Source: an uncultured Spirochaetales bacterium | GTDB lineage: Bacteria > UBP6 > UBA1177 | Length of the DNA stretch: 64,000 bases | Direction: 5' to 3' | NCBI GenBank assembly: GCA_964630905.1 | Contig: CAZVWR010000009.1 | Coordinates: forward strand, 208 to 64,207 | Shown: positions 1 through 64,000 of the stretch, one piece after another | Layout of the letters: each line of letters begins with the position of its first letter | Position numbering within the stretch: the stretch's first letter is position 1 | Notes under the pieces: model-generated | What the model was told of the DNA's origin: nothing | The model's database searches: none | The model's input: the letters and a program-made list of their open reading frames with translations, nothing else | Program-made: the position numbers and the translations under genes

Positions 1-447
1 TTCAGCAATTACAGTTGCTTTTCCGGTGATTTCATCCCAGCCGCTTTTCATTGACGGGATCTCTCCGCCGACAGGGATGTCTTTTCCTTGTCCACCGCCC
101 TGAAGTTCAAGAAATTTGAGTCCTGTTATTCCGATGTTACCAAGCTGTGCCATTGTTCCCTCTTTTATCGGGACACCGGGCTTAAGACAGAATTCTATCT
201 GTACAACTTCAGTATTCTCGTGATCTATCGAGATCGCTGAAACATGACCGATGTTCATTCCCTGAAATTTCACAGATGAACCTTCGGTGAGTCCTGCAAC
301 AGAAATATCAGTAAATCTCGAATAATAGCAGTCTTCTCTTTTAAGCAACTTGTTCCCGACAAGAACGGCTGTAAGAAGTATGATTATCCCTATTCCGAAT
401 AGAAAAAAAATTGCAACCCGTCTTTTTTGAGCACCAGTGATTTGCAT
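1..447 (-). CDS. MCE/MlaD-domain protein, N-terminal part (rest of gene lies beyond the left window edge)
   Basis: Not in the ORF track because there is no stop in the window. Hand translation from the ATG at 447-445 gives MQITGAQKRRVAIFFLFGIGIIILLTAVLVGNKLL...SSVKFQGMNIGHVSAISID...MAQLGNIGITGLKFLELQGG. This is an N-terminal TM anchor followed by the usual MlaD/MCE core pattern. Confidence 0.6.
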   Translation of the reverse strand, partial: MQITGAQKRRVAIFFLFGIGIIILLTAVLVGNKLLKREDCYYSRFTDISVAGLTEGSSVKFQGMNIGHVSAISIDHENTEVVQIEFCLKPGVPIKEGTMAQLGNIGITGLKFLELQGGGQGKDIPVGGEIPSMKSGWDEITGKATVIAE

Positions 448-527
448 TTCACCCCGAAAATCTCAATTCACAAGATTGTACGGTCAAATTTAATTGTTGT
501 CAATAAATAGCAGTAATACTAAAAAAC

Positions 528-556
528 TTGATAATAAAGGGCTTGGAATCTATTAT
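528..556 (+). promoter_or_regulatory. sigma70-like promoter candidate for serS
   Basis: TTGATA (528-533), 17 nt, TATTAT (551-556). A GAGG Shine-Dalgarno lies at 585-588 ahead of the ATG at 594. Confidence 0.35.
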
Positions 557-593
557 TACCGTCGTTTTGTATTTTTAACATATTGAGGTTGCC

Positions 594-1868
594 ATGTTTG
601 ATGTAAAGCTGATACTTGAAAACAAAGACAAGGTGTTGAAAAGTTTGATGAATCGTAATTTTAAGGATCTATCGCTGATCGATGAGATCGTTGAACTGAG
701 CGAAAAAAGAAAGACGCTTGTGACCGAATCCGAACATGCAAGGGCAACGCAGAACCAGCGTTCAAAAGAGATGCCGCTCATCATGAAAAACGGCACTGAA
801 GAAGAAAAATCCGCAATAAGGGAAGAGCTGAAGGTGCTCAGCGAAAAAGTTAAAGCATACGGCCCTGAAGTGAAAGCGGTTGAAGATAAGATAAATTCAA
901 TACTTATGTCTATTCCGAACATGATAGCTGATGACGCTCCGATCGGAAAAGACGAAACAGCTAATCCGGTTGTAAAGGTTTGGGGTGATAAGCCGGAATT
1001 TTCATTCAAACCGAAGGAACATTTTGATGTTGCGGCACAGACCATTGACCTTGAAAGAGGTGTCAAACTCAGCGGTTCAAGATTTGTAGTCTATAAAAAG
1101 GAACTGGCAATGCTTGAAAGGGCTGTAATGAACTATATGCTTGATAATGCTCATAAAAACGGTTACACCGAAATAGTTCCGCCGGTACTTGTAAGCCGCG
1201 AGACAATGACCGGCTCAGGTCAGCTTCCCAAATTTGAAGAAGAAGCATACAAAACAACTGATGACATGTTCCTCATCCCGACCGCCGAAGTATCGCTCGT
1301 CAACCTTCACAGGGACGAAATCCTCAACGGAGCCGATCTTCCCCTTAAATATGCGGCTTACACTCCCTGCTTCAGAAGAGAAGCCGGCAGTTACGGCAAG
1401 GATATGAAAGGGATAATCAGGCTTCACCAGTTCAACAAGGTGGAACTTGTAAAATTCACAAAACCTGAAGAATCACATGCTGAACTCCTCAAACTTCTCG
1501 GAAACGCTGAAGAGATCCTGCAGGGGCTTGGCGTTCATTACCGGATCATTGAACTCTGCAGCGGTGATCTCGGGTTCAACTCCCTGAAAACATTTGATAT
1601 TGAAGTGTGGCTTCCGGGACAGAACACTTACCGCGAGATATCAAGCTGTTCAAATACCGGTGATTTCCAGGCAAGAAGGGCCGGTGTCAGATTTAAAAGA
1701 GATGCCGTCAACAAACCTGAATTTGCTCACCTTCTTAACGGATCGGGACTTGCGATCGACAGAACACTTGTTGCAATAATCGAAAATTACCAGCAGGCGG
1801 ACGGATCAGTGAAGATCCCTGAAGTTCTCAGGAAATATATGCACGGTCTTGAGGTTCTTTCTCTTTGA
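594..1868 (+). CDS. serS: seryl-tRNA synthetase
   Basis: 424 aa with an N-terminal coiled-coil arm and a class II core. Motifs seen: TAEVSL, PCFRREAGS, GSGLAIDRTLVAIIENYQ. Confidence 0.97.
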   Translation: MFDVKLILENKDKVLKSLMNRNFKDLSLIDEIVELSEKRKTLVTESEHARATQNQRSKEMPLIMKNGTEEEKSAIREELKVLSEKVKAYGPEVKAVEDKINSILMSIPNMIADDAPIGKDETANPVVKVWGDKPEFSFKPKEHFDVAAQTIDLERGVKLSGSRFVVYKKELAMLERAVMNYMLDNAHKNGYTEIVPPVLVSRETMTGSGQLPKFEEEAYKTTDDMFLIPTAEVSLVNLHRDEILNGADLPLKYAAYTPCFRREAGSYGKDMKGIIRLHQFNKVELVKFTKPEESHAELLKLLGNAEEILQGLGVHYRIIELCSGDLGFNSLKTFDIEVWLPGQNTYREISSCSNTGDFQARRAGVRFKRDAVNKPEFAHLLNGSGLAIDRTLVAIIENYQQADGSVKIPEVLRKYMHGLEVLSL

Positions 1869-2728
1869 CATTAATATCATTCAGACATAATGCGGCGGCA
1901 GTTTTTGCAATCATTCTAACCATCTGGGCTCTGCACAGTTTTTTTTCATGGCATACGGCACCAACCCCTGAAGAAATTCCTGAAAAAATATCTGAATCAC
2001 TTGAAATTCTGCACGGAGAACCGGTTTTTCTTTCATCACAGCTTCTTGATAAACTTGTTCTCAACCATCCTGAAATAAATTTCTTTCCTGCTGGCGGGAA
2101 CTCACTGAAAAATGCGAAAACCTCAGGTCTTTTCTATATTCTTCAAAAATATCAGACACTTGACTGCAGTGACATCGACAGAGAACTTAAAAGCGAGATC
2201 ATTGCACAGACAACTGGGTTCATTCTTAAAAAATGTTATTCATCTCAAAATTCAAATATCGTTTACGCTTCGTCATTCATAGAAAAAATGACTGTCACAA
2301 CTGATGATTTTGAGATTCCGGCAAAATTCATAAACGGACAGTTCAGAACAGGTCCAAGCGGCTGGCAGAAGATCGAGACCGGTTCAGCAGAATTCGGAGA
2401 TGACTTCAGAACCGCTGTTTCAGCCCATCCTCTTCCCGACAGAAAAAAGATAATAATTGTAATACCTTCCGTTGATATTAATATAAAAAAGATCGTTCTG
2501 GGGGCCGGAATCGCGAACTCAGGCGTCTTCAAAGGATCAAAGCCTGTCATCGTTACCGTTTCACAGAACAGTTTAAAAAAAGAGATCAAAAGTGTTGACG
2601 GAAAATGGGTGGAGCACGAATTGAAAAATTTCTCGGGAAATGAACCGGTTACAATAACAATCCATACCGAAAAATCAGGCAAAAGACACTTCTATTTCGA
2701 TTTGAAATATTTTGAGGCCGAGAAATGA
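1865..2728 (+). CDS. hypothetical membrane-anchored protein
   Basis: 287-aa ORF with a TTG start overlapping the serS stop (cTTTGAc). One N-terminal TM (AAAVFAIILTIWALHSFF). Its stop overlaps the next gene's start (ATGA). I recognise no family. Confidence 0.5.
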   Translation: MTLISFRHNAAAVFAIILTIWALHSFFSWHTAPTPEEIPEKISESLEILHGEPVFLSSQLLDKLVLNHPEINFFPAGGNSLKNAKTSGLFYILQKYQTLDCSDIDRELKSEIIAQTTGFILKKCYSSQNSNIVYASSFIEKMTVTTDDFEIPAKFINGQFRTGPSGWQKIETGSAEFGDDFRTAVSAHPLPDRKKIIIVIPSVDINIKKIVLGAGIANSGVFKGSKPVIVTVSQNSLKKEIKSVDGKWVEHELKNFSGNEPVTITIHTEKSGKRHFYFDLKYFEAEK

Positions 2729-4317
2729 GAAATCTCTTTAAAAATTGCGATATTAAAGTTTTTCTCACAATGTCAGCACTTGCTGTTTTCTATCTTTTTA
2801 TGCTTGTCTATCAATCCAGGCAGGTCGCAATTACAGATGACGCAAGATTTTATATGGCTGCGGCAAAAAGTTATTACTCCTATTTTGACAACTGCAAATT
2901 TTCAAAAAAATGTTTTGAGAAAGGGACAATTGACAGATACTGGAGGGAGAACAATGAACATCCCCCTTTTGCAAAACTTCTCATGGCGGGAGGATACGGA
3001 TTTTTTCACAAAAAGCTCAACATTCTTGATGAAATAAGGGCTCTTCGCATCGGCATTTCAATTTTTGCCGTTATTATTCTCATGTTCATTTTCAGTTTTA
3101 CAAGAAGGGCTTTTTCATTCCACGCCGCAGTTTTTGCATCGCTTTCATTCATATTTCTGCCGAGAACTTTTTTCCACGCCCGTGTTGCGACTCTTGATTT
3201 TGCTGTTGCCGGAACATCTTTTATTTTTGTTTACTGCTACTGGCGCGGATTCACTTCAAAATTCTGGGCATGGATGACCGGAGTCGCTTTCGGCATAGCC
3301 CTTGCAACCAAACTCAACGCTCCGTTCATGGTTCTTCCAGTGTTAATCCATTTCTTCATTTTTAAATGGAGTGACATTAAAAAAAGACCGTTTAAAACCA
3401 TTTTTGCCCCTCAATTTGTTTCAATGCTTCTTATTTCGCTTCCTCTCTTTTTCATTATGTGGCCGTGGCTCTGGCACGATTCAGCCGCAAGGTTCATAAG
3501 CTATGTGAAATTCCATACTAATCATTACGGCATATTGATGTATTATCTTGGAAAAATATACGGCGAACCGAGACCTCCATGGCATGCACCTTTTGTGATG
3601 ATGGTTCTGACAACTCCTTTAATTTCCTTGTTTTCCGCTTCACTTGCTCCGGTTATTTACAAGTGGAAAGATGAATCTGAAAATAATTTTGCAATGACCC
3701 TTTCGATACTTTGTGCTTTCGTTTCGATAGCTGTTTTAATGTTCATGCCGGCACCTTTCTACAGCGGCGTGAAGCTTTTCCAACCGTTCTTCCCGTTCTT
3801 AGCAGTTATTGCAGGAACAGGAATTTATTCGATGCTTAAAAGCGTAACTTTCATTCCTGAAAAATATAAGTTCGCTCCGGGAATTCTCTTTTTTATTCCT
3901 GTCATTTTCTCAATGGTTGATCTTAAGAACGACCACTTGAGCTACTACAACGAACTTGCCGGTGGGACAAAAGGGGCATCACTTTATAAAAATGAACAGC
4001 ATTACTACGATCTTTTTTATTATGACCTTACAGAATTCTTCAACAAAGAGTGTGAAAAGAAAAGATGCCGTGTCGCATTTGAACCCAATGGGAAAGAATA
4101 TGACCCTTCATCAGGAATACTTAAAAAAGCCGGATACCTGACAAAGAATTTCGTTTACAGTGATCTTGCAAAGGCCGACTACTTTGTCTTGACTCACGAA
4201 TACCGCTGGAAAGATTATCCCAATATTTTAAGAAGGTCTAAAAATCTTAAAAAGATCTACTCTATCGAAAAACAGGGTGTTGAACTCCTGACAGTTTTTA
4301 AGTTGAACTCAAAATAA
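2725..4317 (+). CDS. GT-C fold glycosyltransferase, GT39/PMT_2 (ArnT/protein-O-mannosyltransferase-like) family
   Basis: 530-aa polytopic membrane protein. The first loop carries an acidic DD (ITDDARFY) followed by ENNEHPPFAKLLMAGGYGFF, the pattern typical of PMT_2/ArnT-type lipid-linked-sugar transferases. Confidence 0.72.
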   Translation: MRNLFKNCDIKVFLTMSALAVFYLFMLVYQSRQVAITDDARFYMAAAKSYYSYFDNCKFSKKCFEKGTIDRYWRENNEHPPFAKLLMAGGYGFFHKKLNILDEIRALRIGISIFAVIILMFIFSFTRRAFSFHAAVFASLSFIFLPRTFFHARVATLDFAVAGTSFIFVYCYWRGFTSKFWAWMTGVAFGIALATKLNAPFMVLPVLIHFFIFKWSDIKKRPFKTIFAPQFVSMLLISLPLFFIMWPWLWHDSAARFISYVKFHTNHYGILMYYLGKIYGEPRPPWHAPFVMMVLTTPLISLFSASLAPVIYKWKDESENNFAMTLSILCAFVSIAVLMFMPAPFYSGVKLFQPFFPFLAVIAGTGIYSMLKSVTFIPEKYKFAPGILFFIPVIFSMVDLKNDHLSYYNELAGGTKGASLYKNEQHYYDLFYYDLTEFFNKECEKKRCRVAFEPNGKEYDPSSGILKKAGYLTKNFVYSDLAKADYFVLTHEYRWKDYPNILRRSKNLKKIYSIEKQGVELLTVFKLNSK

Positions 4318-4328
4318 GAAGAATTTTT

Positions 4329-5177
4329 CTAATCTTCGCATATCTCAGGCAGATTATATCCCTGCTCTTTTGCATAGGCGGGGTCGATAAGTTTTCCTTC
4401 AGCAGAAAATTCAATGTCAGTTGCAGTCAGTTCAACAAGATCAAGCGTCGCATCACCTGAAACGGCTCTGATACATTTTATCCCGACAGTGCTTCCGTCA
4501 TAAGCGAGATCGCCGTAAAGAGCGTATGTCTGTGTTTCAACAAAATCAATGTCATTTCCTGCAGTCAGATTGTCAGGAACATTGACTGCAAAGAATTTGG
4601 GTGAAAAAGAAAGCTGGTCTATCCATGTCGACATGATCATTCCCCCTTCTGCAACAGCGGCAAAAGGGAAATCTATCTTTATCTGATCGCTATCAATGTG
4701 CAGCACCGTGAATGTAAAATCATCATCAAAATATGTAAATTCGGCATCGCCTGTTCCCGGAGATATTTCGGAAGGGTTGCTTGTCTGATTTACTGCACCC
4801 TTGAAACTCACCGTGAACGCCCCTATTTCCGTTAACTCGGTGTCTGAAATGCACTCATCGTTTGTCGGATGGAACCCTTCATTACATTCACATGTCGCTT
4901 CTTCACCATCAGGAACGCATGTCGAATTTTCAGGACATTCCATTTCAGCACAAGGGTCAATTATGTCTTCATCAAGAACTTCTTCCTCATCAACAACATC
5001 GGCAACTTCTTCCTCATCAACAACTGCTTCGTCGCTCACTTCATTATCTGTCAGTTCTTCGTCAATGGTTTCTGCTGTATCTTCATCTGTTTTGATGGTT
5101 TTCTTGTCATCTCCGCAGGAAATCAGAAAAAAAGCAGCTAAAACAACAATAGAAATAAATTTGAAAAACTTCTTCAT
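4329..5177 (-). CDS. acidic secreted lipoprotein with one EGF-like cysteine module
   Basis: Lipobox signal peptide MKKFFKFISIVVLAAFFLISC. D/E-rich linker (EEVADVVDEEEVLDEDIID). Six-Cys module CAEMECPENSTCVPDGEEATCECNEGFHPTNDEC. Confidence 0.7.
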   Translation of the reverse strand: MKKFFKFISIVVLAAFFLISCGDDKKTIKTDEDTAETIDEELTDNEVSDEAVVDEEEVADVVDEEEVLDEDIIDPCAEMECPENSTCVPDGEEATCECNEGFHPTNDECISDTELTEIGAFTVSFKGAVNQTSNPSEISPGTGDAEFTYFDDDFTFTVLHIDSDQIKIDFPFAAVAEGGMIMSTWIDQLSFSPKFFAVNVPDNLTAGNDIDFVETQTYALYGDLAYDGSTVGIKCIRAVSGDATLDLVELTATDIEFSAEGKLIDPAYAKEQGYNLPEICED

Positions 5178-6932
<1,755 letters not shown>

Positions 6933-6951
6933 AACCTTACTCCCTTATTAA

Positions 6952-8596
<1,645 letters not shown>

Positions 8597-8602
8597 AAGT
8601 TG

Positions 8603-9439
8603 TTATTTCAATCGTTTTAAAAACAATTCAACTGCCTGTGAAACTCCTGAATTTTTGTGGTCAGCGACTGTTGTGTATGTTTTTTTGAGTTTTTCGGGAG
8701 CATTTGCGACAACAAACGGATGTCCAACTGTTTCAAGCATTTCGGCATCGTTGAAATCGTTCCCGATTCCTGCGGTATTTTCCATATGAACACCAAGTTT
8801 TGAGCACAGACTTTTTATTGCATTCCCTTTTGATACATTTTTTGGATAAACTTCTATCCACATGGTTTTGCCGTCAAGGGGTGAAGTACTCCGTATAATC
8901 TTAAGATCTTTAAGCTTTTCAGTAATTTCCTTCAAAAGGTCTTCGTCGTTATCAACAATTCCGATCAACTGACAGCTCGGTCTGAAAACTTTGAAATCAT
9001 AATCCCTGATACGGTAATAACCTCTGTAGAATTTGTGTCGTCTGATAACATCGGGATGAGGTCTGTGATAAATGAATGAGTCGTATTTATGATTTTCCGG
9101 AACTTCGTGAAGAACCATAAAATCCATTTTGTAGCTTCTTAAAACTTCAGCCGCAAATTCAGTTTCATGCGGCTCAAGATTAAATTCTTCAAGGATCTCC
9201 TCACTTGGCCAGCACTGAGTTATACAGCCCGTCGAGCAGATGAGATAATCTATCGGAAAATCTTTTTTTATCACCTTGCGGGCTGAAAAAGGAGATCTTC
9301 CGGTTGCAATAACTCTCAGTATATTCAAATCATTAAGCCGCTTTAAAGAATTGATATCAGTACTTGAAATATTGCCGTATTTATCAGCAAGAGTCCCGTC
9401 AAGATCACAGAAAAAAACTCCGGAATATGGATGTTTCAT
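8603..9439 (-). CDS. HAD-IIB (Cof-type) phosphatase
   Basis: 278 aa. Motif I is FFCDLDGTLAD. Motif IV is GIGNDFNDAEML. Confidence 0.8.
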   Translation of the reverse strand: MKHPYSGVFFCDLDGTLADKYGNISSTDINSLKRLNDLNILRVIATGRSPFSARKVIKKDFPIDYLICSTGCITQCWPSEEILEEFNLEPHETEFAAEVLRSYKMDFMVLHEVPENHKYDSFIYHRPHPDVIRRHKFYRGYYRIRDYDFKVFRPSCQLIGIVDNDEDLLKEITEKLKDLKIIRSTSPLDGKTMWIEVYPKNVSKGNAIKSLCSKLGVHMENTAGIGNDFNDAEMLETVGHPFVVANAPEKLKKTYTTVADHKNSGVSQAVELFLKRLK

Positions 9440-9765
9440 AATTTTTCCCAGATGACAACTGCGGTTGCAAATTTTCTTTCGTGGCTGATCGAGAGGTGGA
9501 AGATTCCGGCGTGAGGGACATTTTCAAAATGGGGTTTGCCGTTTTCGTTATGAATGATATTTATGTCAGTAAATTCAATGGTTTTGTCATCAAGTGCCTT
9601 GACGAGTGCCTCTTTTGCCGCCCAGAATCCTGCGATCCTTTCAAGCGGATCTTTAAATTTTCCAATGTATTCAAGATCTTTAAGGGATAAAAACCTTTTC
9701 CATAGATCGGGCTTATCTTTCAACCGTTCAATTTCAACAATGTCTGTTCCAATGCCTGCGATCAA
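9436..9765 (-). CDS. acpS: holo-[acyl-carrier-protein] synthase
   Basis: 109 aa, starting MIAGIGTDIVEIERL, with FAAKEALVKA-like WAAKEALVKAL. Confidence 0.92.
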   Translation of the reverse strand: MIAGIGTDIVEIERLKDKPDLWKRFLSLKDLEYIGKFKDPLERIAGFWAAKEALVKALDDKTIEFTDINIIHNENGKPHFENVPHAGIFHLSISHERKFATAVVIWEKL

Positions 9766-11102
9766 AACTGCCTCTTGACAAATTCAGCAATATTTTCAAC
9801 TGCTTTTTTAACTTTTTCCATGTCCGGGCCTTCCGCCATCACACGAAGAACAGGCTCGGTTCCGCTGTAACGTATAAGCATTCTGCCGCTGTCAAGTCCG
9901 CTTTCCTCTTTTTCAATGAGTTCAGCAAGTCCTTTAATTGATTCAAGCGGCTTTTTTTCACTCACTTTCACTTTTGTCATGAACTGCGGAAAAAGCTCAA
10001 TATCTGCGGCCAGTTCTGACAGTTTTTTCTTTGTTGAGTTCATAACTGCAAGGATCATTAAAGAAGCAAGAATTCCATCCCCTGTCGGATTAATGTCAGC
10101 AAGAATAATGTGTCCGCTGTTCTCTCCGCCAAGAGATGAACCGGTTTCCTTAATTTTCTCGTAAACATATCTGTCACCGACATTTGTTCTTAGAAGTTTA
10201 ATACCTTCATCTTTTAAAAACTTTTCAAGACCTGCATTGCTCATAACTGTCGTGACAACGGTGTTATTTTTTAACATCCCGTTATTTTTAAGGTATCTGG
10301 CAAAAATGCCGATCAGTTTATCTCCGTCAACAATATTTCCCAGCTCATCAATTGTTATAAGCCGGTCAGCGTCGCCGTCATAAGTGATTCCGATGTCACA
10401 ATGTTTTTCCACCACAGTTTTTGACATTATTTCAGGATGAAGCGCTCCGCAGTTGTCATTAATGTTGTATCCGTCAGGATCTTTTGAAAAGGAATGCGGC
10501 GTAATTCCTTCAATGTTTTTAAAGAGTTCATTGGCAACTTCAGATGCGGCACCATTTGCACAGTCAACACAAATTTTAAATGAACATCCGTTTAAACTTT
10601 TAGAAAAAATCGCCATCAGTCTTTTAATATACTCTGCATAAGAGTTTGTTTTTACGGTATATTTGCCGACAGTTCCGTCACCTGCCGGGTTATCAAAGAA
10701 TATTTGCTCAATCTCTAACTCCTCTTCATCGTTGAGCTTCTCACCTTTTGAATTGAATATTTTTATGCCGTTATCGTGATATGGATTGTGGCTTGCAGAA
10801 ATCACTATGCCAAAATTACAGCGATTGTTCCTTACATAATCACTCACAAGTGGTGTCGGAACAACACCGAGAACTGTGACATTCCCTCCCGCACTCATAA
10901 TTCCGGCCGAAACAGCATTTACAAGCATTGGCGAGGAAATTCTGGGGTCCATACCTATTGCGGCACTCATTCCAGAGCCGGTATTTCTTGAAAAATAGCG
11001 GGTTATGGCTTTTCCAATTATTACGGCTGTTTCAGGTAACAAAGGATAAACATTGGCTTTTCCCCTTATCCCGTCAGTTCCGAACAGTTTTTTTTCAGTC
11101 AT
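9762..11102 (-). CDS. glmM: phosphoglucosamine mutase
   Basis: 446 aa. Has FGTDGIRGKAN, the phosphoserine loop ISASHNPYHDNGIK and YDGDADR. Confidence 0.96.
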   Translation of the reverse strand: MTEKKLFGTDGIRGKANVYPLLPETAVIIGKAITRYFSRNTGSGMSAAIGMDPRISSPMLVNAVSAGIMSAGGNVTVLGVVPTPLVSDYVRNNRCNFGIVISASHNPYHDNGIKIFNSKGEKLNDEEELEIEQIFFDNPAGDGTVGKYTVKTNSYAEYIKRLMAIFSKSLNGCSFKICVDCANGAASEVANELFKNIEGITPHSFSKDPDGYNINDNCGALHPEIMSKTVVEKHCDIGITYDGDADRLITIDELGNIVDGDKLIGIFARYLKNNGMLKNNTVVTTVMSNAGLEKFLKDEGIKLLRTNVGDRYVYEKIKETGSSLGGENSGHIILADINPTGDGILASLMILAVMNSTKKKLSELAADIELFPQFMTKVKVSEKKPLESIKGLAELIEKEESGLDSGRMLIRYSGTEPVLRVMAEGPDMEKVKKAVENIAEFVKRQF

Positions 11103-11817
11103 TTTTCACCTTTTTTTCTTTTATTCCGGCATCATTTCTTATCTCGTCGGTATCAGTTTTTTTCATCTCTTTTTCAAGCGTTATTGAAACTGTTGCCTTA
11201 TCAGTTTCAACAGTTGAAATATATATTGAAGGGAGAACCAGTTTCAATTCTTTTTCGAAAGATCCTTTTATAGAACCGAGAACAATTTTTTCAGTAGTTA
11301 CGGAATCTATCTCTTCTATCTCCTTTTCAGGACCCGCAATGGTAACTTTCTTAGGTGTGACTTTGTATCCTGTGAACTTGAATCCTGAAGGGGGCTGACC
11401 GTCAAGCCAGGGCTCAATTTTCACTTTCTTTTCTATCTTTTTTACCGTTCTGATTATTATTTCGGAAGGAAATATCTTTTCAACATTCAAGTTCCCGGCA
11501 AAAGTCATCATCTTTGCATCAAGAAGCCGGGTGAATTTCCCGGGTTTTTTTGCGGCGATGTCAAGATTGATCACAAGATCTTTCTCTTTGATCTTTACAA
11601 AATCGAAGATACTTCCCGAAAGCTTGACCTGTATCTGGTCAACAGGTTCTGAAACGATCACCTGGTCTTTGGAATATATTAAATTGATCTTCACCTGATA
11701 GTCTCTTGTTTCCTGGTTTCTGCTGATCGAAAACGTCCACAGGATCAAAGTGAGCAGAACTGCAAGGAGCTTTTCTGAAGAATACTGTGTGAAAAAGTTC
11801 TTTATTGCTTCTTTCAT
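11095..11817 (-). CDS. cdaR: YbbR-domain protein, probable CdaA regulator
   Basis: 240 aa with an N-terminal TM and YbbR-like beta-rich repeats. It occupies the conserved position between cdaA and glmM. Confidence 0.7.
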   Translation of the reverse strand: MKEAIKNFFTQYSSEKLLAVLLTLILWTFSISRNQETRDYQVKINLIYSKDQVIVSEPVDQIQVKLSGSIFDFVKIKEKDLVINLDIAAKKPGKFTRLLDAKMMTFAGNLNVEKIFPSEIIIRTVKKIEKKVKIEPWLDGQPPSGFKFTGYKVTPKKVTIAGPEKEIEEIDSVTTEKIVLGSIKGSFEKELKLVLPSIYISTVETDKATVSITLEKEMKKTDTDEIRNDAGIKEKKVKND

Positions 11818-12614
11818 TTTTTCTCCTTCACAAGATGGGCGATGAGTACTTTTCTGACAATATCACGGCTCATATTCCTTGTGATCTTACCTTTTTTAAG
11901 CATTGAGATCTGTCCCCGCTCTTCACTGACTACAAAAACAATGCAGTCAACGGCTTCACTTATTCCGTATGCCGCACGGTGCCGTGTTCCGAAATTCGGG
12001 TCGATGTCAGGATTTGTGCTCAGCGGGAGAACGGCACTTGCAAGAGATATCCTTCCGTCTTTTATTATTACTGCTCCGTCATGAAGAGGTGAACTTTTCT
12101 TAAATATTGTAAGCAGAAGTTCCTTTTTAACGCTGGCGTCGATCTTTACACCGCCGGAAACGAACGATTCGGGATTCCCTTTCTGTGCAATGACGATCAA
12201 AGAACCTTCTGAAATTGATGCAAGATACCATAATGATTCTGTTATTTCATCAACAATAAAAAGGCTGTCCTTCTTTTTTCCCGAGCCTTTAAAAATGTCA
12301 AAGAATTCAAATCCTGAAAGAATTGTTCTGATCTCTTCGTGGAAAAGGATGATTATTATGATAAAAAAGTTTGCAAAAAGACCGTTAAGGAGCCATTCGG
12401 TGGTTTTGAGTCCAACCAGATTTCCCAGAAAGTAAATGAAAAGAAGGACAAGGAACCCTGACAATATCTGCATCGATTTTGTCCCTTTTACAAGAACAAG
12501 TAACCGGTAGATAATAAAAAAGACGATCATCAGGTCAATCACCCGTATCACCATTACCGCCGGTGAACCGCCCCAGATCGCCTGCCAGTAGGCCCCTGAA
12601 TAGTTTAATAACAT
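11814..12614 (-). CDS. cdaA: diadenylate cyclase (c-di-AMP synthase), membrane-anchored
   Basis: 266 aa with three N-terminal TM segments. DAC-domain motifs PLHDGAVII and FGTRHRAAYG. Confidence 0.93.
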   Translation of the reverse strand: MLLNYSGAYWQAIWGGSPAVMVIRVIDLMIVFFIIYRLLVLVKGTKSMQILSGFLVLLFIYFLGNLVGLKTTEWLLNGLFANFFIIIIILFHEEIRTILSGFEFFDIFKGSGKKKDSLFIVDEITESLWYLASISEGSLIVIAQKGNPESFVSGGVKIDASVKKELLLTIFKKSSPLHDGAVIIKDGRISLASAVLPLSTNPDIDPNFGTRHRAAYGISEAVDCIVFVVSEERGQISMLKKGKITRNMSRDIVRKVLIAHLVKEKK

Positions 12615-13801
12615 TTTATATCCCTCATTGCATTATGAACAGCCACACAGTCTTTTGCTTCCTTTATATCGTGAACTCTGATTATTGCAGTCCCTTTTTC
12701 AAGCAGTTTCGTGTTGAGCGCTACTGTTCCGGCGATCCTCTCAAGCGGATCTTTTCTTCCGGTAATATGCCCTATCATGCTTTTTCTGCTCACTCCGGCA
12801 AGTAGAGGCATGGCAAATGAATGGAAAACCTCAAGGTGTTTTATAATTGCGATATTGTGGTTGAGCTCTTTTCCAAAACCGATTCCCGGATCTAATATGA
12901 TGTTACTTTCGCTGACTCCTTTTGAAATTGCTGATTCTATGGAATTATTCAGAGTATACAGCATTTCAGTGAAAAGATCATCATAAAACGGATTGTTCTG
13001 CATAGTTTTGGGAGTTCCTTTCATATGCATTATCACAACAGGAACTTTTCTTTCAGCAGCAATGGCGGCCATATTTTGATCAAAAGTAAGTCCGCTGATA
13101 TCATTCACTATATCAGCTCCTGCATCAAGAGCCGATATTGCAACTTTGCTTTTTGTGGTATCGATCGATATTACAATCGAGGAAAATTTTTCTCTGATCG
13201 CTTTTATTACAGGGACAACTCTCTTTATTTCTTCACTTTCTTCAACAGTTGCCGCTCCATGACGGGTTGATTCTCCACCGATATCGATAATGTCCGCTCC
13301 GGCAAGGATCATTTTTTCTGCATGAGAAACTGCATTTTCAAATTTTGCAAATTTACCTCCGTCTGAGAATGAATCGGGAGTGACATTGAGAATTCCCATT
13401 ATCAAAGGACTCTGTGTATTTAATTTCTCTGATGAAAATGAGAACCACGGAGGTTTGTTTCCAATCATTTTTTCAATTTTTTCAGCGACTTCAGGCAATT
13501 TCCAGCATTGACATCTGAATTTCTCAAGTAAAGCCGGCAGGCGGTCTTCTCTTACTGAAAAGATCAGATCGGCCTTCGGATTTGAACAATTCACTGAATA
13601 TGCAGGAACGGCTGCTTCTCCGCCAAGAGAGAGAACATGCTGTTTAACAACATTGGCGGCTGGAGTGGAAATATCTGATATCATGAAGCTTTTCATTTTA
13701 AAACGGTCTTTCATTATAGATGTTCCGCTGTTTGAAACTTGAAGCTTTCTCATAAGTTCAGCGTATTCTTCATTTACAACATCAAATGGGAAGACCTGCA
13801 A
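12605..13801 (-). CDS. folP: dihydropteroate synthase with about 130-aa N-terminal extension
   Basis: 398 aa. TTG start preceded by GGAG. The core begins at LIMGILNVTPDSFSDGG and includes DIGGESTRHGA and VNDISG. Confidence 0.9.
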   Translation of the reverse strand: MQVFPFDVVNEEYAELMRKLQVSNSGTSIMKDRFKMKSFMISDISTPAANVVKQHVLSLGGEAAVPAYSVNCSNPKADLIFSVREDRLPALLEKFRCQCWKLPEVAEKIEKMIGNKPPWFSFSSEKLNTQSPLIMGILNVTPDSFSDGGKFAKFENAVSHAEKMILAGADIIDIGGESTRHGAATVEESEEIKRVVPVIKAIREKFSSIVISIDTTKSKVAISALDAGADIVNDISGLTFDQNMAAIAAERKVPVVIMHMKGTPKTMQNNPFYDDLFTEMLYTLNNSIESAISKGVSESNIILDPGIGFGKELNHNIAIIKHLEVFHSFAMPLLAGVSRKSMIGHITGRKDPLERIAGTVALNTKLLEKGTAIIRVHDIKEAKDCVAVHNAMRDIKCY

Positions 13802-13812
13802 AATTCCGCTCC

Positions 13813-14832
13813 TTAAAAATATTCAGCCATGAACTGTTCGATCTCGATCGTTGTTTCGGTGGTATTAACCCCGTACGCCCCTTTCATTCCAAGTTCTATA
13901 TCCGACAGTTTCTTTAATGCTTTCAACAATGTAATGTTTTTATATTTTCCTGCGATGTTCACTGCATTGTTCTTAAGATAGAAAAGTCTGTTCTTTGTCA
14001 GGTATGAAAAAAATTCGTTCCCCCTGTTCTCCTTGAGCAGTATCCTTCCTTTCATCAAAGCCCTGAAATGTTTAAAGAACATTGAAATTATCAAAGGATT
14101 TACTTTGTAGTCACCTTCTGTAACAAGGGTTTCCCTGTAAAGTTTCACCGCCTGCGGAACCATTCCGGCTGAGAGAAGGTCCATAATGCGGAATATCACC
14201 TGTTCGCTCAGTCCGTTGAGTATTTCATCAGCACTTTCATAACTTATGTATTCAAGACCTTTCACCGATGCAAACAGCTTGATCTTCTCAATTTCGGAAT
14301 GGATGTAGAACATATCCTGATTTTCGATGTTGAGAAAGAATGAGATAAGTCTTTCGTCAGCAGAGAAAGGCTTGAATTCCGATATTACGAAACTTCTAAG
14401 CTCATTGGCTGAAGGGATGGAGACAGGATGATATATTCTATCCATTTTCTGCAATGATTTAAAGAACTTAGTCCTTTTGTCCATCTCTGTTACAAAGACT
14501 ATGAGAAAATTCAGCGGCTCGCAGTTATCAATATAAGATTCAAGCATGTCCCTTTCCTTGTCGTTCAGCTTTTCGGCAAGCTCAAGAACAACGATCTTCT
14601 GTGAACAGAAAAAACCGATCTCGCGTGCAGTATTAACAGCTTCCTGTACCACATTCTTCCCGTCGTTCATATCAAGAAAAAAGAGGTCTGCCCCGTTCTT
14701 TTGTGCGGTATATTCACGAAGTTCCTCTTTCATTTTTCTGATGATGTATCTTTCGGCGGAGTGAATGAAGAATATTCCGCCGTTATTGTCAAACGGTACA
14801 AGATCTTTTATGGACGGTGGAAACTTTTTCAT
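13813..14832 (-). CDS. holA: DNA polymerase III delta subunit (probable)
   Basis: 339 aa, of holA size and helical C-terminal character, immediately downstream of leuS as in many bacteria. The call rests on context and general pattern, not a sharp motif. Confidence 0.6.
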   Translation of the reverse strand: MKKFPPSIKDLVPFDNNGGIFFIHSAERYIIRKMKEELREYTAQKNGADLFFLDMNDGKNVVQEAVNTAREIGFFCSQKIVVLELAEKLNDKERDMLESYIDNCEPLNFLIVFVTEMDKRTKFFKSLQKMDRIYHPVSIPSANELRSFVISEFKPFSADERLISFFLNIENQDMFYIHSEIEKIKLFASVKGLEYISYESADEILNGLSEQVIFRIMDLLSAGMVPQAVKLYRETLVTEGDYKVNPLIISMFFKHFRALMKGRILLKENRGNEFFSYLTKNRLFYLKNNAVNIAGKYKNITLLKALKKLSDIELGMKGAYGVNTTETTIEIEQFMAEYF

Positions 14833-14834
14833 AA

Positions 14835-17381
14835 TTATCCGACAATGTTTATCAGTTTTCCGGGAACATAAACTATTTTCTTTATTTCACCACTGTTTAA
14901 AAATTTTGAGTAATCTTTGGATCTTACTGTTTTTTCAACATCTTCCTTCGTTGCGTCTGCACTGAATGTTATTCTGTCCCTGAGCTTTCCGTTGACCTGA
15001 ACGATAACGAGTATTTCATCTTTGATAAGAGCCGATTCATCCGGTTCAGGGAAATGGGATTCAGACAGAAGTTTCATTCCGCATGTTTGTGCAAGCTCTT
15101 CAGTGATGTGAGGTGCGAATGGATTTAAAAGGTGGATCAGATTCTTCAACGCTTCGCCGAGAATATTGTTCTGCTCTTCATTTTCAGGTTTGAACTTATA
15201 ACAACTGTTCAGAAGTTCCATAATTGCACTTATTGCAGTGTTGAAATGAAACCGCTGTATCTCGTCAGTCACTTTTTTAATTGTTTCGTGAGTTTTGTTC
15301 CAGAGTTCTTTTCCTTCACCCTCAGCTTTATCAACCTTTTTACTGGTTTTAACAAGTTCAGCGTTCTGGTTTACGATGTTCCAGACCCTGATAATAAAAC
15401 GGCTGCACCCTTCAACTCCGTCTTCGGACCATTCAAGATCTTTTTCGGGCGGAGCGGCAAAAAGGACAAAAAGACGGGCGGTATCGGCACCGTATTTTTC
15501 GATGAGCCGCACAGGATCGACAACATTTTTCTTTGATTTGCTCATTTTTTCGACCCTGCCGATCTTCACGGGAGTGTCGTTCTTCTTCTCAAAATACGAT
15601 CCGTCTTTTGAATATACTTCTTCCGGGTATAAGTATCCAACTCCATTGTGATAAGTCTCCATGCAGACCATCCCTTGTGTGAGCAGGTTCTTAACCGGTT
15701 CCCTGAAGCTTACATATCCGAGATCGGCAAGCACTTTCGTAAAAAAACGGGTGTAGAGAAGGTGCATTACAGCGTGTTCAACTCCGCCGATATACTGATC
15801 AACCGGCATTGCACGGTCAACTTCTGCTTTTGAGAAGGGTTCATTCACGCTTTTCGGATCGCAGTATTTCATGTGATACCAGGAACTTTCAACAAATGTG
15901 TCCATTGTGTCGGTCTCTCTTCTTGCCTTTCCACCACATTCAGGACAGACAGTTTCATAGAATTCAGGCATATCCTTCAAAGGGCTTGTCGCACCGGAAA
16001 ATGCAACATTTTCAGGAAGTCTCACAGGAAGGTTTTCAATTTTTTCAGGAACAGTTCCGCATTTATCGCAGTATATGACAGGAATAGGAGTTCCCCAGTA
16101 TCTCTGACGGCTTATTCCCCAGTCACGGAGACGGTAATTGATCCCTGTCCTGCCCTTTCCGTCCCTAATCAGATGGTCGCTTACAGCTTTTTTCCCTTCT
16201 GTTGAGGTAATGCCGTTGAAAATACCGCTGTTCACCATGATTCCCGGTTCAGTGTAAGCCGCTTCAAGAGGAATTGTCAGTTCGCCGCTTTCCGGCTGAA
16301 TTACGATCTGAACCGGCAGTCCGTATTTCCGAGCAAATTCAAAATCTCTCTGATCGTGTGCAGGAACCGCCATTACGACACCTGTTCCGTAATCGGCAAG
16401 AACGAAATTTGCAAAATAAAGCGGAACCTTCCTTCCGTCAACAGGATGGATCAGGTTGTATCCTGTGAAAAACCCTTTCTTTTCGTAATCATCATCTCTT
16501 GTCTCAAGATGGAGTTTTTTTACTTCGTTAATGAAATCCTTCATCTCATGAGGGTTTTCTGTGTTCTCGACAAAGAACTGTGCCATTTCGTGCTCAACAG
16601 CCATGCTTGCAAATGTCACTCCCATCAGAGTATCAGGCCTGGTAGTGAAAACTGTGACAGTTTTATCTGTCCCTTCAAGTTGAAAGTCGATATATGTGCC
16701 GGTGCTTCTTCCTATCCAGTTTCTCTGCATCTCCTTTACATGATCAGGCCATCCGGGAAGTTCATCAAGGGAGTCAAGAAGTTCTCCGGCGTAATCGGTA
16801 ATCTTGAAATACCACTGCTCGATCTTTTTCTTCTCAACTTCACAACCGTGCCGCCAGCAGGTTCCGTCTTCCACCTGTTCATTTGCAAGAACCGTATTGC
16901 ACTGCGGACACCAGTTCACTTCGCTGTTCTTTTTATAGACCAGCCCTTTGTTGAGCATTTCAATAAAAAAACGCTGTTCCCATTTGTAGTAATCGGGGGA
17001 ACATGTTGCGATCTCCCTGTCCCAGTCGTATGAGAATCCGAGCTGAAAAAACCGTTCTCTCATATTGTCAATGTTGCTGTATGTCCATTTGGCAGGAGGG
17101 ATCCCGTTCTCAATAGCGGCATTTTCCGCCGGAAGTCCGAAAGCATCCCATCCCATCGGGTGAAGCACATCATATCCTTTTCTGAAGTAATATCTTGAGA
17201 CCACATCACCGATTGAATAGTTTCTGACATGTCCCATATGGAGTTTTCCTGAAGGGTATGGGAACATTTCAAGCATATAATATTTCGGTTTACCTGACTG
17301 AACCCCCTTGTATTTAAAATTGTCGGAAGTTCTCCATTTTTTCTGCCAAACGGGCTCAATTACAGAATGATCATAAAACAT
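14835..17381 (-). CDS. leuS: leucyl-tRNA synthetase
   Basis: HIGH motif (KLHMGHVRNY) and KMSKS (VEKMSKSKKN). I prefer the start at MFYDHSV (17381) because GGAGG lies 4 nt upstream. The track start at 17417 would overlap the upstream gene. Confidence 0.97.
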   Translation of the reverse strand: MFYDHSVIEPVWQKKWRTSDNFKYKGVQSGKPKYYMLEMFPYPSGKLHMGHVRNYSIGDVVSRYYFRKGYDVLHPMGWDAFGLPAENAAIENGIPPAKWTYSNIDNMRERFFQLGFSYDWDREIATCSPDYYKWEQRFFIEMLNKGLVYKKNSEVNWCPQCNTVLANEQVEDGTCWRHGCEVEKKKIEQWYFKITDYAGELLDSLDELPGWPDHVKEMQRNWIGRSTGTYIDFQLEGTDKTVTVFTTRPDTLMGVTFASMAVEHEMAQFFVENTENPHEMKDFINEVKKLHLETRDDDYEKKGFFTGYNLIHPVDGRKVPLYFANFVLADYGTGVVMAVPAHDQRDFEFARKYGLPVQIVIQPESGELTIPLEAAYTEPGIMVNSGIFNGITSTEGKKAVSDHLIRDGKGRTGINYRLRDWGISRQRYWGTPIPVIYCDKCGTVPEKIENLPVRLPENVAFSGATSPLKDMPEFYETVCPECGGKARRETDTMDTFVESSWYHMKYCDPKSVNEPFSKAEVDRAMPVDQYIGGVEHAVMHLLYTRFFTKVLADLGYVSFREPVKNLLTQGMVCMETYHNGVGYLYPEEVYSKDGSYFEKKNDTPVKIGRVEKMSKSKKNVVDPVRLIEKYGADTARLFVLFAAPPEKDLEWSEDGVEGCSRFIIRVWNIVNQNAELVKTSKKVDKAEGEGKELWNKTHETIKKVTDEIQRFHFNTAISAIMELLNSCYKFKPENEEQNNILGEALKNLIHLLNPFAPHITEELAQTCGMKLLSESHFPEPDESALIKDEILVIVQVNGKLRDRITFSADATKEDVEKTVRSKDYSKFLNSGEIKKIVYVPGKLINIVG

Positions 17382-17400
17382 TTTTCCTCCGGAATGAGAT

Positions 17401-19839
17401 TCATTTTTCTGTGGCAATTACAGAAATTTTAAAAAATTTCTTTATAAATTCATATAGTTCTTTCTGTTTTTGTTCTTTAAGTTTTTCAGAGATGTCACTT
17501 ATTTTTTCAAACTCTTTCCTGCCCGGTGTCATTTCTGCCAGAAGATTTTTCTTAAGATAAGCAATGAGCTTGCCCTCCTGACCTTGTGCAACCATGATCT
17601 CTGCATTAAGAAATACTAGATAATTGTGGTAATATAGTTTGCCTGGAGAAAGGAACTCCTCATTATCAAGAAGATATTTTATCCCGTCTTTAGCTTTGGT
17701 AAAATCACCTTGATAGTATGTGATTTCAGCCGCAAGCAGAAGTCCCGGCATAAAATAAGGGTTGCATTCAAGAAGAGCGTCTATCATCCCGAAAGTTCTC
17801 TGCTTATCCCCTAAATTCCTGAAAGATTCAGCTTTAAGGTGAAGAAAAGCCGGCTCACATTTCTCAAGCGATGACATTTTTTTCTCAACTTCCTTTGAAA
17901 CTATTTCATATTCTCCATTCTTGAACAGTTCCAACTGCTCTCTGAAAAATATCCACAGAGAATCTATAGTCTGATCCTTGTGAAGGACAGAATCGGCAAG
18001 TTCAAAAAGCATGTATCTGTTGTAAATATCGGAAAGTGTTCTGGCGGCTGATGGATCTCCCTTCAGTTTTTCTAGATTCTGGACGGCCTGAAAAACTGCT
18101 CCCTGCCGGATGTATTCCTCGATGATCCTGAACTTGTTGTCAGAAGATTCGAGTTCATAAAGTCGTTCAAGTATTTTTATCGTTTCCCTGATATCGTTCC
18201 TTCTGTTGAGAACATCAAGATATGAATAGAGAACCGGGATGCTCCCGGGATTTTTTTCAGCAAGGTCTTTTATCTGAGTGTAATAAAGCTCCTCTTTTGA
18301 GAGCCTGTATTTCATTCTGAGTATTTTTGCAGTGATTTCTATCGTCTGGTTTTTTTTGTTTATCTCTTCATATATCGCAACAGCTTCTTCAAAATAGCCA
18401 TTCCTTTCACTGCACTCTCCTCCCTTCATCAGGGTTGCATCATCAACGCTGCCTGTGAAAAATTGAGTGAGTTCCCTGAACGAGAAATAACAGTTGCTCA
18501 AATCTCCGTCAGCGTAACTTGTTTCAATTACAAGTTTTATATCATCAGCATCTCTTTTGTTCTCTTTCTGTTCTTTCATATAAAGTGCCATTCTCGAGGC
18601 TTCACGCGTAAGCCCTTTCCGGATGAAATATTCAACAGTTTCCCTGCAGAAATGTCTCCCGGGGCATACAGAATAAAATCCGTCAGAGATAACCTTATCA
18701 TTATCTGCAGCTCTGCCGAGCAGGATTTTTGCTTCTCCGAGAAAATATCTTTCCTGACTGACGGTCTTCCACTGTTCAAGGACTGCAAGTTCAGCCGATA
18801 TGTCTGAAAGAACTATGTTCCCGGAAATGGATGAAGCAGCTTTCAACATAATTTTCAATTTGTGTGAAAGTTCATAACCGGGAAATGCCGTAAGTATTCT
18901 CTCGTTGATGTCAGAGGATCTGCTGTAATCCTTTTTTCTGAAAAGCATCAGGGCTTTGTAAAAGGATTCTCTTAAATTCTTCTTTGTTATCACTTCTGGT
19001 CCAGTCAAATTAAGAAGGTTTATTTCATTCATTGATCCTGGATAGTCGACATCAAGTTTGTGATAAAGCTCTGCTCCTTGAGGCACGGAACCTGATTCAA
19101 TGTAGTCTGTTATCATCTGAAGCTGTTTTTCCTTCGCGGAAACCAGAGTGGAGAAAATTTTAAACTGTGACAACTCCTCCTGCGAATCAATGTGAAAGTC
19201 TAAAACGGCATAGGAATGAATCCACAAAATGTTCTTTTTCAGAGGATCGCCGATATTTTCACGGATGTCAATGATCTTAAGGTCCCTTATCCGGCTCATA
19301 TAGTCTGCATATGTCAAAGAGGTGAAACTGGTTTCAGGATCTTCAAGCATCTTGTTATATTTATCCGCCCTGTCTTCTCTGAAAATAAAATATGCAAGAA
19401 CAATTAGTGCAGATATGATAAGAGTGAGTAGAAAAATATTCTTATATTTGAGATTCCGGTAATGTTCACTGTTTTCAAGACGGGGTTCAATTACAAGAAT
19501 CTTTTTCAGTGAATCGTTCGCCCCCTGAACGGATCCTGTATTCTGAGAATCATTTATTCCGAAATTCTCGAGCTCCCTTTTTGCGGCAAAATGATTTGGA
19601 TTATTTAGGATAACTTTTCTGAGTTCTTCAGCGCCCTTCTCTCTTTTACCTGTATTGAGAAGTGCGATACCGTTATAGAAATGGATCTCGGGAGTTTCAC
19701 TGCCGTTCCATCCTGAAACAGTTTCTATCATCGTTTCCCAGAGTTTTTCCTTTTTGCATTCCTCAAGGTATTCGATAAGAGATGTGAGTGTAGGATTTGA
19801 TGTGTACTGCTCTTTAAGTATTTCTATCCGTCTGCTCAT
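17401..19839 (-). CDS. large TPR-repeat protein with one internal TM segment
   Basis: 812 aa with helical repeats throughout and a TM at FLLTLIISALIVLAYFIF. Its start overlaps the upstream stop (ATGA). Confidence 0.6.
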   Translation of the reverse strand: MSRRIEILKEQYTSNPTLTSLIEYLEECKKEKLWETMIETVSGWNGSETPEIHFYNGIALLNTGKREKGAEELRKVILNNPNHFAAKRELENFGINDSQNTGSVQGANDSLKKILVIEPRLENSEHYRNLKYKNIFLLTLIISALIVLAYFIFREDRADKYNKMLEDPETSFTSLTYADYMSRIRDLKIIDIRENIGDPLKKNILWIHSYAVLDFHIDSQEELSQFKIFSTLVSAKEKQLQMITDYIESGSVPQGAELYHKLDVDYPGSMNEINLLNLTGPEVITKKNLRESFYKALMLFRKKDYSRSSDINERILTAFPGYELSHKLKIMLKAASSISGNIVLSDISAELAVLEQWKTVSQERYFLGEAKILLGRAADNDKVISDGFYSVCPGRHFCRETVEYFIRKGLTREASRMALYMKEQKENKRDADDIKLVIETSYADGDLSNCYFSFRELTQFFTGSVDDATLMKGGECSERNGYFEEAVAIYEEINKKNQTIEITAKILRMKYRLSKEELYYTQIKDLAEKNPGSIPVLYSYLDVLNRRNDIRETIKILERLYELESSDNKFRIIEEYIRQGAVFQAVQNLEKLKGDPSAARTLSDIYNRYMLFELADSVLHKDQTIDSLWIFFREQLELFKNGEYEIVSKEVEKKMSSLEKCEPAFLHLKAESFRNLGDKQRTFGMIDALLECNPYFMPGLLLAAEITYYQGDFTKAKDGIKYLLDNEEFLSPGKLYYHNYLVFLNAEIMVAQGQEGKLIAYLKKNLLAEMTPGRKEFEKISDISEKLKEQKQKELYEFIKKFFKISVIATEK

Positions 19840-20735
19840 CAGCGGTAGACCCCTCTTCTTTCTTCAGGGTGAAGCATGGCAACCTTTTTTCCAAGATAAT
19901 CCATGATGTCCTGTTTTACAGTGGAAGAGAAAGGAATTGTTTTTGCAATATCCCTGATATTTTCAGGTTCCCCGATACTTATTGCGGCATCTGTTTTATG
20001 AAGATTGGGACACGATATCGGAAGAAATTTATCTCCGCCGACTACCGAAACGGGAAGAACAAGGACATTTTCGTCTGTATCGATAAGCCGGTAAACTCCC
20101 TGAAGAAATTGATTGAGAGACCCGTCTCTGCTTCTTTTACCTTCAGGAAAGACAAGAAATATTTTCACTTTTTCCTTTATATCTTCTGCACATTTGGATG
20201 CCGCTCTTGCTATCACCCTTATCGGATAAGGCACTTCAAGGGTTGCGACAGACTGTGACTGGGCAATTAAAAGTGAATGGAAATGCATGCTTGCAAATTT
20301 TCTCAAAGGATGGGAAAAAACTTTCGGACCGGCGATCACTGAAAGATCATCTTCAAAACCGTACTCTTTGAAATATTTACTGAACGCCACTGCGATGATA
20401 TTTGCATCGGAATAGCTCAAATGATTTGAGACAATGACAATTCGTGCAACTTTTCCTTCTTTTAAGATCTGAAGGGCAGTTCTTAAGTTCTGATCGTTGC
20501 GGATCTCCATGGGAACCATTTTTTCAATAACTCTTTCAAGGCAGAGCCGAACGAGCTTTGACCCTTCCGAAAATCCCCAGTCAGTTCCGGCAGTATCATA
20601 TTTCTCAAGAAAATCAGCAACTAAGCTTTCATCGACTGTGTTAAGAAATTCTCTGACAACTGGAATGACATCTTCGGGAAGTGTTTCTTCCCAACCTTTA
20701 AGTACTTCGATTATTTTTCTTTTCAGCTCAGACAT
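19839..20735 (-). CDS. PlsC-family (lysophospholipid) acyltransferase
   Basis: 298 aa. HX4D motif in VSNHLSYSDANI. FPEGKRSRDG motif. Confidence 0.75.
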   Translation of the reverse strand: MSELKRKIIEVLKGWEETLPEDVIPVVREFLNTVDESLVADFLEKYDTAGTDWGFSEGSKLVRLCLERVIEKMVPMEIRNDQNLRTALQILKEGKVARIVIVSNHLSYSDANIIAVAFSKYFKEYGFEDDLSVIAGPKVFSHPLRKFASMHFHSLLIAQSQSVATLEVPYPIRVIARAASKCAEDIKEKVKIFLVFPEGKRSRDGSLNQFLQGVYRLIDTDENVLVLPVSVVGGDKFLPISCPNLHKTDAAISIGEPENIRDIAKTIPFSSTVKQDIMDYLGKKVAMLHPEERRGVYR

Positions 20736-20883
20736 TATCAGGTTCTTCTCCTATAATAATTAACAAAGAGAGTATTTCTTATACCAGTATCACTAAAAAA
20801 ATCAAGATAACACCACTTTATAAAAATCCCGATAAATTACAAAAGCAAAGTTTTTTGTTGACAATTAAGCGTGCAAGAGTAGG

Positions 20884-20912
20884 ATATTTTTAAATATTCG
20901 CTGTTCGCGAAT
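20884..20912 (+). promoter_or_regulatory. two adjacent palindromes (candidate operator) in front of 20931..21446
   Basis: ATATTT-tt-AAATAT (20884-20897) and ATTCGC-tgttc-GCGAAT (20896-20912). Both lie just downstream of TTGACA (20858-20863) and 19 nt upstream of the GTG start. Confidence 0.4.
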
Positions 20913-20930
20913 GGCGTATGAGGTAAAAGA

Positions 20931-21446
20931 GTGAAGTCGCAGGACATTTTAGTTTTATTCAAATTGCTTATTTCAGGTGGAAGATCAGTGCCCTATTCTG
21001 AATTTGCAAAAGAGATTTTTTTATCAACTTCTGAGCTTCACGCTTCAATAAAAAGATCTGAAAAGAGCGGTCTTTTTTCCGCTGATACCAACAGGGTTAT
21101 TGTTTCTGCTTTAAAAGAGTTCATGTTTCACGGAGCAAAATATGTTTTCCCTGTTGAGCTGGGGATGACTACTCGCGGAATCCCTACAAGTTTTGGAGCA
21201 GAACCCTTAAAAAGCGAGCTTTCTCAAAGCGATATTGAAATACCGGTTTGGCCCGATGCAGAAGGAACTCATCGGGGAATTTCTTTTTCTCCGATATATA
21301 AAACTGTTTGCGAAGCTGCAAAAAAAGATGAAAGACTTTACCGGCTACTTATACTTTTTGATGCTTTGAGAGGTGGCAGAACAAGAGAAAGGACTGTTGC
21401 AAAAGAATTAATGGAACGGGAGATTGAGCTGTATGCCAAAGATTAA
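20931..21446 (+). CDS. winged-helix DNA-binding protein, putative antitoxin/regulator
   Basis: 171 aa with a GTG start after GAGG. The N-terminus (DILVLFKLLISGGRSVPYSEFAKEIFLSTSELHASIKRSEKSGLF) looks like a wHTH. It overlaps the downstream NTase gene by 14 nt. Confidence 0.5.
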   Translation: MKSQDILVLFKLLISGGRSVPYSEFAKEIFLSTSELHASIKRSEKSGLFSADTNRVIVSALKEFMFHGAKYVFPVELGMTTRGIPTSFGAEPLKSELSQSDIEIPVWPDAEGTHRGISFSPIYKTVCEAAKKDERLYRLLILFDALRGGRTRERTVAKELMEREIELYAKD

Positions 21447-22131
21447 TACAGATGATATGTTAAGAATCCATAAAAGTTTGAAGTCGGCTGGTTTGGATTT
21501 TGTTTTCATCGGTGGCGGCATACTTGGTTTTTTGATTGATGACCCTCTGGCATCTCCCGTGAGAACGACGATTGATATTGATGTCGTGCTTGACATTCTC
21601 ACTGATCCTGGACAGACTCTGCTTGAGGAAAAACTTAGTTCAGCCGGCTTTAAACATGATATGAGCGATCGTGCTCCCCGTTGTCGCTGGATATTTAACA
21701 ACATTAAAGTTGACATACTTTCAACTAGAGACAAATTTTCAGGAATGAATTTGAAGTGGCTTCAGGAAACTGTTTCAAATCCTTTTGAAATAAAAAAAGA
21801 TGAAACTGTTTTTAAAATCGCATCACCGGCATGTTTTATTGCTATGAAACTTGAAGCTTTTAAGGACCGCGGGATGGAAGATTATCTGGGCAGCCGGGAT
21901 ATAGAAGATGTGATATCAGTAATCGACGGAAGATCTTCAATTGTTGAAGAAATTAAAAGTTCTGATCCACAAGTTGTTAAATTTATTTCAAAAACAATAG
22001 CAGAATTACTACAAAAAAATGAATTTATAGCTTCAATAGCAGGTCATCTTATGCCTGATCAGGCAAGTCAGAAAAGAAGATTAATTGTTATTGAGCGGCT
22101 TAACAGGATCAGTCAATTGCAGGGAGATTAA
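21433..22131 (+). CDS. nucleotidyltransferase-fold protein (AbiEii/MenT-like class, family not identified)
   Basis: About 232 aa from the ATG at 21433. Minimal NTase signature FIGGGILGFLIDDPLASPVRTTIDIDVVL (GG...DxD). C-terminal helical part with MKLEAFKDRG..DIEDV. Confidence 0.55.
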   Translation: MPKINTDDMLRIHKSLKSAGLDFVFIGGGILGFLIDDPLASPVRTTIDIDVVLDILTDPGQTLLEEKLSSAGFKHDMSDRAPRCRWIFNNIKVDILSTRDKFSGMNLKWLQETVSNPFEIKKDETVFKIASPACFIAMKLEAFKDRGMEDYLGSRDIEDVISVIDGRSSIVEEIKSSDPQVVKFISKTIAELLQKNEFIASIAGHLMPDQASQKRRLIVIERLNRISQLQGD

Positions 22132-22135
22132 ACTT

Positions 22136-23323
22136 ATGAAATATGAAAAAGCGGTCATTCTTGAAAAAGGGCGTGATAAACTGGCGAAAAATCATAATCC
22201 GTGGATTTATTCAGGAGCGGTGAGATCGCTTCAGGGTAATCCGCAAGATGGTGATATTGTTGCCGTTCTGGATTTTGAAAGAACATTCGTGGCATGGGCT
22301 CATTACAACGGCAGATCGGGGATAGCCCTGCGGCTTCTTGAGTGGGAAAGTTCAGTAATTCCTGACTACTCGTGGCTGAGATCAAAAATATCTGATGCTT
22401 ATTCTCTTAGAAAAAAGATGACAGGGGCTGACACAAATGTCTTCAGACTTATCTATTCTGAATCTGATATGCTTCCGGGGATCATCTGTGATGTTTACGA
22501 TTCGGTCGCAGTTCTTCAGATATCAACTCCGGGGTTTGACAGATTAAAGAAGGATGTTGCTGAAATAATATCAGAAATTTCAGGAATTTCTTCTGTTTAT
22601 GAAAAAAGTGACGGGGATGGCAGAAAGATAGAAGGTCTTGCCCCTTCAACCGGATGGATAAAAGGGGAACCTGATTCAACGGAGATCGTTGTAAAAGAGA
22701 ATGGATTCAAATTTTTTGTCGATCTGAGCGGACAGAAGACCGGTTTTTATGCCGATCAGAGAGAAAACCGCCTTCTTTTTGGAAAAATTGCAACAGGTGA
22801 AGTTCTTGATATGTGTTCGTTTTCAGGGGCTTTTTCGGCACATGCCCTGAAAAACGGAGCAGATCATGCTACTTTGTGCGACATTTCAAAAGAGACATTG
22901 AAACTTATTGATAAGAATATGGAACTCAATGGTATCGCTAAGGAAAAATATGATTTTATTGCAGGTGATGCGTTTGAAGTTTTGAGGAATCTGGAAAGGG
23001 ATGGAAGGAAATTTGATTCTATTATTCTTGATCCTCCTAAACTTGTTCCTTCAAATAAATATCTTGAAAAAGGGCTGAAAGCTTACAAGGATCTCAATTT
23101 CAATGCGCTGAGACTTATCAGGGAAGATGGAGTTCTTGCCACTTTTTCCTGTTCGGGAGCAGTAACAATGGCTGATTTCAAAAATGCTGTCGCCTATGCG
23201 GCAAAAGATGCAAAAAGAGAACTTAAAATATTGAATCAGATGCACCAGCCGTTTGACCATCCGGTGAGGATGAGTGCCCCGGAAACTGAATATCTTAAAG
23301 GTCTTCTTTTAAAGGTTTGTTAA
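22136..23323 (+). CDS. rlmI: 23S rRNA m5C methyltransferase RlmI-type (PUA plus class I SAM MTase)
   Basis: 395 aa from MKYEKAVILEKGRDKL. SAM-binding VLDMCSFSGAFS and IILDPPK. The track start at 22085 is an upstream extension into the previous gene. Confidence 0.85.
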   Translation: MKYEKAVILEKGRDKLAKNHNPWIYSGAVRSLQGNPQDGDIVAVLDFERTFVAWAHYNGRSGIALRLLEWESSVIPDYSWLRSKISDAYSLRKKMTGADTNVFRLIYSESDMLPGIICDVYDSVAVLQISTPGFDRLKKDVAEIISEISGISSVYEKSDGDGRKIEGLAPSTGWIKGEPDSTEIVVKENGFKFFVDLSGQKTGFYADQRENRLLFGKIATGEVLDMCSFSGAFSAHALKNGADHATLCDISKETLKLIDKNMELNGIAKEKYDFIAGDAFEVLRNLERDGRKFDSIILDPPKLVPSNKYLEKGLKAYKDLNFNALRLIREDGVLATFSCSGAVTMADFKNAVAYAAKDAKRELKILNQMHQPFDHPVRMSAPETEYLKGLLLKVC

Positions 23324-23971
23324 ATGAAAACAGCTAGTTATCAAAAGAGAAGCATCGCGATCGCAATTATACTGACTGTTGTGGTGACGATTCTTGCTTT
23401 ATGGATGAACACGACAAAATTTGAGTTCAGATACTATGTTTTTCCCGCCGTGCTGATATTTCTTCCTCTCGTTTTTAACAGCTCTTTCCGTCCTCAAAAC
23501 ATCTTAAAGCCGTCAAAAAAAGGGTTTAAACTCTTTTTTTATGTCACTATGACTGTTCTTGTTCTTTATCCGCCGGCATTTTTCATTTACTGGATGAGCT
23601 TTAAAAATCAGGCATTTATGACTCCCGCGACGGAAGAAGTTCTCAAAGCGGTCTTAAAAGGACTCACTGCGGTCGCAGTTGCCGCGATCCCCGAGGAATT
23701 CTTTTTCAGAGGCTATCTTCAGGAGCATGTTTTCAAAGGGCTTGAAAGAAAGTTCATAAAAGTTGTTACACTGAAAAACCTTATAACTTCAATACTTTTC
23801 GGCGTTGTGCACGCAGTTGCTTTTCTAGACATAACAAGAGCCGCAACATTCTTTCCATCTCTTCTTTTCGGCCTTTTCTGTGAAAAAAGTGAAGGAAAAA
23901 TATTTTACAGCATCCTTTTTCATGTGATCTCAAACATACTCGCTTTCGTTCTGTGGACTTTTATTAAATAA
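23324..23971 (+). CDS. CPBP-family intramembrane glutamic protease (CAAX protease-like)
   Basis: 215 aa, polytopic. Motifs EEFFFRGYL, FGVVHA and FHVISN. Confidence 0.85.
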   Translation: MKTASYQKRSIAIAIILTVVVTILALWMNTTKFEFRYYVFPAVLIFLPLVFNSSFRPQNILKPSKKGFKLFFYVTMTVLVLYPPAFFIYWMSFKNQAFMTPATEEVLKAVLKGLTAVAVAAIPEEFFFRGYLQEHVFKGLERKFIKVVTLKNLITSILFGVVHAVAFLDITRAATFFPSLLFGLFCEKSEGKIFYSILFHVISNILAFVLWTFIK

Positions 23972-24027
23972 AGTCCTTGCACTTTTTATACAAATATGAC
24001 AAAAAGTCCTTGCACTTTTTATACAAA
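23970..24027 (+). repeat. perfect 25-nt direct repeat, two copies 33 nt apart
   Basis: aaagtccttgcactttttatacaaa occurs at 23970-23994 and 24003-24027. An inverted partial copy (aagtgca) lies at 24069-24075. Confidence 0.9.
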
Positions 24028-24084
24028 AATAGTCAAGAGCTTTGACATCGCTGAAATATTTTTGCAATAAGTGCACTTACACCT

Positions 24085-24423
24085 TTGCAGATACTTCGGT
24101 TTGATTTTACAACATATAAAGGTTTTTTCACAGAGAACTTTGTTTTGCAGGAATTAATATCATCAGGAATTACAAGAACTTACTGTTGGCAGGGGAGAAC
24201 ATCTGAAATAGAGTTCCTTCTTCAGACAAATGCAGGGAATATCATTCCGGTTGAAGTCAAATCCGGCGCAGTGACGCAATCAAAATCACTCTCAGTTTAT
24301 AATGAACGGTATAGCCCGTCTTTTTCAATAGTAGTCAGTGCAAAAAATGAGGGCAGACAGCCGAAAAGATGGTATGTCCCAGTCTATGCCGCAGGGAAAC
24401 TTCATGAATTAATGAAACTTTAA
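24085..24423 (+). pseudogene. 3' fragment of a DUF4143-type AAA+ ATPase gene
   Basis: Only the C-terminal roughly 110 aa are present (KGFFTENFVLQELISSG...SEIEFLLQTNAGNIIPVEVKSG), matching the nuclease-like tail of about 400-aa DUF4143 ATPases. There is no P-loop part and no ATG (TTG only). Confidence 0.6.
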
Positions 24424-25626
24424 CTCCAGCCCGGCGAGTTTGAAGATCTCTGAGCAAAATGGTTCTATCATAGGTTTATAATGGCAGGTATAGTGGAGCA
24501 GTTGAAGTTTGTCTCCTTTTCTGGCGTAAAAGTTTGAAGATGATCCTTCGCTTAAACACCACGGAGAAACATTACTGTATGTTGAAAAGAGATCCGCCCT
24601 CTGAAGTTTATCTTGTAAAACACTAAGTTGTTTTGTAGATACAGGGATGGTTTGTAATATTTTTTGATTCTTGCCTGATCTTTCTATGATTTTATACTGA
24701 TTTTTTTCTTTTACGAAATCGACAATATATTCTCCATTATTAAAAGCAAGGACTTTTATACATCTATAAATTTCGGTTTCTTTTCCCAAAGGGATATTGA
24801 GAAGGTCTTCAAAATCTTGTTTTTTTGAAAGTTTTTTTGCTTTTTCTATGTTTTTTTCTACACCTTTGCCGTTAAACAAAATCTTTATAGCTTCCAAATA
24901 GTTACCATAGTCTATGTACTTTTCTTTTTTTATATTATCTATGTAGTCAATAAAATATTCAGCTCCTTTTTTTTCATCCGGCTCAATGCCTTTTGCACCA
25001 TATAAGTTTATAAGGGAGTAAATTTTTTCAAAATCTCCTTGATATCTTGCACCATGAGTTTTGTAATAGGCTAAATTTATTGCTTTCTCTGCACAGTTTT
25101 TTGCATTAATATAATCGTTTTCTCTTCCTTTAAAATTTATATCGGCACACACATAAAGAGAAGCAATGATTAGCTCTTTTTCGTTGTCATCATTTGTTGT
25201 AAAAGATGAAGTTTTTATTGCCCATTTGGCTGATTCTTCAGGAGAAATGGCCATTTCTTCGCCAAGAATATCTTCCATTAACCTTCCATATGCAAAACCC
25301 CTTGAAAGATAATACCCGCATCTTATACACCCGTTTTCAACTCCTTTTTTTAGGATTTCAATTGATCTGTCTTTTTCACCTCTTTGTGCAGTTAAAAGAG
25401 CATAGAACCTGTATCCTTCAACAGATCCTTTTTCGGCTGATTTTGCGCTCCATTTTTCAGCGATATCATATTTTTCTTTTGAATAATAATAACTGGAAAC
25501 TTCATTCATAGCATAAGCATTTCCAAGATAAGCTCTGAAAAAATATCCGGGAAGAGAATTAGTTCTAAAAAGCAAAGCCTGAGCAATTAGAAAGAGAACT
25601 GTTCCGTGAATGATCAGTTTTTTCAT
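24409..25626 (-). CDS. Sel1-like repeat protein with unknown C-terminal domain (paralog 2)
   Basis: 405 aa with an N-terminal signal/anchor. SLR-type repeats (AEKWSAKSAEKGSVEGY; LFNGKGVEKNIEKAKKL). Clear paralog of 25623..26900. Confidence 0.6.
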   Translation of the reverse strand: MKKLIIHGTVLFLIAQALLFRTNSLPGYFFRAYLGNAYAMNEVSSYYYSKEKYDIAEKWSAKSAEKGSVEGYRFYALLTAQRGEKDRSIEILKKGVENGCIRCGYYLSRGFAYGRLMEDILGEEMAISPEESAKWAIKTSSFTTNDDNEKELIIASLYVCADINFKGRENDYINAKNCAEKAINLAYYKTHGARYQGDFEKIYSLINLYGAKGIEPDEKKGAEYFIDYIDNIKKEKYIDYGNYLEAIKILFNGKGVEKNIEKAKKLSKKQDFEDLLNIPLGKETEIYRCIKVLAFNNGEYIVDFVKEKNQYKIIERSGKNQKILQTIPVSTKQLSVLQDKLQRADLFSTYSNVSPWCLSEGSSSNFYARKGDKLQLLHYTCHYKPMIEPFCSEIFKLAGLELKFH

Positions 25627-26900
25627 TTTCCACCTCGCGGGTATTCAATGCCTGCGATCTGAAATAATTTCATGCAAAATTCTTCACCGGGTCTTTCATC
25701 ATCATAAGGCATATGTTGAATGATTTGAATTTGTCCTTCTTTAATAGCAAACATAAATATTAATGGGTTTTGACTTTTTTTAATCGAGTAAAAAGGTTTT
25801 ATGTGTGATTCTGAAGGTATATTAAAAAAGTTTATGGAGTCTAAAAAAGAATGGAATTCCATAAATTCCGATAATGACATTTTTTCTTTCTTCTTTTCGA
25901 TAATTTCAACTTTTGGTGAATCTTTTTGACCTTTTATTACATATTCGATGAAGATGTCATCAAGTTTTTTTGTTATTTCTATAGTAAAATCATTGTAAAG
26001 CGGATTGTGATCTTTGAGATTGCATGTATATAATTCATGATTTTTCTCTGCCGGGAAATTTAAATATTTTAAAAGTTGTTTGTTTCCTGCAAGAGCTTTT
26101 GCTTCAGAAACATTCTTTTCAACTCCAATGCCATTGAAAAGCAGTTTAATGCTCTCATAAATGTTTTCTTTTTTTTCAGAAAGAAAATATTGAGCACCTT
26201 TAGAGATATTTTTTTCGATACCGTCACCGCCATAAACATACAAATGTCCTAGAATTCCAAGTATTATGCTGTCTTCGTATTCTAAATGCTGCCCTTTCAG
26301 CTCCTTGGAAATATTTACAGCTTTTTCAAAACATTCCAAAGCTTTCGGCAGATTTTTTTTTCCGTTGTATCCGTGAAAATTTACTAATCCGCATAAATAA
26401 AAAGCTTTGTGCTGATTGTATTTATCATCGCCTGAAGAAGGGAAGTTGTTTTTATAAAGGGTAATTTCAGCCCATCTTGCGCTTTTTTCAATATCAATAT
26501 CGATTTTATTTTTTTTACTGTCGTGTGAGTAGTTTGCGAAAAGTTCACCCGTTGAATAAGCCTCAGTTAGAAGTCTGCCGCAATAGGTGCATCCAATTCT
26601 TGCACATTTTTCGAGAATAATAACAGCTTGATCAATTTTTTCATTATATGCAAGTTTTAATGCCAGATCATGATACCCTTGACAATTTCCTCCTGAAGCA
26701 GACTTTTCCAACCATTTCATAGCAGATTCCTTATCACCCTTTTTTTCGTAGTAGTCTGCAAGCTTCGTCTGGTAAGTTCTGTCTCCCAGATATGCTTTCA
26801 TAAATATAGTGGAGTCGTCAAAACTTAAAGACACAAAAACATACGCAATCACCAATACTGCAAAAACATGCCAGATAATTAACAAAATCTTTCTTTTCAT
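25623..26900 (-). CDS. Sel1-like repeat protein with unknown C-terminal domain (paralog 1)
   Basis: 425 aa with an N-terminal TM. SLR-type repeats (AMKWLEKSASGGNCQGY; LFNGIGVEKNVSEAKAL). The C-terminal end FCMKLFQIAGIE compares with FCSEIFKLAGLE in the neighbour. Confidence 0.6.
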   Translation of the reverse strand: MKRKILLIIWHVFAVLVIAYVFVSLSFDDSTIFMKAYLGDRTYQTKLADYYEKKGDKESAMKWLEKSASGGNCQGYHDLALKLAYNEKIDQAVIILEKCARIGCTYCGRLLTEAYSTGELFANYSHDSKKNKIDIDIEKSARWAEITLYKNNFPSSGDDKYNQHKAFYLCGLVNFHGYNGKKNLPKALECFEKAVNISKELKGQHLEYEDSIILGILGHLYVYGGDGIEKNISKGAQYFLSEKKENIYESIKLLFNGIGVEKNVSEAKALAGNKQLLKYLNFPAEKNHELYTCNLKDHNPLYNDFTIEITKKLDDIFIEYVIKGQKDSPKVEIIEKKKEKMSLSEFMEFHSFLDSINFFNIPSESHIKPFYSIKKSQNPLIFMFAIKEGQIQIIQHMPYDDERPGEEFCMKLFQIAGIEYPRGGK

Positions 26901-27070
26901 TGAAGAATGGTCTCAAAGTTCAGCAAAAAAATATCCGATTATTTCTTTTAAGTCAACCTTTCGTATATTTATAAACATTGTTGATTATCCGAAAAAGTTG
27001 AAATTTCAAAGATTTCTGATGCTTCTATTAATAAGCCCACATGTTTAATTCAAGCAACAACATAAATAAT

Positions 27071-27099
27071 TTGACGAATATAATTCAAGACATTATATT
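27071..27099 (+). promoter_or_regulatory. sigma70-like promoter candidate for the RhuM-family gene
   Basis: TTGACG (27071-27076), 17 nt, TATATT (27094-27099). GAGGG Shine-Dalgarno before the ATG at 27130. Confidence 0.4.
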
Positions 27100-27129
27100 A
27101 GACAGTATTTAATTTTCGTTAGAGGGAAA

Positions 27130-27975
27130 ATGCAGAATCAGATAATTATTTATCAGCCCGAAGTAGGCTTATCATCTCTGGAAGTGCGACTTGAAAACGA
27201 AACTGTTTGGCTGACACAAAATCAGATGGCGGAGCTTTTTCAAACAGACCGCACATCAATCGCCAAGCACATTGGCAATGTATATAAGTCACTGGAATTA
27301 GACAAATTATCAACCTGTGCAAAAATTGCACAGGTTCAAATTGAAGGAGATCGGAGAGTTTCAAGAAAAATTGAATATTACAATCTCGATATGATCATTT
27401 CTGTCGGGTACCGTGTTAATTCTTTAAGAGGCACTCAGTTTCGAATCTGGGCAAACAAAGTGCTCAAAGACTATCTTATGAAAGGTTATGCGCTCAATCA
27501 GCGAATCGAGCGGATCGAAGAAAAACTCTTTGAACATGATAAAAAGTTTGAACTCATAATTCAGCAGGCAATCCCACTGAAAGAGGGAATTTTTTTTGAC
27601 GGGCAGGTTTTTGATGCTTATGAGCTTGTCGTTTCATTCATAAAAAAAGCGAAAAGAACCATCGTTCTGATTGACAACTATGTGGACGAAACAGTCCTTT
27701 CAATGCTTTCAAAACGGAAAGAACGAGTTAAAGCAACTATTTACACCGCTAATCTTTCAAAAGAACTTTCTCTTGATCTTAAAAAACACAATGCTCAATA
27801 CGAACCTGTTGAAATAAAGGTTTTCAGCAAATCACATGACCGTTTTCTGATAATTGATGAAAAAACTGTCTATCATATCGGTGGCTCACTTAAAGATCTC
27901 GGAAAAAAGCTGTTTGCATTTTCAAGAATTGAGATCAATCCAGAAATTATTCTGGATTATTTGAAAAGATTCTAA
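27130..27975 (+). CDS. RhuM-family protein with C-terminal PLD-like/unknown module
   Basis: 281 aa. EVRLENETVWLTQNQMAELFQTDRTSIAKHI...SVGYRVNSLRGTQFRIWANKVLKDYLMKGYALN is the RhuM-family pattern. The C-terminus has IVLIDNYVDETVLSML...SHDRFLIIDEKTVYHIGGSLKDLGKK. Confidence 0.7.
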   Translation: MQNQIIIYQPEVGLSSLEVRLENETVWLTQNQMAELFQTDRTSIAKHIGNVYKSLELDKLSTCAKIAQVQIEGDRRVSRKIEYYNLDMIISVGYRVNSLRGTQFRIWANKVLKDYLMKGYALNQRIERIEEKLFEHDKKFELIIQQAIPLKEGIFFDGQVFDAYELVVSFIKKAKRTIVLIDNYVDETVLSMLSKRKERVKATIYTANLSKELSLDLKKHNAQYEPVEIKVFSKSHDRFLIIDEKTVYHIGGSLKDLGKKLFAFSRIEINPEIILDYLKRF

Positions 27976-28711
27976 TTATCGAAGCGGCTGAGATTTCTAA
28001 CACTTCTGAATTGTTGATGATTTTGATTGTAGATCCGTTGTTTGAAAATCCGGTGACTGTTCCTGTTTCAATGTCGGTTCCATTAATTGTGTAGGTTATT
28101 GATCTGTCTGTCATCCAAGATATTTCAGAAACATATTTTTCTTTTATTTGGGTTTCGTTCATTTCAAAAAAAGTGTCAAGCGCCCTGATAAGTTCAGCTA
28201 AAACCGCTTCTGTTGTAATATCAGGGACATATTCGTTTAATGCGCCGACTTTCCAGTTGTGTTCAAACAGAGTTGTTTCAGGCATGAAAACATTGATCCC
28301 TATTCCGCAGACAAAGAATCTGTCAACCCCGCGCTGAACGGTTTTTGCAATTATTCCGGCACATTTATTCATGTCAGCCAGAATGTCGTTTGGCCATTTT
28401 ATTGATATATTTTCAGTGCCTACAAACTTTTTCACTGCCATCTGTGCTGCCAGAGCAGTCCGCTGAGGAATGAGATTCAACGGCTCTGATCTATCCAGTT
28501 TCTCAAAAAAAGAAAAGTACAGATTCCCGTTATTTGGAGAAAACCACGATTTGCCGTTCCTGCCGTAACCGCCACTTTGCAAGTCAGCGACAACTATCCC
28601 TTTCCGCACCCCTTTTTCAATAAATTCAATGGCTTTATCCATTGTTGAAGAAACCTCACCAAAATGGTAAAACCCCGAAAACCTGTTCTTTGGAATAATG
28701 TATTCTTTCAT
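27947..28711 (-). CDS. birA: biotin-[acetyl-CoA-carboxylase] ligase, group I (no HTH)
   Basis: 254 aa. Has QSGGYGRNGKSWFSP (GRGRxGRxW-type loop) and IKWPNDILADMNKCAGII. The 3' end overlaps the convergent RhuM gene by 29 nt. Confidence 0.85.
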   Translation of the reverse strand: MKEYIIPKNRFSGFYHFGEVSSTMDKAIEFIEKGVRKGIVVADLQSGGYGRNGKSWFSPNNGNLYFSFFEKLDRSEPLNLIPQRTALAAQMAVKKFVGTENISIKWPNDILADMNKCAGIIAKTVQRGVDRFFVCGIGINVFMPETTLFEHNWKVGALNEYVPDITTEAVLAELIRALDTFFEMNETQIKEKYVSEISWMTDRSITYTINGTDIETGTVTGFSNNGSTIKIINNSEVLEISAASIIRIFSNNPE

Positions 28712-28805
28712 TTCTCCCCCTTAAATCAAGGACAAGCGGAATATCATAGAAAAAACCGGGTTTGTCAACTTGTAAAAAAATTCACAAAAATACCGCTTTA
28801 AAATA

Positions 28806-28834
28806 TTGCTTATAGGAAAAGGATTTAATATTAT
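28806..28834 (+). promoter_or_regulatory. sigma70-like promoter candidate
   Basis: TTGCTT (28806-28811), 17 nt, TATTAT (28829-28834), about 28 nt upstream of the ATG at 28862. Confidence 0.35.
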
Positions 28835-28861
28835 TGCACGATTTTATGAGGTTGAGGGAAA

Positions 28862-30193
28862 ATGCACCGCTTTTTTATATTTATTTCGATTCTATTTTTT
28901 TCCATTAATGCATATTCAGAAAACAGCGAAGTGTTTGTAAATGCTGACATTTTGAACATAAGAACATATCCGACTGTAAATTCCGCTAAAACTGCACTGG
29001 CTTACAGAGGTGATGTGCTGATAATTCATGAAAGCAAAAAAGATTCTGAAGGAAAGGAGTGGATAAAAGTTGCTCTAAAAAAGAAATCAACTGAGCCGGT
29101 TGGCTGGGTTCTTGCTGAATTTACAGTGAAAACAAGAGCTTATCTGCTAAGCCCGACATATAAAGATCTCGATTATTCCCCTCAGAATAAAACTGATGGA
29201 TACAAAAACAACCCTAAAGTCAAAGTGAAAGGAATATATCTCACCCGTTATTCTTCAACCCCGACCCGGCTTAACCACTTCTTCAATCTTGTAAAAGGAA
29301 CCGAAATAAACGCTTTCGTAATTGACATCAAGAACGAAAGGGGCAATCTGCTTTTCAGGAGTGAAGCGGCCGCAAAGCACAATCCTGCCGGCAATAAATC
29401 GCTTATCTACAAAAGCAGGGAATCCATTATGGAGCAGATAGAAAAAGCGAAAAAGAACAATCTCTACCTTATCGCAAGAGTTGTGACATTCAAAGATGAC
29501 GACTATGCAAAGAATAATCCCGAATCTGCAATTTTTGATAACGAAACGCAATCCACATATATAGATAGAGACAAGCAGCGGTGGGTTTCGCCGCATAACC
29601 GCAAGTACTGGGAATATCTCATAGAACTCTGCAAAGAAGCGGCAGATCTCGGATTTAATGAGATCCAGTTTGACTATATCAGATTTACCGACTGGAAAAC
29701 AAACCTCAATTTCAAAAATACTGAAAAGGAATCAAAGTCACTGGCAATTCAGCGGTTTCTCAAATATGCAAGAGAGGAACTTAGCAAAAAAGAGGTTTAT
29801 GTGAGTGCCGACATTTTCGGGCTTGTCGCTTCAGCAAGCGATGACCTTAATCTCGGTCAGTACTGGGAAGGGATAAGCAATGTTGTCGATTTCGTTTCAC
29901 CGATGATCTATCCGTCCCACTTCTCTTACGGTTTCGGTGGAATTCCCATTCCTGACACAGAACCGTATAAGATCGTTTATATTTCAGCAAGAGATTCAGT
30001 CGCACGGAATAAAAATATTGAAACACCTGCAATAATCAGGCCGTGGATACAGGATTTTACAGCTTACTGGCTTAAAGGCCACATCAATTATGAAAAACAG
30101 CAGATTACAGACCAGATCAAAGCACTAAGCGAACATGGAATAGACGAATATCTTCTGTGGAATCCCAAAAATCAGTATAAGTATCTGAAGTAA
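28862..30193 (+). CDS. secreted SH3b-domain protein with DUF4015/GHL-type putative glycoside hydrolase domain
   Basis: 443 aa with a signal peptide. SH3-like VFVNADILNIRTYPTVNSAKTALAYRGDVLII. Then KGIYLT...INAFVIDIKNERG...WVSP...FNEIQFDYIRF, typical of the TIM-barrel GHL family. Confidence 0.6.
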   Translation: MHRFFIFISILFFSINAYSENSEVFVNADILNIRTYPTVNSAKTALAYRGDVLIIHESKKDSEGKEWIKVALKKKSTEPVGWVLAEFTVKTRAYLLSPTYKDLDYSPQNKTDGYKNNPKVKVKGIYLTRYSSTPTRLNHFFNLVKGTEINAFVIDIKNERGNLLFRSEAAAKHNPAGNKSLIYKSRESIMEQIEKAKKNNLYLIARVVTFKDDDYAKNNPESAIFDNETQSTYIDRDKQRWVSPHNRKYWEYLIELCKEAADLGFNEIQFDYIRFTDWKTNLNFKNTEKESKSLAIQRFLKYAREELSKKEVYVSADIFGLVASASDDLNLGQYWEGISNVVDFVSPMIYPSHFSYGFGGIPIPDTEPYKIVYISARDSVARNKNIETPAIIRPWIQDFTAYWLKGHINYEKQQITDQIKALSEHGIDEYLLWNPKNQYKYLK

Positions 30194-30195
30194 GA

Positions 30196-30438
30196 TTAGT
30201 TATGGCTGGTTTGGGTTTCCATCTTTTTTAAAAGAACGGAAAAGAGTCGCTGCATTTCAACAAGTCCGCTCGTTTTTGAGTTTTTTCCTGTTCTTGCACC
30301 AATTTCAAGAAGAGCATCGACGATTTTCCAGTCATATTTTAATTGCGATAGCTCATCATCCTTGATTTTGCGAAGTTCATCAGCAGCGTTCTTCCACTGA
30401 TCTACAACAGCTTGCATCTGCTCCTTTGTCAAACTCAT
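30196..30438 (-). CDS. small helical protein, partner of the upstream NTase gene
   Basis: 80 aa, all-helical in character. Its start overlaps the NTase stop (ATGA). No family recognised. Confidence 0.45.
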   Translation of the reverse strand: MSLTKEQMQAVVDQWKNAADELRKIKDDELSQLKYDWKIVDALLEIGARTGKNSKTSGLVEMQRLFSVLLKKMETQTSHN

Positions 30439-30995
30439 TTTAATCCAAGTATTTTTTCAGATTTAGTAATTATTTCCGGCTCTTCCTTTAATTCCGCCAA
30501 TATTTCAAGATGTTTCATGATATAAATTCTGTCAAGCGAGGATTTTTGCTTTTTTGCAATGCCTTCCGCATCTAGCCAGTCTTTGGGGCGTGATGCAAAA
30601 GCTTTCATAATAAAAAGATCTTCAGCAGAACATATCTTTAAGCTGACACCTTTCATAAATTCAAAATTTGATGATCTCAATATCATTTCTTCTTCAAACG
30701 GTAATGCCCCAAAAGAAATATCAAGCGGAATTCCATCAGATGATTCGATAAGAAGAACACGGTTTTTAATCGAAAATTCAAGTGCGTGATCAATTCTTGC
30801 CTTGAAGTGTCCAAGTATTTTTTCTGCATAATACTGCTCGCTTCCCACCCCGGTGAGAAGAGTGAGATCAACATCATGGGTTGTTCTCGGTTCACCGTGA
30901 CACTGGTTTGCAAGACCTCCGATTATGCAGAAAGACCATCGGAAAGAATCAAAGAATTCAGTAATTTCCTTAGCCGCTTTAAAAATCAAATTCAT
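30435..30995 (-). CDS. minimal nucleotidyltransferase-fold protein (family not identified)
   Basis: About 186 aa from the ATG at 30995. Signature FCIIGGLANQCHGEPRTTHDVDLTLL (GG...DxD). C-terminal SAEDLFIMKAFASRPKDWLDAEGI. Confidence 0.55.
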   Translation of the reverse strand: MNLIFKAAKEITEFFDSFRWSFCIIGGLANQCHGEPRTTHDVDLTLLTGVGSEQYYAEKILGHFKARIDHALEFSIKNRVLLIESSDGIPLDISFGALPFEEEMILRSSNFEFMKGVSLKICSAEDLFIMKAFASRPKDWLDAEGIAKKQKSSLDRIYIMKHLEILAELKEEPEIITKSEKILGLK

Positions 30996-31146
30996 AATCA
31001 AATCACCAAGTTTTTAAGAACTTTCCCGATTATATTTGAAAACCGTAAATAGTAAAGGATGCGTGCTTTTTTAAACTTTGAAACCCCTTCTGCTAAGATC
31101 TTGTTTAATTAGGGTCTCTGTATCTTAATCATACTGAATCATCGCT

Positions 31147-31788
31147 CTACAATATTTCTTTTTCCCCAAATACTTCTTTCACATCTTTTACTGCCTTGAG
31201 CTTATTAAATTTTTCAACTATAAAAAACATAGCCAGAAATAGCCACATAGTGAAACCTTTTATTTTAGGATATGGAATAAAAATAAAAAGAACAGGAATT
31301 ACTAACAAAAACCAGTTTCTAACAAAGAAATTTTTCTGATAATATTTCAATTTCAGTTTCGTTGCATCATAGTCAGGATGCTCAAGTATTTTTTTTATTT
31401 TGTCCGTTTCAATTCTTTTTTCCCTTTCCCGCCATCTTCTAAAAAACTCATTTAAAATCAACAATATAAAAGAAACAGGAAAAACAATATAAATTTCACT
31501 TCTGAACATATAGAGAGAATAGAAAAACAAAACAATTATATACCAGTTCCTGTCAAAGAAACTGATAGGGTAAAAAGAATAAAGATAACTGTTTCTTTTC
31601 TCATAAATAATTAGATCAACAACGGTAAAGAAAAGAATTGTGACAAAAGAAACCATGTATGTTTTCCCCTCACCCCGTGTCATTATACCTAATTTATATC
31701 CTTCAATTAAATTCTCACCTAAAATCTCAACGACAAAAAACAAAGTTAAAGGCCATATAATCCACCCTATTCTGTTTAACACATTCAT
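31147..31788 (-). CDS. hypothetical polytopic membrane protein
   Basis: 213 aa with about 6 hydrophobic segments and a central RRWREREKR loop. No family recognised. Confidence 0.5.
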   Translation of the reverse strand: MNVLNRIGWIIWPLTLFFVVEILGENLIEGYKLGIMTRGEGKTYMVSFVTILFFTVVDLIIYEKRNSYLYSFYPISFFDRNWYIIVLFFYSLYMFRSEIYIVFPVSFILLILNEFFRRWREREKRIETDKIKKILEHPDYDATKLKLKYYQKNFFVRNWFLLVIPVLFIFIPYPKIKGFTMWLFLAMFFIVEKFNKLKAVKDVKEVFGEKEIL

Positions 31789-31827
31789 AACTTCCTCCTA
31801 CCAGAAATACGGACCAACTTCAGTAAC

Positions 31828-33018
31828 TCACTTATAGATCAGATATTTTTCCCTTATTTTTTCAAATTCTTTGCGGCTTATCTCCGCTTTTTTTTCAATT
31901 TGTTCAAAAGGGGTGTTTTTGCGGATGAGATCTTCAAGTTCTTTTGATCCGGTCATGAGAGCGAAATCTTTGGAAATGATTATCTGTTTCTGATAGAGTT
32001 TCAGGAGAGTTTTCAGCAGTTCAATACCGAGCTTGAATGCCTGATTATTTTTTCTGTCGGTAATGCTGATCTTTATTCCGCCGCATTCTCTACCAAAATG
32101 TTTGTGAACTTTAGCTTTCGGGGTGAATCTGACCGGTTCTATTATAAGCCCGGTGAATTTTTGTTTTTTCAGTTCTTCAAACAGTTTATTCTCATCAATG
32201 AAAGGGGCGCCGATAAGCTGAAAAGGTGCGTCAGACCCTCTTCCCATCGAGATATTAACCGTTTCAAGCCATCCAAGTTCGCTGTAAAGAAGAGCACTTT
32301 CAAGAGAGTTCAGATTGGGTGAAGGGGATACCCACGGAAGTTTGGTTTCATCAAAGAGCATTGAACGGTTGTAGTTTTTCATTTTTACTACTGTCAGATT
32401 TGTATTAAGTTTAAAATGTTCGTTAAAAAGCACTGCAAGCTCTCCAACTGTCAATCCATATCTTGTCGCAATAGGGAATATCGAAGTGAAAAAACCGGTT
32501 AGATCTTTTGGCGGCACAAATCCTGAAACTTTATCACCTCCGATTATCACAGGTCTATCAACCACAATTATCTCAATCCCTGCTTTGGAGACGGTTTCCA
32601 TCATATAGCTGAGAGTTGAAATGTATGTATAGTATCTCACTCCTGCATCAGCAATATCATAAAGAACGACATCAATTTCCTTAAGCTGTTCCGGTAACGG
32701 TTTTTTCGTTTTTCCATAAAGCGAAATGACCGGAATATTATCAACAGAACTATTTTGAACAGCTTCGTCTCTATCTGTATGGAAACCGTGTTCAGGGGAA
32801 AATATCTTTTTTACTTTCACCCCGTGCTTTTTTAAAAGTTCAAGAAGAGCTACACCATCTTTATTAACAGCAGTCTTGTTTGCTAATAGTGCAACATTTT
32901 TGTTTTTAAGATATATGAATTTTTCACAATCCATCACATCAAGACCTGTCAGAACAGCTCCGAATGCACAAAAATGAAAAAACAGAAGAAAAAAGAAAAT
33001 AAAATGTCGCATAGTCAC
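31828..33018 (-). CDS. namZ: DUF1343 family exo-beta-N-acetylmuramidase (NamZ-like)
   Basis: 396 aa with a signal peptide. Has TGLDV...VALLANKTAVNKDGV...IFSPEHGFHTD...ISLYG...DIADAGVRYYTYIST. Confidence 0.82.
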   Translation of the reverse strand: MTMRHFIFFFLLFFHFCAFGAVLTGLDVMDCEKFIYLKNKNVALLANKTAVNKDGVALLELLKKHGVKVKKIFSPEHGFHTDRDEAVQNSSVDNIPVISLYGKTKKPLPEQLKEIDVVLYDIADAGVRYYTYISTLSYMMETVSKAGIEIIVVDRPVIIGGDKVSGFVPPKDLTGFFTSIFPIATRYGLTVGELAVLFNEHFKLNTNLTVVKMKNYNRSMLFDETKLPWVSPSPNLNSLESALLYSELGWLETVNISMGRGSDAPFQLIGAPFIDENKLFEELKKQKFTGLIIEPVRFTPKAKVHKHFGRECGGIKISITDRKNNQAFKLGIELLKTLLKLYQKQIIISKDFALMTGSKELEDLIRKNTPFEQIEKKAEISRKEFEKIREKYLIYK

Positions 33019-33026
33019 CTCATTTC

Positions 33027-33056
33027 TTGACTATAAATCTGTTGTTACTTTATAAT
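33027..33056 (+). promoter_or_regulatory. near-consensus sigma70 promoter placed for a leaderless transcript
   Basis: TTGACT (33027-33032), 18 nt, TATAAT (33051-33056). The ATG at 33063 lies only 6 nt after the -10 and no Shine-Dalgarno is possible. Confidence 0.5.
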
Positions 33057-33062
33057 GGACGA

Positions 33063-34148
33063 ATGAGAGTTGCAATAATTTTGCTCACATCATTACTATT
33101 TTCATCACTTTCGGGCGAAACTCCTGTTTTTGAACAGAAAATTATAGAAATCAGTCAGAAAAGTGTTGCAGAGGATTATTTTTCCGCAGTTTCGATTTCT
33201 GTTTTCAAAGACGGTAAAAAGATCGCAAATATTTCGGAAGGATTTATCCATTCAAAAACTCCGGATCAGAAGATCACTGATAAAACCCTGTTTGACCTTG
33301 CATCACTGACTAAACCGATAGTCATGGTGTCTCTTTTCTTTGATCTGGAAAAAAAAGGACTTCTTGACAGGAACTGGACTGTTTCAAAGTTTTTCCCCGA
33401 AATCACAAGGGAGATAACACTTTTTCAGCTTCTGACACATAAAAGCGGACTTTCCGCCTATGCCGATTTTTTCAAACTTGACGGCGGTACTGATCTTGAA
33501 AGCAGAAAGAAAAGGATAATCAAATACATTTCTCAAATTAAAAAAGTGCATTCTGACCGTTATAGCGACATAAATTATATCCTCCTTGGATTTATAATTG
33601 AAAAAATAACAGGCAGAGATCTGGATTCTTCTTTCAAAGAATTTATCAGCAAAAATTATCCCTCAATAAAATCGTTTACTTACAATCCTTTAAAAAACGG
33701 TGTGATCCTTTCAAACATTGTTGCTACTTCTTACTCTGTTCCAAGAAACATCGTAACCTGCGGAGAAGTTGAAGATGAAAATGCCGCATATCTTTCTGGA
33801 ATTTCAGGACACGCAGGACTTTTCTCAACTGCCGATGATGTTTCGCAGTTCTATTCACTTCTTCTGAAAGATCCGGTGTTTAGAAAAGTTATAACCGATC
33901 AGACCGGCTTTGATAAAAAGGAAAGTGAAAACTCAAATTTCGGAGTTGTAGCCGACACAAGTTGTTCGGGTCATCTCGGATGGAGCGGAACGGCATTTCT
34001 GATCTGCCCCGAGAATGATATTGTCATCACAATCCTTACCAACAGAACCCATTCGATAAAATATAAACCGGAAGATTTTACCAACATAAAAACATTCAGA
34101 AGAATCGTTTTTGATTTAATATTATCTGAACTGAATAAAGAAAAATGA
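33063..34148 (+). CDS. beta-lactamase-family (class C/PF00144-type) serine hydrolase, AmiE-like by context
   Basis: About 361 aa from MRVAIILLTSLLFSSLSG (signal peptide). SxxK motif in DLASLTKP. Confidence 0.75.
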   Translation: MRVAIILLTSLLFSSLSGETPVFEQKIIEISQKSVAEDYFSAVSISVFKDGKKIANISEGFIHSKTPDQKITDKTLFDLASLTKPIVMVSLFFDLEKKGLLDRNWTVSKFFPEITREITLFQLLTHKSGLSAYADFFKLDGGTDLESRKKRIIKYISQIKKVHSDRYSDINYILLGFIIEKITGRDLDSSFKEFISKNYPSIKSFTYNPLKNGVILSNIVATSYSVPRNIVTCGEVEDENAAYLSGISGHAGLFSTADDVSQFYSLLLKDPVFRKVITDQTGFDKKESENSNFGVVADTSCSGHLGWSGTAFLICPENDIVITILTNRTHSIKYKPEDFTNIKTFRRIVFDLILSELNKEK

Positions 34149-35557
34149 AAAAGATTACTGCACTGTTTTTTGCTGTTCTTTTATTTTTTCCGGCTTGTGA
34201 TATCGAAAAAAGATCTGTTGCCATTGATGAATCTGTTCAGGATGAAGATGCCGAAATGGTGAGCGATGAAGAAAGGGTTGATGATGAACAGGTGCTTGAA
34301 TTTGTTGAAATAACAATGCAGAAAGTGTCAGGAGATCTGAGTCAGAAAGCAGTTGTTGATGTTACAGAGTTTAAAGTTGAAAGGAATTTAAACCATGTTG
34401 ACACCTCTTTTTTCATTCACATAAACGATTTTGAAATTATTGCAAAAAAGCTTAGAAACGAGATCTTTGAAAAAGGATGTCATGATTGTTCTGAAGACGA
34501 AAATTATCTTTTTGCGGTTACTTCAAAGAATGATGAGTGCTGTGTTTCTGATGAACAGGTGATAAATGAAATTGCAAAATATCTTCTCATTCCGGTAAAT
34601 TCGATGCTCTGGCCCTTTGCTCCACAGGATGAGCCGCATAATGTCGGTCACACAAGTGTCAACATTCAGCACTACACTAATAAATATGAAGAGGCATATT
34701 TTCATCACGGGATAGATGTTATAAAAGATCAGCCCGAAAAGATATTCAACCCGTATGACGGCAGAGTGACAAAGGTCGGATATTACAGGACCGAGGAAGT
34801 GGGGGAGAGCAAATATTATTTTGAAGTTGTCGTGCAGACGGTGAACGGATTGAAATTTGAGTTCCATCACACAGACCCCGAAAGTGTTCCGGATGCCGTA
34901 TACGAACTGGAAGGGACTGATCAAGTTTTGAAAGCAGGTGAAAACACAGGCAAAATTGTTTTCTGGCCGACACCTGATTCTTTCAGCGGAAAGCTTTTCC
35001 ATCACATTCATTTCAATGTCATTACAGAAAGTGGAATAAAACTCAATCCGCTGATCATGATGACTCCTCAGAAAGATGACACTGCTCCTGAAATAGAAGA
35101 GATCTATCTGACCGACCCTGACAGGACAAAAACTCTTTCAACTGAAAATATTAGTGAGGATTTTCATGTTGTAATTAAAGTGCGAGATCTTGCTGATGAT
35201 AAGATCTGGCCTAATCCTCCCCGCTTTTCAAAAATTGAGATCATTAACCTTGATAACGAAGTGGTTTTTGAACATTCGGGTTATGATTTTATTGCGATGA
35301 TGAGTGAAAACATAAATGAGTTTGTGTGTGACTACTATCTTTGTGAAATAGGGGACACCGTTTTTTCAAAAGGGAGCTATTCCGAAAGGGAGTTTTATGT
35401 TGTTGTGACAGCTTTTGATAAAACAGGTGCAAAAACAGATGCAGTAGAGAAAGAGCTTTTTGAAAACGGAGAATATTCAATAAAAGCAACAAGCTGTGAT
35501 GAAGCAGGTAACTGCGGTGAAAAATCAATTGATATAAGTTTTGGAGGTGTTGAATGA
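34145..35557 (+). CDS. lipoprotein with M23-like metallopeptidase motifs
   Basis: 470 aa. Lipobox MKKITALFFAVLLFFPAC and an acidic linker. HxxxD in YFHHGIDVIKD and HxH in LFHHIHFNV. Confidence 0.5.
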   Translation: MKKITALFFAVLLFFPACDIEKRSVAIDESVQDEDAEMVSDEERVDDEQVLEFVEITMQKVSGDLSQKAVVDVTEFKVERNLNHVDTSFFIHINDFEIIAKKLRNEIFEKGCHDCSEDENYLFAVTSKNDECCVSDEQVINEIAKYLLIPVNSMLWPFAPQDEPHNVGHTSVNIQHYTNKYEEAYFHHGIDVIKDQPEKIFNPYDGRVTKVGYYRTEEVGESKYYFEVVVQTVNGLKFEFHHTDPESVPDAVYELEGTDQVLKAGENTGKIVFWPTPDSFSGKLFHHIHFNVITESGIKLNPLIMMTPQKDDTAPEIEEIYLTDPDRTKTLSTENISEDFHVVIKVRDLADDKIWPNPPRFSKIEIINLDNEVVFEHSGYDFIAMMSENINEFVCDYYLCEIGDTVFSKGSYSEREFYVVVTAFDKTGAKTDAVEKELFENGEYSIKATSCDEAGNCGEKSIDISFGGVE

Positions 35558-36153
35558 GAAAAATTACTGCGTTATTTTTGATTTTGTCGGCGATGATAAC
35601 TTTGTCCGGGAGTGAAAAAATGAATGAAACGATGAAAACGATCTTCGCAAGAAAAAGTGTGAGAAACTACAACGAAAGCACAATTCCGAAAGAGACATTT
35701 GAATTGCTGGTGAAAGCAGGAATGGCCGCTCCAACAGCAAGGGACAAAAGACCGTGGGAATTTATAATAATTACTGACAAAGCAGTCTTGAAAAAACTGT
35801 CGGATGCCCTTCCTTATGCGAAAATGGCTGAAAAAGCAGGGCACGGCATCGTTGTTGCCGGAGATATGGAAAAACAGAACGGCGGAACCGATTCGCCTTA
35901 CTGGATAATGGATTGCAGTGCGGCAGTTCAGAACATTCTTCTTGCGGCTGAGTCACTCGGACTCGGAGCTGTCTGGACAGCAGTCTATCCGAATGCCGAC
36001 AGAATTGAACCGGTTGCGAAAATACTCGGATTGCCCAAACACATAGTTCCTCTTGCTTTCATACCGGTAGGCACCCCGACTGGAACGGATAAACCCAAAG
36101 ATAAATTCAATAAAGATCAGATCCACTGGAATAAGTGGAAAGGAACTAAATAA
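35554..36153 (+). CDS. nitroreductase-family flavoprotein
   Basis: Has IFARKSVRNY...AAPTARDKRPWEFIII...GAVW. The real start may be the ATG at 35620 (GGGAG 7 nt upstream). The 35554 start would add a signal-peptide-like N-terminus. Confidence 0.8.
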   Translation: MRKITALFLILSAMITLSGSEKMNETMKTIFARKSVRNYNESTIPKETFELLVKAGMAAPTARDKRPWEFIIITDKAVLKKLSDALPYAKMAEKAGHGIVVAGDMEKQNGGTDSPYWIMDCSAAVQNILLAAESLGLGAVWTAVYPNADRIEPVAKILGLPKHIVPLAFIPVGTPTGTDKPKDKFNKDQIHWNKWKGTK

Positions 36154-37330
36154 GAAGAACTTCCACTTTTGAACCGGATGCTATCTCAGATTCGCCCTTT
36201 TCTATCACGATAATGCCGTCTGTATCGGCAAGAGAGGTAAGATGACCGGAACCGTGATATTCGGGTTTAAAGACAGTTCTGCTGTCTAAAATTTTAACCG
36301 GCACATATTCTTTTCTTTCAACTCTTTTTCTTTTAAGGCCGTTTTGAAGGATCATTTCAACTGAAAGCTGTTTGTGATCGGCATTCATCATTTTCATAAT
36401 AAAGGGTCTGACTATAATTTCAAAGATAACAAAGGTTGAAACGGGGTTTCCCGGCATTCCGAAACAGATCGCTTCGTCTGAAACGGCAAAAGTTGTCGGT
36501 TTTCCCGGTTTTACTGCAACGGAATCAAAAATGATCTGAAACCCTGCTTTGACAAGGGAATAAGCTACAAAATCAAAGTCGCCGGCACTTACTCCGCCGC
36601 TCATGAGAATTATGTCGCATTCGCTTTTGGCGATTTTAACGATCTTTTCGGTTTCTTTCTTATCATCTTTTACTATGCCGTAATATTTTGGAACTCCGCC
36701 TGCTCTTATTACCTGAGCGGACAACTGGCAGCTGTTAGAATTTCTTATCTGGTGGGGAAGAGGTGTTTCAAACGGTTCGACCAGCTCATCTCCTGTTGCA
36801 ATGATGGCGACAACAGGTCTTTTCATCACAACGAGCTTTGAATATCCGTTCGTGGCAATTGCCGGAATGTGTCTAGGCTCAATCACTTTTCCTTTTCTGA
36901 CTATGGTATCACCTTTTTTTGCATCTTCGCCTGTTTTTGAATAATTCTCATGTTTTTTTGCAATTTCCGGTTCTGTGCAGGAAACAAGTCCGTTATTTTC
37001 AACGGCGACTTCGATCATGAACACCATTTCGGCTCCGTCAGGCAGAGGACATCCGGTCATAACTTTGGAACATTCACCCGGATTGATGAACTTTTCAGGT
37101 TTTTTTCCTGCCGGAACGATCTCAACAATTTTGAGTTCATTGCCGATATCATTTTTCCTACAGGCATATCCGTCAACAGCAACACGGTTGAAAGGCGGAG
37201 AGTCTCTATCTGCTGAAATATCGAACGCAAGAACACGATTTATGCAGTCGTTAATGTCAACCGTTTCCGTTTTATCGTACTTTGGAATATGATCCATCAC
37301 GGTCTTTAATGCTGAACTGAATTCTATCAT
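36146..37330 (-). CDS. moeA: molybdopterin molybdenumtransferase
   Basis: About 394 aa from MIEFSSALKTV. Has MSGGVSAGDFDFV and GMPGNPVS. The track start at 37402 is an unlikely extension. Confidence 0.88.
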   Translation of the reverse strand: MIEFSSALKTVMDHIPKYDKTETVDINDCINRVLAFDISADRDSPPFNRVAVDGYACRKNDIGNELKIVEIVPAGKKPEKFINPGECSKVMTGCPLPDGAEMVFMIEVAVENNGLVSCTEPEIAKKHENYSKTGEDAKKGDTIVRKGKVIEPRHIPAIATNGYSKLVVMKRPVVAIIATGDELVEPFETPLPHQIRNSNSCQLSAQVIRAGGVPKYYGIVKDDKKETEKIVKIAKSECDIILMSGGVSAGDFDFVAYSLVKAGFQIIFDSVAVKPGKPTTFAVSDEAICFGMPGNPVSTFVIFEIIVRPFIMKMMNADHKQLSVEMILQNGLKRKRVERKEYVPVKILDSRTVFKPEYHGSGHLTSLADTDGIIVIEKGESEIASGSKVEVLLI

Positions 37331-37421
37331 TTTTTTCTCCGCAAAAAATTCAAATGATATTAACACAACAGTTACTAAAGGCAAGTTGATGTTTTTGTGC
37401 AAAATTCAAGAGTTTATTATA

Positions 37422-37449
37422 TTGACTTGGCGACACCATTCAGTAATAT
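37422..37449 (+). promoter_or_regulatory. sigma70-like promoter candidate for the MNT gene
   Basis: TTGACT (37422-37427), 16 nt, TAATAT (37444-37449). Confidence 0.4.
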
Positions 37450-37475
37450 TTTTAAGAAGATATGAATTTTGATAA

Positions 37476-37814
37476 ATGGTGCAGATGATGTATGGTAAAA
37501 AAGATTTAAGAAAGATAATCGAAATCATTTTAAAACATGTTGATGATGTTGAAAAAATAATTCTTTTTGGAAGCTACGCAAGAAAAGAAGAAAGGAAGGA
37601 CAGCGATATTGACATTCTTATTCTTGTAAGGTCACCGTTAAATAGAACTGCAAAACTTGAGTGGTTGACAAAAACAAGATGGGATGTCGCAAAATTGGGC
37701 TACAAAGCTGATTTTATTATTAAATCCGTAAAAGATTACAAGAGAGATGTCGAGCATCCGACTTTTTCAAAAACCATTTCTCTTGAAGGGAAAATGTTAT
37801 GGGAAGCGAGTTGA
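37476..37814 (+). CDS. minimal nucleotidyltransferase (MNT-type antitoxin family)
   Basis: 112 aa. Has LFGSYARKEERKDSDIDILILV (GS...DxD). Confidence 0.85.
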   Translation: MVQMMYGKKDLRKIIEIILKHVDDVEKIILFGSYARKEERKDSDIDILILVRSPLNRTAKLEWLTKTRWDVAKLGYKADFIIKSVKDYKRDVEHPTFSKTISLEGKMLWEAS

Positions 37815-37902
37815 AAGAATTTGTTCTGAATAAAATCGCTGATACTCAAGATAAGCTGCCGATATAATTAAAAAATAGAGTTTTATAATTAAGGAGCAAA
37901 CA

Positions 37903-38262
37903 ATGAAGATCGGATTTGTTACAATTCATGTGTCAGACCTTGATAAGACGATTTCGTTTTATGAGAATGTCATGGGATTTTCGATTAAAAGACGGTTTAA
38001 GGCGGGGCCTCAGGTTGAGATAGTTTTTATGGATGATGGAAGCGGTAATCAGCTTGAATTCATCACAGGAACGGGTCATTTCGTTGAAGCGAAGGGAATC
38101 TCGATCGGGTTTAATGTTGAAGATATTGAAAAAACACATGATCATCTTAAAAACCACGGTGTCAGAATAGTTTTCGGTCCGGCGACAATGCCAAGCGGAG
38201 TGAAACTTCTTCACGCAGTTGATCTAAACGGTGTCGAGCTCGGATTTGTTCAGGGGATGTGA
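37903..38262 (+). CDS. VOC/glyoxalase-family protein
   Basis: 119 aa starting MKIGFVTIHVSDLDKTISFYENVMGF, a single paired beta-alpha-beta-beta-beta module. AAGGAG Shine-Dalgarno. Confidence 0.75.
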   Translation: MKIGFVTIHVSDLDKTISFYENVMGFSIKRRFKAGPQVEIVFMDDGSGNQLEFITGTGHFVEAKGISIGFNVEDIEKTHDHLKNHGVRIVFGPATMPSGVKLLHAVDLNGVELGFVQGM

Positions 38263-39512
38263 ATCATTTGATCTGACTTTATCCATACGGTGTATTCGCC
38301 GGGTTTTTCGAAAATCTTTTCCCATCCGTTGCCGGGGCCTGTGTAATCGGAGCCGATTGATACTGCAAGTGCTTCTTTTCCTTCACTGTTGAGCACAATT
38401 CCTGCAAATCCGGTGTGTTTTGCTGTAAGGTCGATCCAGCCCGATGATGAAACGATGCCAGCTTTTTTCCTTATTTTTATGAGTTCTGCGATCTCTTCCC
38501 CGAGTCCCCAGTCAAAGAAATCAGGCCAGTAAATACATGGAGTTCCCGGCATTGTGAGGATGAAAGCATAAGCCTTTGACTTGAAATGAGGCGGACACGG
38601 CCAGCATCTCTGCCCCCAGTCATTTGCCGGACACGCCGGAGATGCCCCCATATCGTGATTATCGACAAAAGTGACCACCGAGCTTCTTTCCTCGGCATCA
38701 GATCTTGCATTGAGCCCGTTCTTCAGGTTCGCAGGATCAGCACTGTTGATCGCCCTTTTGAGTATTATGTCAAAGGCACAGCCACAGCTTTCCCTTGCCC
38801 AGCCTAAGATCCTTTTGCCTTCATCAGCACCGTAGCGTTCTACCATCGGATCGTTTGTCATATTCGGAGAATCCTGCCAGTACTCGCCGACAGAGAAATA
38901 TTCGGTTTTTGCAGTACCTTTTATCAGCGACACAACATCATTCACTTCATAACCCCAGACATAATCCCACCGCCAGCCGTCAACACCGCACTCATCCATG
39001 AGCTCGGTCATTGCAAGCCTGAACCTTTCAAAAACTGCAGTATCTTCAATGTTCAGGTCATATTTGCCATCCATGAAAGTTCCGCCGGTGTCTCTGATCC
39101 CCATCGCCCAGCTGTTGCTTGGATAGGGCCAGATGTCTTTTTGCATTCTCGCACCGTCTCTATGATTTGTCACAAGATCGATTATGACTTTTATGTTCTT
39201 TTCATGCAGTTTTGATATCAGCTCTATCAACTGCTTTTTTGTGCCGTACCGCGAATTAAGGTCAAAATCACGCCAGAAATAGCCTTCACCGCCACCGTGC
39301 TTCCCGTTTGACTCCCAGTGCGAATCATCGATCCACGGAGGAGGCATATAAACGATCGTGAAACCCGCATCGGATATCTCATCAACCATACCGGCAAGTA
39401 TCTGATACCACGACTCTTTTCTTCCATCAACAGTGCCGGTCCCTTTCGTTTTCACCAGATTCCAGTGAAAAGCCTGAAGCAGCACATCCCGACCATTTCC
39501 CCTGTTATACAT
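38250..39512 (-). CDS. GH13 alpha-amylase, cytoplasmic
   Basis: 420 aa with no signal peptide. GH13 regions I to IV are IIDLVTNHRD, DGWRWDYVWG, SVGEYW and FVDNHD. Confidence 0.9.
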   Translation of the reverse strand: MYNRGNGRDVLLQAFHWNLVKTKGTGTVDGRKESWYQILAGMVDEISDAGFTIVYMPPPWIDDSHWESNGKHGGGEGYFWRDFDLNSRYGTKKQLIELISKLHEKNIKVIIDLVTNHRDGARMQKDIWPYPSNSWAMGIRDTGGTFMDGKYDLNIEDTAVFERFRLAMTELMDECGVDGWRWDYVWGYEVNDVVSLIKGTAKTEYFSVGEYWQDSPNMTNDPMVERYGADEGKRILGWARESCGCAFDIILKRAINSADPANLKNGLNARSDAEERSSVVTFVDNHDMGASPACPANDWGQRCWPCPPHFKSKAYAFILTMPGTPCIYWPDFFDWGLGEEIAELIKIRKKAGIVSSSGWIDLTAKHTGFAGIVLNSEGKEALAVSIGSDYTGPGNGWEKIFEKPGEYTVWIKSDQMIHIP

Positions 39513-40104
39513 CGATCCCTCCCTTAATTACTCCCCTCAGAGCGTTTGTCAGAAATATTTCACAGTTTTTGAGTTTTTCAACACCGAAATATTCCTCGCG
39601 GACGATTATTCCTTTCAATTTAAGATAGCGGATAAAATATTTTCTGCAGATCCCCGGAAGAATTTTTCCGTCATCGGGCGGAGTGAAGAATTCATTACCA
39701 ATTTTAACAAAAACATTGGTATAACTTCCTTCAAGGATATTGCCGTTGTTTCTATCGATCAGGATCAATTCTTCGTCACTTTTTTCAGTATGTTTTCTAA
39801 ACGGCCAGACCTTTAAATCTCCCTGCGGTTCAATATTCTTAAATCTGATGCTCATCTTCTTTTCTGAATCATGGAATGGCTCAAAACTTATTTGCGGATT
39901 GCCGTAACCATCCATTATCAAACGCATCCTTGCGCTGCCAAGCTTGTTCTGTTCAAGCATTTTAACAACTTCCTCAATCCACACATCTTCATCAAAAGGA
40001 ATGTTCAAAATCTCCGCACTCTTCTTTAAACGGAGCAGATGATCTTCAATCCAAACCGGTTTGAAATCTGCAACCCTTACCGTTGTAAAAACCGAATTAC
40101 TCAA
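39505..40104 (-). CDS. pabC: class IV aminotransferase-fold protein, probable aminodeoxychorismate lyase (short form)
   Basis: 199 aa. Has HLLRLKKSA...ILEGSYTNVF...FFTPPDDGKILPGICR...IFLTNALRGV. It overlaps pabB by 8 nt. It is shorter than the usual roughly 270 aa. Confidence 0.6.
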   Translation of the reverse strand: MSNSVFTTVRVADFKPVWIEDHLLRLKKSAEILNIPFDEDVWIEEVVKMLEQNKLGSARMRLIMDGYGNPQISFEPFHDSEKKMSIRFKNIEPQGDLKVWPFRKHTEKSDEELILIDRNNGNILEGSYTNVFVKIGNEFFTPPDDGKILPGICRKYFIRYLKLKGIIVREEYFGVEKLKNCEIFLTNALRGVIKGGIDV

Positions 40105-41449
40105 AAACTATCTCCGCATCATCAAATATGTTAAGAAAAGCCTTTGTTTTTACTAGAGTTTCTTCAAATTCTTTTTCGGGGTCGCTTTTGAAAGTTATCC
40201 CGCCGCCTGTTGAATAGATGAGCACATTTCCGACTCTTTGAACTGTCCGGATCGGGATGTTGAAAACGGCGTTTCCGTTTAATCCTGTGAATCCGACTGC
40301 TCCTGTATAGATATTCCGTTTATATTCCTCAAGTTCTGATATGATCTTCATTGCACTTATCTTTGGTGCTCCTGTAATCGATCCGCCGGGAAAAAGGGAC
40401 TTGAAAAGTTCTATTGTTTTTTCTTTTTCAATTTTGCCTGAAACAGTTGAAACAAGGTGGAAAAGTGTAAGAAATTCAAAGAGTTCAGCATGTTTTTCAA
40501 CTTTGACAGTCCCGGGATTAGCAACTTTTCCGATGTCATTTCTGATTAGATCAACGATCATGGCTAATTCCGCAAGATCTTTCCTGCTCTGAGCAAGTTC
40601 AGACTTAAGTGCCTGATCTTCCTGCTGATTTATCCCCTTTTTAATTGTCCCTTTTATCGGGAAACTGCTCACTTTTTCACCATTTTCAATTCTGAAAAAA
40701 CATTCAGGAGAAATTGAAAGGACTTCAACTTCTGAACTATTTATGAATGCCGCATAATCGGCATGGTTCTTTGACAGATATTTTGCAAAAAGAACCCATG
40801 ACGGAATTTCTGTTTTAATTTCAACCGGATATGTAAAATTTACCTGATAAACATCACCTGCCCCGATTCTTCTTCTTATCTCATTGACTGATTCAACATA
40901 TTTTTTCTTTGATATCAGAGCTTTTGCTTTTATAGAGCCAAGTTCATAATCAATATCAGGAATATCTGCTGCAAGTTCTTCAAAATAAAGCTGTTTCCTT
41001 TCATTGATCGAAGTAACCGAATGATTCGTTTCAAGAAGAACAAGTTCAGCCCTTTTTTCAAAGTTATCAACCACGATAAAGCTGTCTGAGAATACAAAAT
41101 GAAAAGCAGGAACATTCTGTAAACTCTTTTTTGAAACATTAACTTTCTCAATAAATTCAAGACATTCGTAATTCATCCAGCCCGAAAAAAGCGGTAACGG
41201 GATATTGTCTAAACTGCTGAAGGCGCGATAAGAAAATAAAGTTCTAATCAGATCATCAAAATTTTCATCAATTGAAAAAAGAGGATTGAGTGCCAGAACT
41301 GTAAATCTGCCATGGGATTGATGAAGCCCCGAACTGAAAAAAAGAGCGCGATCAATTTGTGATCCTGTGAGAAATGAAAGTTGAGCTAAGCCCGGAACTT
41401 TTTCAAGCTTAAATGTTTGAATTGATTTGATATTTATCCTGCAACTCAA
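40097..41449 (-). CDS. pabB: aminodeoxychorismate synthase component I
   Basis: 450 aa chorismate-binding enzyme (FPGGSITGAPKISAMKII, YTGAVGF). Called PabB rather than TrpE because of the coupled PabC-like gene and folP in the window. Confidence 0.82.
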   Translation of the reverse strand: MSCRINIKSIQTFKLEKVPGLAQLSFLTGSQIDRALFFSSGLHQSHGRFTVLALNPLFSIDENFDDLIRTLFSYRAFSSLDNIPLPLFSGWMNYECLEFIEKVNVSKKSLQNVPAFHFVFSDSFIVVDNFEKRAELVLLETNHSVTSINERKQLYFEELAADIPDIDYELGSIKAKALISKKKYVESVNEIRRRIGAGDVYQVNFTYPVEIKTEIPSWVLFAKYLSKNHADYAAFINSSEVEVLSISPECFFRIENGEKVSSFPIKGTIKKGINQQEDQALKSELAQSRKDLAELAMIVDLIRNDIGKVANPGTVKVEKHAELFEFLTLFHLVSTVSGKIEKEKTIELFKSLFPGGSITGAPKISAMKIISELEEYKRNIYTGAVGFTGLNGNAVFNIPIRTVQRVGNVLIYSTGGGITFKSDPEKEFEETLVKTKAFLNIFDDAEIVFE

Positions 41450-41588
41450 AAACTGCTCCTTAAAAGATCAAGGCCGAGTTTAGCACAATATCAGAGATTT
41501 GCAAAATCAGATTCTTGACCATTATATTTGACTTAAAAATTTATCCTCATATTCTTCCTTACTGTGTGTGTTTAATGAGGGAAAAAAC

Positions 41589-42281
41589 ATGTTGAAAAGT
41601 ATTAATTTTATGGTTTTCGGATTGGTTTTTATTCTTTTTTCATTTGTTTCGTGCTCAAACGATGATCCTTTGGCAACGGAAGATCTGGATAAGGACAATG
41701 TTGTCTCAGACAATGAGCAAAATGATTCACAAGTTACTGATGACACTGTAATTATTGATGAAAATGAAACCGTTGATCAGGAAACTGTTGTAGACGAGAA
41801 CGAAGAAACTGATGGTGACTTGTCCGATGACTTATCTGATGAAGTTTTAACGGATTTTGAAGAAGTAAATGATGATGAATCTTCAAATCTCAACACAGGT
41901 GACACAAGCGGAAATCAGGCGGTGACAGGAAAACCGGGAGCACCGTGCACAAAAGATGAAGATTGCACAAACTGGACAGGAACCGATGAGCAGTATGCCA
42001 TCTGTCTTCTTCCTGCAGAAGGATATCCGAGCGGTTACTGCAGTTTCATGTGTGACAGTTCAGTTGCTTTGAACTATGGCTGTAACGGCTTCGGTGGAGT
42101 TTATTATGGTTACGGAGCATTGGGAGACGGATACTGCTTTCATCCGTGTGACGACCCGAATGATTGCAGAGTCGGTTACAGATGTTCTCAAACTGTGGGT
42201 GCCTGTATGCCGGACTGTGCTGTAGATGCATGCAGTCTTGGAACCTGTGACGAAACCGAAAAAGTGTGCCTGGACAAATAA
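41589..42281 (+). CDS. acidic, Cys-rich secreted lipoprotein
   Basis: About 230 aa from the ATG at 41589 (GAGGGA Shine-Dalgarno). Lipobox MLKSINFMVFGLVFILFSFVSC, a D/E-rich linker, then a 16-Cys C-terminal domain. Confidence 0.7.
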   Translation: MLKSINFMVFGLVFILFSFVSCSNDDPLATEDLDKDNVVSDNEQNDSQVTDDTVIIDENETVDQETVVDENEETDGDLSDDLSDEVLTDFEEVNDDESSNLNTGDTSGNQAVTGKPGAPCTKDEDCTNWTGTDEQYAICLLPAEGYPSGYCSFMCDSSVALNYGCNGFGGVYYGYGALGDGYCFHPCDDPNDCRVGYRCSQTVGACMPDCAVDACSLGTCDETEKVCLDK

Positions 42282-42293
42282 CATTCCGGCACA

Positions 42294-42321
42294 TTGACTC
42301 TCAGACTTTCCTGCTTAGAAT
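42294..42321 (+). promoter_or_regulatory. sigma70-like promoter candidate for the SOD gene
   Basis: TTGACT (42294-42299), 16 nt, TAGAAT (42316-42321). Confidence 0.4.
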
Positions 42322-42358
42322 AACAGTAAGCTTATTAACTTTTGAATTGAGGTGATTT

Positions 42359-43066
42359 ATGAAAAATTTTTTAGTAATGTCAGCAATTTTTGCTGTTATG
42401 TTTTTAACGACCACTGCTGTTGCGGGTGATCAGAAAAAAGATGAGAAAAAAATGGGTGAAACACCTTTTGTTCAGCCGGAGCTTCCTTATGCATATGATG
42501 CTCTTGAACCTTATATCGATGCGAAAACAATGGAGATCCATTATTCAAAACATCATGCAGGATACACTGCCAACCTTAACAACGCCGCAAAAGGGACAAA
42601 ATACTGCAAAATGCCGATCGAACAGGTGCTCAAAGAAATGGACATGAATAATTTTCCGTTAAGAAACAATGCCGGCGGATATTACAACCACAACCTTTTC
42701 TGGGAGATAATGGGACCAAAAAAAGGGGGAAAACCAACAGGAGAACTTGTAAAAGCGATAGATAAGTCATTCGGATCATTTGACAAGTTCAAGGCAGAGT
42801 TCTCAAAAGCAGCGGCAACTCAGTTCGGATCAGGATGGGCATGGCTTAATGTTGAAACGGATAAAAAACTTTCGATATGTGCCACACCCAATCAGGACAA
42901 TCCTTTAATGCCGGGCACAAACTGCAAAGGAAAGCCAATACTTGCACTTGATGTATGGGAACACGCATATTACCTGAAATATCAGAACAAAAGAGGCGAC
43001 TACATTGACGCATTTTTCAGTGTCATCAACTGGGATAAAGTTTCTGAGAAATTTTTAAAGATTTGA
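42359..43066 (+). CDS. Fe/Mn superoxide dismutase with N-terminal Sec-type signal peptide
   Basis: 235 aa. MKNFLVMSAIFAVMFLTTTAVAG, then PELPYAYDALEPYIDAKTMEIHYSKHH...DVWEHAYY. Confidence 0.93.
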   Translation: MKNFLVMSAIFAVMFLTTTAVAGDQKKDEKKMGETPFVQPELPYAYDALEPYIDAKTMEIHYSKHHAGYTANLNNAAKGTKYCKMPIEQVLKEMDMNNFPLRNNAGGYYNHNLFWEIMGPKKGGKPTGELVKAIDKSFGSFDKFKAEFSKAAATQFGSGWAWLNVETDKKLSICATPNQDNPLMPGTNCKGKPILALDVWEHAYYLKYQNKRGDYIDAFFSVINWDKVSEKFLKI

Positions 43067-43152
43067 TTTGACTTTAAAACAATTGTGCTGATATTGTATT
43101 TTAAGACATTCGAGTCTGAATTGGTTTTTTATTTTTGATAATGGAGAGAAAA

Positions 43153-43665
43153 ATGGGAAAAAGAACAGGCGTAATTACTTTCAAGGGAAATCCCCTTACA
43201 CTTGCAGGAGATGAAACAAAAGTCGGGACAAAAGCTCCCGATTTTTATGCTTTGAATAATAAACTTGAACCGGTTAAACTCAGCGATTTTAATGGAAAGG
43301 TTCGCATCATTTCAGTTTTCCCGTCAATTGATACACCGGTCTGTGCCGCTCAGACACGCAGATTCAATGTTGAAGCTGCAAATCTCGGTGATGTTCAGAT
43401 ACTTACAGTTTCGTGTGATCTTCCTTTTGCTCTCGGCAGATTCTGTGCCGCTGAAGGAATAGATAAAGAGATAACACTTTCAGACCACAAAGAGCTTGAT
43501 TTCGGCCTTAAATACGGATTTGTGATCGATGAGCTCCGTCTCCTTGCCCGGGGTGTTGTTGTCGTTGATAAAGCCGGCGTTGTAAAATATGTCGAATATG
43601 TAAAGGAAGTTACTGATGAACCCGATTACGATTCAGCAATAAAAGCCGCCCGTGAACTTATCTAA
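43153..43665 (+). CDS. tpx: thiol peroxidase (atypical 2-Cys peroxiredoxin)
   Basis: 170 aa from MGKRTGVITFKGNPLTL (GGAGAG Shine-Dalgarno). Peroxidatic Cys in FPSIDTPVCAAQ and resolving Cys in SCDLPFA. Confidence 0.92.
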   Translation: MGKRTGVITFKGNPLTLAGDETKVGTKAPDFYALNNKLEPVKLSDFNGKVRIISVFPSIDTPVCAAQTRRFNVEAANLGDVQILTVSCDLPFALGRFCAAEGIDKEITLSDHKELDFGLKYGFVIDELRLLARGVVVVDKAGVVKYVEYVKEVTDEPDYDSAIKAARELI

Positions 43666-43670
43666 GGTTT

Positions 43671-44825
43671 TTATCTCAGACTTCTGTAGTAAATGCGACC
43701 GGTCACTTTTATATCAGGTGTGACTGAAGGATCTGTTGTTTCGACTGTTATTTTGTAAAGAATTCCGTTTTCTCCCGGTTCGTTCTTTGCCGCCTCATCA
43801 ACATAGGCATAATAGAACTTATACCCTTTTCCGTTATCTTCAGGGTGAAAGATGCTGACCGGTGATTCTATCATCTGGTAAAAGAAAACTCCCCACACTG
43901 TTGAGAAATTTATCCTTACTGCCGGATGGGTGTCAATTCTCTGATCCGATTTTGCCAGTTCTTCATCCGCCCATCTCACTTCAAGAAGCATTTTTGCATG
44001 AGTGTTTTTGTCTGCATCGAAATCTCCGAAATCATTGGTGGAAAGTGACCATGAAGTTCTGGAATCGCTCACAAGACCTGTCTTTTTTATTGTTCTGTAT
44101 TCACTGTCGGGATCGTCAATGTCCCATGTCTCTTCAACATTTCCTTCAATTCCAAGTTGAGGGATTCTTGCTTTTATAAGACCGAGATCCTCATGAACCC
44201 ATGCTTCACCTTCAAGAGGAATGTTTTTTACAATTGCAGGAAGCGAATCTCCAGTCAAAGTGCCGTTCAATTCAATATGAGTTACTCCGGAAAGGTTTCC
44301 CATCGCTGTCTCAACGACCGCGTCTTTTGATTTTATGGTGTACGAGCCACCCACATTAACCGTTTTAATCCCCTCAAATTCAGGGATAGTTCCGGTATAA
44401 ACGGTTTCGAAATCCTGTTTTTCATCTACCGAAACGTCAATGTTTATTGTTAAGGGGGGGTCAAAAGTTCCGGTAATAGTTACATGGTCATCAATTCCGG
44501 AAATTGTCATTTTTCCATCTGAGCCGAGAGGATAAGGTCTAACCCAGAGTTCTGTTCCCTCGGTTTCACTTTCAACATACCCCAACTCATTAAGACCGGT
44601 CAGAAGATATTTTTCATATGTTGTTCCGTTCACATCTTTCTGACCTACAACTCTTCCAACAAAAGGTTTCTGATAAGAGCCGTAATTGCCTGAATAAGCG
44701 ATCCTGTGTGCAGCATTAACGCTCAATTCACCATACGGTTTTTTGACATCAACACTGTCCGATGAGCCATCGCAGGAAACACAAAGAAAAACAACACATA
44801 CGATCAGTAAATAAAATCTGAACAT
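43671..44825 (-). CDS. hypothetical lipoprotein
   Basis: About 384 aa from MFRFYLLIVCVVFLCVSC (lipobox). GGAGG Shine-Dalgarno, and the ATG sits 1 nt after the pabA stop. No family recognised. Confidence 0.6.
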   Translation of the reverse strand: MFRFYLLIVCVVFLCVSCDGSSDSVDVKKPYGELSVNAAHRIAYSGNYGSYQKPFVGRVVGQKDVNGTTYEKYLLTGLNELGYVESETEGTELWVRPYPLGSDGKMTISGIDDHVTITGTFDPPLTINIDVSVDEKQDFETVYTGTIPEFEGIKTVNVGGSYTIKSKDAVVETAMGNLSGVTHIELNGTLTGDSLPAIVKNIPLEGEAWVHEDLGLIKARIPQLGIEGNVEETWDIDDPDSEYRTIKKTGLVSDSRTSWSLSTNDFGDFDADKNTHAKMLLEVRWADEELAKSDQRIDTHPAVRINFSTVWGVFFYQMIESPVSIFHPEDNGKGYKFYYAYVDEAAKNEPGENGILYKITVETTDPSVTPDIKVTGRIYYRSLR

Positions 44826-44826
44826 C

Positions 44827-45405
44827 TTAACCTCCACTGCCTGATCCAATAAAATTACCTAATATTCTGCTCCCATTCTCAGTCAGGAACGATTCAGGAT
44901 GATACTGAACCCCCTCAAACAGAGGGTTTTTAATGTCCCGAAGTCCCATGATAAATCCGCTTTCGCCAGTAGCTGTTATTTTAAGTTCTGTTTCATCAAT
45001 GTCTGTGACACAGAGTGAATTATATCTTGCGGCAAGAAACCCCTGAGCCATTCCTGAATGAATTCCGGTACTTATGTGAAAAATTTTTTCTACCGAACCG
45101 TGAACGGGGGGATGTTTTTCGATCTTTCCGCCGCTTAAATAAGCCATCATCTGCATTCCAAGACACACTCCGAGTATCGGGATCTTATCCTTGAAAAACT
45201 GAGCCGCCTCAATTGAAACCCTTGAATCTTCAGGCCTTCCCGGGCCGGGGGAAATAACAAGATGTGAAAATTTAATTCTTTTCAATTCAGCAAGAGTTAT
45301 CTCGTCATTTCTGAAAACTAAACAGTTGCCTTCATTAGCGAAAAACTGATAAAGGTTGTATGTAAAACTGTCGTAATTATCTATTATTACGATGTTTTTA
45401 GACAT
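44827..45405 (-). CDS. pabA: aminodeoxychorismate/anthranilate synthase component II (glutamine amidotransferase)
   Basis: 192 aa. Has IVIIDNYDSFTYNL, GVCLGMQ and QYHPES. Confidence 0.88.
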   Translation of the reverse strand: MSKNIVIIDNYDSFTYNLYQFFANEGNCLVFRNDEITLAELKRIKFSHLVISPGPGRPEDSRVSIEAAQFFKDKIPILGVCLGMQMMAYLSGGKIEKHPPVHGSVEKIFHISTGIHSGMAQGFLAARYNSLCVTDIDETELKITATGESGFIMGLRDIKNPLFEGVQYHPESFLTENGSRILGNFIGSGSGG

Positions 45406-46341
45406 TTACGGGTTCGGCCAGTCAACAAAAACACAATCAGATTTTGAGCTGCAGGATGTTCCTCCGCTGTACTGACCGAGGGTCTTATTTGCGCAGTCAG
45501 CAGGGCATGAACCGTCACTTTCTATCAAATTTGTTGATACATAGCACCACTCATACCCATTTTTGTCGCAATAAGTTGAAGTGCCGACAGCTTTACATTT
45601 TTTATCAAAGGTTCCTTCGCATTCCCAGTATCCGTTCATAGATATAGTCCATGGATAAAATATACAGTCAAAAGCATCCTTACAGCTTTTTCCGTCACCC
45701 GAGTCTTTGAAATCGCAGTCCGCAGGACACGATTTTTTAGATTCACCGCTTCTTGGTTCACATGTTCCGTTTCCGCAGGCAGCCGTTCCATATTGAGGTG
45801 TACAGACCTTGCTGATACAGTCCCAGCTACCCTGTTTTTCAACGCATCCGCCTTCATCACCCCAGAATCCACCCATACAGACCTGTTTCTGTTCTCCAAG
45901 ATTATTTGTGCCGCAGGGAAGTGTTCTTGTTTCTTCGCCTACGCACTCTGTTCCGCCGGTATTTCCTGAATCACCTGTATTTCCTGAGTTGCCGGTATTT
46001 CCAGTATTTCCAGTATTTCCAGTGTTTCCGGTGTTGCCAGTATTTCCGGTGTTGCCGGTATCGCCAGAGTCACCGCTGTTGCCGGAATTACCGGTATCGC
46101 CTGAATTTCCTGAGTCACCTGTATTTCCGGTGTCTCCAGTGTTTCCGGTGTCTCCAGTGTTTCCGGTGTTGCCAGTATTTCCGGTGTTGCCGGTATTACC
46201 GGTATCTCCAGTATTGCCGGTATCTCCAGTATTACCGGTATCACCTGAATCACCTACTGCAACCCTTTTGGTCTGATTGGTGTCACATGAAATAAAAAGA
46301 AAAAAGAATGCGATCAAAATTGCAGAAAATCTGATTTTCAT
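45406..46341 (-). CDS. lipoprotein with 34 uninterrupted G-[DN]-[TS] triplets and Cys-rich C-terminal domain
   Basis: 311 aa. Lipobox [34 protein letters not shown]...GNTGGT covers 102 aa. The C-terminal 170 aa has more than 20 Cys. Confidence 0.8.
45955..46254 (-). repeat. in-frame 9-bp-periodic tandem repeat encoding (G-[DN]-[TS])34
   Basis: About 300 bp of ggtatt(t/a)cc / ggtgttgcc / ggtatc(g/t)cc units. Confidence 0.9.
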
Positions 46342-46389
46342 ATCAGCCTCCGGAATAAATTGCCTCTAAAAAACAAACGCTTATCTATT

Positions 46390-47487
46390 TTATGACAAAA
46401 TATTATTTTTGGAAGTTGTTTTTTTCAGTATTTCCACGACGGTCATTACATCAATGTTTACCGGATTATTGTCAGATCTGCCGGGAACGATGGATTGTCC
46501 GGCGATAGATTCAAAATCGTTTTCCAAAACACCGTAATCATAAATGTTTATGCTGAAACCCATTGAATTCATTATGTCTTTCATTTTGCCGCTCAGCCCG
46601 GAAATGTTTTTGACATTAAACAATTTGAAAAGTTCATCAAAAACCGCAGAAGTTTTCTGATTGAAATTTATTTCTGCAAGATGGGGAAGTGTAAGAAAAA
46701 CTGCAATTCCATGAGAAATTCCGAATTTAGCAGTAAGCGGATATGAAATGGCATGAGAAGCAGTTGTTTTTGAGATATTAATAGCTTTTCCTGCAAGATA
46801 GCTTCCCATTTGAAAGAGTTTGAGTTTTTCAATATTATCAGCATGTTGAATTCCTTTCAAAATAAGTTTCACCGCCTCTTTTGCGTAACCGTACGATTCT
46901 TCCGTTGCTCCTTTTGCCCACATGGATTCAACTGCCTGGGAAAGGGCATCAAGAACTGTTGCGTTCCTGATCTTTTCGGGAAGCTCAAGAAGAAAAGTAT
47001 GATCAAGTATGACCGCTTCAGCTCTGATCGTATTATGTGCGACAGAATATTTTTTCCCGTTTTTATATACAACGGCAAAATGTGTCGCTTCGCTTCCTGT
47101 TCCGCAGGTAGTTGGAACAAATATCAGTTTTTTCAAGTTCTTAAACCCTGACGGGTCTGCAAGGATGGAATCTATTTTTTCAAGACGGTTTGATAGAGCC
47201 AGAGCAATTATCTTTGCAATGTCCATGACCGTTCCGCCACCGACTGCCACAACATGAGAAAAGGCTCTTTCTTTAATGTTATCATAAAGTTGCTGAATAT
47301 CCTCAACTGGCAGTGCTGACCCTGAATATGTCAAATGGTTTGCCTTTTGTTCCGATATTATGTTGATGATGACATTCTTTTTATCGGCGTTTGCAAGAGT
47401 TTCTTCAGGCATTGTTATAAAAAGGGTTTTTTCTGCATAAATAAGTGACGGAAGAACCGAAATATCATAAAAAAGAGAGCTATCCAT
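46390..47487 (-). CDS. iron-containing alcohol dehydrogenase, probable phosphonoacetaldehyde reductase (FomC/PhpC-like)
   Basis: 365 aa Fe-ADH fold (VAVGGGTVMDIAK; HAISYPL...HGIAV). It overlaps the phosphonopyruvate decarboxylase gene by 8 nt. Confidence 0.75.
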   Translation of the reverse strand: MDSSLFYDISVLPSLIYAEKTLFITMPEETLANADKKNVIINIISEQKANHLTYSGSALPVEDIQQLYDNIKERAFSHVVAVGGGTVMDIAKIIALALSNRLEKIDSILADPSGFKNLKKLIFVPTTCGTGSEATHFAVVYKNGKKYSVAHNTIRAEAVILDHTFLLELPEKIRNATVLDALSQAVESMWAKGATEESYGYAKEAVKLILKGIQHADNIEKLKLFQMGSYLAGKAINISKTTASHAISYPLTAKFGISHGIAVFLTLPHLAEINFNQKTSAVFDELFKLFNVKNISGLSGKMKDIMNSMGFSINIYDYGVLENDFESIAGQSIVPGRSDNNPVNIDVMTVVEILKKTTSKNNILS

Positions 47488-48610
47488 TTTTTATGCAATT
47501 CATGAAATTTGCTTTGTTTTCAACAGGTGTCGTTGTCGGTCTTCCAAGATCGGGACGGGATCCTTTTTTTGATCGTACCACAAGGAGTTTGAGCTCATTA
47601 TTTTTAACCAGTTCAGGAATGGTTTTTTCCACTTCTGCAATGGAAGATGCCGAAAACACGAATTTGTAGCCGCAGTTTTTTGCAACACCTTCAAAAGAGA
47701 CTGTTGAAGATAAAGTGGGTTGTCCTCCGGTTGATTCATGTGCCTGATTGTCAATGATGATGTGAGTGATATTTCTGTTCTGTCCGTGCTTTCCAAGAGC
47801 CGCAAAAGTTCCCATCTGCATCAAAGCGGCACCGTCACCGTCAATTATGAAAACGGGTTTCCCGTGATCTCCTGTAGCAACTCCAAGAGCAATTGAAGAA
47901 GCGCAGCCCATTGATCCGACGGTATAAAAATCAGTATCATGAGGAAGCTTGAATTTTTCTCTTATTTCAAAAAGTTCTCTGCTTGTTTTTCCGGTGGTTG
48001 AAATGAAAAGAGAGTTCACCGGAGCTGCGGCAACTATTTTCTCAAGTATCTCTTCTCTGAGAGGAAGTGGATTTTCAGTTTTTTTCTTTTCAACGCAAGG
48101 CTCTGAAAACATTTCGCTTTTTACGATTATTGCAAAAGGGCTCCTGTTTACTTTACAGTATTTTAAAGCGCTGGTTATCTGTTCCTGCCAGCTCTCTATA
48201 TCAAGTTCACAGCTCTCTATTTCAAGGGTTTTAAGCAGATCTTTTGTAATGCGACCCATCATTTTATGCTGAGGTTCATCTTTTTTTCCCGGTTCGCCAC
48301 GCCATCCGATTATCATGAGCATCGGAATGGAATATACATCTTTTGAAGCAAGGGAAGTGTACGGGTTTACAGTTTTGCCGAAGCCGGAATTCTGCATGTA
48401 GACAACAGGGATCTTACCCGTTGCAAGGTGATAACCGCAGGCAATGCCGACCGCTTCACATTCATTAGATGCGGCAAGATGTTTAAACCAGGGATTGCCA
48501 GAATTGATAAATGTTGTAAGTCCTTTGAAAGTTGAGTCAGGAACACCTGTAAAAAGATCAGTTCCGTTTTCAGCAAGGAACGATATGAATTTTTCCGGAT
48601 CTATCATCAT
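47480..48610 (-). CDS. phosphonopyruvate decarboxylase (ThDP-dependent; Fom2/AepY-like)
   Basis: 376 aa. N-terminal [22 protein letters not shown]. ThDP motif [13 protein letters not shown]...IIIDN. Confidence 0.85.
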
Positions 48611-49908
48611 GTTCTCTCCGGTATGAGCGTTAAGATCTCTTTTATTGACATGCAGGCCTTGTCAGCTTCGTAGGCCCTTTCATTTTCGAGGATCGTTTGA
48701 GCAGTCTTTATCATTGCAGGATAAGCGCTTCTTAAAAGCTGGTTTGCATATATCACTATTCTGACACCGGCTTTTTTAAGTTCTGTTTCAGTTATGGAAT
48801 TATATGTCGACGGAACCACTACAAGCGGAACTTTCACATTGAACTCGTTGTATCTTCTGCAGAATTCAAGGATCTCGTCAGGAGATTTCTCTTTGCTGTG
48901 GATCATTATGCCGTCAGCCCCTGCGGCAACATAAGCCTCTGCCCTTTTTATCGCATCATCCATTCCTGCATTCAGGATGAGGGACTCTATTCTTGCAAAT
49001 ATCATGAAATTCTGAGTCACTTGCGCTTTTTTACCTGTTCTGATCTTTTCGCAGAAATTTTCAATTGAATCCTGAGTCTGCTCAACCTCTGTTCCGAAAA
49101 GAGAATTCTTTTTAAGCCCCACTTTGTCTTCTATTATCACAGCTGAAACGCCCTCCCTTTCAAGAGTTCTCACCATGAAAACAAAATGTTCGGTAAGTCC
49201 GCCGGAATCCCCGTCGAAGATTATAGGCTTTGTTGTTACTTCGAGAATGTCGGAAACCGTATTCATTCTTGAGGTAAGATCGACACATCCTATATCGGGC
49301 TTACCTTTTGCAGTCGAATCAGTAAGACTGCTGAGCCACATTGCGTCAAATTCACGGGTAACATTCTCTTTTTTTATGCTGGTCTTTTCAACGATAAGTC
49401 CGGTAAGTCCGTTATGTGCTTCCATGACTTTTACAATGTCTTTTGATTCAAGAAGTCTTCTAAGCATGTTAAGACGGATCCCCGGTGTTGTTCCCATCTC
49501 CCTTATCCAGATATTCAGCTCTGTCGAGGAAACTCCCGGTGTGTATGTGGGTTCAATAAGCTCACCGCCCCATTTTGCAAGAGCGTTTATCACTTTCTGG
49601 CGAACTTCTTTCTGTACACCCGTTTTCCAGTCATCCCCGTGAACTACAAAATCGGGTCTGTATTTTTCAAGATTCGGAACATAGTCAAGTGTCTCCTGCG
49701 GAACAACTTCTGCTACACCCTTGATGTTCTCTATGACCTTTTTTCTCTGGTCAAATGTCATATAGGGAAGCCGCTTGTAGCTTGCAATTGCTCTGTCGGT
49801 GAGAAGTCCGATAATGACATCTCCATATTTCCTCGCTTCTTCAATGATGTTAAGGTGTCCCGGATGGATAAGGTCAGCACTCATTGCCACATATACTTTT
49901 TTGTTCAT
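48607..49908 (-). CDS. bifunctional cytidylyltransferase / phosphoenolpyruvate mutase (Fom1-like fusion)
   Basis: 433 aa. The N-terminus is a TagD-like HxGH cytidylyltransferase ([22 protein letters not shown]). The C-terminus is a PEP mutase ([21 protein letters not shown]) with the diagnostic EDKx5NS motif ([12 protein letters not shown]). Confidence 0.88.
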
Positions 49909-49922
49909 TTCTGTCTCCTAAA

Positions 49923-50513
49923 TTATTTTGACATTTTTATTATCTGCAGTTCCTTTGATATGGCTTCAAAAATGGCCGGTTCATCCGCAAGAACAGCATC
50001 AATGGTCTTTTTCAGAATTTCATTTGCAGCTGCGATACCTTTTATGATCTCTTCATTTGTAGGCTTTTTAACGGCACTGTTCCTTGCTGTGTTCCAATCG
50101 TTGAAGGCAAGAAGCATTCCCTGAGTGAGTGAATAGACATCTTTCACTTTTTTTCTGTCACGGTCGAAAGTGGTCTGTTTCCACTCCTCTTCCATTTTTG
50201 CATAGTGGGGCTGGTCCCATTTCTTTTTGAAGTGCTCGATCAGAGCGGTATTTGTGTCGTAGTAATGCTTACATTTGCTCTGAATGGTTTTCAAAAGTGA
50301 TGCACTTTCGGAAAAGGCCTTGCTTTTGTTTTTCCTTGCCAGTTCCTCCATTTCACGGATAGTGTTCTTGAAAATTGTGTCATTAGGCCGGAACTCCTGA
50401 AACATTTTATATCCGTCGTTATGAAGCATGATCGACTGAACTGATTGTTTGGAGTAAAGATCTAAAGTCAGTAGCGGAATTAGAAAAGAAATCAAAAGAA
50501 ACAGATTTTTCAT
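49923..50513 (-). CDS. hypothetical secreted helical protein
   Basis: 196 aa with signal peptide MKNLFLLISFLIPLLTLDLYS. K/E-rich and helical. It sits between the phosphonate module and the fusion genes. Confidence 0.5.
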   Translation of the reverse strand: MKNLFLLISFLIPLLTLDLYSKQSVQSIMLHNDGYKMFQEFRPNDTIFKNTIREMEELARKNKSKAFSESASLLKTIQSKCKHYYDTNTALIEHFKKKWDQPHYAKMEEEWKQTTFDRDRKKVKDVYSLTQGMLLAFNDWNTARNSAVKKPTNEEIIKGIAAANEILKKTIDAVLADEPAIFEAISKELQIIKMSK

Positions 50514-50531
50514 GAATACCCCTTAAAAACA

Positions 50532-53120
50532 TTATAAGTTATCAGTTTTTTTCCAGTTTGACAAATTAAAAATATCCTCATCATACACTGTGAAGAGTTC
50601 AGTAAAAGAGTACTTGAACTTTTCCTGCTCCCTCATACGGAATCTTGTTTTCATAACGGTGAAAGGAACCTTTTTCTTTTTCATTTTAACAGGGTTTCCC
50701 GTGTATGGATTCATTCCGTCGATTATATCTTTCAATGCAAGAGAAGGAATGTCGCATGTTGTCATGAAAGTTTCTTCAAGTTCCAGTTCGCCTCTTGAAT
50801 TAAAGTCTTTCACAAGGAGAATGTTATGCCAGTGTGCGGGAGTTGTTCCTTTTTTCGACCCCTTGATCTTCTGTTCTTTAAACATGGGGTTGAAAACATT
50901 CCTGCCGTGATCGGAAACGATGATTATCCTTGTGTTGTCGTAAACTCCTTTTTCTTTCATCCAGTTGAACCATTCTCCGGCAAGTTTCAGTGCCGCTCCG
51001 TCGGTGTAGATATGTTTCAACGAATTCATGCTTCTATTATATTTTTTAAAAAGATCTAGGGGGTATTTGAGAATTCTGTCATTGCTTATGCTGAAATCAT
51101 TCCCCGTTATCCACGGTTCATGAGTGAGTTTCGTCGAAAAATAATAGAACTTTCCCCTTTCTGTTTCTGATGCACTTGATAATTCAGACAGATAATCCAA
51201 GGTACTGTAATTTTTCAAATATCCTAAAATGAGACTGTTATTTGTCTCTTTCCATGAAACCACTCCATCCTCATCAAATGATATCTTTTCCTTTTTTGCT
51301 TTTCCTTTTTTTGTTTCCACAAGGTCAGGTCGGTTCGCTTCAAGGTTCCACTGACCTTCATCATATACAGCGTTTCTCAGGAAAGGAGGCGACACTCTGA
51401 AAAATCCGAAAACGGCCAATTTTTCAATAAAATCAGATCTTTCCGCATCAAGTTCTTTTTCTTTAAGCCATGTGTCAAGATATTTTCCGGTCAAATTCTC
51501 AACAGCGGTATTCTCAAGGTGGGTTTTGTCATCAGCTTTCAGCCAGCTTGAAAGATACCCGTAGATCGTTGAATCAAATCGGGCACGGGTGAAATTGTAA
51601 GGCAGGACCCTGATCGATTCATTCATCCTGTCAACAAGAGGAACATCCTGTCTCGAAGTATTCATGACCTCCGCGTGATAATCCCAGCCACCCATTATTG
51701 ATGGTTCAGAAGAGAGAGTATCGCTACCCGATGAGAGAGAGCGGGGATACCAGACAAATCCGTCAAGTATCTCATTTTTAAGTTCAGGAATAAGTTCAGT
51801 AAGTTCGGGAATATATCCGCCGATGAATCTGTCAAGCAGAATAACAAGAACATTCTTTCTGTTAGTTGAAAAAACGAATTTTTTCTCAAGCTCTGATGCC
51901 GGCGAAAGATCTTCTGTGTCACTTTTTTCATGAAAAATAGCACCTTCGTGAATAGAAAACATAAAAAGAGATAAAGAAAGAATTGAAACAGCAATGTTTA
52001 AAATCCTGTTTTTACCGAAACGGAACAATATTCCGGTAACTACTGATATTAAAACAAGAACGGCAAGATTTATCAGGTTGTCTGTTGCTGAAATGTGAAG
52101 CCCTTCTTCAAAAACAAAATTTGAAATATCACCGTAATCACCTGCAAAAATGAAAACATTCGCAATTGCATAAAGGTAAAGTGCGGTTGTCAGTCCGGCA
52201 AGAATCTTTTTAAGAAGTTCTGAACTGTAGTAGAAAAGGGTCGATGCGGTTATTGCAAAAACAGTGAAAAGCATTAACTGGAAAGAGAGTATCTGCGAAA
52301 AAGTTCCTTCAATATCAGATTCCGAGCCCGATGCAAGAAGAATGAAAGGAACGGCTATAAAAGTCAGATAGGCAAGTGAGAAAAGAGAGATGAAAAAACC
52401 GGTGAGATATTCTTTTGAAACTTTTTCAGAAGTGAATAGATGTATTTTCCTTTGTCCTGCATATTTGAACATTATGCTTTTCACTATTCCGAAAATGTTG
52501 TTAGAAGTCCAGTATATCAGAAGTGCGCTTGAAGAGTTGTATAAAATCACAAGGAACAGTAACGAAATCACATAACTGTTTATCTTTTCCTTAAGAGAGA
52601 GATCCTTTCCGTAAACAAAAGCATATCCGAGGTTTGCGGCAGTCATGACAAAAGGCATTATATTTACAGTGAATCCTGCAATCTGAATGAGTCCGTCCGG
52701 TTCTCCGAGATTTTCAAATATTAGTGTTGAGACACCGTTTAGCTGCTGATAATCCGAGATGAAAACATATGCGGCAAAGAAAAACGGTATCTGGATCAGA
52801 AATCCAAGAGACGATCTGACAGCAAGTACCGGGTGGTAGTGATTCTGTCTGTACAGGGTGGTGATGTATCTGTTGAGAACCGAACCTTTGAAAACACTCC
52901 TGAACTCATTTATCTTGGGCTCCATTTTTTTCTGGGTGGACCGCTCAAGTGTCTGAAGTCTTTCAGCAATAATTGAAAATGGCATGGAAACAAGAGTAAC
53001 CGAAAGACTCAGAAGTATGAGTGACCAGAAATGGGATCCGGTCATACCGATAAGGTTTTCAAAGATGAATTCCATGAGAATTTTAAGGGGAAGTATGAAT
53101 ATGGTGGAAAGGTATTCCAT
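50532..53120 (-). CDS. fusion protein: YidC/Oxa1-like core, about 6 extra TM segments, and a sulfatase/alkaline-phosphatase-superfamily (LtaS/EptA-like) ectodomain (paralog B)
   Basis: 862 aa. The first roughly 215 aa follow the YidC/Oxa1 pattern (KKMEPKINEFRSVF...LYRQNHYHP...GFLIQIPFFFAAY...NLGEPD...NIMPFVM...SALLIYWTSNNIFGIV). The C-terminal domain has NVLVILLDRFIGGY, a Thr-containing GSDTLSSEP loop, LTHEP and IIIVSDHGRN. Confidence 0.7.
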   Translation of the reverse strand: MEYLSTIFILPLKILMEFIFENLIGMTGSHFWSLILLSLSVTLVSMPFSIIAERLQTLERSTQKKMEPKINEFRSVFKGSVLNRYITTLYRQNHYHPVLAVRSSLGFLIQIPFFFAAYVFISDYQQLNGVSTLIFENLGEPDGLIQIAGFTVNIMPFVMTAANLGYAFVYGKDLSLKEKINSYVISLLFLVILYNSSSALLIYWTSNNIFGIVKSIMFKYAGQRKIHLFTSEKVSKEYLTGFFISLFSLAYLTFIAVPFILLASGSESDIEGTFSQILSFQLMLFTVFAITASTLFYYSSELLKKILAGLTTALYLYAIANVFIFAGDYGDISNFVFEEGLHISATDNLINLAVLVLISVVTGILFRFGKNRILNIAVSILSLSLFMFSIHEGAIFHEKSDTEDLSPASELEKKFVFSTNRKNVLVILLDRFIGGYIPELTELIPELKNEILDGFVWYPRSLSSGSDTLSSEPSIMGGWDYHAEVMNTSRQDVPLVDRMNESIRVLPYNFTRARFDSTIYGYLSSWLKADDKTHLENTAVENLTGKYLDTWLKEKELDAERSDFIEKLAVFGFFRVSPPFLRNAVYDEGQWNLEANRPDLVETKKGKAKKEKISFDEDGVVSWKETNNSLILGYLKNYSTLDYLSELSSASETERGKFYYFSTKLTHEPWITGNDFSISNDRILKYPLDLFKKYNRSMNSLKHIYTDGAALKLAGEWFNWMKEKGVYDNTRIIIVSDHGRNVFNPMFKEQKIKGSKKGTTPAHWHNILLVKDFNSRGELELEETFMTTCDIPSLALKDIIDGMNPYTGNPVKMKKKKVPFTVMKTRFRMREQEKFKYSFTELFTVYDEDIFNLSNWKKTDNL

Positions 53121-53134
53121 AAAATTGTCCTTTG

Positions 53135-54418
53135 TTAAGATCCTGCGATCCGCATTATTTCATCAGCACCTTTTAACCCCGATTCTCCCGGAAATTTATC
53201 CATGCTGTTATGAATGAATTCAAGATGATTAGCAAATTCAGCTTTGTCTGCAAGTTTTTCATTGATAAGTCTTTCCAGATATTCAATATCATGCTCTTCA
53301 ATTGAAACACCTGTTTTTTCAACTGCCTGCAACACCCATGGATCCTCTTTTATGTCCATTGAATCGTGTCCCCGTTTGTCGTAATTTCCTTTGAAAGCCA
53401 GTACCGGTTTTTCAAATAGAAGGATAAAATCAAATATTATTCCGGAAAAATCGCTTATCATTATGTCAGCTGTTTTCATTGATTCTGTGCCGTCAGGAGC
53501 ACTATCCCAGACAAGATGCTCCCCGTCAGGAAATTTATTTTTCAGTTCGCTGATAAGATCTTTGTCTGATATCCATCCTTGAGGGTGGGGTCGCACTATG
53601 ATATTGAATTTATTGAGATTCGTGAGATGTGTAAGTATTTTTTCACCATATTTTCTAAGCAGTCCGTGAAGTCCCCATGTGGGGGAAAGGAGTATTGTGA
53701 TCCTGTCTGAAGGAGTCACTTTGATTTTGGACGCTTTTTCACGGAGAACATCCATATAAGTGCATCCTATGGCGACAAGTTCCTTTGCCGGCAGTCCGCG
53801 AACCTGTTCAAGTTCGCGAATAAATTCAATATCTGAATCTCCTCCGGTAAGGACGGCATCATAGTAATCAGTCCCGTATGTTGCGTAACCGCTGCATCCT
53901 CCTCCTGTAGAGTGAGGGATGTGAACATATTTTCTAACCCCTTTGCTTCTTTTTATCTGAAGAACATCCAGTCCGGGGGTTGTCATAATGCAGACATCGG
54001 CAGTCATGGTATTCATGTAGAAGAAAGCTTTGTTCCCTTCACCGATGAACTTTGTTTCGATATTTGGGAATCCGCAGGTTAAACCCGGATCGTTCTCTTT
54101 GCTTGTCAGATAGGTGCATTTGATGCCTCTAGAGCTTAACTCTTTGATAACAGGCAGGAAAACATTCCAGTACTGAGGACCTTCAGAATAAAATACGATA
54201 GAGTGTTTTGTTTTTTTTTCTCTGCCGACCCCTGAAATATAGGCGGGAAGATCTATTATCTTGAAAAACAGTCCTTTGATAACAAAAAAAAGTGTTGCGA
54301 CTATACCTATGACAGCGGAAAACAGCATGCTTCCTGAACCGGGATCAAGATAACCGAAAAGAGGAAGCGGCAGTATGATCATTAACAAAAGATAGGTCAA
54401 AACCCTGTTTTTATTCAT
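53135..54418 (-). CDS. TagB/TagF-family (CDP-glycerol glycerophosphotransferase-like) phosphotransferase with N-terminal TM anchor
   Basis: About 427 aa from MNKNRVLTYLLLMIILPL. Has ADIMISDFSGIIFDFILLFEKPVL and the preceding HP..GW region typical of the Glyphos_transf family. The track start at 54532 overlaps the upstream gene and is rejected. Confidence 0.68.
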   Translation of the reverse strand: MNKNRVLTYLLLMIILPLPLFGYLDPGSGSMLFSAVIGIVATLFFVIKGLFFKIIDLPAYISGVGREKKTKHSIVFYSEGPQYWNVFLPVIKELSSRGIKCTYLTSKENDPGLTCGFPNIETKFIGEGNKAFFYMNTMTADVCIMTTPGLDVLQIKRSKGVRKYVHIPHSTGGGCSGYATYGTDYYDAVLTGGDSDIEFIRELEQVRGLPAKELVAIGCTYMDVLREKASKIKVTPSDRITILLSPTWGLHGLLRKYGEKILTHLTNLNKFNIIVRPHPQGWISDKDLISELKNKFPDGEHLVWDSAPDGTESMKTADIMISDFSGIIFDFILLFEKPVLAFKGNYDKRGHDSMDIKEDPWVLQAVEKTGVSIEEHDIEYLERLINEKLADKAEFANHLEFIHNSMDKFPGESGLKGADEIMRIAGS

Positions 54419-57038
54419 AAAGCCTTCTCCATTTTGAAGGTGAATCAATATCTTCAAATTTTTCAACCACATATTTTTCATGATATCTGTATTTGAATTT
54501 GTCCTGCTTTTCAACGCGCCACTGAACATCATAGATATAGAACGGAAATTTATTCTTTGGCATTTCTATCTTTTTTCCAGTGTAAGGGTTTACCGCATCG
54601 GGAATTATATCTTTGACCGCCAGAGCCGGAACATCGGCCGATGTCATGAACTCATTCTCTGTCCGGAGCTCTCCCTGAGAATCAAAATCTTTTACCAGAA
54701 GCAGATTGTTGTAATATGAAGGGTGGGCTTTTTTTCTGGTATTAGGGATCCGCTGCTGTTTGAAGAAAGGATTGTAGACATCTCTTCCGTGATCAGAAAC
54801 AATGATTATCCTAGTGTTGTCGTATACTCCGCTATCTTTCATCCATCGAATCCATTTGTTGACCAGTCTCAGTGCCGCAGCGTCTGTATAAAGATGTCTT
54901 ACAGCGGTGAGACTTTTGTGGAATTTGTTGAATACCGACCTGGGATATGTGACTTTTCCGGTGACCTCAAATTCAAAATCGCTGTTTATCGAATGGGGTT
55001 CATGGGTCAGATTATTTGAAAGAAAAATGAACTGTCCTTTTCCCTCTTCAAGAACTCTCGACATTTCCGGAAGAAAATCGAGTGCGGCATAATATTTCAG
55101 AGTTGTGTCTCTTCTGTATTTGCTTTTCTGGTTTGCGATCACAAACTTTTTCTCATCCGGTTTTTCATAATTTTCCTCATTTTCTACATCTGATTCGATA
55201 TGCCATTCCCCTTTGTCGTAGATAAATTCCCTTACAAAAAGAGGTGAAGCCCGAAACAGTCCGAATGCGAGCAGTTTTTTTCTGAGAGTATCATCATTAC
55301 CGCTTTCCTTTTCATTTTTCTGAAGCCACATCTCTCTGTATTTAGGGTAATCAGGTTCAATGAATTGGGTGTTGCCTATATATTCCTTGTTGTTTTCATC
55401 AACCCAGTTGGTGCTTTTGTCAAACCAGTTTATGCAGTCTGTCCGGTAAATTTTCACGCCGTACCCGGACTTGTCGAAGTTGTACGGAAGTATTCTGGAA
55501 CTCTCATCCAGTTTTTTAAGCAGAGGAACCTCGGTTCTTATCAGATTTGCATTATGAACATTGTAATCCCATCCGCCAAGTATGGGCGGGACTCCTCCGA
55601 TAGTATAGCTTGCCTGCGAAAGAGAATTTCTGTAATAGACAAATCCGTCGAGATCTGATTTGAGGTTTGGCATAAGTTCAAGGATCTGAGGCATATAGCC
55701 GCCGATAAACCTGTCAAGCATAATAATGACAACATTTTTCCCTGTCTTTGAAAATGTGTAATGGTTTTCTTTCAGATCGATCTGAGCTATTAAAATATTT
55801 GTTCTTTTATCCTTGTAGGCAAATGATTCGTTTATCGAAAAAAGAATAAGCGATATTATGATGACTGAAAGTGCCGGTCTTAAAAACCGGGTCCATTTTT
55901 TAAGAAGAAGAAAAACCGCACCGGCAATTATCACTCCGGAAAAGATATTTAAAAGGATTTCAAACATCTCTATTTCAAGCTCTTCGTTAAATACAAAATG
56001 GCTCATGTCACCGTAGTTGCCTGCAAATGCAAAAGTGTTTATCAGTCCATATAAAAGAAGGAAAAGTGCTGCCGCACAAAGAACGGTCCGTCCTTTTTTG
56101 CTGAAAATATAATAGATTACAACGGCTGCTGTGAAAAAAACAAATGAAAAAGCCAAAAGATAGTAAAAATAGTGCGACAACGCTTCTTCAAAATCGGAAG
56201 ATGACCCCGAAGAAAGGACTGCAAGAGGAACCGATATGAAAGTTAGTATTGTAAAAGCTGCTGCCGCAAGTCTGAAGATCCTGTCGGTCTCTTTCGAGGA
56301 ATCGGGAATAAATTTGAACAGTTTCTGCAATAACTCCGGTGTTTTTTCTCTTTTTGTTATAGCACCGTCCTTATATATGAAAAGATAAACAACATTCTTG
56401 ATAAGAGCAAAAATGTTGTTGCAGGTCCAGTAAAAAAGAAGCGCACTTGTTGAATTATAAAGAACCACAAGAAAAAGAAGTGCCATTCCGTAAAGCTGAA
56501 ACTGTTCCTTCAAAGAGGTCTTTTTCCCGTATACAATCGCCGACCCGATATTCACCGCAGTCATAAGCAGAGGCATGATATTTACCGAGAAGGAACCGAT
56601 TGAAAGAAGTGAATCGGGTTTTCCGAGATCTTTAAAAAGTGCTGTCGTGACACCATTGAATGCGGAATAATTTGAAAGAAGGTGATATGCGGCAAAGAAG
56701 AAAGGGATCTGTATCAGCAGTCCGAAAGATGCCCTTATGGCAAAAGCGGGATGGTATCCGTTCTGTCTGTAAAGGGTGCTGATGTAACTGTTTAGCGCCG
56801 ATCCCCTGAAAACCGCCTTGAATTCTGATATTTTCGGTTTAAGTTTTTTCTGGGTCTCCCTTTCTTTATCCTGCCACGATTCGGCAATGTGATAAAGTGG
56901 AAGTGAGCCGATAGAAACAGCGATGCTTAGAACCATAAGTGAGATCAGAGGACTTCCTGTTGAAGAAAGTGCCCATTCGAGCACTGATTTCATTAAAAAT
57001 TCAAGGGGGTATATGAAAATATTGTAAAAAATCTCCAT
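54411..57038 (-). CDS. fusion protein: YidC/Oxa1-like core, extra TM segments, and sulfatase/LtaS/EptA-like ectodomain (paralog A)
   Basis: 875 aa, roughly 50% identical by eye to 50532..53120. Has KKLKPKISEFKAVF...LYRQNGYHP...GLLIQIPFFFAAY...DLGKPD...SALLFYWTCNNIFALI, then NVVIIMLDRFIGGY, ASYTIGGVPP, LTHEP and IIIVSDHGRD. Confidence 0.7.
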   Translation of the reverse strand: MEIFYNIFIYPLEFLMKSVLEWALSSTGSPLISLMVLSIAVSIGSLPLYHIAESWQDKERETQKKLKPKISEFKAVFRGSALNSYISTLYRQNGYHPAFAIRASFGLLIQIPFFFAAYHLLSNYSAFNGVTTALFKDLGKPDSLLSIGSFSVNIMPLLMTAVNIGSAIVYGKKTSLKEQFQLYGMALLFLVVLYNSTSALLFYWTCNNIFALIKNVVYLFIYKDGAITKREKTPELLQKLFKFIPDSSKETDRIFRLAAAAFTILTFISVPLAVLSSGSSSDFEEALSHYFYYLLAFSFVFFTAAVVIYYIFSKKGRTVLCAAALFLLLYGLINTFAFAGNYGDMSHFVFNEELEIEMFEILLNIFSGVIIAGAVFLLLKKWTRFLRPALSVIIISLILFSINESFAYKDKRTNILIAQIDLKENHYTFSKTGKNVVIIMLDRFIGGYMPQILELMPNLKSDLDGFVYYRNSLSQASYTIGGVPPILGGWDYNVHNANLIRTEVPLLKKLDESSRILPYNFDKSGYGVKIYRTDCINWFDKSTNWVDENNKEYIGNTQFIEPDYPKYREMWLQKNEKESGNDDTLRKKLLAFGLFRASPLFVREFIYDKGEWHIESDVENEENYEKPDEKKFVIANQKSKYRRDTTLKYYAALDFLPEMSRVLEEGKGQFIFLSNNLTHEPHSINSDFEFEVTGKVTYPRSVFNKFHKSLTAVRHLYTDAAALRLVNKWIRWMKDSGVYDNTRIIIVSDHGRDVYNPFFKQQRIPNTRKKAHPSYYNNLLLVKDFDSQGELRTENEFMTSADVPALAVKDIIPDAVNPYTGKKIEMPKNKFPFYIYDVQWRVEKQDKFKYRYHEKYVVEKFEDIDSPSKWRRLYE

Positions 57039-57050
57039 TTCCTGATGACC

Positions 57051-58367
57051 TTATTTAAGAACTCTTTCAATTCTTTTAAGGCCTTCGAGGATATCTTCCT
57101 CCTTAACATCGAGGAACGGTCTGAATCTGACGGAAACATCTCCGCATGGAAGAACGATGAGATTTTCCTTTGTCATACAGTCATTGAGAAATTTCTTGCG
57201 TGCATCCTTGCTTTCAAGGTCAAAAGATACAAAAAGCCCCTTCCCCCTTACATTGGAAACTTTGCCTGTCTTTTTTGCGATCTTTTCAAGCCCAGTGACG
57301 AGAACCTTTCCCATTTTCCTGGCATTATCAAGAAGTTTGTCATCTCTAATTATTTCAAGATAACGGGTTACTCTTTTCATATCGACAATGCTTCCGCCCC
57401 ATGTCGAATTTATTCTGCTCGATTCTGCAAAGACATTGTTGGGAACTTCAAGAACCCTGTCACCCACCATTATGCCGCATATCTGGAATTTTTTACCGAA
57501 ACAGATAACATCCGGCTTCACACCGTAGTGTTCGTGAGCCCACATTTTTCCTGTTATACCGCCGCCTGACTGTACTTCGTCAAAAATAAGAAGAAATTCA
57601 TATTTGTCAGCAAGTTTTCTCAGTTCTTCCATATATTCCGGTCTGAAATGGTTGTCTCCGCCTTCACCCTGGATCGGTTCAATTATGAGCCCTGCAATGT
57701 CATCTTTATACTTTTTGCATGCTTCAGTTATCTGTGCAATGGATTTTTTTTCAGCTTCCTTAACTTTTTTGAGAGTTGCTTCATTCATCGGGAATATCAT
57801 CTTCGGATTTTCAACTCTCGGCCAGTCAAACATCGGGAAATACTGATATTTTCTCGGATCTGATGTGTTGGTCATGCTCAAAGTATAACCTGTTCTGCCG
57901 TGGAAGGACTGTTTGAAATGGATGATCTTTGTCCCTTTTTCGGTCTTGATCCCTTTAGCGAAGTTCTTTCTCACTTTCCAGTCGAAAGCAGTTTTTAAAG
58001 CGTTCTCTACGGCAAGTGCTCCGCCTGATATGAAAAACATTTTCTTCATATATTTAGGCATTGCGACTTCCGCCATTATCTGTGTGAATTCAGCCATTGT
58101 CGTTGTGTAGAAATCGCTGTTTGAAATGTTGTGCAAAGAAATGCGTCCGATCTCCTCAATGAATTTCCTGTTATTCATTTTCGGATGATTGAATCCCAGC
58201 GGCATTGATGCAAAAAACGAAAAGAAATCGAGATATTCCTTTTTATGTTTTGCGTCATAAAGATAACTTCCGTGACTTTTTTCAGCGTCCACGACAATGT
58301 CATATCCGTCACAAAGGATATATTTTCCAAGAATTTCATGAACCTGTTTAGCATTGATCTTTTTCAT
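57051..58367 (-). CDS. lat: class III PLP aminotransferase, L-lysine 6-transaminase type
   Basis: 438 aa, collinear with LAT. Has GGALAVENALKTAFDWK, EPIQGEGGDNHFRPEY, LIFDEVQSGGGITG, FGKKFQICG and NSTWGG. Confidence 0.85.
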   Translation of the reverse strand: MKKINAKQVHEILGKYILCDGYDIVVDAEKSHGSYLYDAKHKKEYLDFFSFFASMPLGFNHPKMNNRKFIEEIGRISLHNISNSDFYTTTMAEFTQIMAEVAMPKYMKKMFFISGGALAVENALKTAFDWKVRKNFAKGIKTEKGTKIIHFKQSFHGRTGYTLSMTNTSDPRKYQYFPMFDWPRVENPKMIFPMNEATLKKVKEAEKKSIAQITEACKKYKDDIAGLIIEPIQGEGGDNHFRPEYMEELRKLADKYEFLLIFDEVQSGGGITGKMWAHEHYGVKPDVICFGKKFQICGIMVGDRVLEVPNNVFAESSRINSTWGGSIVDMKRVTRYLEIIRDDKLLDNARKMGKVLVTGLEKIAKKTGKVSNVRGKGLFVSFDLESKDARKKFLNDCMTKENLIVLPCGDVSVRFRPFLDVKEEDILEGLKRIERVLK

Positions 58368-59064
58368 TTAACCCTCCTTTTGAATGAACATATTCTGATA
58401 TTATTAACTGAAGTTTTTCAGCAACACTTTTTCTTGAATCCCCTTCTTCAATTTTTACAGGAGGGAAAATTTTCATATAGACTGTTCCCTTGTTTACTGT
58501 CAGTTTCCCCGGCCGCATTATCTTGTCAACACCTGTCAAAGCAACGGGAAGTATCGTTTTCCCTGTTTCAAATGCAAGCGAAAATGCCCCGCTTTTAAAT
58601 TTTCCGACCCTTCCGTCCTTTGATCTTGTCCCTTCCGGAAAAACAAGGAACGAACAATGTTTCATTTTTTGAGCCGCTTTTTTGAGATCTCTCACAGCTT
58701 CACGCTGGTTGTTCCTGTTCACAAAAACAAAATCATAAAGTACCATCAACTGTCCGAAAACAGGGATCCTTGAGAGTTCTTTTTTTGCAAATATCCTCAA
58801 GTTAAGCGGTAATACTGCACCTATTACAGGGATGTCAAAAACACTCTGGTGGTTGCCGACAACAAGATATATTTCGTTTTCATCAACATTTTCAATTCCT
58901 TCGGCAACTATTTTGACTCCGCAAATTTTTAAAACGACAATAAAAAGGTTCCTCACAAGATATTTTCCAGTCTTTTTGCCACTTAAAATATAAAACGGAT
59001 AAAGCAGAGCTCCCCAGATCACATAAAAGATCAGAAAGATAAGTCCTGCGGAATATCTGAGCAT
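58348..59064 (-). CDS. plsC: 1-acyl-sn-glycerol-3-phosphate acyltransferase
   Basis: 238 aa with an N-terminal TM. HX4D in VGNHQSVFDIP. FPEGTRSKDG motif. Confidence 0.85.
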   Translation of the reverse strand: MLRYSAGLIFLIFYVIWGALLYPFYILSGKKTGKYLVRNLFIVVLKICGVKIVAEGIENVDENEIYLVVGNHQSVFDIPVIGAVLPLNLRIFAKKELSRIPVFGQLMVLYDFVFVNRNNQREAVRDLKKAAQKMKHCSFLVFPEGTRSKDGRVGKFKSGAFSLAFETGKTILPVALTGVDKIMRPGKLTVNKGTVYMKIFPPVKIEEGDSRKSVAEKLQLIISEYVHSKGGLNEKDQC

Positions 59065-61125
59065 TTACTGTTTGACCTCTTTCTTTTGTTCCTCTTCCTT
59101 TTTCTTTTCCTCTTCCTTTTTTTTCTGCTCCTCTTCTAATTGAGCAGGTGTCATGAAAGGTTCCTTATTCCGGCCTATCATAACTGCACTCCTTCCGGTC
59201 ATTCTGTTGTATTCGTCAAATTTTACCGGAGTGCCTGAAAGGATCGATGTAAATTCTGTCCCGTTAAGTGCAGAAACAAACCCTGAAACATCTTTTTTGC
59301 CCGATCTTTCAAGTCCTGTGAACAGTATTTCACACACTTCGGCAATAAAATTCTCAATGAAATAAAGACCTCTTCCGTTCTTTTCACTGAAATTTTTTGT
59401 GATCTCTGAATATGCCTTGTTAGAATCTGAAAAGTTATTGACAGGAGCATAGACTATCATTCCGTCAATCGTTGTTCCAAGCTGTTCTATAACTTTTTCA
59501 CTGCTTACAAGCTCAGACGGTGCGATAACGAGTATCTGCTGAATGTCCCAGTCATAACCGGCTTCGCGAAGATCCTGTTCTCTTCCTGCAACATTTCTGT
59601 TCAGATATTTCTGGTAATATTCAAACTCGACATTCATATAGGGAAATGAAGGAAGGAACATCGGCATGTGAAAAACAGGTGTGGCGACAACAAGAGCGTC
59701 AAAATCACATTTACCGGGAATTGTCTTTGCAAGTCTTTCCAGAGCTCTCCTCATCAAGGTGTCATTGTTAAACTTTTCCTTGTTCTTCCATCTGAAGAGC
59801 TTAATGGCCTCGTCATAGTTGTCCGGTTTTCCGATCACCTTTTCCACATCATCAAAAAAGGCGTTGTCTCCGGGCGAGAGATCGAGCAGATCTGTCACGC
59901 TTCCACCCATATCCTCAATATTCTTCCAGTACATATCTCTCAGGATGCGACCTTCCCTGTTGTCAAGATATGCGATAGCGAATTTTTTCTTTTCTCTTTC
60001 ATTAACAGCATATCTGATAATGTTCTCCGATTCGCTGTCTTTTGACGGCATGACATTATAAAAAAGCCCTTTCAATGTTGAGATGTAAGGTATGTAGGAA
60101 ACAACAGGTATTGCTGTCTCAAGCGATCTTTCTTTGAATGTCTGTGCAAATTCGGGGGCGAAAAAAGGTCCTGCGACGGCAAAACATTTTATCTCTTTCG
60201 CCTTTTCAAACAGTTTGTCAATGTCGGTTTCATCAAGATAATTTAAAAATGTGAGCTGTATTCCGCTCTTTCTGTAATCTTTAAAATACCATGTTATGAA
60301 TGAAGTAATCACTTCGTTGAACTTTGTCCATTTTTCATCGTTTGAAAGTGCAACACAGAGATTGTTCCAGTCGGGCACGCGGGTTGCATCATAAGTTTCA
60401 TCAATCGGAATTTCTTCAATTATTTCAGAATCTTCTTCAAGTTTTTTCATTTCATCGAGAACTTCTTCTTTCATGTTTTCAGGAATATCCCCGCTTTTCC
60501 CGCCGGGCTCCATTGACAGATAGTTGTTGAAATCACTTCTATTCGTCTGAGATCTGTTCATCCACTCTTCAAGTTCAACTTTTGCATTTTCCTTTTTCAC
60601 ATCGTCAAGAGCCGAGTACCATGTCGCCGCTTTTTCAACCCTTTTGGAATAAAGGTAGGCAAGCAGTACTGTTTTTGACCCTCTGACCTTCTCCTCTTTT
60701 CCGAGTTTGAGATATATTGAAAGAATCCATTTCAGAGCTTCATCGTATTTACCGGTCTTAAGAGCCGCTTCGCCTGCCGTAAGATGAGTTTCGTTCACAA
60801 AAGGTTTTACACCCTTGAGTTCATTGAATATTTCAAGAGATCTATCATATTGCCCTTTGTTAACAAATGCTTTTGCAAGTCTGAATTTTATGAATTCATA
60901 CTGCCACTTAGCCCATCTGAGCTTAAGCATTTCGCCCGAAAATGTTTCAATCCCTGCGTGATCTGAAACGGCCTCAAGGGAGTGATACTTCGCTTCAACC
61001 TCTTCCCATGTGAGTTCCGGTGTTGAAGCCGCAGGTCTTGTAACATATGAACACGCTGACATAAAAAAAAGCGCTGTCATCAGGGTCAGAATGGAAATTG
61101 TCGATCTTTTCATAAGCCACCTCAC
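59065..61125 (-). CDS. lipoprotein with N-terminal TPR region and C-terminal periplasmic-binding-protein-like domain (LpoA/LppC-like), K/E-rich tail
   Basis: 686 aa. Signal/lipobox ILTLMTALFFMSAC. TPR-like helices, then a type-1 PBP-like alpha/beta region. Ends EEEQKKKEEEKKKEEEQKKEVKQ. The family call is tentative. Confidence 0.4.
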   Translation of the reverse strand: MRWLMKRSTISILTLMTALFFMSACSYVTRPAASTPELTWEEVEAKYHSLEAVSDHAGIETFSGEMLKLRWAKWQYEFIKFRLAKAFVNKGQYDRSLEIFNELKGVKPFVNETHLTAGEAALKTGKYDEALKWILSIYLKLGKEEKVRGSKTVLLAYLYSKRVEKAATWYSALDDVKKENAKVELEEWMNRSQTNRSDFNNYLSMEPGGKSGDIPENMKEEVLDEMKKLEEDSEIIEEIPIDETYDATRVPDWNNLCVALSNDEKWTKFNEVITSFITWYFKDYRKSGIQLTFLNYLDETDIDKLFEKAKEIKCFAVAGPFFAPEFAQTFKERSLETAIPVVSYIPYISTLKGLFYNVMPSKDSESENIIRYAVNEREKKKFAIAYLDNREGRILRDMYWKNIEDMGGSVTDLLDLSPGDNAFFDDVEKVIGKPDNYDEAIKLFRWKNKEKFNNDTLMRRALERLAKTIPGKCDFDALVVATPVFHMPMFLPSFPYMNVEFEYYQKYLNRNVAGREQDLREAGYDWDIQQILVIAPSELVSSEKVIEQLGTTIDGMIVYAPVNNFSDSNKAYSEITKNFSEKNGRGLYFIENFIAEVCEILFTGLERSGKKDVSGFVSALNGTEFTSILSGTPVKFDEYNRMTGRSAVMIGRNKEPFMTPAQLEEEQKKKEEEKKKEEEQKKEVKQ

Positions 61126-61230
61126 TTTTTCTAAAGCGGTATACTATACAAAGAATCTTAATAATCAAGTTATGATTCTTTTAATACCTAAAATTTAAAT
61201 TTAAGTTTATATGATGGGATGATTTGTTTT

Positions 61231-62850
61231 TTACTCTTCAAACGGACAGACACTCTCTTCTTTGCAATAGCAGTCCATATCTCTGAGAATATACCCTGCT
61301 TTATACATCGGCTGCCAGAAAAGGTATTTGTTTTCAAATGTGGCATAACCATGTCCGTAACTTGTCTGATTTTCAATTGGTTTTGAACAATATGTTTTTC
61401 CTTTATCAATTCTATAATAACAAAGCTTTCCGTCTTCCTGATATCCGCTTTCGTTCATCACATAATTCTCTTCATACAGAATAACATTTGATTTGAATTC
61501 CATTAGCCAGATACTTAAAAATGCGGTTTCTGTTGACGGTATTTCAAACTCCCGCTCTATTTTCCATGGTTCTTTGGAAATGTCAACCACAACCATCTTA
61601 TTGGCAGGACCACCCTCAACAATTGATCTGTAAATTATGCGGTTGGGATTGTCCCTATCAAATTTTGGAAATCCCGCAGATTCCCCTTCTCTTGAAATTT
61701 TCTTGCAGTCGCTGAGACTTTTCGGACTTTTTGAAAGATCACAGATGTATGAGGTGTTTGTTGCAATATGGGCAAACATTGCCTTATCACCGGCAATTGA
61801 AAGCTCCCCCGCCTTGCCGTCAGGATTACCGTGTGCAAGTGTCGTCCATTTCCATTCTCCTGTCTTTGCATACATTAATGACCGGTTACCGTCGCTTGCG
61901 GGGTTTTCTCCCTTGTCAAAATGATTTACCCCTATTATTGTCCATTCTTTTGTAATAAATGGGGCTGCATCAATCAGAGTCATGTTGTTATCATCATCGT
62001 ATATGACCCGATATTTAAAATTGTCTTTATATTCTTCAATTGATATTATCCATGAGTGAGCGTCTGTTGTTGAATCATCTTTCCTGTACATACTGATTCC
62101 ATCTGTTATTATAATTCCGTTCATATACTGAGGATATACAGGAACCCCGGGAATAACCATATATTTTCCTGTTGAAATATCATACATTACAGCTCTCTGA
62201 CCATGATAACCCGGGAACTGCTCAATTTTTTCCTTGTCTCCGATCCTGTAATTGTATAGTCTGAAAACTACTTTACCTCCATCCATATTGCTTTCCCTGC
62301 TAATACCTGAAAAAGAATTTGCCCATGTCCTGGGATTAAGAAATATATCACATTTATGAACATATCCGGGCATCAGTTCAGGTGGCATAGGTTTAACATC
62401 CCATTCACACGGCCACGGATAACATTCAGCAATTAACTCGTTGTCTTCAAATTCCCCGTTTTTATACTTGTCGTAAACTTCCTTATTCAGATCCTTCCAA
62501 AGAGATTTTACACACTGCGGATCATATTCATCAGGTGTGTCGCATGGACGGCAGAAATGGATTGTGCCGTCTTGTCTATAATAAGGATATTTTGCATCCA
62601 TAGGATATGGACAGTACATATCGACATCAGGGGTTTCAGAATCACCATCGGTATCCAGTTTTTCGCTGTCACCGTCGATCATGTCGGGATCGGGTGTTAC
62701 ACTGTCCAGATCGGTTTTGATTTGATCCTGATCGATCAAACTCGAATCTTTGTCAGGAGAAGTATCAATATCAGTTTTTGTTTCACCTGAATTACACGAA
62801 GTGCAAGACCATAAAACTGACAGTAGAAACATTATCAATATGTTACGCAT
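61231..62850 (-). CDS. hypothetical lipoprotein with Asp-rich (calcium-binding-like) linker
   Basis: About 539 aa from MRNILIMFLLSVLWSC (GGAGG Shine-Dalgarno 8 nt upstream). D-rich DLDSVTPDPDMIDGDSEKLDTDGDSETPDVD, then a large beta-rich domain. The track start at 62937 is rejected. Confidence 0.6.
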   Translation of the reverse strand: MRNILIMFLLSVLWSCTSCNSGETKTDIDTSPDKDSSLIDQDQIKTDLDSVTPDPDMIDGDSEKLDTDGDSETPDVDMYCPYPMDAKYPYYRQDGTIHFCRPCDTPDEYDPQCVKSLWKDLNKEVYDKYKNGEFEDNELIAECYPWPCEWDVKPMPPELMPGYVHKCDIFLNPRTWANSFSGISRESNMDGGKVVFRLYNYRIGDKEKIEQFPGYHGQRAVMYDISTGKYMVIPGVPVYPQYMNGIIITDGISMYRKDDSTTDAHSWIISIEEYKDNFKYRVIYDDDNNMTLIDAAPFITKEWTIIGVNHFDKGENPASDGNRSLMYAKTGEWKWTTLAHGNPDGKAGELSIAGDKAMFAHIATNTSYICDLSKSPKSLSDCKKISREGESAGFPKFDRDNPNRIIYRSIVEGGPANKMVVVDISKEPWKIEREFEIPSTETAFLSIWLMEFKSNVILYEENYVMNESGYQEDGKLCYYRIDKGKTYCSKPIENQTSYGHGYATFENKYLFWQPMYKAGYILRDMDCYCKEESVCPFEE

Positions 62851-62881
62851 TGAGAAACCTCCGGTTTCCGGTGAAACCTTT

Positions 62882-63862
62882 CTATATTGAATTAATTTCC
62901 TGTTCAAGCATTGAAAGTCCGTTAATAATGTCATCAAAAGACGGATACTCGCCGAATATCATATTCTGCATGTCCCTGTAATCATTTTTCATGAATTTCA
63001 GGACATGGTCAGGCGGAATGAGCTTCATTGTTCCGGGAACCGCCAGATCATACCTCGCCCAGCCTCTTGGATAGAACCTTTTTTTAAAAGCCGTTACACT
63101 TTCAAGGAGATCAATGTCTTTCAATGCGGACTCTCTGATAACACTTCTGCTCAACATGAACATATCATAATAATGTCTTGAGTATCTCGCAGGAACAGGA
63201 CTGCTCTCAGGCCGGTGAGCTTCGTGATGAAGGATCGTCACCTTCTCCCAGAATGTCCTTTCCGCTTTTATTGATCTTAAACCGCATTCGTGATCTTTAA
63301 TCAGTTCGGGGAAAACATCATGCAGATAAGGGGTTATAATATATCTGTCATTCGGAACCCATGAGGCAAGAGGTCCAATCTCCAGTTTGACTCTAGGTGC
63401 AATATACTGATCTGAAAAAGACTCGGGATAAGTGACCTGAAGAATATGAGGATCTTTTTTATCTTCTTCCACTGAACACGCAGGGCTTAATACAGCACTT
63501 ATTTTTTCCCTTAATTCTCCGGAAATGAAAGCGGATGCCGATTCATCGATCGCACTGTTCATCTTAGCCTGTTTTGTTCCGGACATTGGAGCCAGAGGAT
63601 CGGATTCCGTTAACAGCCGCCAGTCAAGGATCAGATCAATATCTTCAGAAAATCTTTCAATGACTTTAAAAACTTTTGAAAGCGATGTTCCGCCTTTAAA
63701 AAGCATGATCTTTGATAAGTATTCATCGGCAAAGATCTTTCTGAGAACCCAGCAGACCCAGAAATCCTTTTCCATAATTGCAGGAGGTATCCCTTTTCTA
63801 TAAGCTGCTTCCTGAAATATGTCCTTTCTGTCGTCAGCACTTAATTTTACGATGTTTTCCAT
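62882..63862 (-). CDS. AbiEii/AbiGii-family nucleotidyltransferase toxin (type IV TA, DUF1814)
   Basis: 326 aa. Has PPAIMEKDFWVCWVL...MLFKGGTSLSKVFKVIERFSEDIDLIL, the family signature. Confidence 0.85.
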   Translation of the reverse strand: MENIVKLSADDRKDIFQEAAYRKGIPPAIMEKDFWVCWVLRKIFADEYLSKIMLFKGGTSLSKVFKVIERFSEDIDLILDWRLLTESDPLAPMSGTKQAKMNSAIDESASAFISGELREKISAVLSPACSVEEDKKDPHILQVTYPESFSDQYIAPRVKLEIGPLASWVPNDRYIITPYLHDVFPELIKDHECGLRSIKAERTFWEKVTILHHEAHRPESSPVPARYSRHYYDMFMLSRSVIRESALKDIDLLESVTAFKKRFYPRGWARYDLAVPGTMKLIPPDHVLKFMKNDYRDMQNMIFGEYPSFDDIINGLSMLEQEINSI

Positions 63863-63865
63863 TGT

Positions 63866-64000
63866 TTAATCCTGACATATCTTTTTAATTATTTCATAAA
63901 CCCATGCCGTTGTCTTTTCCGTATCTTTAAGCACCTTTCTCCGTTCATCGCCTGTCAGAAAATCTCTTACTGAATCTATCGTATCCGGTGAAACATTCTC
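63866..64000 (-). CDS. 3' end of the upstream partner gene (putative AbiEi-type antitoxin), partial
   Basis: Open frame to the window edge, ending ...ENVSPDTIDSVRDFLTGDERRKVLKDTEKTTAWVYEIIKKICQD*. The stop lies 3 nt before the AbiEii ATG. The call rests on position only. Confidence 0.4.
   Translation of the reverse strand, partial: ENVSPDTIDSVRDFLTGDERRKVLKDTEKTTAWVYEIIKKICQD

Follow-up and report, generated by a model that had tools for sequence, protein, structure and literature searches.

A predicted CMP-2-hydroxyethylphosphonate supply cassette within a variable, probable surface-decoration locus of an uncultured Spirochaetales bacterium

2-Hydroxyethylphosphonate (HEP) is a major phosphonate of marine and other organic matter. 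To our knowledge, the mechanism by which HEP is attached to cell-surface polymers is not known, and we know of no identified attaching enzymes for the HEP-bearing phosphonoglycans mentioned below. In teichoic acid synthesis, TagD is a glycerol-3-phosphate cytidylyltransferase and TagF a CDP-glycerol glycerophosphotransferase, which uses CDP-glycerol as donor and releases CMP. In fosfomycin biosynthesis, the cytidylylation catalysed by Fom1 is transient (PMC9088020). In the Pnt pathway, PntC (LicC-like, PF12804) makes CMP-2-aminoethylphosphonate (CMP-AEP) for LicD-like transferases (Rice et al. 2019, PMC6697681), and the steps past cytidylyl activation have been called "enigmatic" (PMC6697681). 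For Stackebrandtia nassauensis and Glycomyces, PMC8942020 and PMC13576164 (citing Yu et al.) refer to phosphonoglycans that bear HEP, so HEP decoration of glycans exists in nature. Fom1-type fusions make up 23.6% of PEP mutases, and HEP routes 8.5% of neighbourhoods. The architecture of the gene trio described below is not new: published work already lists it (PMC6697681, PMC8942020).

The window analysed here is a stretch of 64,000 nucleotides from an uncultured Spirochaetales bacterium (assembly GCA_964630905.1, contig CAZVWR010000009.1, positions 208 to 64,207 of the forward strand). An earlier note on this DNA had described three overlapping genes as a route to CMP-activated HEP. The three open reading frames lie at the positions it gave, all on the minus strand:

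46390-47487, minus strand: phosphonoacetaldehyde reductase, PhpC/FomC-type, Fe-ADH fold, 365 aa (PF00465 and PF25137; best NCBIfam model TIGR03405; Tyr249)
47480-48610, minus strand: phosphonopyruvate decarboxylase (Fom2/Ppd), 376 aa (TIGR03297; GVPDS and GDGAALM motifs)
48607-49908, minus strand: cytidylyltransferase::PEP-mutase fusion, Fom1-type bifunctional, 433 aa (TIGR02320 and PF01467)
48616-49464, minus strand: PEP mutase domain of the fusion, aa 149-431 (TIGR02320)
49498-49908, minus strand: cytidylyltransferase (CyTase) domain of the fusion, aa 1-137 (match to PDB 5x3d_A)

The stop of the mutase fusion and the start of the decarboxylase share the ATGA at 48607-48610 (4-nt overlap), and the decarboxylase and Fe-ADH genes share ATGGATAG at 47480-47487 (8-nt overlap); both overlaps named in the note were verified in the sequence, and so were its motifs HPGH, EDKx5NS, GVPDS and GDGAALM. 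Promoter and terminator scans returned counts at shuffle level, so no operon boundary can be called. The Fom1-type fusion is present in one copy in the genome (98% complete), which holds no second PEP mutase. Profile searches assign all three open reading frames to their families far above chance.

The PEP mutase domain reaches 415.4 bits against the TIGR02320 equivalog (cut-off 319.55; aa 149-431) and carries the diagnostic EDKx5NS motif at aa 260-269 (window 49102-49131). The ThDP enzyme, whose gene overlaps that of the PEP mutase (ppm) by 4 nt, had been called a phosphonopyruvate decarboxylase; it exceeds the TIGR03297 equivalog cut-off (440.7 vs 312.5 bits), which bears out this name, and shows GVPDS at aa 22-26 and GDGAALM at aa 258-264. 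The Fe-ADH matches PF00465 and PF25137 of Pfam; among NCBIfam models, the phosphonate-associated TIGR03405 fits it best, at 177 bits and thus under the curated cut-off of 423.7, with the next family at 98 bits. Its Tyr249 (in SHAISY) aligns with the Phe of 6jko/6jkp. Tyr264 of PhpC hydrogen-bonds the phosphonate, and sulfoacetaldehyde reductase has Phe there (PMC13576164); the PhpC-type Tyr is present in 22/22 cluster-linked Fe-ADH orthologues. The predicted metal ligands are D180/Q184/H245/H259, and Gln is the second ligand in 16 of the 22 aligned orthologues as well; the metal site of PhpC is Asp/His/His/His, and sulfoacetaldehyde reductase is Zn-dependent (PMC13576164). A homologue 82% identical to the Fe-ADH is named "phosphonoacetaldehyde reductase" by NCBI. 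Judged by its best model, the PhpC Tyr and the name of this homologue, the enzyme does not group with unrelated alcohol dehydrogenases, a grouping that would have counted against the note's reading.

The N-terminal domain of the fusion matches PF01467 (CTP_transf_like; E 3.6e-16, fusion aa 12-130), with its HxGH motif as HPGH at aa 15-18 (window 49855-49866; motif stretch aa 13-25) and a second CyTase motif, YTPGVSST, at 49522-49545. It is 66% identical to the CyTase domain of Fom1 (PDB 5x3d_A; 88/133, E 2.9e-59, 202 bits), and scores 77 bits against human ethanolamine-phosphate cytidylyltransferase (ECT), 46 bits against TagD and 52 bits against TIGR01518 (cut-off 165). The comparison proposed in the note was run and sustains the Fom1-like reading, 66% identity to the Fom1 domain standing against 46-52 bits to TagD-type enzymes. 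The assignment of this domain as a predicted HEP cytidylyltransferase (CTP + HEP -> CMP-HEP + PPi) is supported by homology. Among fusions with ADH context, 23/23 keep an intact HxGH; two clades whose partner is of the PhnW type have degenerate forms of it (TPSH/TPGH, HPGI), which represent only two independent losses. Decay of HxGH in AEP-type clusters is a simple sequence rule that may mark which PF01467::Ppm fusions are active HEP cytidylyltransferases.

The trio is predicted, with near certainty, to make HEP and to activate it with CMP, and every check proposed in the note that sequence analysis can answer favours the note's reading. Judging from closely homologous enzymes of known function, the mutase domain of the fusion would convert PEP to phosphonopyruvate; the ThDP enzyme would turn this into phosphonoacetaldehyde, drawing the unfavourable equilibrium forward; the PhpC-type dehydrogenase would yield HEP; and the Fom1-type N-terminal domain would join HEP and CTP to CMP-HEP. 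Up to CMP-HEP, the locus adds nothing new to the chemistry. This kind of pathway is already known and widespread; here its surroundings are those of a variable surface-decoration locus and not those of an antibiotic cluster.

The neighbouring genes encode candidate membrane transferases:

50532-53120, minus strand: YidC-like::polytopic::LtaS/EptA-like (sulfatase-fold) fusion, paralogue 2, 862 aa (PF02096, 63 bits; PF00884, 25 bits)
53135-54418, minus strand: TagF-like CDP-alcohol-type phosphotransferase, about 427 aa from the ATG at 54418 (PF04464 Glyphos_transf)
54411-57038, minus strand: YidC-like::polytopic::LtaS/EptA-like fusion, paralogue 1, 875 aa (PF02096, 73 bits; PF00884, 39 bits)

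Within the array, the TagF-like gene overlaps the preceding gene by 8 nt. Its product is a very distant member of PF04464 (E 1.1e-7, 31.6 bits) with no significant PDB match. The two YidC::LtaS-like paralogues are 43% identical to each other, and a PDB search with the sulfatase-like domain returned marginal matches only. From this context, the TagF-like enzyme is probably the user of CMP-HEP, and YidC::LtaS-like paralogue 2 probably the extracytoplasmic transfer step. The PF04464 gene (53135-54418) near a predicted donor-making cytidylyltransferase gene forms a TagD/TagF-like arrangement, in which HEP transfer itself is a prediction. Two further genes were considered and set aside. A 196-aa secreted protein (49923-50513) is no member of the cassette; it is a lineage core gene (33/61 relatives, 21/22 of the family). 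A lipoprotein with Gly-X-Thr triplets, encoded downstream (45406-46341), is not supported as a dedicated acceptor, being missing from the syntenic locus L003 and having dozens of genomic paralogues. The downstream flank (hyp392) shows no synteny in relatives and is uninformative.

The note had proposed a search for the same gene order in other genomes, and the order of the trio is indeed repeated in 23 fetched loci across many bacterial and archaeal phyla. Its neighbours there include CDP-alcohol phosphatidyltransferases (7 loci), Wzx-type flippases and glycosyltransferases. The TagF-like gene always adjoins a YidC::sulfatase gene (in relatives, Photobacterium and spirochaetes), and the two form a conserved pair. 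In 8 of 13 pair-bearing genomes ppm co-occurs with it; the pair occurs without ppm in 5 genomes and ppm without the pair in 3, so the link is not universal, and in one genome (G018) pair and ppm are on separate contigs. In a genome of the same genus (G001), the flanks are 96-98% identical and the island genes only 48-62%, and another nucleotidyltransferase cassette replaces ppm. A PntC::PhnW gene adjoins the pair in a further genome (G036), and a TagD-like cytidylyltransferase does so in Photobacterium. The pattern is that of a variable surface-antigen locus whose donor cassette can be swapped. The note's suggestion that CMP-HEP is a donor for the envelope gains comparative support, because relatives attach other nucleotidyl-donor cassettes to the same pair.

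Based on this dataset, we propose, with a probability of roughly 0.7, that the trio is a supply cassette for CMP-HEP, which serves as donor for the envelope via the adjoining transferases. CMP-HEP would be neither methylated nor hydrolysed, unlike in the fosfomycin route, and would act as an activated head-group donor. Gene context suggests that, most probably on the TagF-like enzyme, an acceptor hydroxyl would attack the phosphonate phosphorus and CMP would leave, and that the two YidC::LtaS-like proteins may take over the group from there, handling or transferring it on the membrane's outer face. A speculative and decidedly unlikely extension is that the TagF-like enzyme polymerises CMP-HEP via the terminal hydroxyl of HEP. 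This would give a teichoic-acid-like chain with a C-P bond per repeat, exported or anchored by the YidC::LtaS-like fusions, and the exchange of donor cassettes (HEP, AEP, non-phosphonate amino-alcohol phosphate) would define "phospho-serotypes" within this lineage.

The absence of Fom3-like, epoxidase and FomD-like genes, reported in the note, bears on whether CMP-HEP is an end product. Cytidylylation might be transient, as it is for Fom1 in the fosfomycin pathway (PMC9088020), with CMP-HEP tailored by genes elsewhere into a phosphonate natural product; three generic B12-binding radical-SAM genes do lie on other contigs, the best 24.5% identical to cluster-linked Fom3-class genes of other loci. 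The one on contig C10 was rejected as Fom3, as it is not cluster-linked, shows this same 24.5% identity and has a HAD neighbour far under the PhnX cut-off. However, no Fom3-like B12 radical-SAM gene adjoins the trio or occurs among the array ORFs scanned, which also lack cupins (Fom4/HppE, MPnS/HEPD-like); no radical-SAM, epoxidase, ATP-grasp, NRPS or resistance-kinase gene is seen in the 18-kb array; and a search of the 98%-complete genome for DUF402/FomD (PF04167) gives no match. The locus hence lacks the set of Fom3, FomD and Fom4/HppE that accompanies fom1/fom2/fomC in a fosfomycin cluster. With no such tailoring genes seen beside the trio and with membrane transferases next to it, the prediction is that CMP-HEP is the end donor and not a transient intermediate; the surface-antigen-like variation of the locus also speaks against a small-molecule product, which we regard as very unlikely. 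The least probable reading is that phosphonoacetaldehyde is converted to AEP by a class-III transaminase (57051-58367) or another unrecognised transaminase, the ADH being a side activity. The class-III gene (omega-amine type), which the note had overlooked, shares the co-directional array; it precedes the first YidC fusion gene by 12 nt and lies 7 kb upstream of the trio. Its product lies above the cut-off of the L-lysine 6-transaminase equivalog (612 vs 520.8 bits), and it occurs in 35/61 relatives irrespective of ppm (11/61), with many carriers devoid of ppm; it is a lineage-wide housekeeping gene, not a hidden AEP transaminase. The note's statement that no PhnW/AepZ-type class V transaminase is present holds genome-wide: TIGR03301 and TIGR02326 reach no more than 37 and 33 bits in the 98%-complete genome (cut-offs 360.8 and 400.8), and the SAHK and GSACSS motifs of the sole class-V fragment (contig C65) mark it as an IscS/NifS-type desulfurase. 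Moreover, the ADH is translationally coupled to ppd.

Two other readings keep HEP synthesis and change the use of its products. The N-terminal domain shares its Pfam family with TagD and ECT, and CDP-glycerol is the canonical substrate of the TagF family; the domain might thus supply CDP-glycerol or CDP-ethanolamine to the TagF-like enzyme, with free HEP fated otherwise (phosphorus storage, methylphosphonate precursor, excretion). This is highly improbable in view of the 202 bits to the Fom1 domain against 77 to ECT, 46 to TagD and 52 to TIGR01518 (cut-off 165), of the decay of HxGH exactly at the HEP-to-AEP pathway switch, and of the lack of an MPnS/HEPD-like cupin among the scanned array ORFs. 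The foremost alternative, though still unlikely, is that a CDP-alcohol phosphatidyltransferase from another locus couples CMP-HEP to a lipid such as diacylglycerol, that the LtaS/EptA-like domains use this lipid as donor, as LtaS does with phosphatidylglycerol, and that the TagF-like enzyme has a different substrate. LtaS/EptA-family enzymes draw head groups from membrane lipids, CDP-OH_P_transf genes flank the trio in 7 other loci, and the genome encodes five PF01066 genes. None of these five (0/5), however, lies in or near the array, whereas the TagF-like gene sits within it and moves with the donor cassettes in relatives.

The interest of the proposed envelope-donor function is in the transfer step. 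The locus places a clean Fom1-type supply cassette beside conserved candidate installation machinery, with natural swaps in close relatives, and for these reasons the step is experimentally approachable.

Compared with the fosfomycin pathway of Streptomyces wedmorensis, the locus has the same three enzymes (Fom1/Fom2/FomC) and the same fusion, and the predicted chemistry is shared up to CMP-HEP. It differs in having no adjacent Fom3, no genomic FomD, no Fom4/HppE or FomA/B among the scanned array ORFs, and membrane transferases as neighbours. The Fe-ADH shares with the PhpC-type reductases (PhpC, FomC, DhpG; TIGR03405) its fold, its place directly after ppd, a Tyr 4 residues past the first His ligand and a Thr 4 residues ahead of that His; however, at the second ligand it has Gln184 in place of the His of PhpC, a feature of sulfoacetaldehyde reductase 6jkp as well, and its 177 bits lie under the curated TIGR03405 cut-off of 423.7.

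The Pnt pathway follows similar logic: a phosphonate destined for cell-surface decoration is activated by a Ppm-linked cytidylyl step. Here, however, the cytidylyltransferase has the PF01467 and not the PF12804 fold, HEP takes the place of AEP, and the candidate transferase is TagF-like and not LicD-like; neither PF12804 nor LicD has a match among the array ORFs scanned. A Ppm-Ppd-ADH route to HEP, with the HEP finally placed on polysaccharide, is shared by the phosphonoglycan systems of Stackebrandtia nassauensis and Glycomyces and the methylphosphonate cluster of Nitrosopumilus; these belong to other organisms and other gene neighbourhoods, and MPnS is absent here. The locus departs from TagD/TagF in its donor phosphorus, which is a phosphonate, in the great distance of the TagF-like protein from its family (31.6 bits), and in a YidC::LtaS-like partner that is without counterpart in wall teichoic acid synthesis. 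The teichoic-acid logic is nevertheless shared: a PF01467 cytidylyltransferase for a CMP-linked phospho(no)-alcohol is encoded beside a PF04464 transferase, and the predicted CMP-releasing transfer would be chemically analogous.

The three reading frames proposed in the earlier note were recovered at the same minus-strand coordinates, and every motif quoted there is present in the translations:

48607-49908, minus strand: ppm, fusion of a cytidylyltransferase (CyTase) and a PEP mutase, 433 aa
47480-48610, minus strand: ppd, phosphonopyruvate decarboxylase, 376 aa
46390-47487, minus strand: adh, iron-type alcohol dehydrogenase (Fe-ADH), 365 aa

Both junctions overlap as described, by 4 nt between ppm and ppd (ATGA) and by 8 nt between ppd and adh (ATGGATAG). 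The fusion protein carries the HxGH-bearing motif at residues 13-25 and the EDKx5NS-type PEP-mutase motif at residues 260-269; the decarboxylase contains both GVPDS and GDGAALM. In profile searches, the C-terminal two-thirds of the fusion exceeds the cut-off of the PEP-mutase equivalog TIGR02320 (415 against 319.55 bits), the ppd product exceeds that of the phosphonopyruvate-decarboxylase equivalog TIGR03297 (441 against 312.5 bits), and both halves of the Fe-ADH fold are found in the adh product. Judged by these searches, no doubt is left about the predicted families of all three proteins.

Residues 5-137 of the fusion match the CyTase domain of Fom1 in the PDB (5x3d, E 3e-59) with 88 of 133 positions identical (66%). 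Human ethanolamine-phosphate cytidylyltransferase (77 bits) and TagD (46 bits) are lesser matches, and with 52 bits the domain stays below the cut-off of 165 for the glycerol-3-phosphate cytidylyltransferase equivalog. Based on this comparison, which the earlier note had called for, the domain is a close relative of Fom1 and far more distant from TagD. Fom1 is the one enzyme for which formation of CMP-activated 2-hydroxyethylphosphonate (CMP-HEP) has been shown (activity described in PMC6697681 and PMC9088020).

The best NCBIfam model for the dehydrogenase is the phosphonate-associated TIGR03405 (177 bits, below its curated cut-off of 423.7; runner-up family 98 bits). Its top PDB alignment is sulfoacetaldehyde reductase (6jko/6jkp), a relative of PhpC. 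According to a 2026 study (PMC13576164), the metal site of PhpC consists of Asp191, His195, His260 and His274, and Tyr264, four residues past the first His, is strictly conserved; sulfoacetaldehyde reductases have Phe at this position, and 6jkp has Gln as second metal ligand. The predicted metal site of the dehydrogenase in the window is D180, Q184, H245 and H259. The predicted second ligand is Gln, as in the Zn-dependent 6jkp, where PhpC has His. Tyr249 stands at the Phe position of 6jkp and corresponds to Tyr264 of PhpC. This Tyr is kept in 22/22 aligned cluster-linked orthologues. The Gln (DALSQ, window 46936-46950, residues 180-184) occurs in 16 of these 22. An 82% identical homologue, like many others, is named phosphonoacetaldehyde reductase by NCBI. 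Because of Tyr249, its conservation, the best model and these names, the enzyme appears to group with phosphonoacetaldehyde reductases despite the one missed curated threshold, and not with unrelated alcohol dehydrogenases, the outcome that would have spoken against the original proposal.

Scanning relatives at one genome per species gave 41 loci, in which the CyTase::PEP-mutase protein keeps 56-91% identity across widely separated groups, among them Sumerlaeota-labelled MAGs (91%), Cloacimonadota, Planctomycetota, Verrucomicrobiota, Patescibacteria, Woesearchaeota and Nanoarchaeota. This distribution implies that the gene spread horizontally while strongly constrained. The order fusion, decarboxylase, Fe-ADH recurs in 23 loci, as the earlier note had suggested checking. 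Recurrent neighbours in these loci are CDP-alcohol phosphatidyltransferases (7 loci), Wzx-type flippases and glycosyltransferases; together with the further neighbours named next, they suggest that a CMP-linked donor is used to decorate lipids or glycans. Fom3-class B12-binding radical-SAM enzymes stand beside the trio in 7 loci (L006, L011, L016, L020, L023, L025, L026) of Patescibacteria (CPR), DPANN archaea and one Pirellulales MAG (L023), and could methylate CMP-HEP, giving a hydroxypropylphosphonate head group, outside Streptomyces. Five loci (L006, L011, L016, L025, L026) hold extra stand-alone cytidylyltransferases of 175-185 aa. Locus L069 encodes a 669-aa triple fusion (6705-8714) of NTP_transf_3 (PntC-like), PF01467 CyTase with HGGH intact, and PEP mutase, followed by Fe-ADH and then Ppd, inverted relative to the trio.

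The state of the HxGH motif follows the pathway branch. It is kept in 23/23 fusions with ADH context. In eleven loci the place of the ADH is taken by a fusion of a PhnW-like class-V aminotransferase with a methyltransferase; the nine full-length CyTase::PEP-mutase fusions among them (L019, L021, L022, L024, L027, L028, L030, L036, L038), from Verrucomicrobiota and Planctomycetota, group in a single, well-supported clade within the ADH-type sequences and read TPSH or TPGH. Three genomes of the window's phylum (G018, G021, G036; loci L067, L074, L051) have a PntC::PhnW fusion as third gene of the trio, and here the motif is HPGI. With the switch to 2-aminoethylphosphonate (AEP), the Fom1-type domain loses one catalytic His, and the HPGI group has gained a LicC-type cytidylyltransferase. 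This suggests that the domain is dead or repurposed in AEP-type clusters and, since the motif decays where the pathway switches, provides indirect evidence that the intact domain of the window is dedicated to HEP, although the association comprises two independent losses only.

An AEP product would require a suitable transaminase. The statement that there is no PhnW/AepZ-type enzyme holds for the whole, 98% complete genome, in which two PhnW models gave nothing above 37 bits (cut-offs 361 and 401); the top-scoring fragment, an IscS-type cysteine desulfurase, was rejected. However, a class-III aminotransferase in the same gene array (57051-58367) had been overlooked. It passes the L-lysine 6-transaminase equivalog (612 bits, cut-off 520.8) and is found in 35/61 related genomes, many without ppm, the fusion being present in 11/61. 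By this assignment and its ppm-independent distribution it was rejected as AEP maker; the gene has a housekeeping role, is inherited vertically and merely flanks the locus. The gene of a 196-aa secreted protein, located between ppm and the YidC-like fusion genes described below, also belongs to the lineage core (33/61). A fosfomycin-like antibiotic cluster left no sign: radical-SAM, cupin, ATP-grasp and kinase genes are missing among the array ORFs scanned (43.6-61 kb), and DUF402 (FomD) had no match across the genome while control genomes did match, in line with the reported lack of Fom3-like, epoxidase and FomD-like genes. The B12-binding radical-SAM genes of the genome are all on different contigs, and their identity to cluster-linked genes from other organisms does not exceed 24.5%. 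Phosphonate catabolism is excluded because no PhnX-type phosphonatase was found in the genome; the coupling to ppm and ppd also speaks against it.

The neighbours are indeed candidate membrane transferases, as proposed. Directly upstream of the cassette stand three closely packed genes, no gap or overlap exceeding 18 nt:

50532-53120: YidC-like::polytopic::sulfatase-fold (LtaS/EptA-like) fusion
53135-54418: TagF-like protein (PF04464)
54411-57038: second YidC::LtaS-like fusion paralogue

The TagF-like protein is a distant PF04464 member (Pfam 31.6 bits; PDB matches not significant). Its gene adjoins a YidC::LtaS-like fusion gene in every genome whose contigs allowed checking. Both members of this pair occur in 13/61 relatives, 8 of them with ppm, so the association is not universal; the pair is also present in Photobacterium, Spirochaetales and Treponema. 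Directly downstream of adh, a lipoprotein with a long G-[DN]-[TS] triplet run (45406-46341) belongs to a very large family with paralogues on more than 30 other contigs; in the syntenic relative L003 it does not accompany the cassette. Elsewhere in the genome, genes for a CDP-alcohol phosphatidyltransferase and a LicC/PntC-like nucleotidyltransferase lie side by side (contig C32, 16519-17727), which may represent a separate head-group or inositol-phosphate pathway.

Based on this dataset, we hypothesize, with a probability of roughly 85%, that the cassette makes CMP-HEP. PEP would be converted to phosphonopyruvate and this to phosphonoacetaldehyde (homology, both equivalog cut-offs exceeded), which the dehydrogenase would reduce to HEP (PhpC-type features and context, curated cut-off missed); the CyTase domain would then form CMP-HEP from HEP and CTP (66% identity to Fom1, intact motifs, motif decay). 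CMP-HEP probably serves envelope decoration. Whether the TagF-like enzyme is its direct user is an even bet; by context and chemical analogy with CDP-glycerol, it would place the hydroxyethylphosphonyl group on a hydroxyl of the acceptor and release CMP, and the LtaS/EptA-like domains might act in a step at the periplasmic face.

The three-gene module is of a kind already catalogued: PF01467::Ppm fusions make up 23.6% of RefSeq PEP mutases (PMC6697681), HEP-type neighbourhoods 8.5% of ppm neighbourhoods (PMC8942020, PMC13576164), actinomycetes have yielded a HEP-decorated polysaccharide (the same two reports), and annotation resources label such fusion proteins fom1 (PMC12590816). Less ordinary, and what makes the locus useful, are the HxGH decay rule, the position of the trio beside the TagF-like/YidC::LtaS-like pair, and a natural cassette swap in a congener.

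In this congener (G001, 92% complete), no ppm was found. Its flanks (PlsC and transaminase) share 96-98% identity with those of the window, the YidC::LtaS-like and TagF-like genes only 48-62%, and in place of ppm-ppd-adh there is an NTP_transf_3::class-I/II-aminotransferase fusion together with a gene resembling opine dehydrogenase, an arrangement shared by G006 and G028. The neighbour of the pair in G036 is a PntC::PhnW gene. In loci L065 (1-1915), L064 (12122-15058) and L073 (1-2781), from genomes with the pair but no ppm, one of them of the window's own genus, the cassette downstream of the TagF-like gene consists of an Octopine_DH/G3P-DH-like dehydrogenase (~370 aa) and an NTP_transf_3::aminotransferase class-I/II fusion (~600 aa), and its product is presumably a CDP-activated amino-alcohol phosphate. 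In Photobacterium kishitanii (L076, 3819-11947) the pair is preceded by a TagD-like cytidylyltransferase of 156 aa and an ABC importer encoded by three genes; this locus adjoins phage-integrase remnants and may be a mobile surface-modification island. Because these genomes carry other nucleotidyltransferase cassettes at the pair, it looks like a conserved installation platform for interchangeable cassettes, each with its nucleotidyltransferase, which supports, but does not prove, the proposed role of CMP-HEP as envelope donor. With near-identical flanks and divergent inner genes, the locus diverges in a manner like that of capsule or O-antigen loci.

What the first reader, a model, noticed from the sequence alone, without database searches (positions are those of the whole stretch)
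53135..54418. TagB/TagF-family transferase next to a CMP-HEP module: possible teichoic-acid-like polymer with C-P bonds
Seen in sequence: a membrane-anchored Glyphos_transf-type enzyme (ISDFSGIIFDF motif) is encoded 3.2 kb upstream of, and co-directional with, the phosphonate module. It lies between the two sulfatase-domain fusions.

Established knowledge: TagB/TagF enzymes transfer glycerol-phosphate from CDP-glycerol onto a hydroxyl acceptor, releasing CMP. TagF does this repeatedly to build poly(glycerol phosphate).

Inference (speculative):
- CMP-2-HEP is chemically analogous, being a cytidylyl-activated phosphoryl-type donor that carries its own free hydroxyl.
- A TagF-like enzyme could therefore cap a glycan with HEP, or polymerise HEP into a poly(hydroxyethylphosphonate) chain.
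- The presence of a reductase (hydroxyl product) rather than a transaminase fits a polymerisable monomer.
Basis: inference. Interest (0 to 1): 0.72.

Follow-up and report, generated by a model that had tools for sequence, protein, structure and literature searches.

The report
TagF-like transferase for surface phosphonates
A distant relative of the teichoic-acid enzyme TagF sits in one operon with genes that make activated hydroxyethylphosphonate and with two membrane enzymes, and this set recurs in many bacteria, so it is a strong candidate for the unidentified enzyme that attaches phosphonates to bacterial surfaces, probably as single groups rather than a new polymer.

Summary
Window 53135-54418 (-) encodes a 427-aa membrane-anchored protein of the TagB/TagF (Glyphos_transf) family. 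It lies between two YidC-like + 'sulfatase' fusion genes, 3.2 kb upstream of a cytidylyltransferase-PEP mutase / phosphonopyruvate decarboxylase / Fe-alcohol dehydrogenase (HEP) module. All seven genes are packed as one operon.

- In 80 related loci the tightest partner of the TagF-like gene is the YidC-like/alkaline-phosphatase-superfamily membrane protein (66/80). It occurs fused, split, or fused to the TagF-like protein itself.
- PEP mutase/decarboxylase genes lie within 10 kb in 23/80 loci.
- The donor cassette varies: HEP, AEP (including an orthologue of T. denticola Tde1415), a putative AEP importer plus small cytidylyltransferase, or a LicC-like/CobD-like fusion.
- The window's cytidylyltransferase domain is 66% identical to PDB 5x3d, which I take to be the Fom1 HEP cytidylyltransferase domain.

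The TagF-like enzyme is therefore the only plausible user of CMP-HEP in the operon. Most orthologues are paired with AEP, which cannot polymerise, and no polymer exporter is present. Single head-group transfer, relayed outward by the LtaS/EptA-like partners, is more likely than poly(HEP). The TagF H584 equivalent is conserved; the H444 equivalent is unresolved. I found no paper describing this module.

The parts
54411..57038 (-). Partner 1 (875 aa): YidC-like domain (res 3-223), about five further TM helices, and an extracytoplasmic alkaline-phosphatase-superfamily ('sulfatase') domain.
   Evidence: Pfam 60KD_IMP 73 bits and Sulfatase 39 bits. YidC2 3wo6 E 1e-7 and E. coli YidC E 7.6e-12. AF2 pLDDT 85. 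Foldseek top hits are PbgA 6xlp and MCR-1 9nww (both full-length chains), plus the soluble LtaP domain 4uop. D442, T479, H679, D749 and H750 are invariant and there is no CxPxR motif. Its stop overlaps the TagF-like start.
53135..54418 (-). TagF/TagB-family (Glyphos_transf) transferase, 427 aa. It has an N-terminal membrane segment with an invariant YLDPGSGSM motif and a cytoplasmic GT-B domain. Proposed role: CMP-HEP:acceptor phosphonyl transferase.
50532..53120 (-). Partner 2 (862 aa), a paralogue of partner 1 (44% identity) with the same YidC-like + TM + AP-superfamily architecture.
   Evidence: Pfam 60KD_IMP 63 bits and Sulfatase 25.3 bits. 44% identity in alignment A3.
49923..50513 (-). 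196-aa predicted secreted protein with no family match. Its membership of the module is uncertain.
   Evidence: No Pfam or NCBIfam hit. The only homologue is in L001, 71% identical, just after the Fe-ADH gene.
48607..49908 (-). Fom1-type fusion of a cytidylyltransferase (res 5-137) and PEP phosphomutase (res 146-431). It makes phosphonopyruvate and, by inference, CMP-HEP.
   Evidence: TIGR02320 PEP_mutase 415 bits against a 320 cut-off, and PF01467 60 bits. The [10 protein letters not shown] motif is present. The CT domain is 66% identical to PDB 5x3d.
47480..48610 (-). Phosphonopyruvate decarboxylase.
   Evidence: TIGR03297 440.7 bits against a 312.5 cut-off.
46390..47487 (-). Fe-dependent alcohol dehydrogenase, the likely phosphonoacetaldehyde reductase producing 2-hydroxyethylphosphonate.
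   Evidence: Pfam Fe-ADH. The best NCBIfam hit is Phn_Fe-ADH TIGR03405 at 177 bits, below its 424 cut-off. It overlaps the Ppd stop. The same Ppd/PepM/Fe-ADH arrangement occurs in L001, L004, L015, L016 and L023.

Best explanation
The operon at 57038-46390 (-) encodes a self-contained system that decorates the cell envelope with 2-hydroxyethylphosphonate (HEP).

Proposed steps:
1. PEP mutase, phosphonopyruvate decarboxylase and the Fe-ADH make HEP. This follows from strong family assignments.
2. The Fom1-like cytidylyltransferase domain makes CMP-HEP. This is inferred from 66% identity to PDB 5x3d.
3. The membrane-anchored TagF-like enzyme transfers one HEP-phosphonyl group from CMP-HEP to a hydroxyl of a membrane-bound acceptor at the cytoplasmic face, releasing CMP. 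This is inferred from fold, conserved motifs and gene context.
4. The two YidC-like / LtaS-EptA-like partner proteins carry the group across the membrane. Their outward-facing alkaline-phosphatase-superfamily domain, probably with a Thr nucleophile, passes it to the final envelope acceptor(s). This would resemble LtaS using phosphatidylglycerol or EptA using phosphatidylethanolamine. It is inference, and both the lipid-linked intermediate and the acceptor are unknown.

The repurposed YidC-like domain would either flip the intermediate or hold the short N-out tail and TM segment of the TagF-like enzyme, tying the three parts into one complex. The same three-part machine accepts other small head groups in other bacteria, so it is a generic 'CMP-head-group to surface' module.
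For: The TagF-like protein belongs to the TagB/TagF family.
- PF04464 scores above its cut-off.
- TagF 3l7k is the top structural match.
- TagF H584 (in 'RMHY') aligns to invariant H278 (in 'RPHPQ'). The PTW and (T/S)D(Y/F)S(S/G)xxFD motifs align as well (hhalign prob 89%, E 2.4e-6).

The donor is probably CMP-HEP.
- The CT domain is 66% identical to PDB 5x3d, but scores only 43 bits against TagD 1coz.
- Rice 2019 (PMC6697681) states that Fom1's PF01467 domain makes CMP-HEP.
- No other nucleotide-dependent transferase is present in the operon.

The association with phosphonate genes is conserved across 80 loci from one-genome-per-species contigs.
- PepM/Ppd lie within 10 kb in 23 loci. About 5% of bacterial genomes carry ppm anywhere.
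- A phosphonate-linked gene of any kind is present in 35/80 loci, and in 15/27 loci with at least 8 kb on both sides.
- The TagF-like stop abuts or overlaps CT-PepM in L001, L044, L051, L055, L067, L070 and L078.
- The NT-AEPT of L044 is an orthologue of Tde1415 (6pd1, 927 bits).

The partner is coupled to the TagF-like gene.
- A YidC-like and/or AP-domain protein is present in 66/80 loci (23/27 full-flank loci).
- For the fused YidC-AP family, the median gap to the TagF-like gene is 21 bp, and 77/78 copies are on the same strand.
- All three fusion arrangements occur: (YidC+AP)+TagF; YidC+TagF+AP; and YidC+(TagF+AP). L016 5715-8834, at 1039 aa, is an example of the last.

The partner looks like a head-group transferase rather than a sulfatase.
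- Foldseek's full-length top hits are PbgA and MCR-1, and the soluble LtaP domain is also found.
- D442, T479, D749 and H750 are invariant, and there is no formylglycine motif.

Single transfer is favoured over polymerisation.
- AEP cassettes dominate, and donor types are interleaved on the TagF-like tree.
Against: - There is no biochemistry for any member of this subfamily.
- The N-domain catalytic His (TagF H444) cannot be placed. A mapping based on secondary-structure order puts it at H166/H169. A non-significant hhalign alignment puts it on invariant P148, which would mean no His there.
- 8 of 27 full-flank loci show no nucleotidyltransferase of the recognised types nearby.
- The small cytidylyltransferases in some loci resemble TagD (84 bits against a 165 cut-off), so CDP-glycerol use in part of the family is not excluded.
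- The Thr nucleophile of the AP domain is assigned from conservation and spacing only. Sequence alignment to solved structures covers just the SDHG region.
- The lipid-linked intermediate, the flipping role of the YidC-like domain and the final acceptor are hypotheses.
- Characterised TagB/TagF enzymes act on undecaprenyl-linked acceptors, and their product is exported by ABC transporters, not relayed.
Confidence: 0.5

Rival explanations
1. LicD-like logic without a relay. The TagF-like enzyme puts HEP directly on a cytoplasmic lipid-linked glycan (Und-PP-oligosaccharide or a glycolipid anchor) that is exported by machinery encoded elsewhere. The YidC-AP proteins do something separate, for example transferring phosphoglycerol or phosphoethanolamine from ordinary phospholipids onto the same glycan, or ligating it.
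For: TagB, TagF and LicD all work this way (established knowledge; the Lic pathway is summarised in PMC10434233). Rice 2019 proposes LicD-like enzymes or glycosyltransferases for the steps after CMP-AEP. The donor assignment evidence fits this reading equally well.
Against: It does not explain the near-obligate adjacency of the TagF-like gene and the YidC/AP components, their co-orientation, or their fusion in every permutation, including a single TagF-AP polypeptide. No glycosyltransferase, flippase or ABC exporter is in the operon.
Confidence: 0.2
2. An ordinary CDP-glycerol (or CDP-ribitol) glycerophosphotransferase that primes or builds a conventional teichoic-acid-like chain. Its position beside the phosphonate genes reflects only a shared envelope-biogenesis island.
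For: Databases annotate the family as 'CDP-glycerol glycerophosphotransferase family protein'. The C-domain motifs are those of CDP-glycerol users. The small cytidylyltransferases in pepM-less loci have TagD as their best NCBIfam match.
Against: The window operon has no TagD-type enzyme other than the Fom1-like domain fused to PEP mutase. Enrichment of pepM beside this gene is far above background. In pepM-less loci the neighbouring ABC importer best matches the putative AEP transporter PhnS2/PhnU2 (346 and 381 bits, both below cut-off). No TagGH exporter is nearby.
Confidence: 0.1
3. HEP units are joined head-to-tail into poly(hydroxyethylphosphonate), either by the TagF-like enzyme in the cytoplasm or, LTA-style, by the two LtaS/LtaP-like paralogues outside the membrane.
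For: HEP carries a free hydroxyl. TagF and LtaS are both polymerases within their families. The window has two AP-domain paralogues, reminiscent of the Listeria LtaP/LtaS pair, and LtaP is among the Foldseek hits.
Against: Most orthologous modules use AEP, which cannot be extended. Multiple AP paralogues (up to four) are just as common in AEP loci such as L033 and L039. HEP cassettes arise several times within a family otherwise tied to non-polymerisable donors. There is no polymer exporter. No sequence feature distinguishes polymerases from single-transfer enzymes here.
Confidence: 0.07

Closest known systems
TagF / TagB / TarL and the TagF-like capsule polymerases Cps3D and Bcs3 (Pfam PF04464 Glyphos_transf)
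   Same: GT-B fold with TagF as the best structural match. The C-domain PTW, R-x-H-(P/Y) (TagF H584) and (T/S)D(Y/F)S(S/G)xxFD motifs are present. The donor is cytidine-nucleotide activated, and CMP is the expected leaving group.
   Different: Only the C-terminal half is detectable by sequence, and the WHG (H444) motif is not recognisable. The protein is anchored by a true N-terminal TM segment carrying an invariant YLDPGSGSM motif, not an amphipathic helix. It is partnered with YidC-like/AP-superfamily proteins rather than TagD/TagGH. The inferred donor is a phosphonate monoester (CMP-HEP), not a CDP-alditol.
Lic pathway (LicC cytidylyltransferase + LicD phosphocholine transferase) and the proposed Pnt pathway (PntC, e.g. 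Tde1415; Rice et al. 2019, PMC6697681)
   Same: The logic is the same: make or import a small head group, activate it with CTP, and transfer it to a surface molecule. The AEP-type relatives of this module contain clear Tde1415 orthologues.
   Different: The transferase belongs to the TagF family, not the LicD family. The Pnt transferase step had not been assigned to any enzyme in the papers I could read.
Fom1 (fosfomycin biosynthesis), a cytidylyltransferase-PEP mutase fusion
   Same: Same domain fusion. The cytidylyltransferase domain is 66% identical to PDB 5x3d, which I take to be the Fom1 domain. HEP is the likely substrate.
   Different: In fosfomycin biosynthesis CMP-HEP is a transient intermediate for a methyltransferase. 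Here there are no fosfomycin tailoring genes, and CMP-HEP would be a donor for envelope decoration.
LtaS/LtaP, EptA/MCR-1, PbgA (YejM): membrane-anchored alkaline-phosphatase-superfamily head-group transferases
   Same: TM bundle plus an extracytoplasmic AP-superfamily domain. The full-length Foldseek hits are PbgA and MCR-1. Asp/Thr/Asp-His residues are invariant at the spacing expected for metal ligands and a Thr nucleophile.
   Different: There is an extra N-terminal YidC-like domain. Sequence similarity to these families is not detectable. The inferred donor would be a dedicated phosphonate-bearing lipid made by the TagF-like enzyme, not a bulk phospholipid.
YidC/Oxa1 membrane insertases
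   Same: The five-TM core is clearly homologous (E. coli YidC E 7.6e-12; B. halodurans YidC2 E 1e-7).
   Different: It is fused, or adjacent, to a transferase rather than being a housekeeping insertase. The hydrophilic-groove arginine is replaced (SIAVSIGSLPLY against TILIRLALLPL). These genes are present in 1-4 copies within variable surface islands.

Membership tests
TagB/TagF glycerophosphotransferase family (PF04464) | Pfam model match above the gathering score | tested here: met
   31.6 bits against 22.1, E 1.1e-7, but only profile positions 157-296 of 367. The precomputed PF04464 tag is on nearly all listed homologues.
TagB/TagF glycerophosphotransferase family (PF04464) | GT-B two-Rossmann-domain fold most similar to TagF | tested here: met
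   AF2 model pLDDT 83. Foldseek PDB rank 1 is TagF 3l7k_D, E 1.2e-10, TM 0.52/0.56. Bcs3 and Cps3D are in the top 5.
TagB/TagF glycerophosphotransferase family (PF04464) | C-domain histidine equivalent to TagF H584, plus the nucleotide-binding (T/S)D(Y/F)SS motif | tested here: met
   H278 of the invariant RPHPQ aligns to H584 of 'LLRMHY'. SDFSGIIFD aligns to TDYSSVMFD (HMMER; hhalign prob 89%). TagF numbering was verified. Invariance is shown.
TagB/TagF glycerophosphotransferase family (PF04464) | N-domain catalytic histidine equivalent to TagF H444 (WHG motif) | tested here: inconclusive
   The N-domain profile finds no TagF-family structure. hhalign local or global alignment is non-significant and puts H444 on invariant P148. 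A mapping by strand order (AF2 b5 160-166) puts it at H166 (90% conserved) or H169 (invariant).
TagB/TagF glycerophosphotransferase family (PF04464) | Uses CDP-glycerol or CDP-ribitol as donor | not testable with these tools
   Context points to CMP-HEP instead. An enzyme assay is needed.
LtaS/EptA-type membrane head-group transferases (for the partner proteins) | N-terminal TM bundle plus extracytoplasmic alkaline-phosphatase-superfamily domain | tested here: met
   AF2 pLDDT 85 with helices up to about residue 413, then an alpha/beta domain. Foldseek hits to PbgA 6xlp (751 columns) and MCR-1 9nww (651 columns) are full-length.
LtaS/EptA-type membrane head-group transferases (for the partner proteins) | Thr nucleophile and metal-binding Asp/Glu and Asp-His, rather than the CxPxR formylglycine motif of sulfatases | tested here: inconclusive
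   D442, T479, H679, D749 and H750 are invariant in 30 sequences, and no CxPxR motif is present. The D442-T479 spacing of 37 residues is close to the roughly 40-45 I recall for LtaS and EptA. However, sequence alignment to solved structures covers only the SDHG region.
Fom1-type CMP-HEP-forming cytidylyltransferase-PEP mutase | PF01467 domain fused N-terminally to a PEP mutase carrying the EDKxxxxxNS motif, with close similarity to the Fom1 cytidylyltransferase domain | tested here: met
   PF01467 60 bits and TIGR02320 415 bits. [10 protein letters not shown] is present. 88 of 133 residues are identical to PDB 5x3d. Substrate preference (HEP or AEP) was not testable.
YidC/Oxa1 insertase | Conserved five-TM core with the hydrophilic-groove arginine | tested here: not met
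   The core is homologous, but the groove Arg position is Gly/Ser in this family (alignments). NCBIfam YidC models all score below their cut-offs. This is a YidC-derived domain, not a bona fide housekeeping YidC.

The most novel reading that the evidence does not exclude
The TagF-like enzyme, the YidC-derived domain and the LtaS/EptA-like domain form a previously undescribed trans-membrane relay. The relay would create a dedicated phosphonate-bearing lipid intermediate inside the cell, flip it through a repurposed insertase, and use it outside. In the HEP variant found in this window, the two LtaS/LtaP-like paralogues would then extend HEP units head-to-tail into a poly(hydroxyethylphosphonate), a lipoteichoic-acid analogue with C-P bonds in its backbone.
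Probability: 0.08. Interest if true: 0.9.

Novelty: new variant of a known kind. Interest (0 to 1): 0.68.

Why it matters
About half of bacterial phosphonate gene clusters are thought to decorate cell surfaces. The steps after CMP activation were called 'enigmatic' in 2019 (Rice et al., PMC6697681), and I found no later assignment in the library searched.

This analysis nominates a specific, widespread enzyme family for that transfer step, together with an obligate membrane partner. The family has thousands of members in Spirochaetota, Desulfovibrionaceae, Sutterella, Erysipelothrix and uncultured phyla.

The same arrangement occurs in Treponema MAGs beside a Tde1415 orthologue. Treponema denticola is cultivable and already has whole-cell 31P-NMR phosphonate signals and a solved PntC structure. 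If its own cluster has this arrangement (not checked here), the hypothesis can be tested directly by knockout and in vitro assay.

The module also shows a YidC-derived domain recruited into small-molecule envelope chemistry. In addition, it behaves as a swappable cassette that changes surface head groups between near-identical strains, which bears on antigenic variation and on phosphorus cycling.

Tried and rejected
1. Placing TagF H444 by sequence. An N-domain profile against the PDB found nothing relevant. hhalign local and global runs were non-significant and contradicted the secondary-structure order. Model coordinates are not exposed, so I could not superpose structures.
2. Retrieving full-length TagF. 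A protein search with a 126-aa TagF fragment returned only short fragments. I rebuilt the S. epidermidis TagF N-domain from a frameshifted contig instead.
3. Papers not held. Yu et al. 2013 (PNAS) and 2014 (J Bacteriol) on phosphonolipid and phosphonoglycan clusters, and Shimoji 2019, were not available. What those papers say about 'Group 4 phosphonolipid / multiple sulfatase' clusters is known to me only through Li & Horsman 2022.
4. The Erysipelothrix 'tagF' vaccine mutant. I considered it as experimental precedent and rejected it. ERH_0432 is a 381-aa protein listed as tagF, not the roughly 1000-aa TagF-AP fusion found in L018-L020.
5. The class-III aminotransferase (57051-58367), PlsC and TPR genes upstream. 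I considered them as module members and rejected them. They are 93-97% identical in L002, where the island itself is replaced.
6. Rfam scan of the window: no hits.
7. Promoter and terminator scan: no more sites than in shuffled sequence, so uninformative.
8. Six literature searches for TagF-like or YidC-sulfatase proteins in phosphonate contexts found nothing.
Full report
**What is there**

All genes between 43.6 and 63.9 kb lie on the minus strand. The gene in question is the ORF 53135-54532. Its real start is the ATG at 54418, giving 427 aa. That start is preceded by GGAGAAGG and overlaps the stop of the upstream gene. The closest database homologues are 427 aa and cover the whole query.

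The protein matches Pfam PF04464 (Glyphos_transf) at 31.6 bits, above the 22.1 cut-off. Only the C-terminal half of the profile is matched, and no NCBIfam model hits.

An AlphaFold model built on 20 homologues (pLDDT 83) shows two N-terminal helices followed by a two-Rossmann GT-B domain. Its best PDB match is the teichoic-acid polymerase TagF (3l7k, E 1.2e-10). The TagF-like capsule polymerases Bcs3 and Cps3D are close behind. The motif ISDFSGIIFDF is present at residues 321-331.

**Operon**

From 57038 down to 46390 the genes are separated by 18 nt or less, or overlap. In transcription order they are:
- 54411-57038: a YidC-like + 'sulfatase' fusion, 875 aa.
- 53135-54418: the TagF-like gene.
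- 50532-53120: a second fusion, 862 aa, 44% identical to the first.
- 49923-50513: a 196-aa secreted protein of unknown family.
- 48607-49908: a cytidylyltransferase-PEP mutase fusion (TIGR02320 415 bits; [10 protein letters not shown] motif).
- 47480-48610: phosphonopyruvate decarboxylase (TIGR03297 441 bits).
- 46390-47487: an Fe-alcohol dehydrogenase. Its best NCBIfam hit is the phosphonate-associated Fe-ADH model, though below cut-off.

The cytidylyltransferase domain is 66% identical over 133 residues to PDB 5x3d. From memory, 5x3d is the Fom1 cytidylyltransferase domain. Rice et al. state that Fom1's PF01467 domain converts HEP to CMP-HEP. Against the glycerol-3-phosphate cytidylyltransferase TagD the same domain scores only 43 bits. 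The 'CMP-HEP module' is therefore well founded.

**Catalytic residues**

HMMER and hhalign align TagF 'LLRMHY' to the invariant 'RPHPQ' of this family. The flanking PTW and (T/S)D(Y/F)S(S/G)xxFD motifs align as well. I verified TagF numbering by rebuilding the S. epidermidis sequence from a frameshifted contig. H444 falls in 'QTWHGTPLK' and H584 in 'RMHY'. H584 therefore corresponds to H278.

The N-domain cannot be aligned with any significance. Two placements of H444 are possible:
- Forced hhalign alignments place H444 on invariant P148 of 'MTTPGLD'.
- A strand-for-strand mapping of the AF2 secondary structure places it at the end of beta-5, where H166 (90% conserved) and H169 (invariant) sit.

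This test is inconclusive.

**Comparative context**

A pattern scan of one genome per species returned 80 loci with up to 10 kb of flank on each side. They come from Spirochaetota including Treponema, and from Desulfovibrionaceae, Sutterella, Erysipelothrix, Sumerlaeota, Nitrospira and unnamed phyla. I used tblastn and all-against-all clustering of their ORFs.

*Partner proteins.*
- A YidC-like and/or alkaline-phosphatase-superfamily (AP) membrane protein is present in 66/80 loci, and in 23/27 loci with at least 8 kb on both sides.
- For the fused YidC-AP family, the median gap to the TagF-like gene is 21 bp, and 77/78 copies are co-oriented.
- Loci carry one to four copies.
- The three components occur in every fusion arrangement:
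  - YidC+AP fused, as in the window.
  - All three separate (L009-L014).
  - TagF-like fused to TM+AP, with a stand-alone YidC-like gene immediately upstream (L015, L016, L018-L020; for example L016 5715-8834, 1039 aa, with PF04464 confirmed).

This Rosetta-stone pattern argues for one functional unit.

*Donor cassettes.*
- PepM/Ppd lie within 10 kb in 23/80 loci, and often the TagF-like stop touches the CT-PepM start. About 5% of bacterial genomes carry ppm anywhere, so this is a very large enrichment.
- The cassettes differ between loci:

| Cassette | Loci |
|---|---|
| HEP type (PepM+Ppd+Fe-ADH) | window, L001, L004, L015, L016, L023 |
| AEP type (PepM+Ppd+PntC-AEPT) | about 17 loci |
| Small cytidylyltransferase + ABC importer | Desulfovibrionaceae, Sutterella, Photobacterium, Erysipelothrix |
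| LicC-like nucleotidyltransferase fused to a CobD-like decarboxylase, with or without an octopine-DH-like gene | L002, L003, L005, L006, L048, L052, L064 |

- In the AEP type, the L044 PntC-AEPT protein scores 927 bits against Tde1415 (6pd1).
- In the importer type, the binding protein and permease best match the putative AEP transporter PhnS2/PhnU2 (346 and 381 bits, below cut-offs).
- Counting any phosphonate-linked gene gives 35/80 loci, or 15/27 full-flank loci.

*Phylogeny.* A neighbour-joining tree of the TagF-like proteins shows the donor types interleaved. The window/L001 pair (HEP) is sister to L002/L003/L005 (LicC-CobD type).

*L002.* This locus is especially telling. Its flanking genes are 93-99% identical to the window's, but the TagF-like gene is 63% identical, the YidC-AP genes 77% and 60%, and the donor cassette is different. 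The module is a replaceable surface-decoration island.

**The partner protein**

The N-terminal ~220 residues are homologous to the YidC core (E. coli YidC E 7.6e-12; B. halodurans YidC2 E 1e-7). The groove arginine is replaced.

The AF2 model (pLDDT 85) continues with further TM helices and an alpha/beta domain. Foldseek finds full-length PbgA/YejM and MCR-1, together with the soluble LtaP domain, phosphonate monoester hydrolases and sulfatases. Thirty homologues keep D442, T479, H679, D749 and H750 invariant and lack a CxPxR formylglycine motif.

This fits a Thr-nucleophile head-group transferase of the LtaS/EptA kind better than a sulfatase. The residue equivalences are inferred, not shown. 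Databases name these proteins only 'YidC/Oxa1 family membrane protein insertase'.

**Mechanism proposed**

Shown or strongly supported: HEP synthesis, Fom1-type activation, and a TagF-family transferase that is genetically locked to the YidC/AP partner and to CMP/CDP-head-group cassettes.

Inferred:
- The TagF-like enzyme transfers a single HEP-phosphonyl group from CMP-HEP to a membrane-bound hydroxyl at the inner face.
- The product crosses the membrane with help from the YidC-derived domain.
- The outward-facing AP domains pass the group to envelope acceptors. Two paralogues would mean two acceptors or two steps.

One architectural detail fits this. The conserved N-terminus of the TagF-like enzyme is a short tail, an invariant Y(L/I)DPG(S/T)GSM motif and one TM. 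The first hydrophobic segment is absent in several homologues and in the fusions. This is the class of substrate that YidC inserts, so the YidC-like domain may instead hold the enzyme in a complex.

**Why not a polymer**

- AEP, the commonest donor of this orthologous family, has no hydroxyl to extend.
- HEP cassettes appear sporadically within the family.
- Multiple AP paralogues are not specific to HEP loci.
- No polymer exporter lies in the operon or nearby.

Poly(HEP) is not excluded for the HEP variants, but nothing found here favours it.

**Literature**

Rice et al. 2019 showed that PntC enzymes make CMP-AEP. They called the later steps enigmatic and suggested LicD-like enzymes or glycosyltransferases. 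TagF-like genes are not discussed.

Li & Horsman 2022 mention Selenomonas clusters with 'multiple sulfatases', corresponding to the 'Group 4 phosphonolipids' of Yu 2013. They do not mention Glyphos_transf or YidC.

Six searches found no paper on this module. The library is incomplete, and Yu 2013 and 2014 could not be read.

**Verdict**

The gene is real, and it is a divergent TagB/TagF-family member. Its link to phosphonates is conserved and specific. The most likely function is single-unit transfer of a CMP-activated phosphonate as part of a three-component envelope-decoration module. I rate it a new variant of known kinds of system (Lic/Pnt, TagB, LtaS/EptA), with good prospects for direct experimental test.

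Noticed in passing
L002 (whole locus) versus window 46390-62937: A near-identical genomic backbone carries a different island. Flank proteins are 93-99% identical, but the TagF-like gene is 63% identical, the YidC-AP genes 77% and 60%, and an octopine-DH-like + LicC-like cassette replaces PepM/Ppd/Fe-ADH. This looks like cassette replacement of a surface-decoration locus between close strains.
   Followed up: partly
window 54326-54352 (-), residues 23-31 of the TagF-like protein: The motif Y(L/I)DPG(S/T)GSM, immediately before the conserved TM helix, is invariant across 20 homologues at 40-78% identity. The preceding hydrophobic segment is missing in several homologues and in the TagF-AP fusions. 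Its function is unknown. It might be a contact site for the YidC-like or AP partner.
   Followed up: partly
window 56370-57038 (-) and 52452-53120 (-), the YidC-like domains: The YidC-derived domains lack the hydrophilic-groove arginine (SIAVSIGSLPLY where YidC2 has TILIRLALLPL). They are annotated in databases simply as YidC insertases. This is probably a neofunctionalised insertase domain.
   Followed up: partly
L003 1823-4745, L005 3319-6099, L006 11308-14244, L048 5544-7394, L052 11247-13076: An alternative donor cassette: a LicC-like nucleotidyltransferase fused to a CobD-like (threonine-phosphate decarboxylase family, 83 bits) PLP domain, often with an octopine/nopaline-dehydrogenase-like gene. 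It suggests an unknown CDP-activated amino-alcohol phosphate head group.
   Followed up: partly
L031, L032, L038, L074, L079, L080, L020: These loci lack pepM. They pair the module with a 156-aa TagD-like cytidylyltransferase and an ABC importer whose best matches are PhnS2/PhnU2, the 'putative 2-aminoethylphosphonate ABC transporter'. This suggests scavenging of environmental AEP for surface decoration, analogous to choline scavenging in the Lic pathway.
   Followed up: partly
L035 (Treponema putidum ATCC 700334) 4563-18093: A tandem array of two TagF-like genes and four YidC-AP genes, with no nucleotidyltransferase or pepM within the 18 kb held. The donor pathway must be encoded elsewhere.
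   Followed up: no
window 45406-46341 (-): A lipoprotein with a long [12 protein letters not shown] collagen-like repeat (Pfam Collagen, 57 bits) and a Cys-rich C-terminus lies 48 nt downstream of the Fe-ADH gene. It is absent from the syntenic L001. The Thr-rich repeat could be an acceptor for phosphonylation, but that is speculation.
   Followed up: partly
window 49923-50513 (-): A 196-aa predicted secreted helical protein with no family match sits inside the operon. Its only homologue is in L001 (71% identical), after the Fe-ADH gene.
   Followed up: partly
proteins P0282 and P0285 (homologues of window 54411-57038): Some YidC-AP homologues are about 1250 aa and carry an extra NPCBM (PF08305) domain, a putative glycan-binding domain. 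This hints that the acceptor is a glycan in those organisms.
   Followed up: no
window 57051-58367 (-): A class-III aminotransferase of the L-lysine 6-transaminase family (612 bits, above cut-off) lies directly upstream, 12 nt from the first YidC-AP gene. It is conserved at 97% in L002 regardless of island content, so it is probably not part of the module. A role in making AEP from phosphonoacetaldehyde was not excluded.
   Followed up: partly
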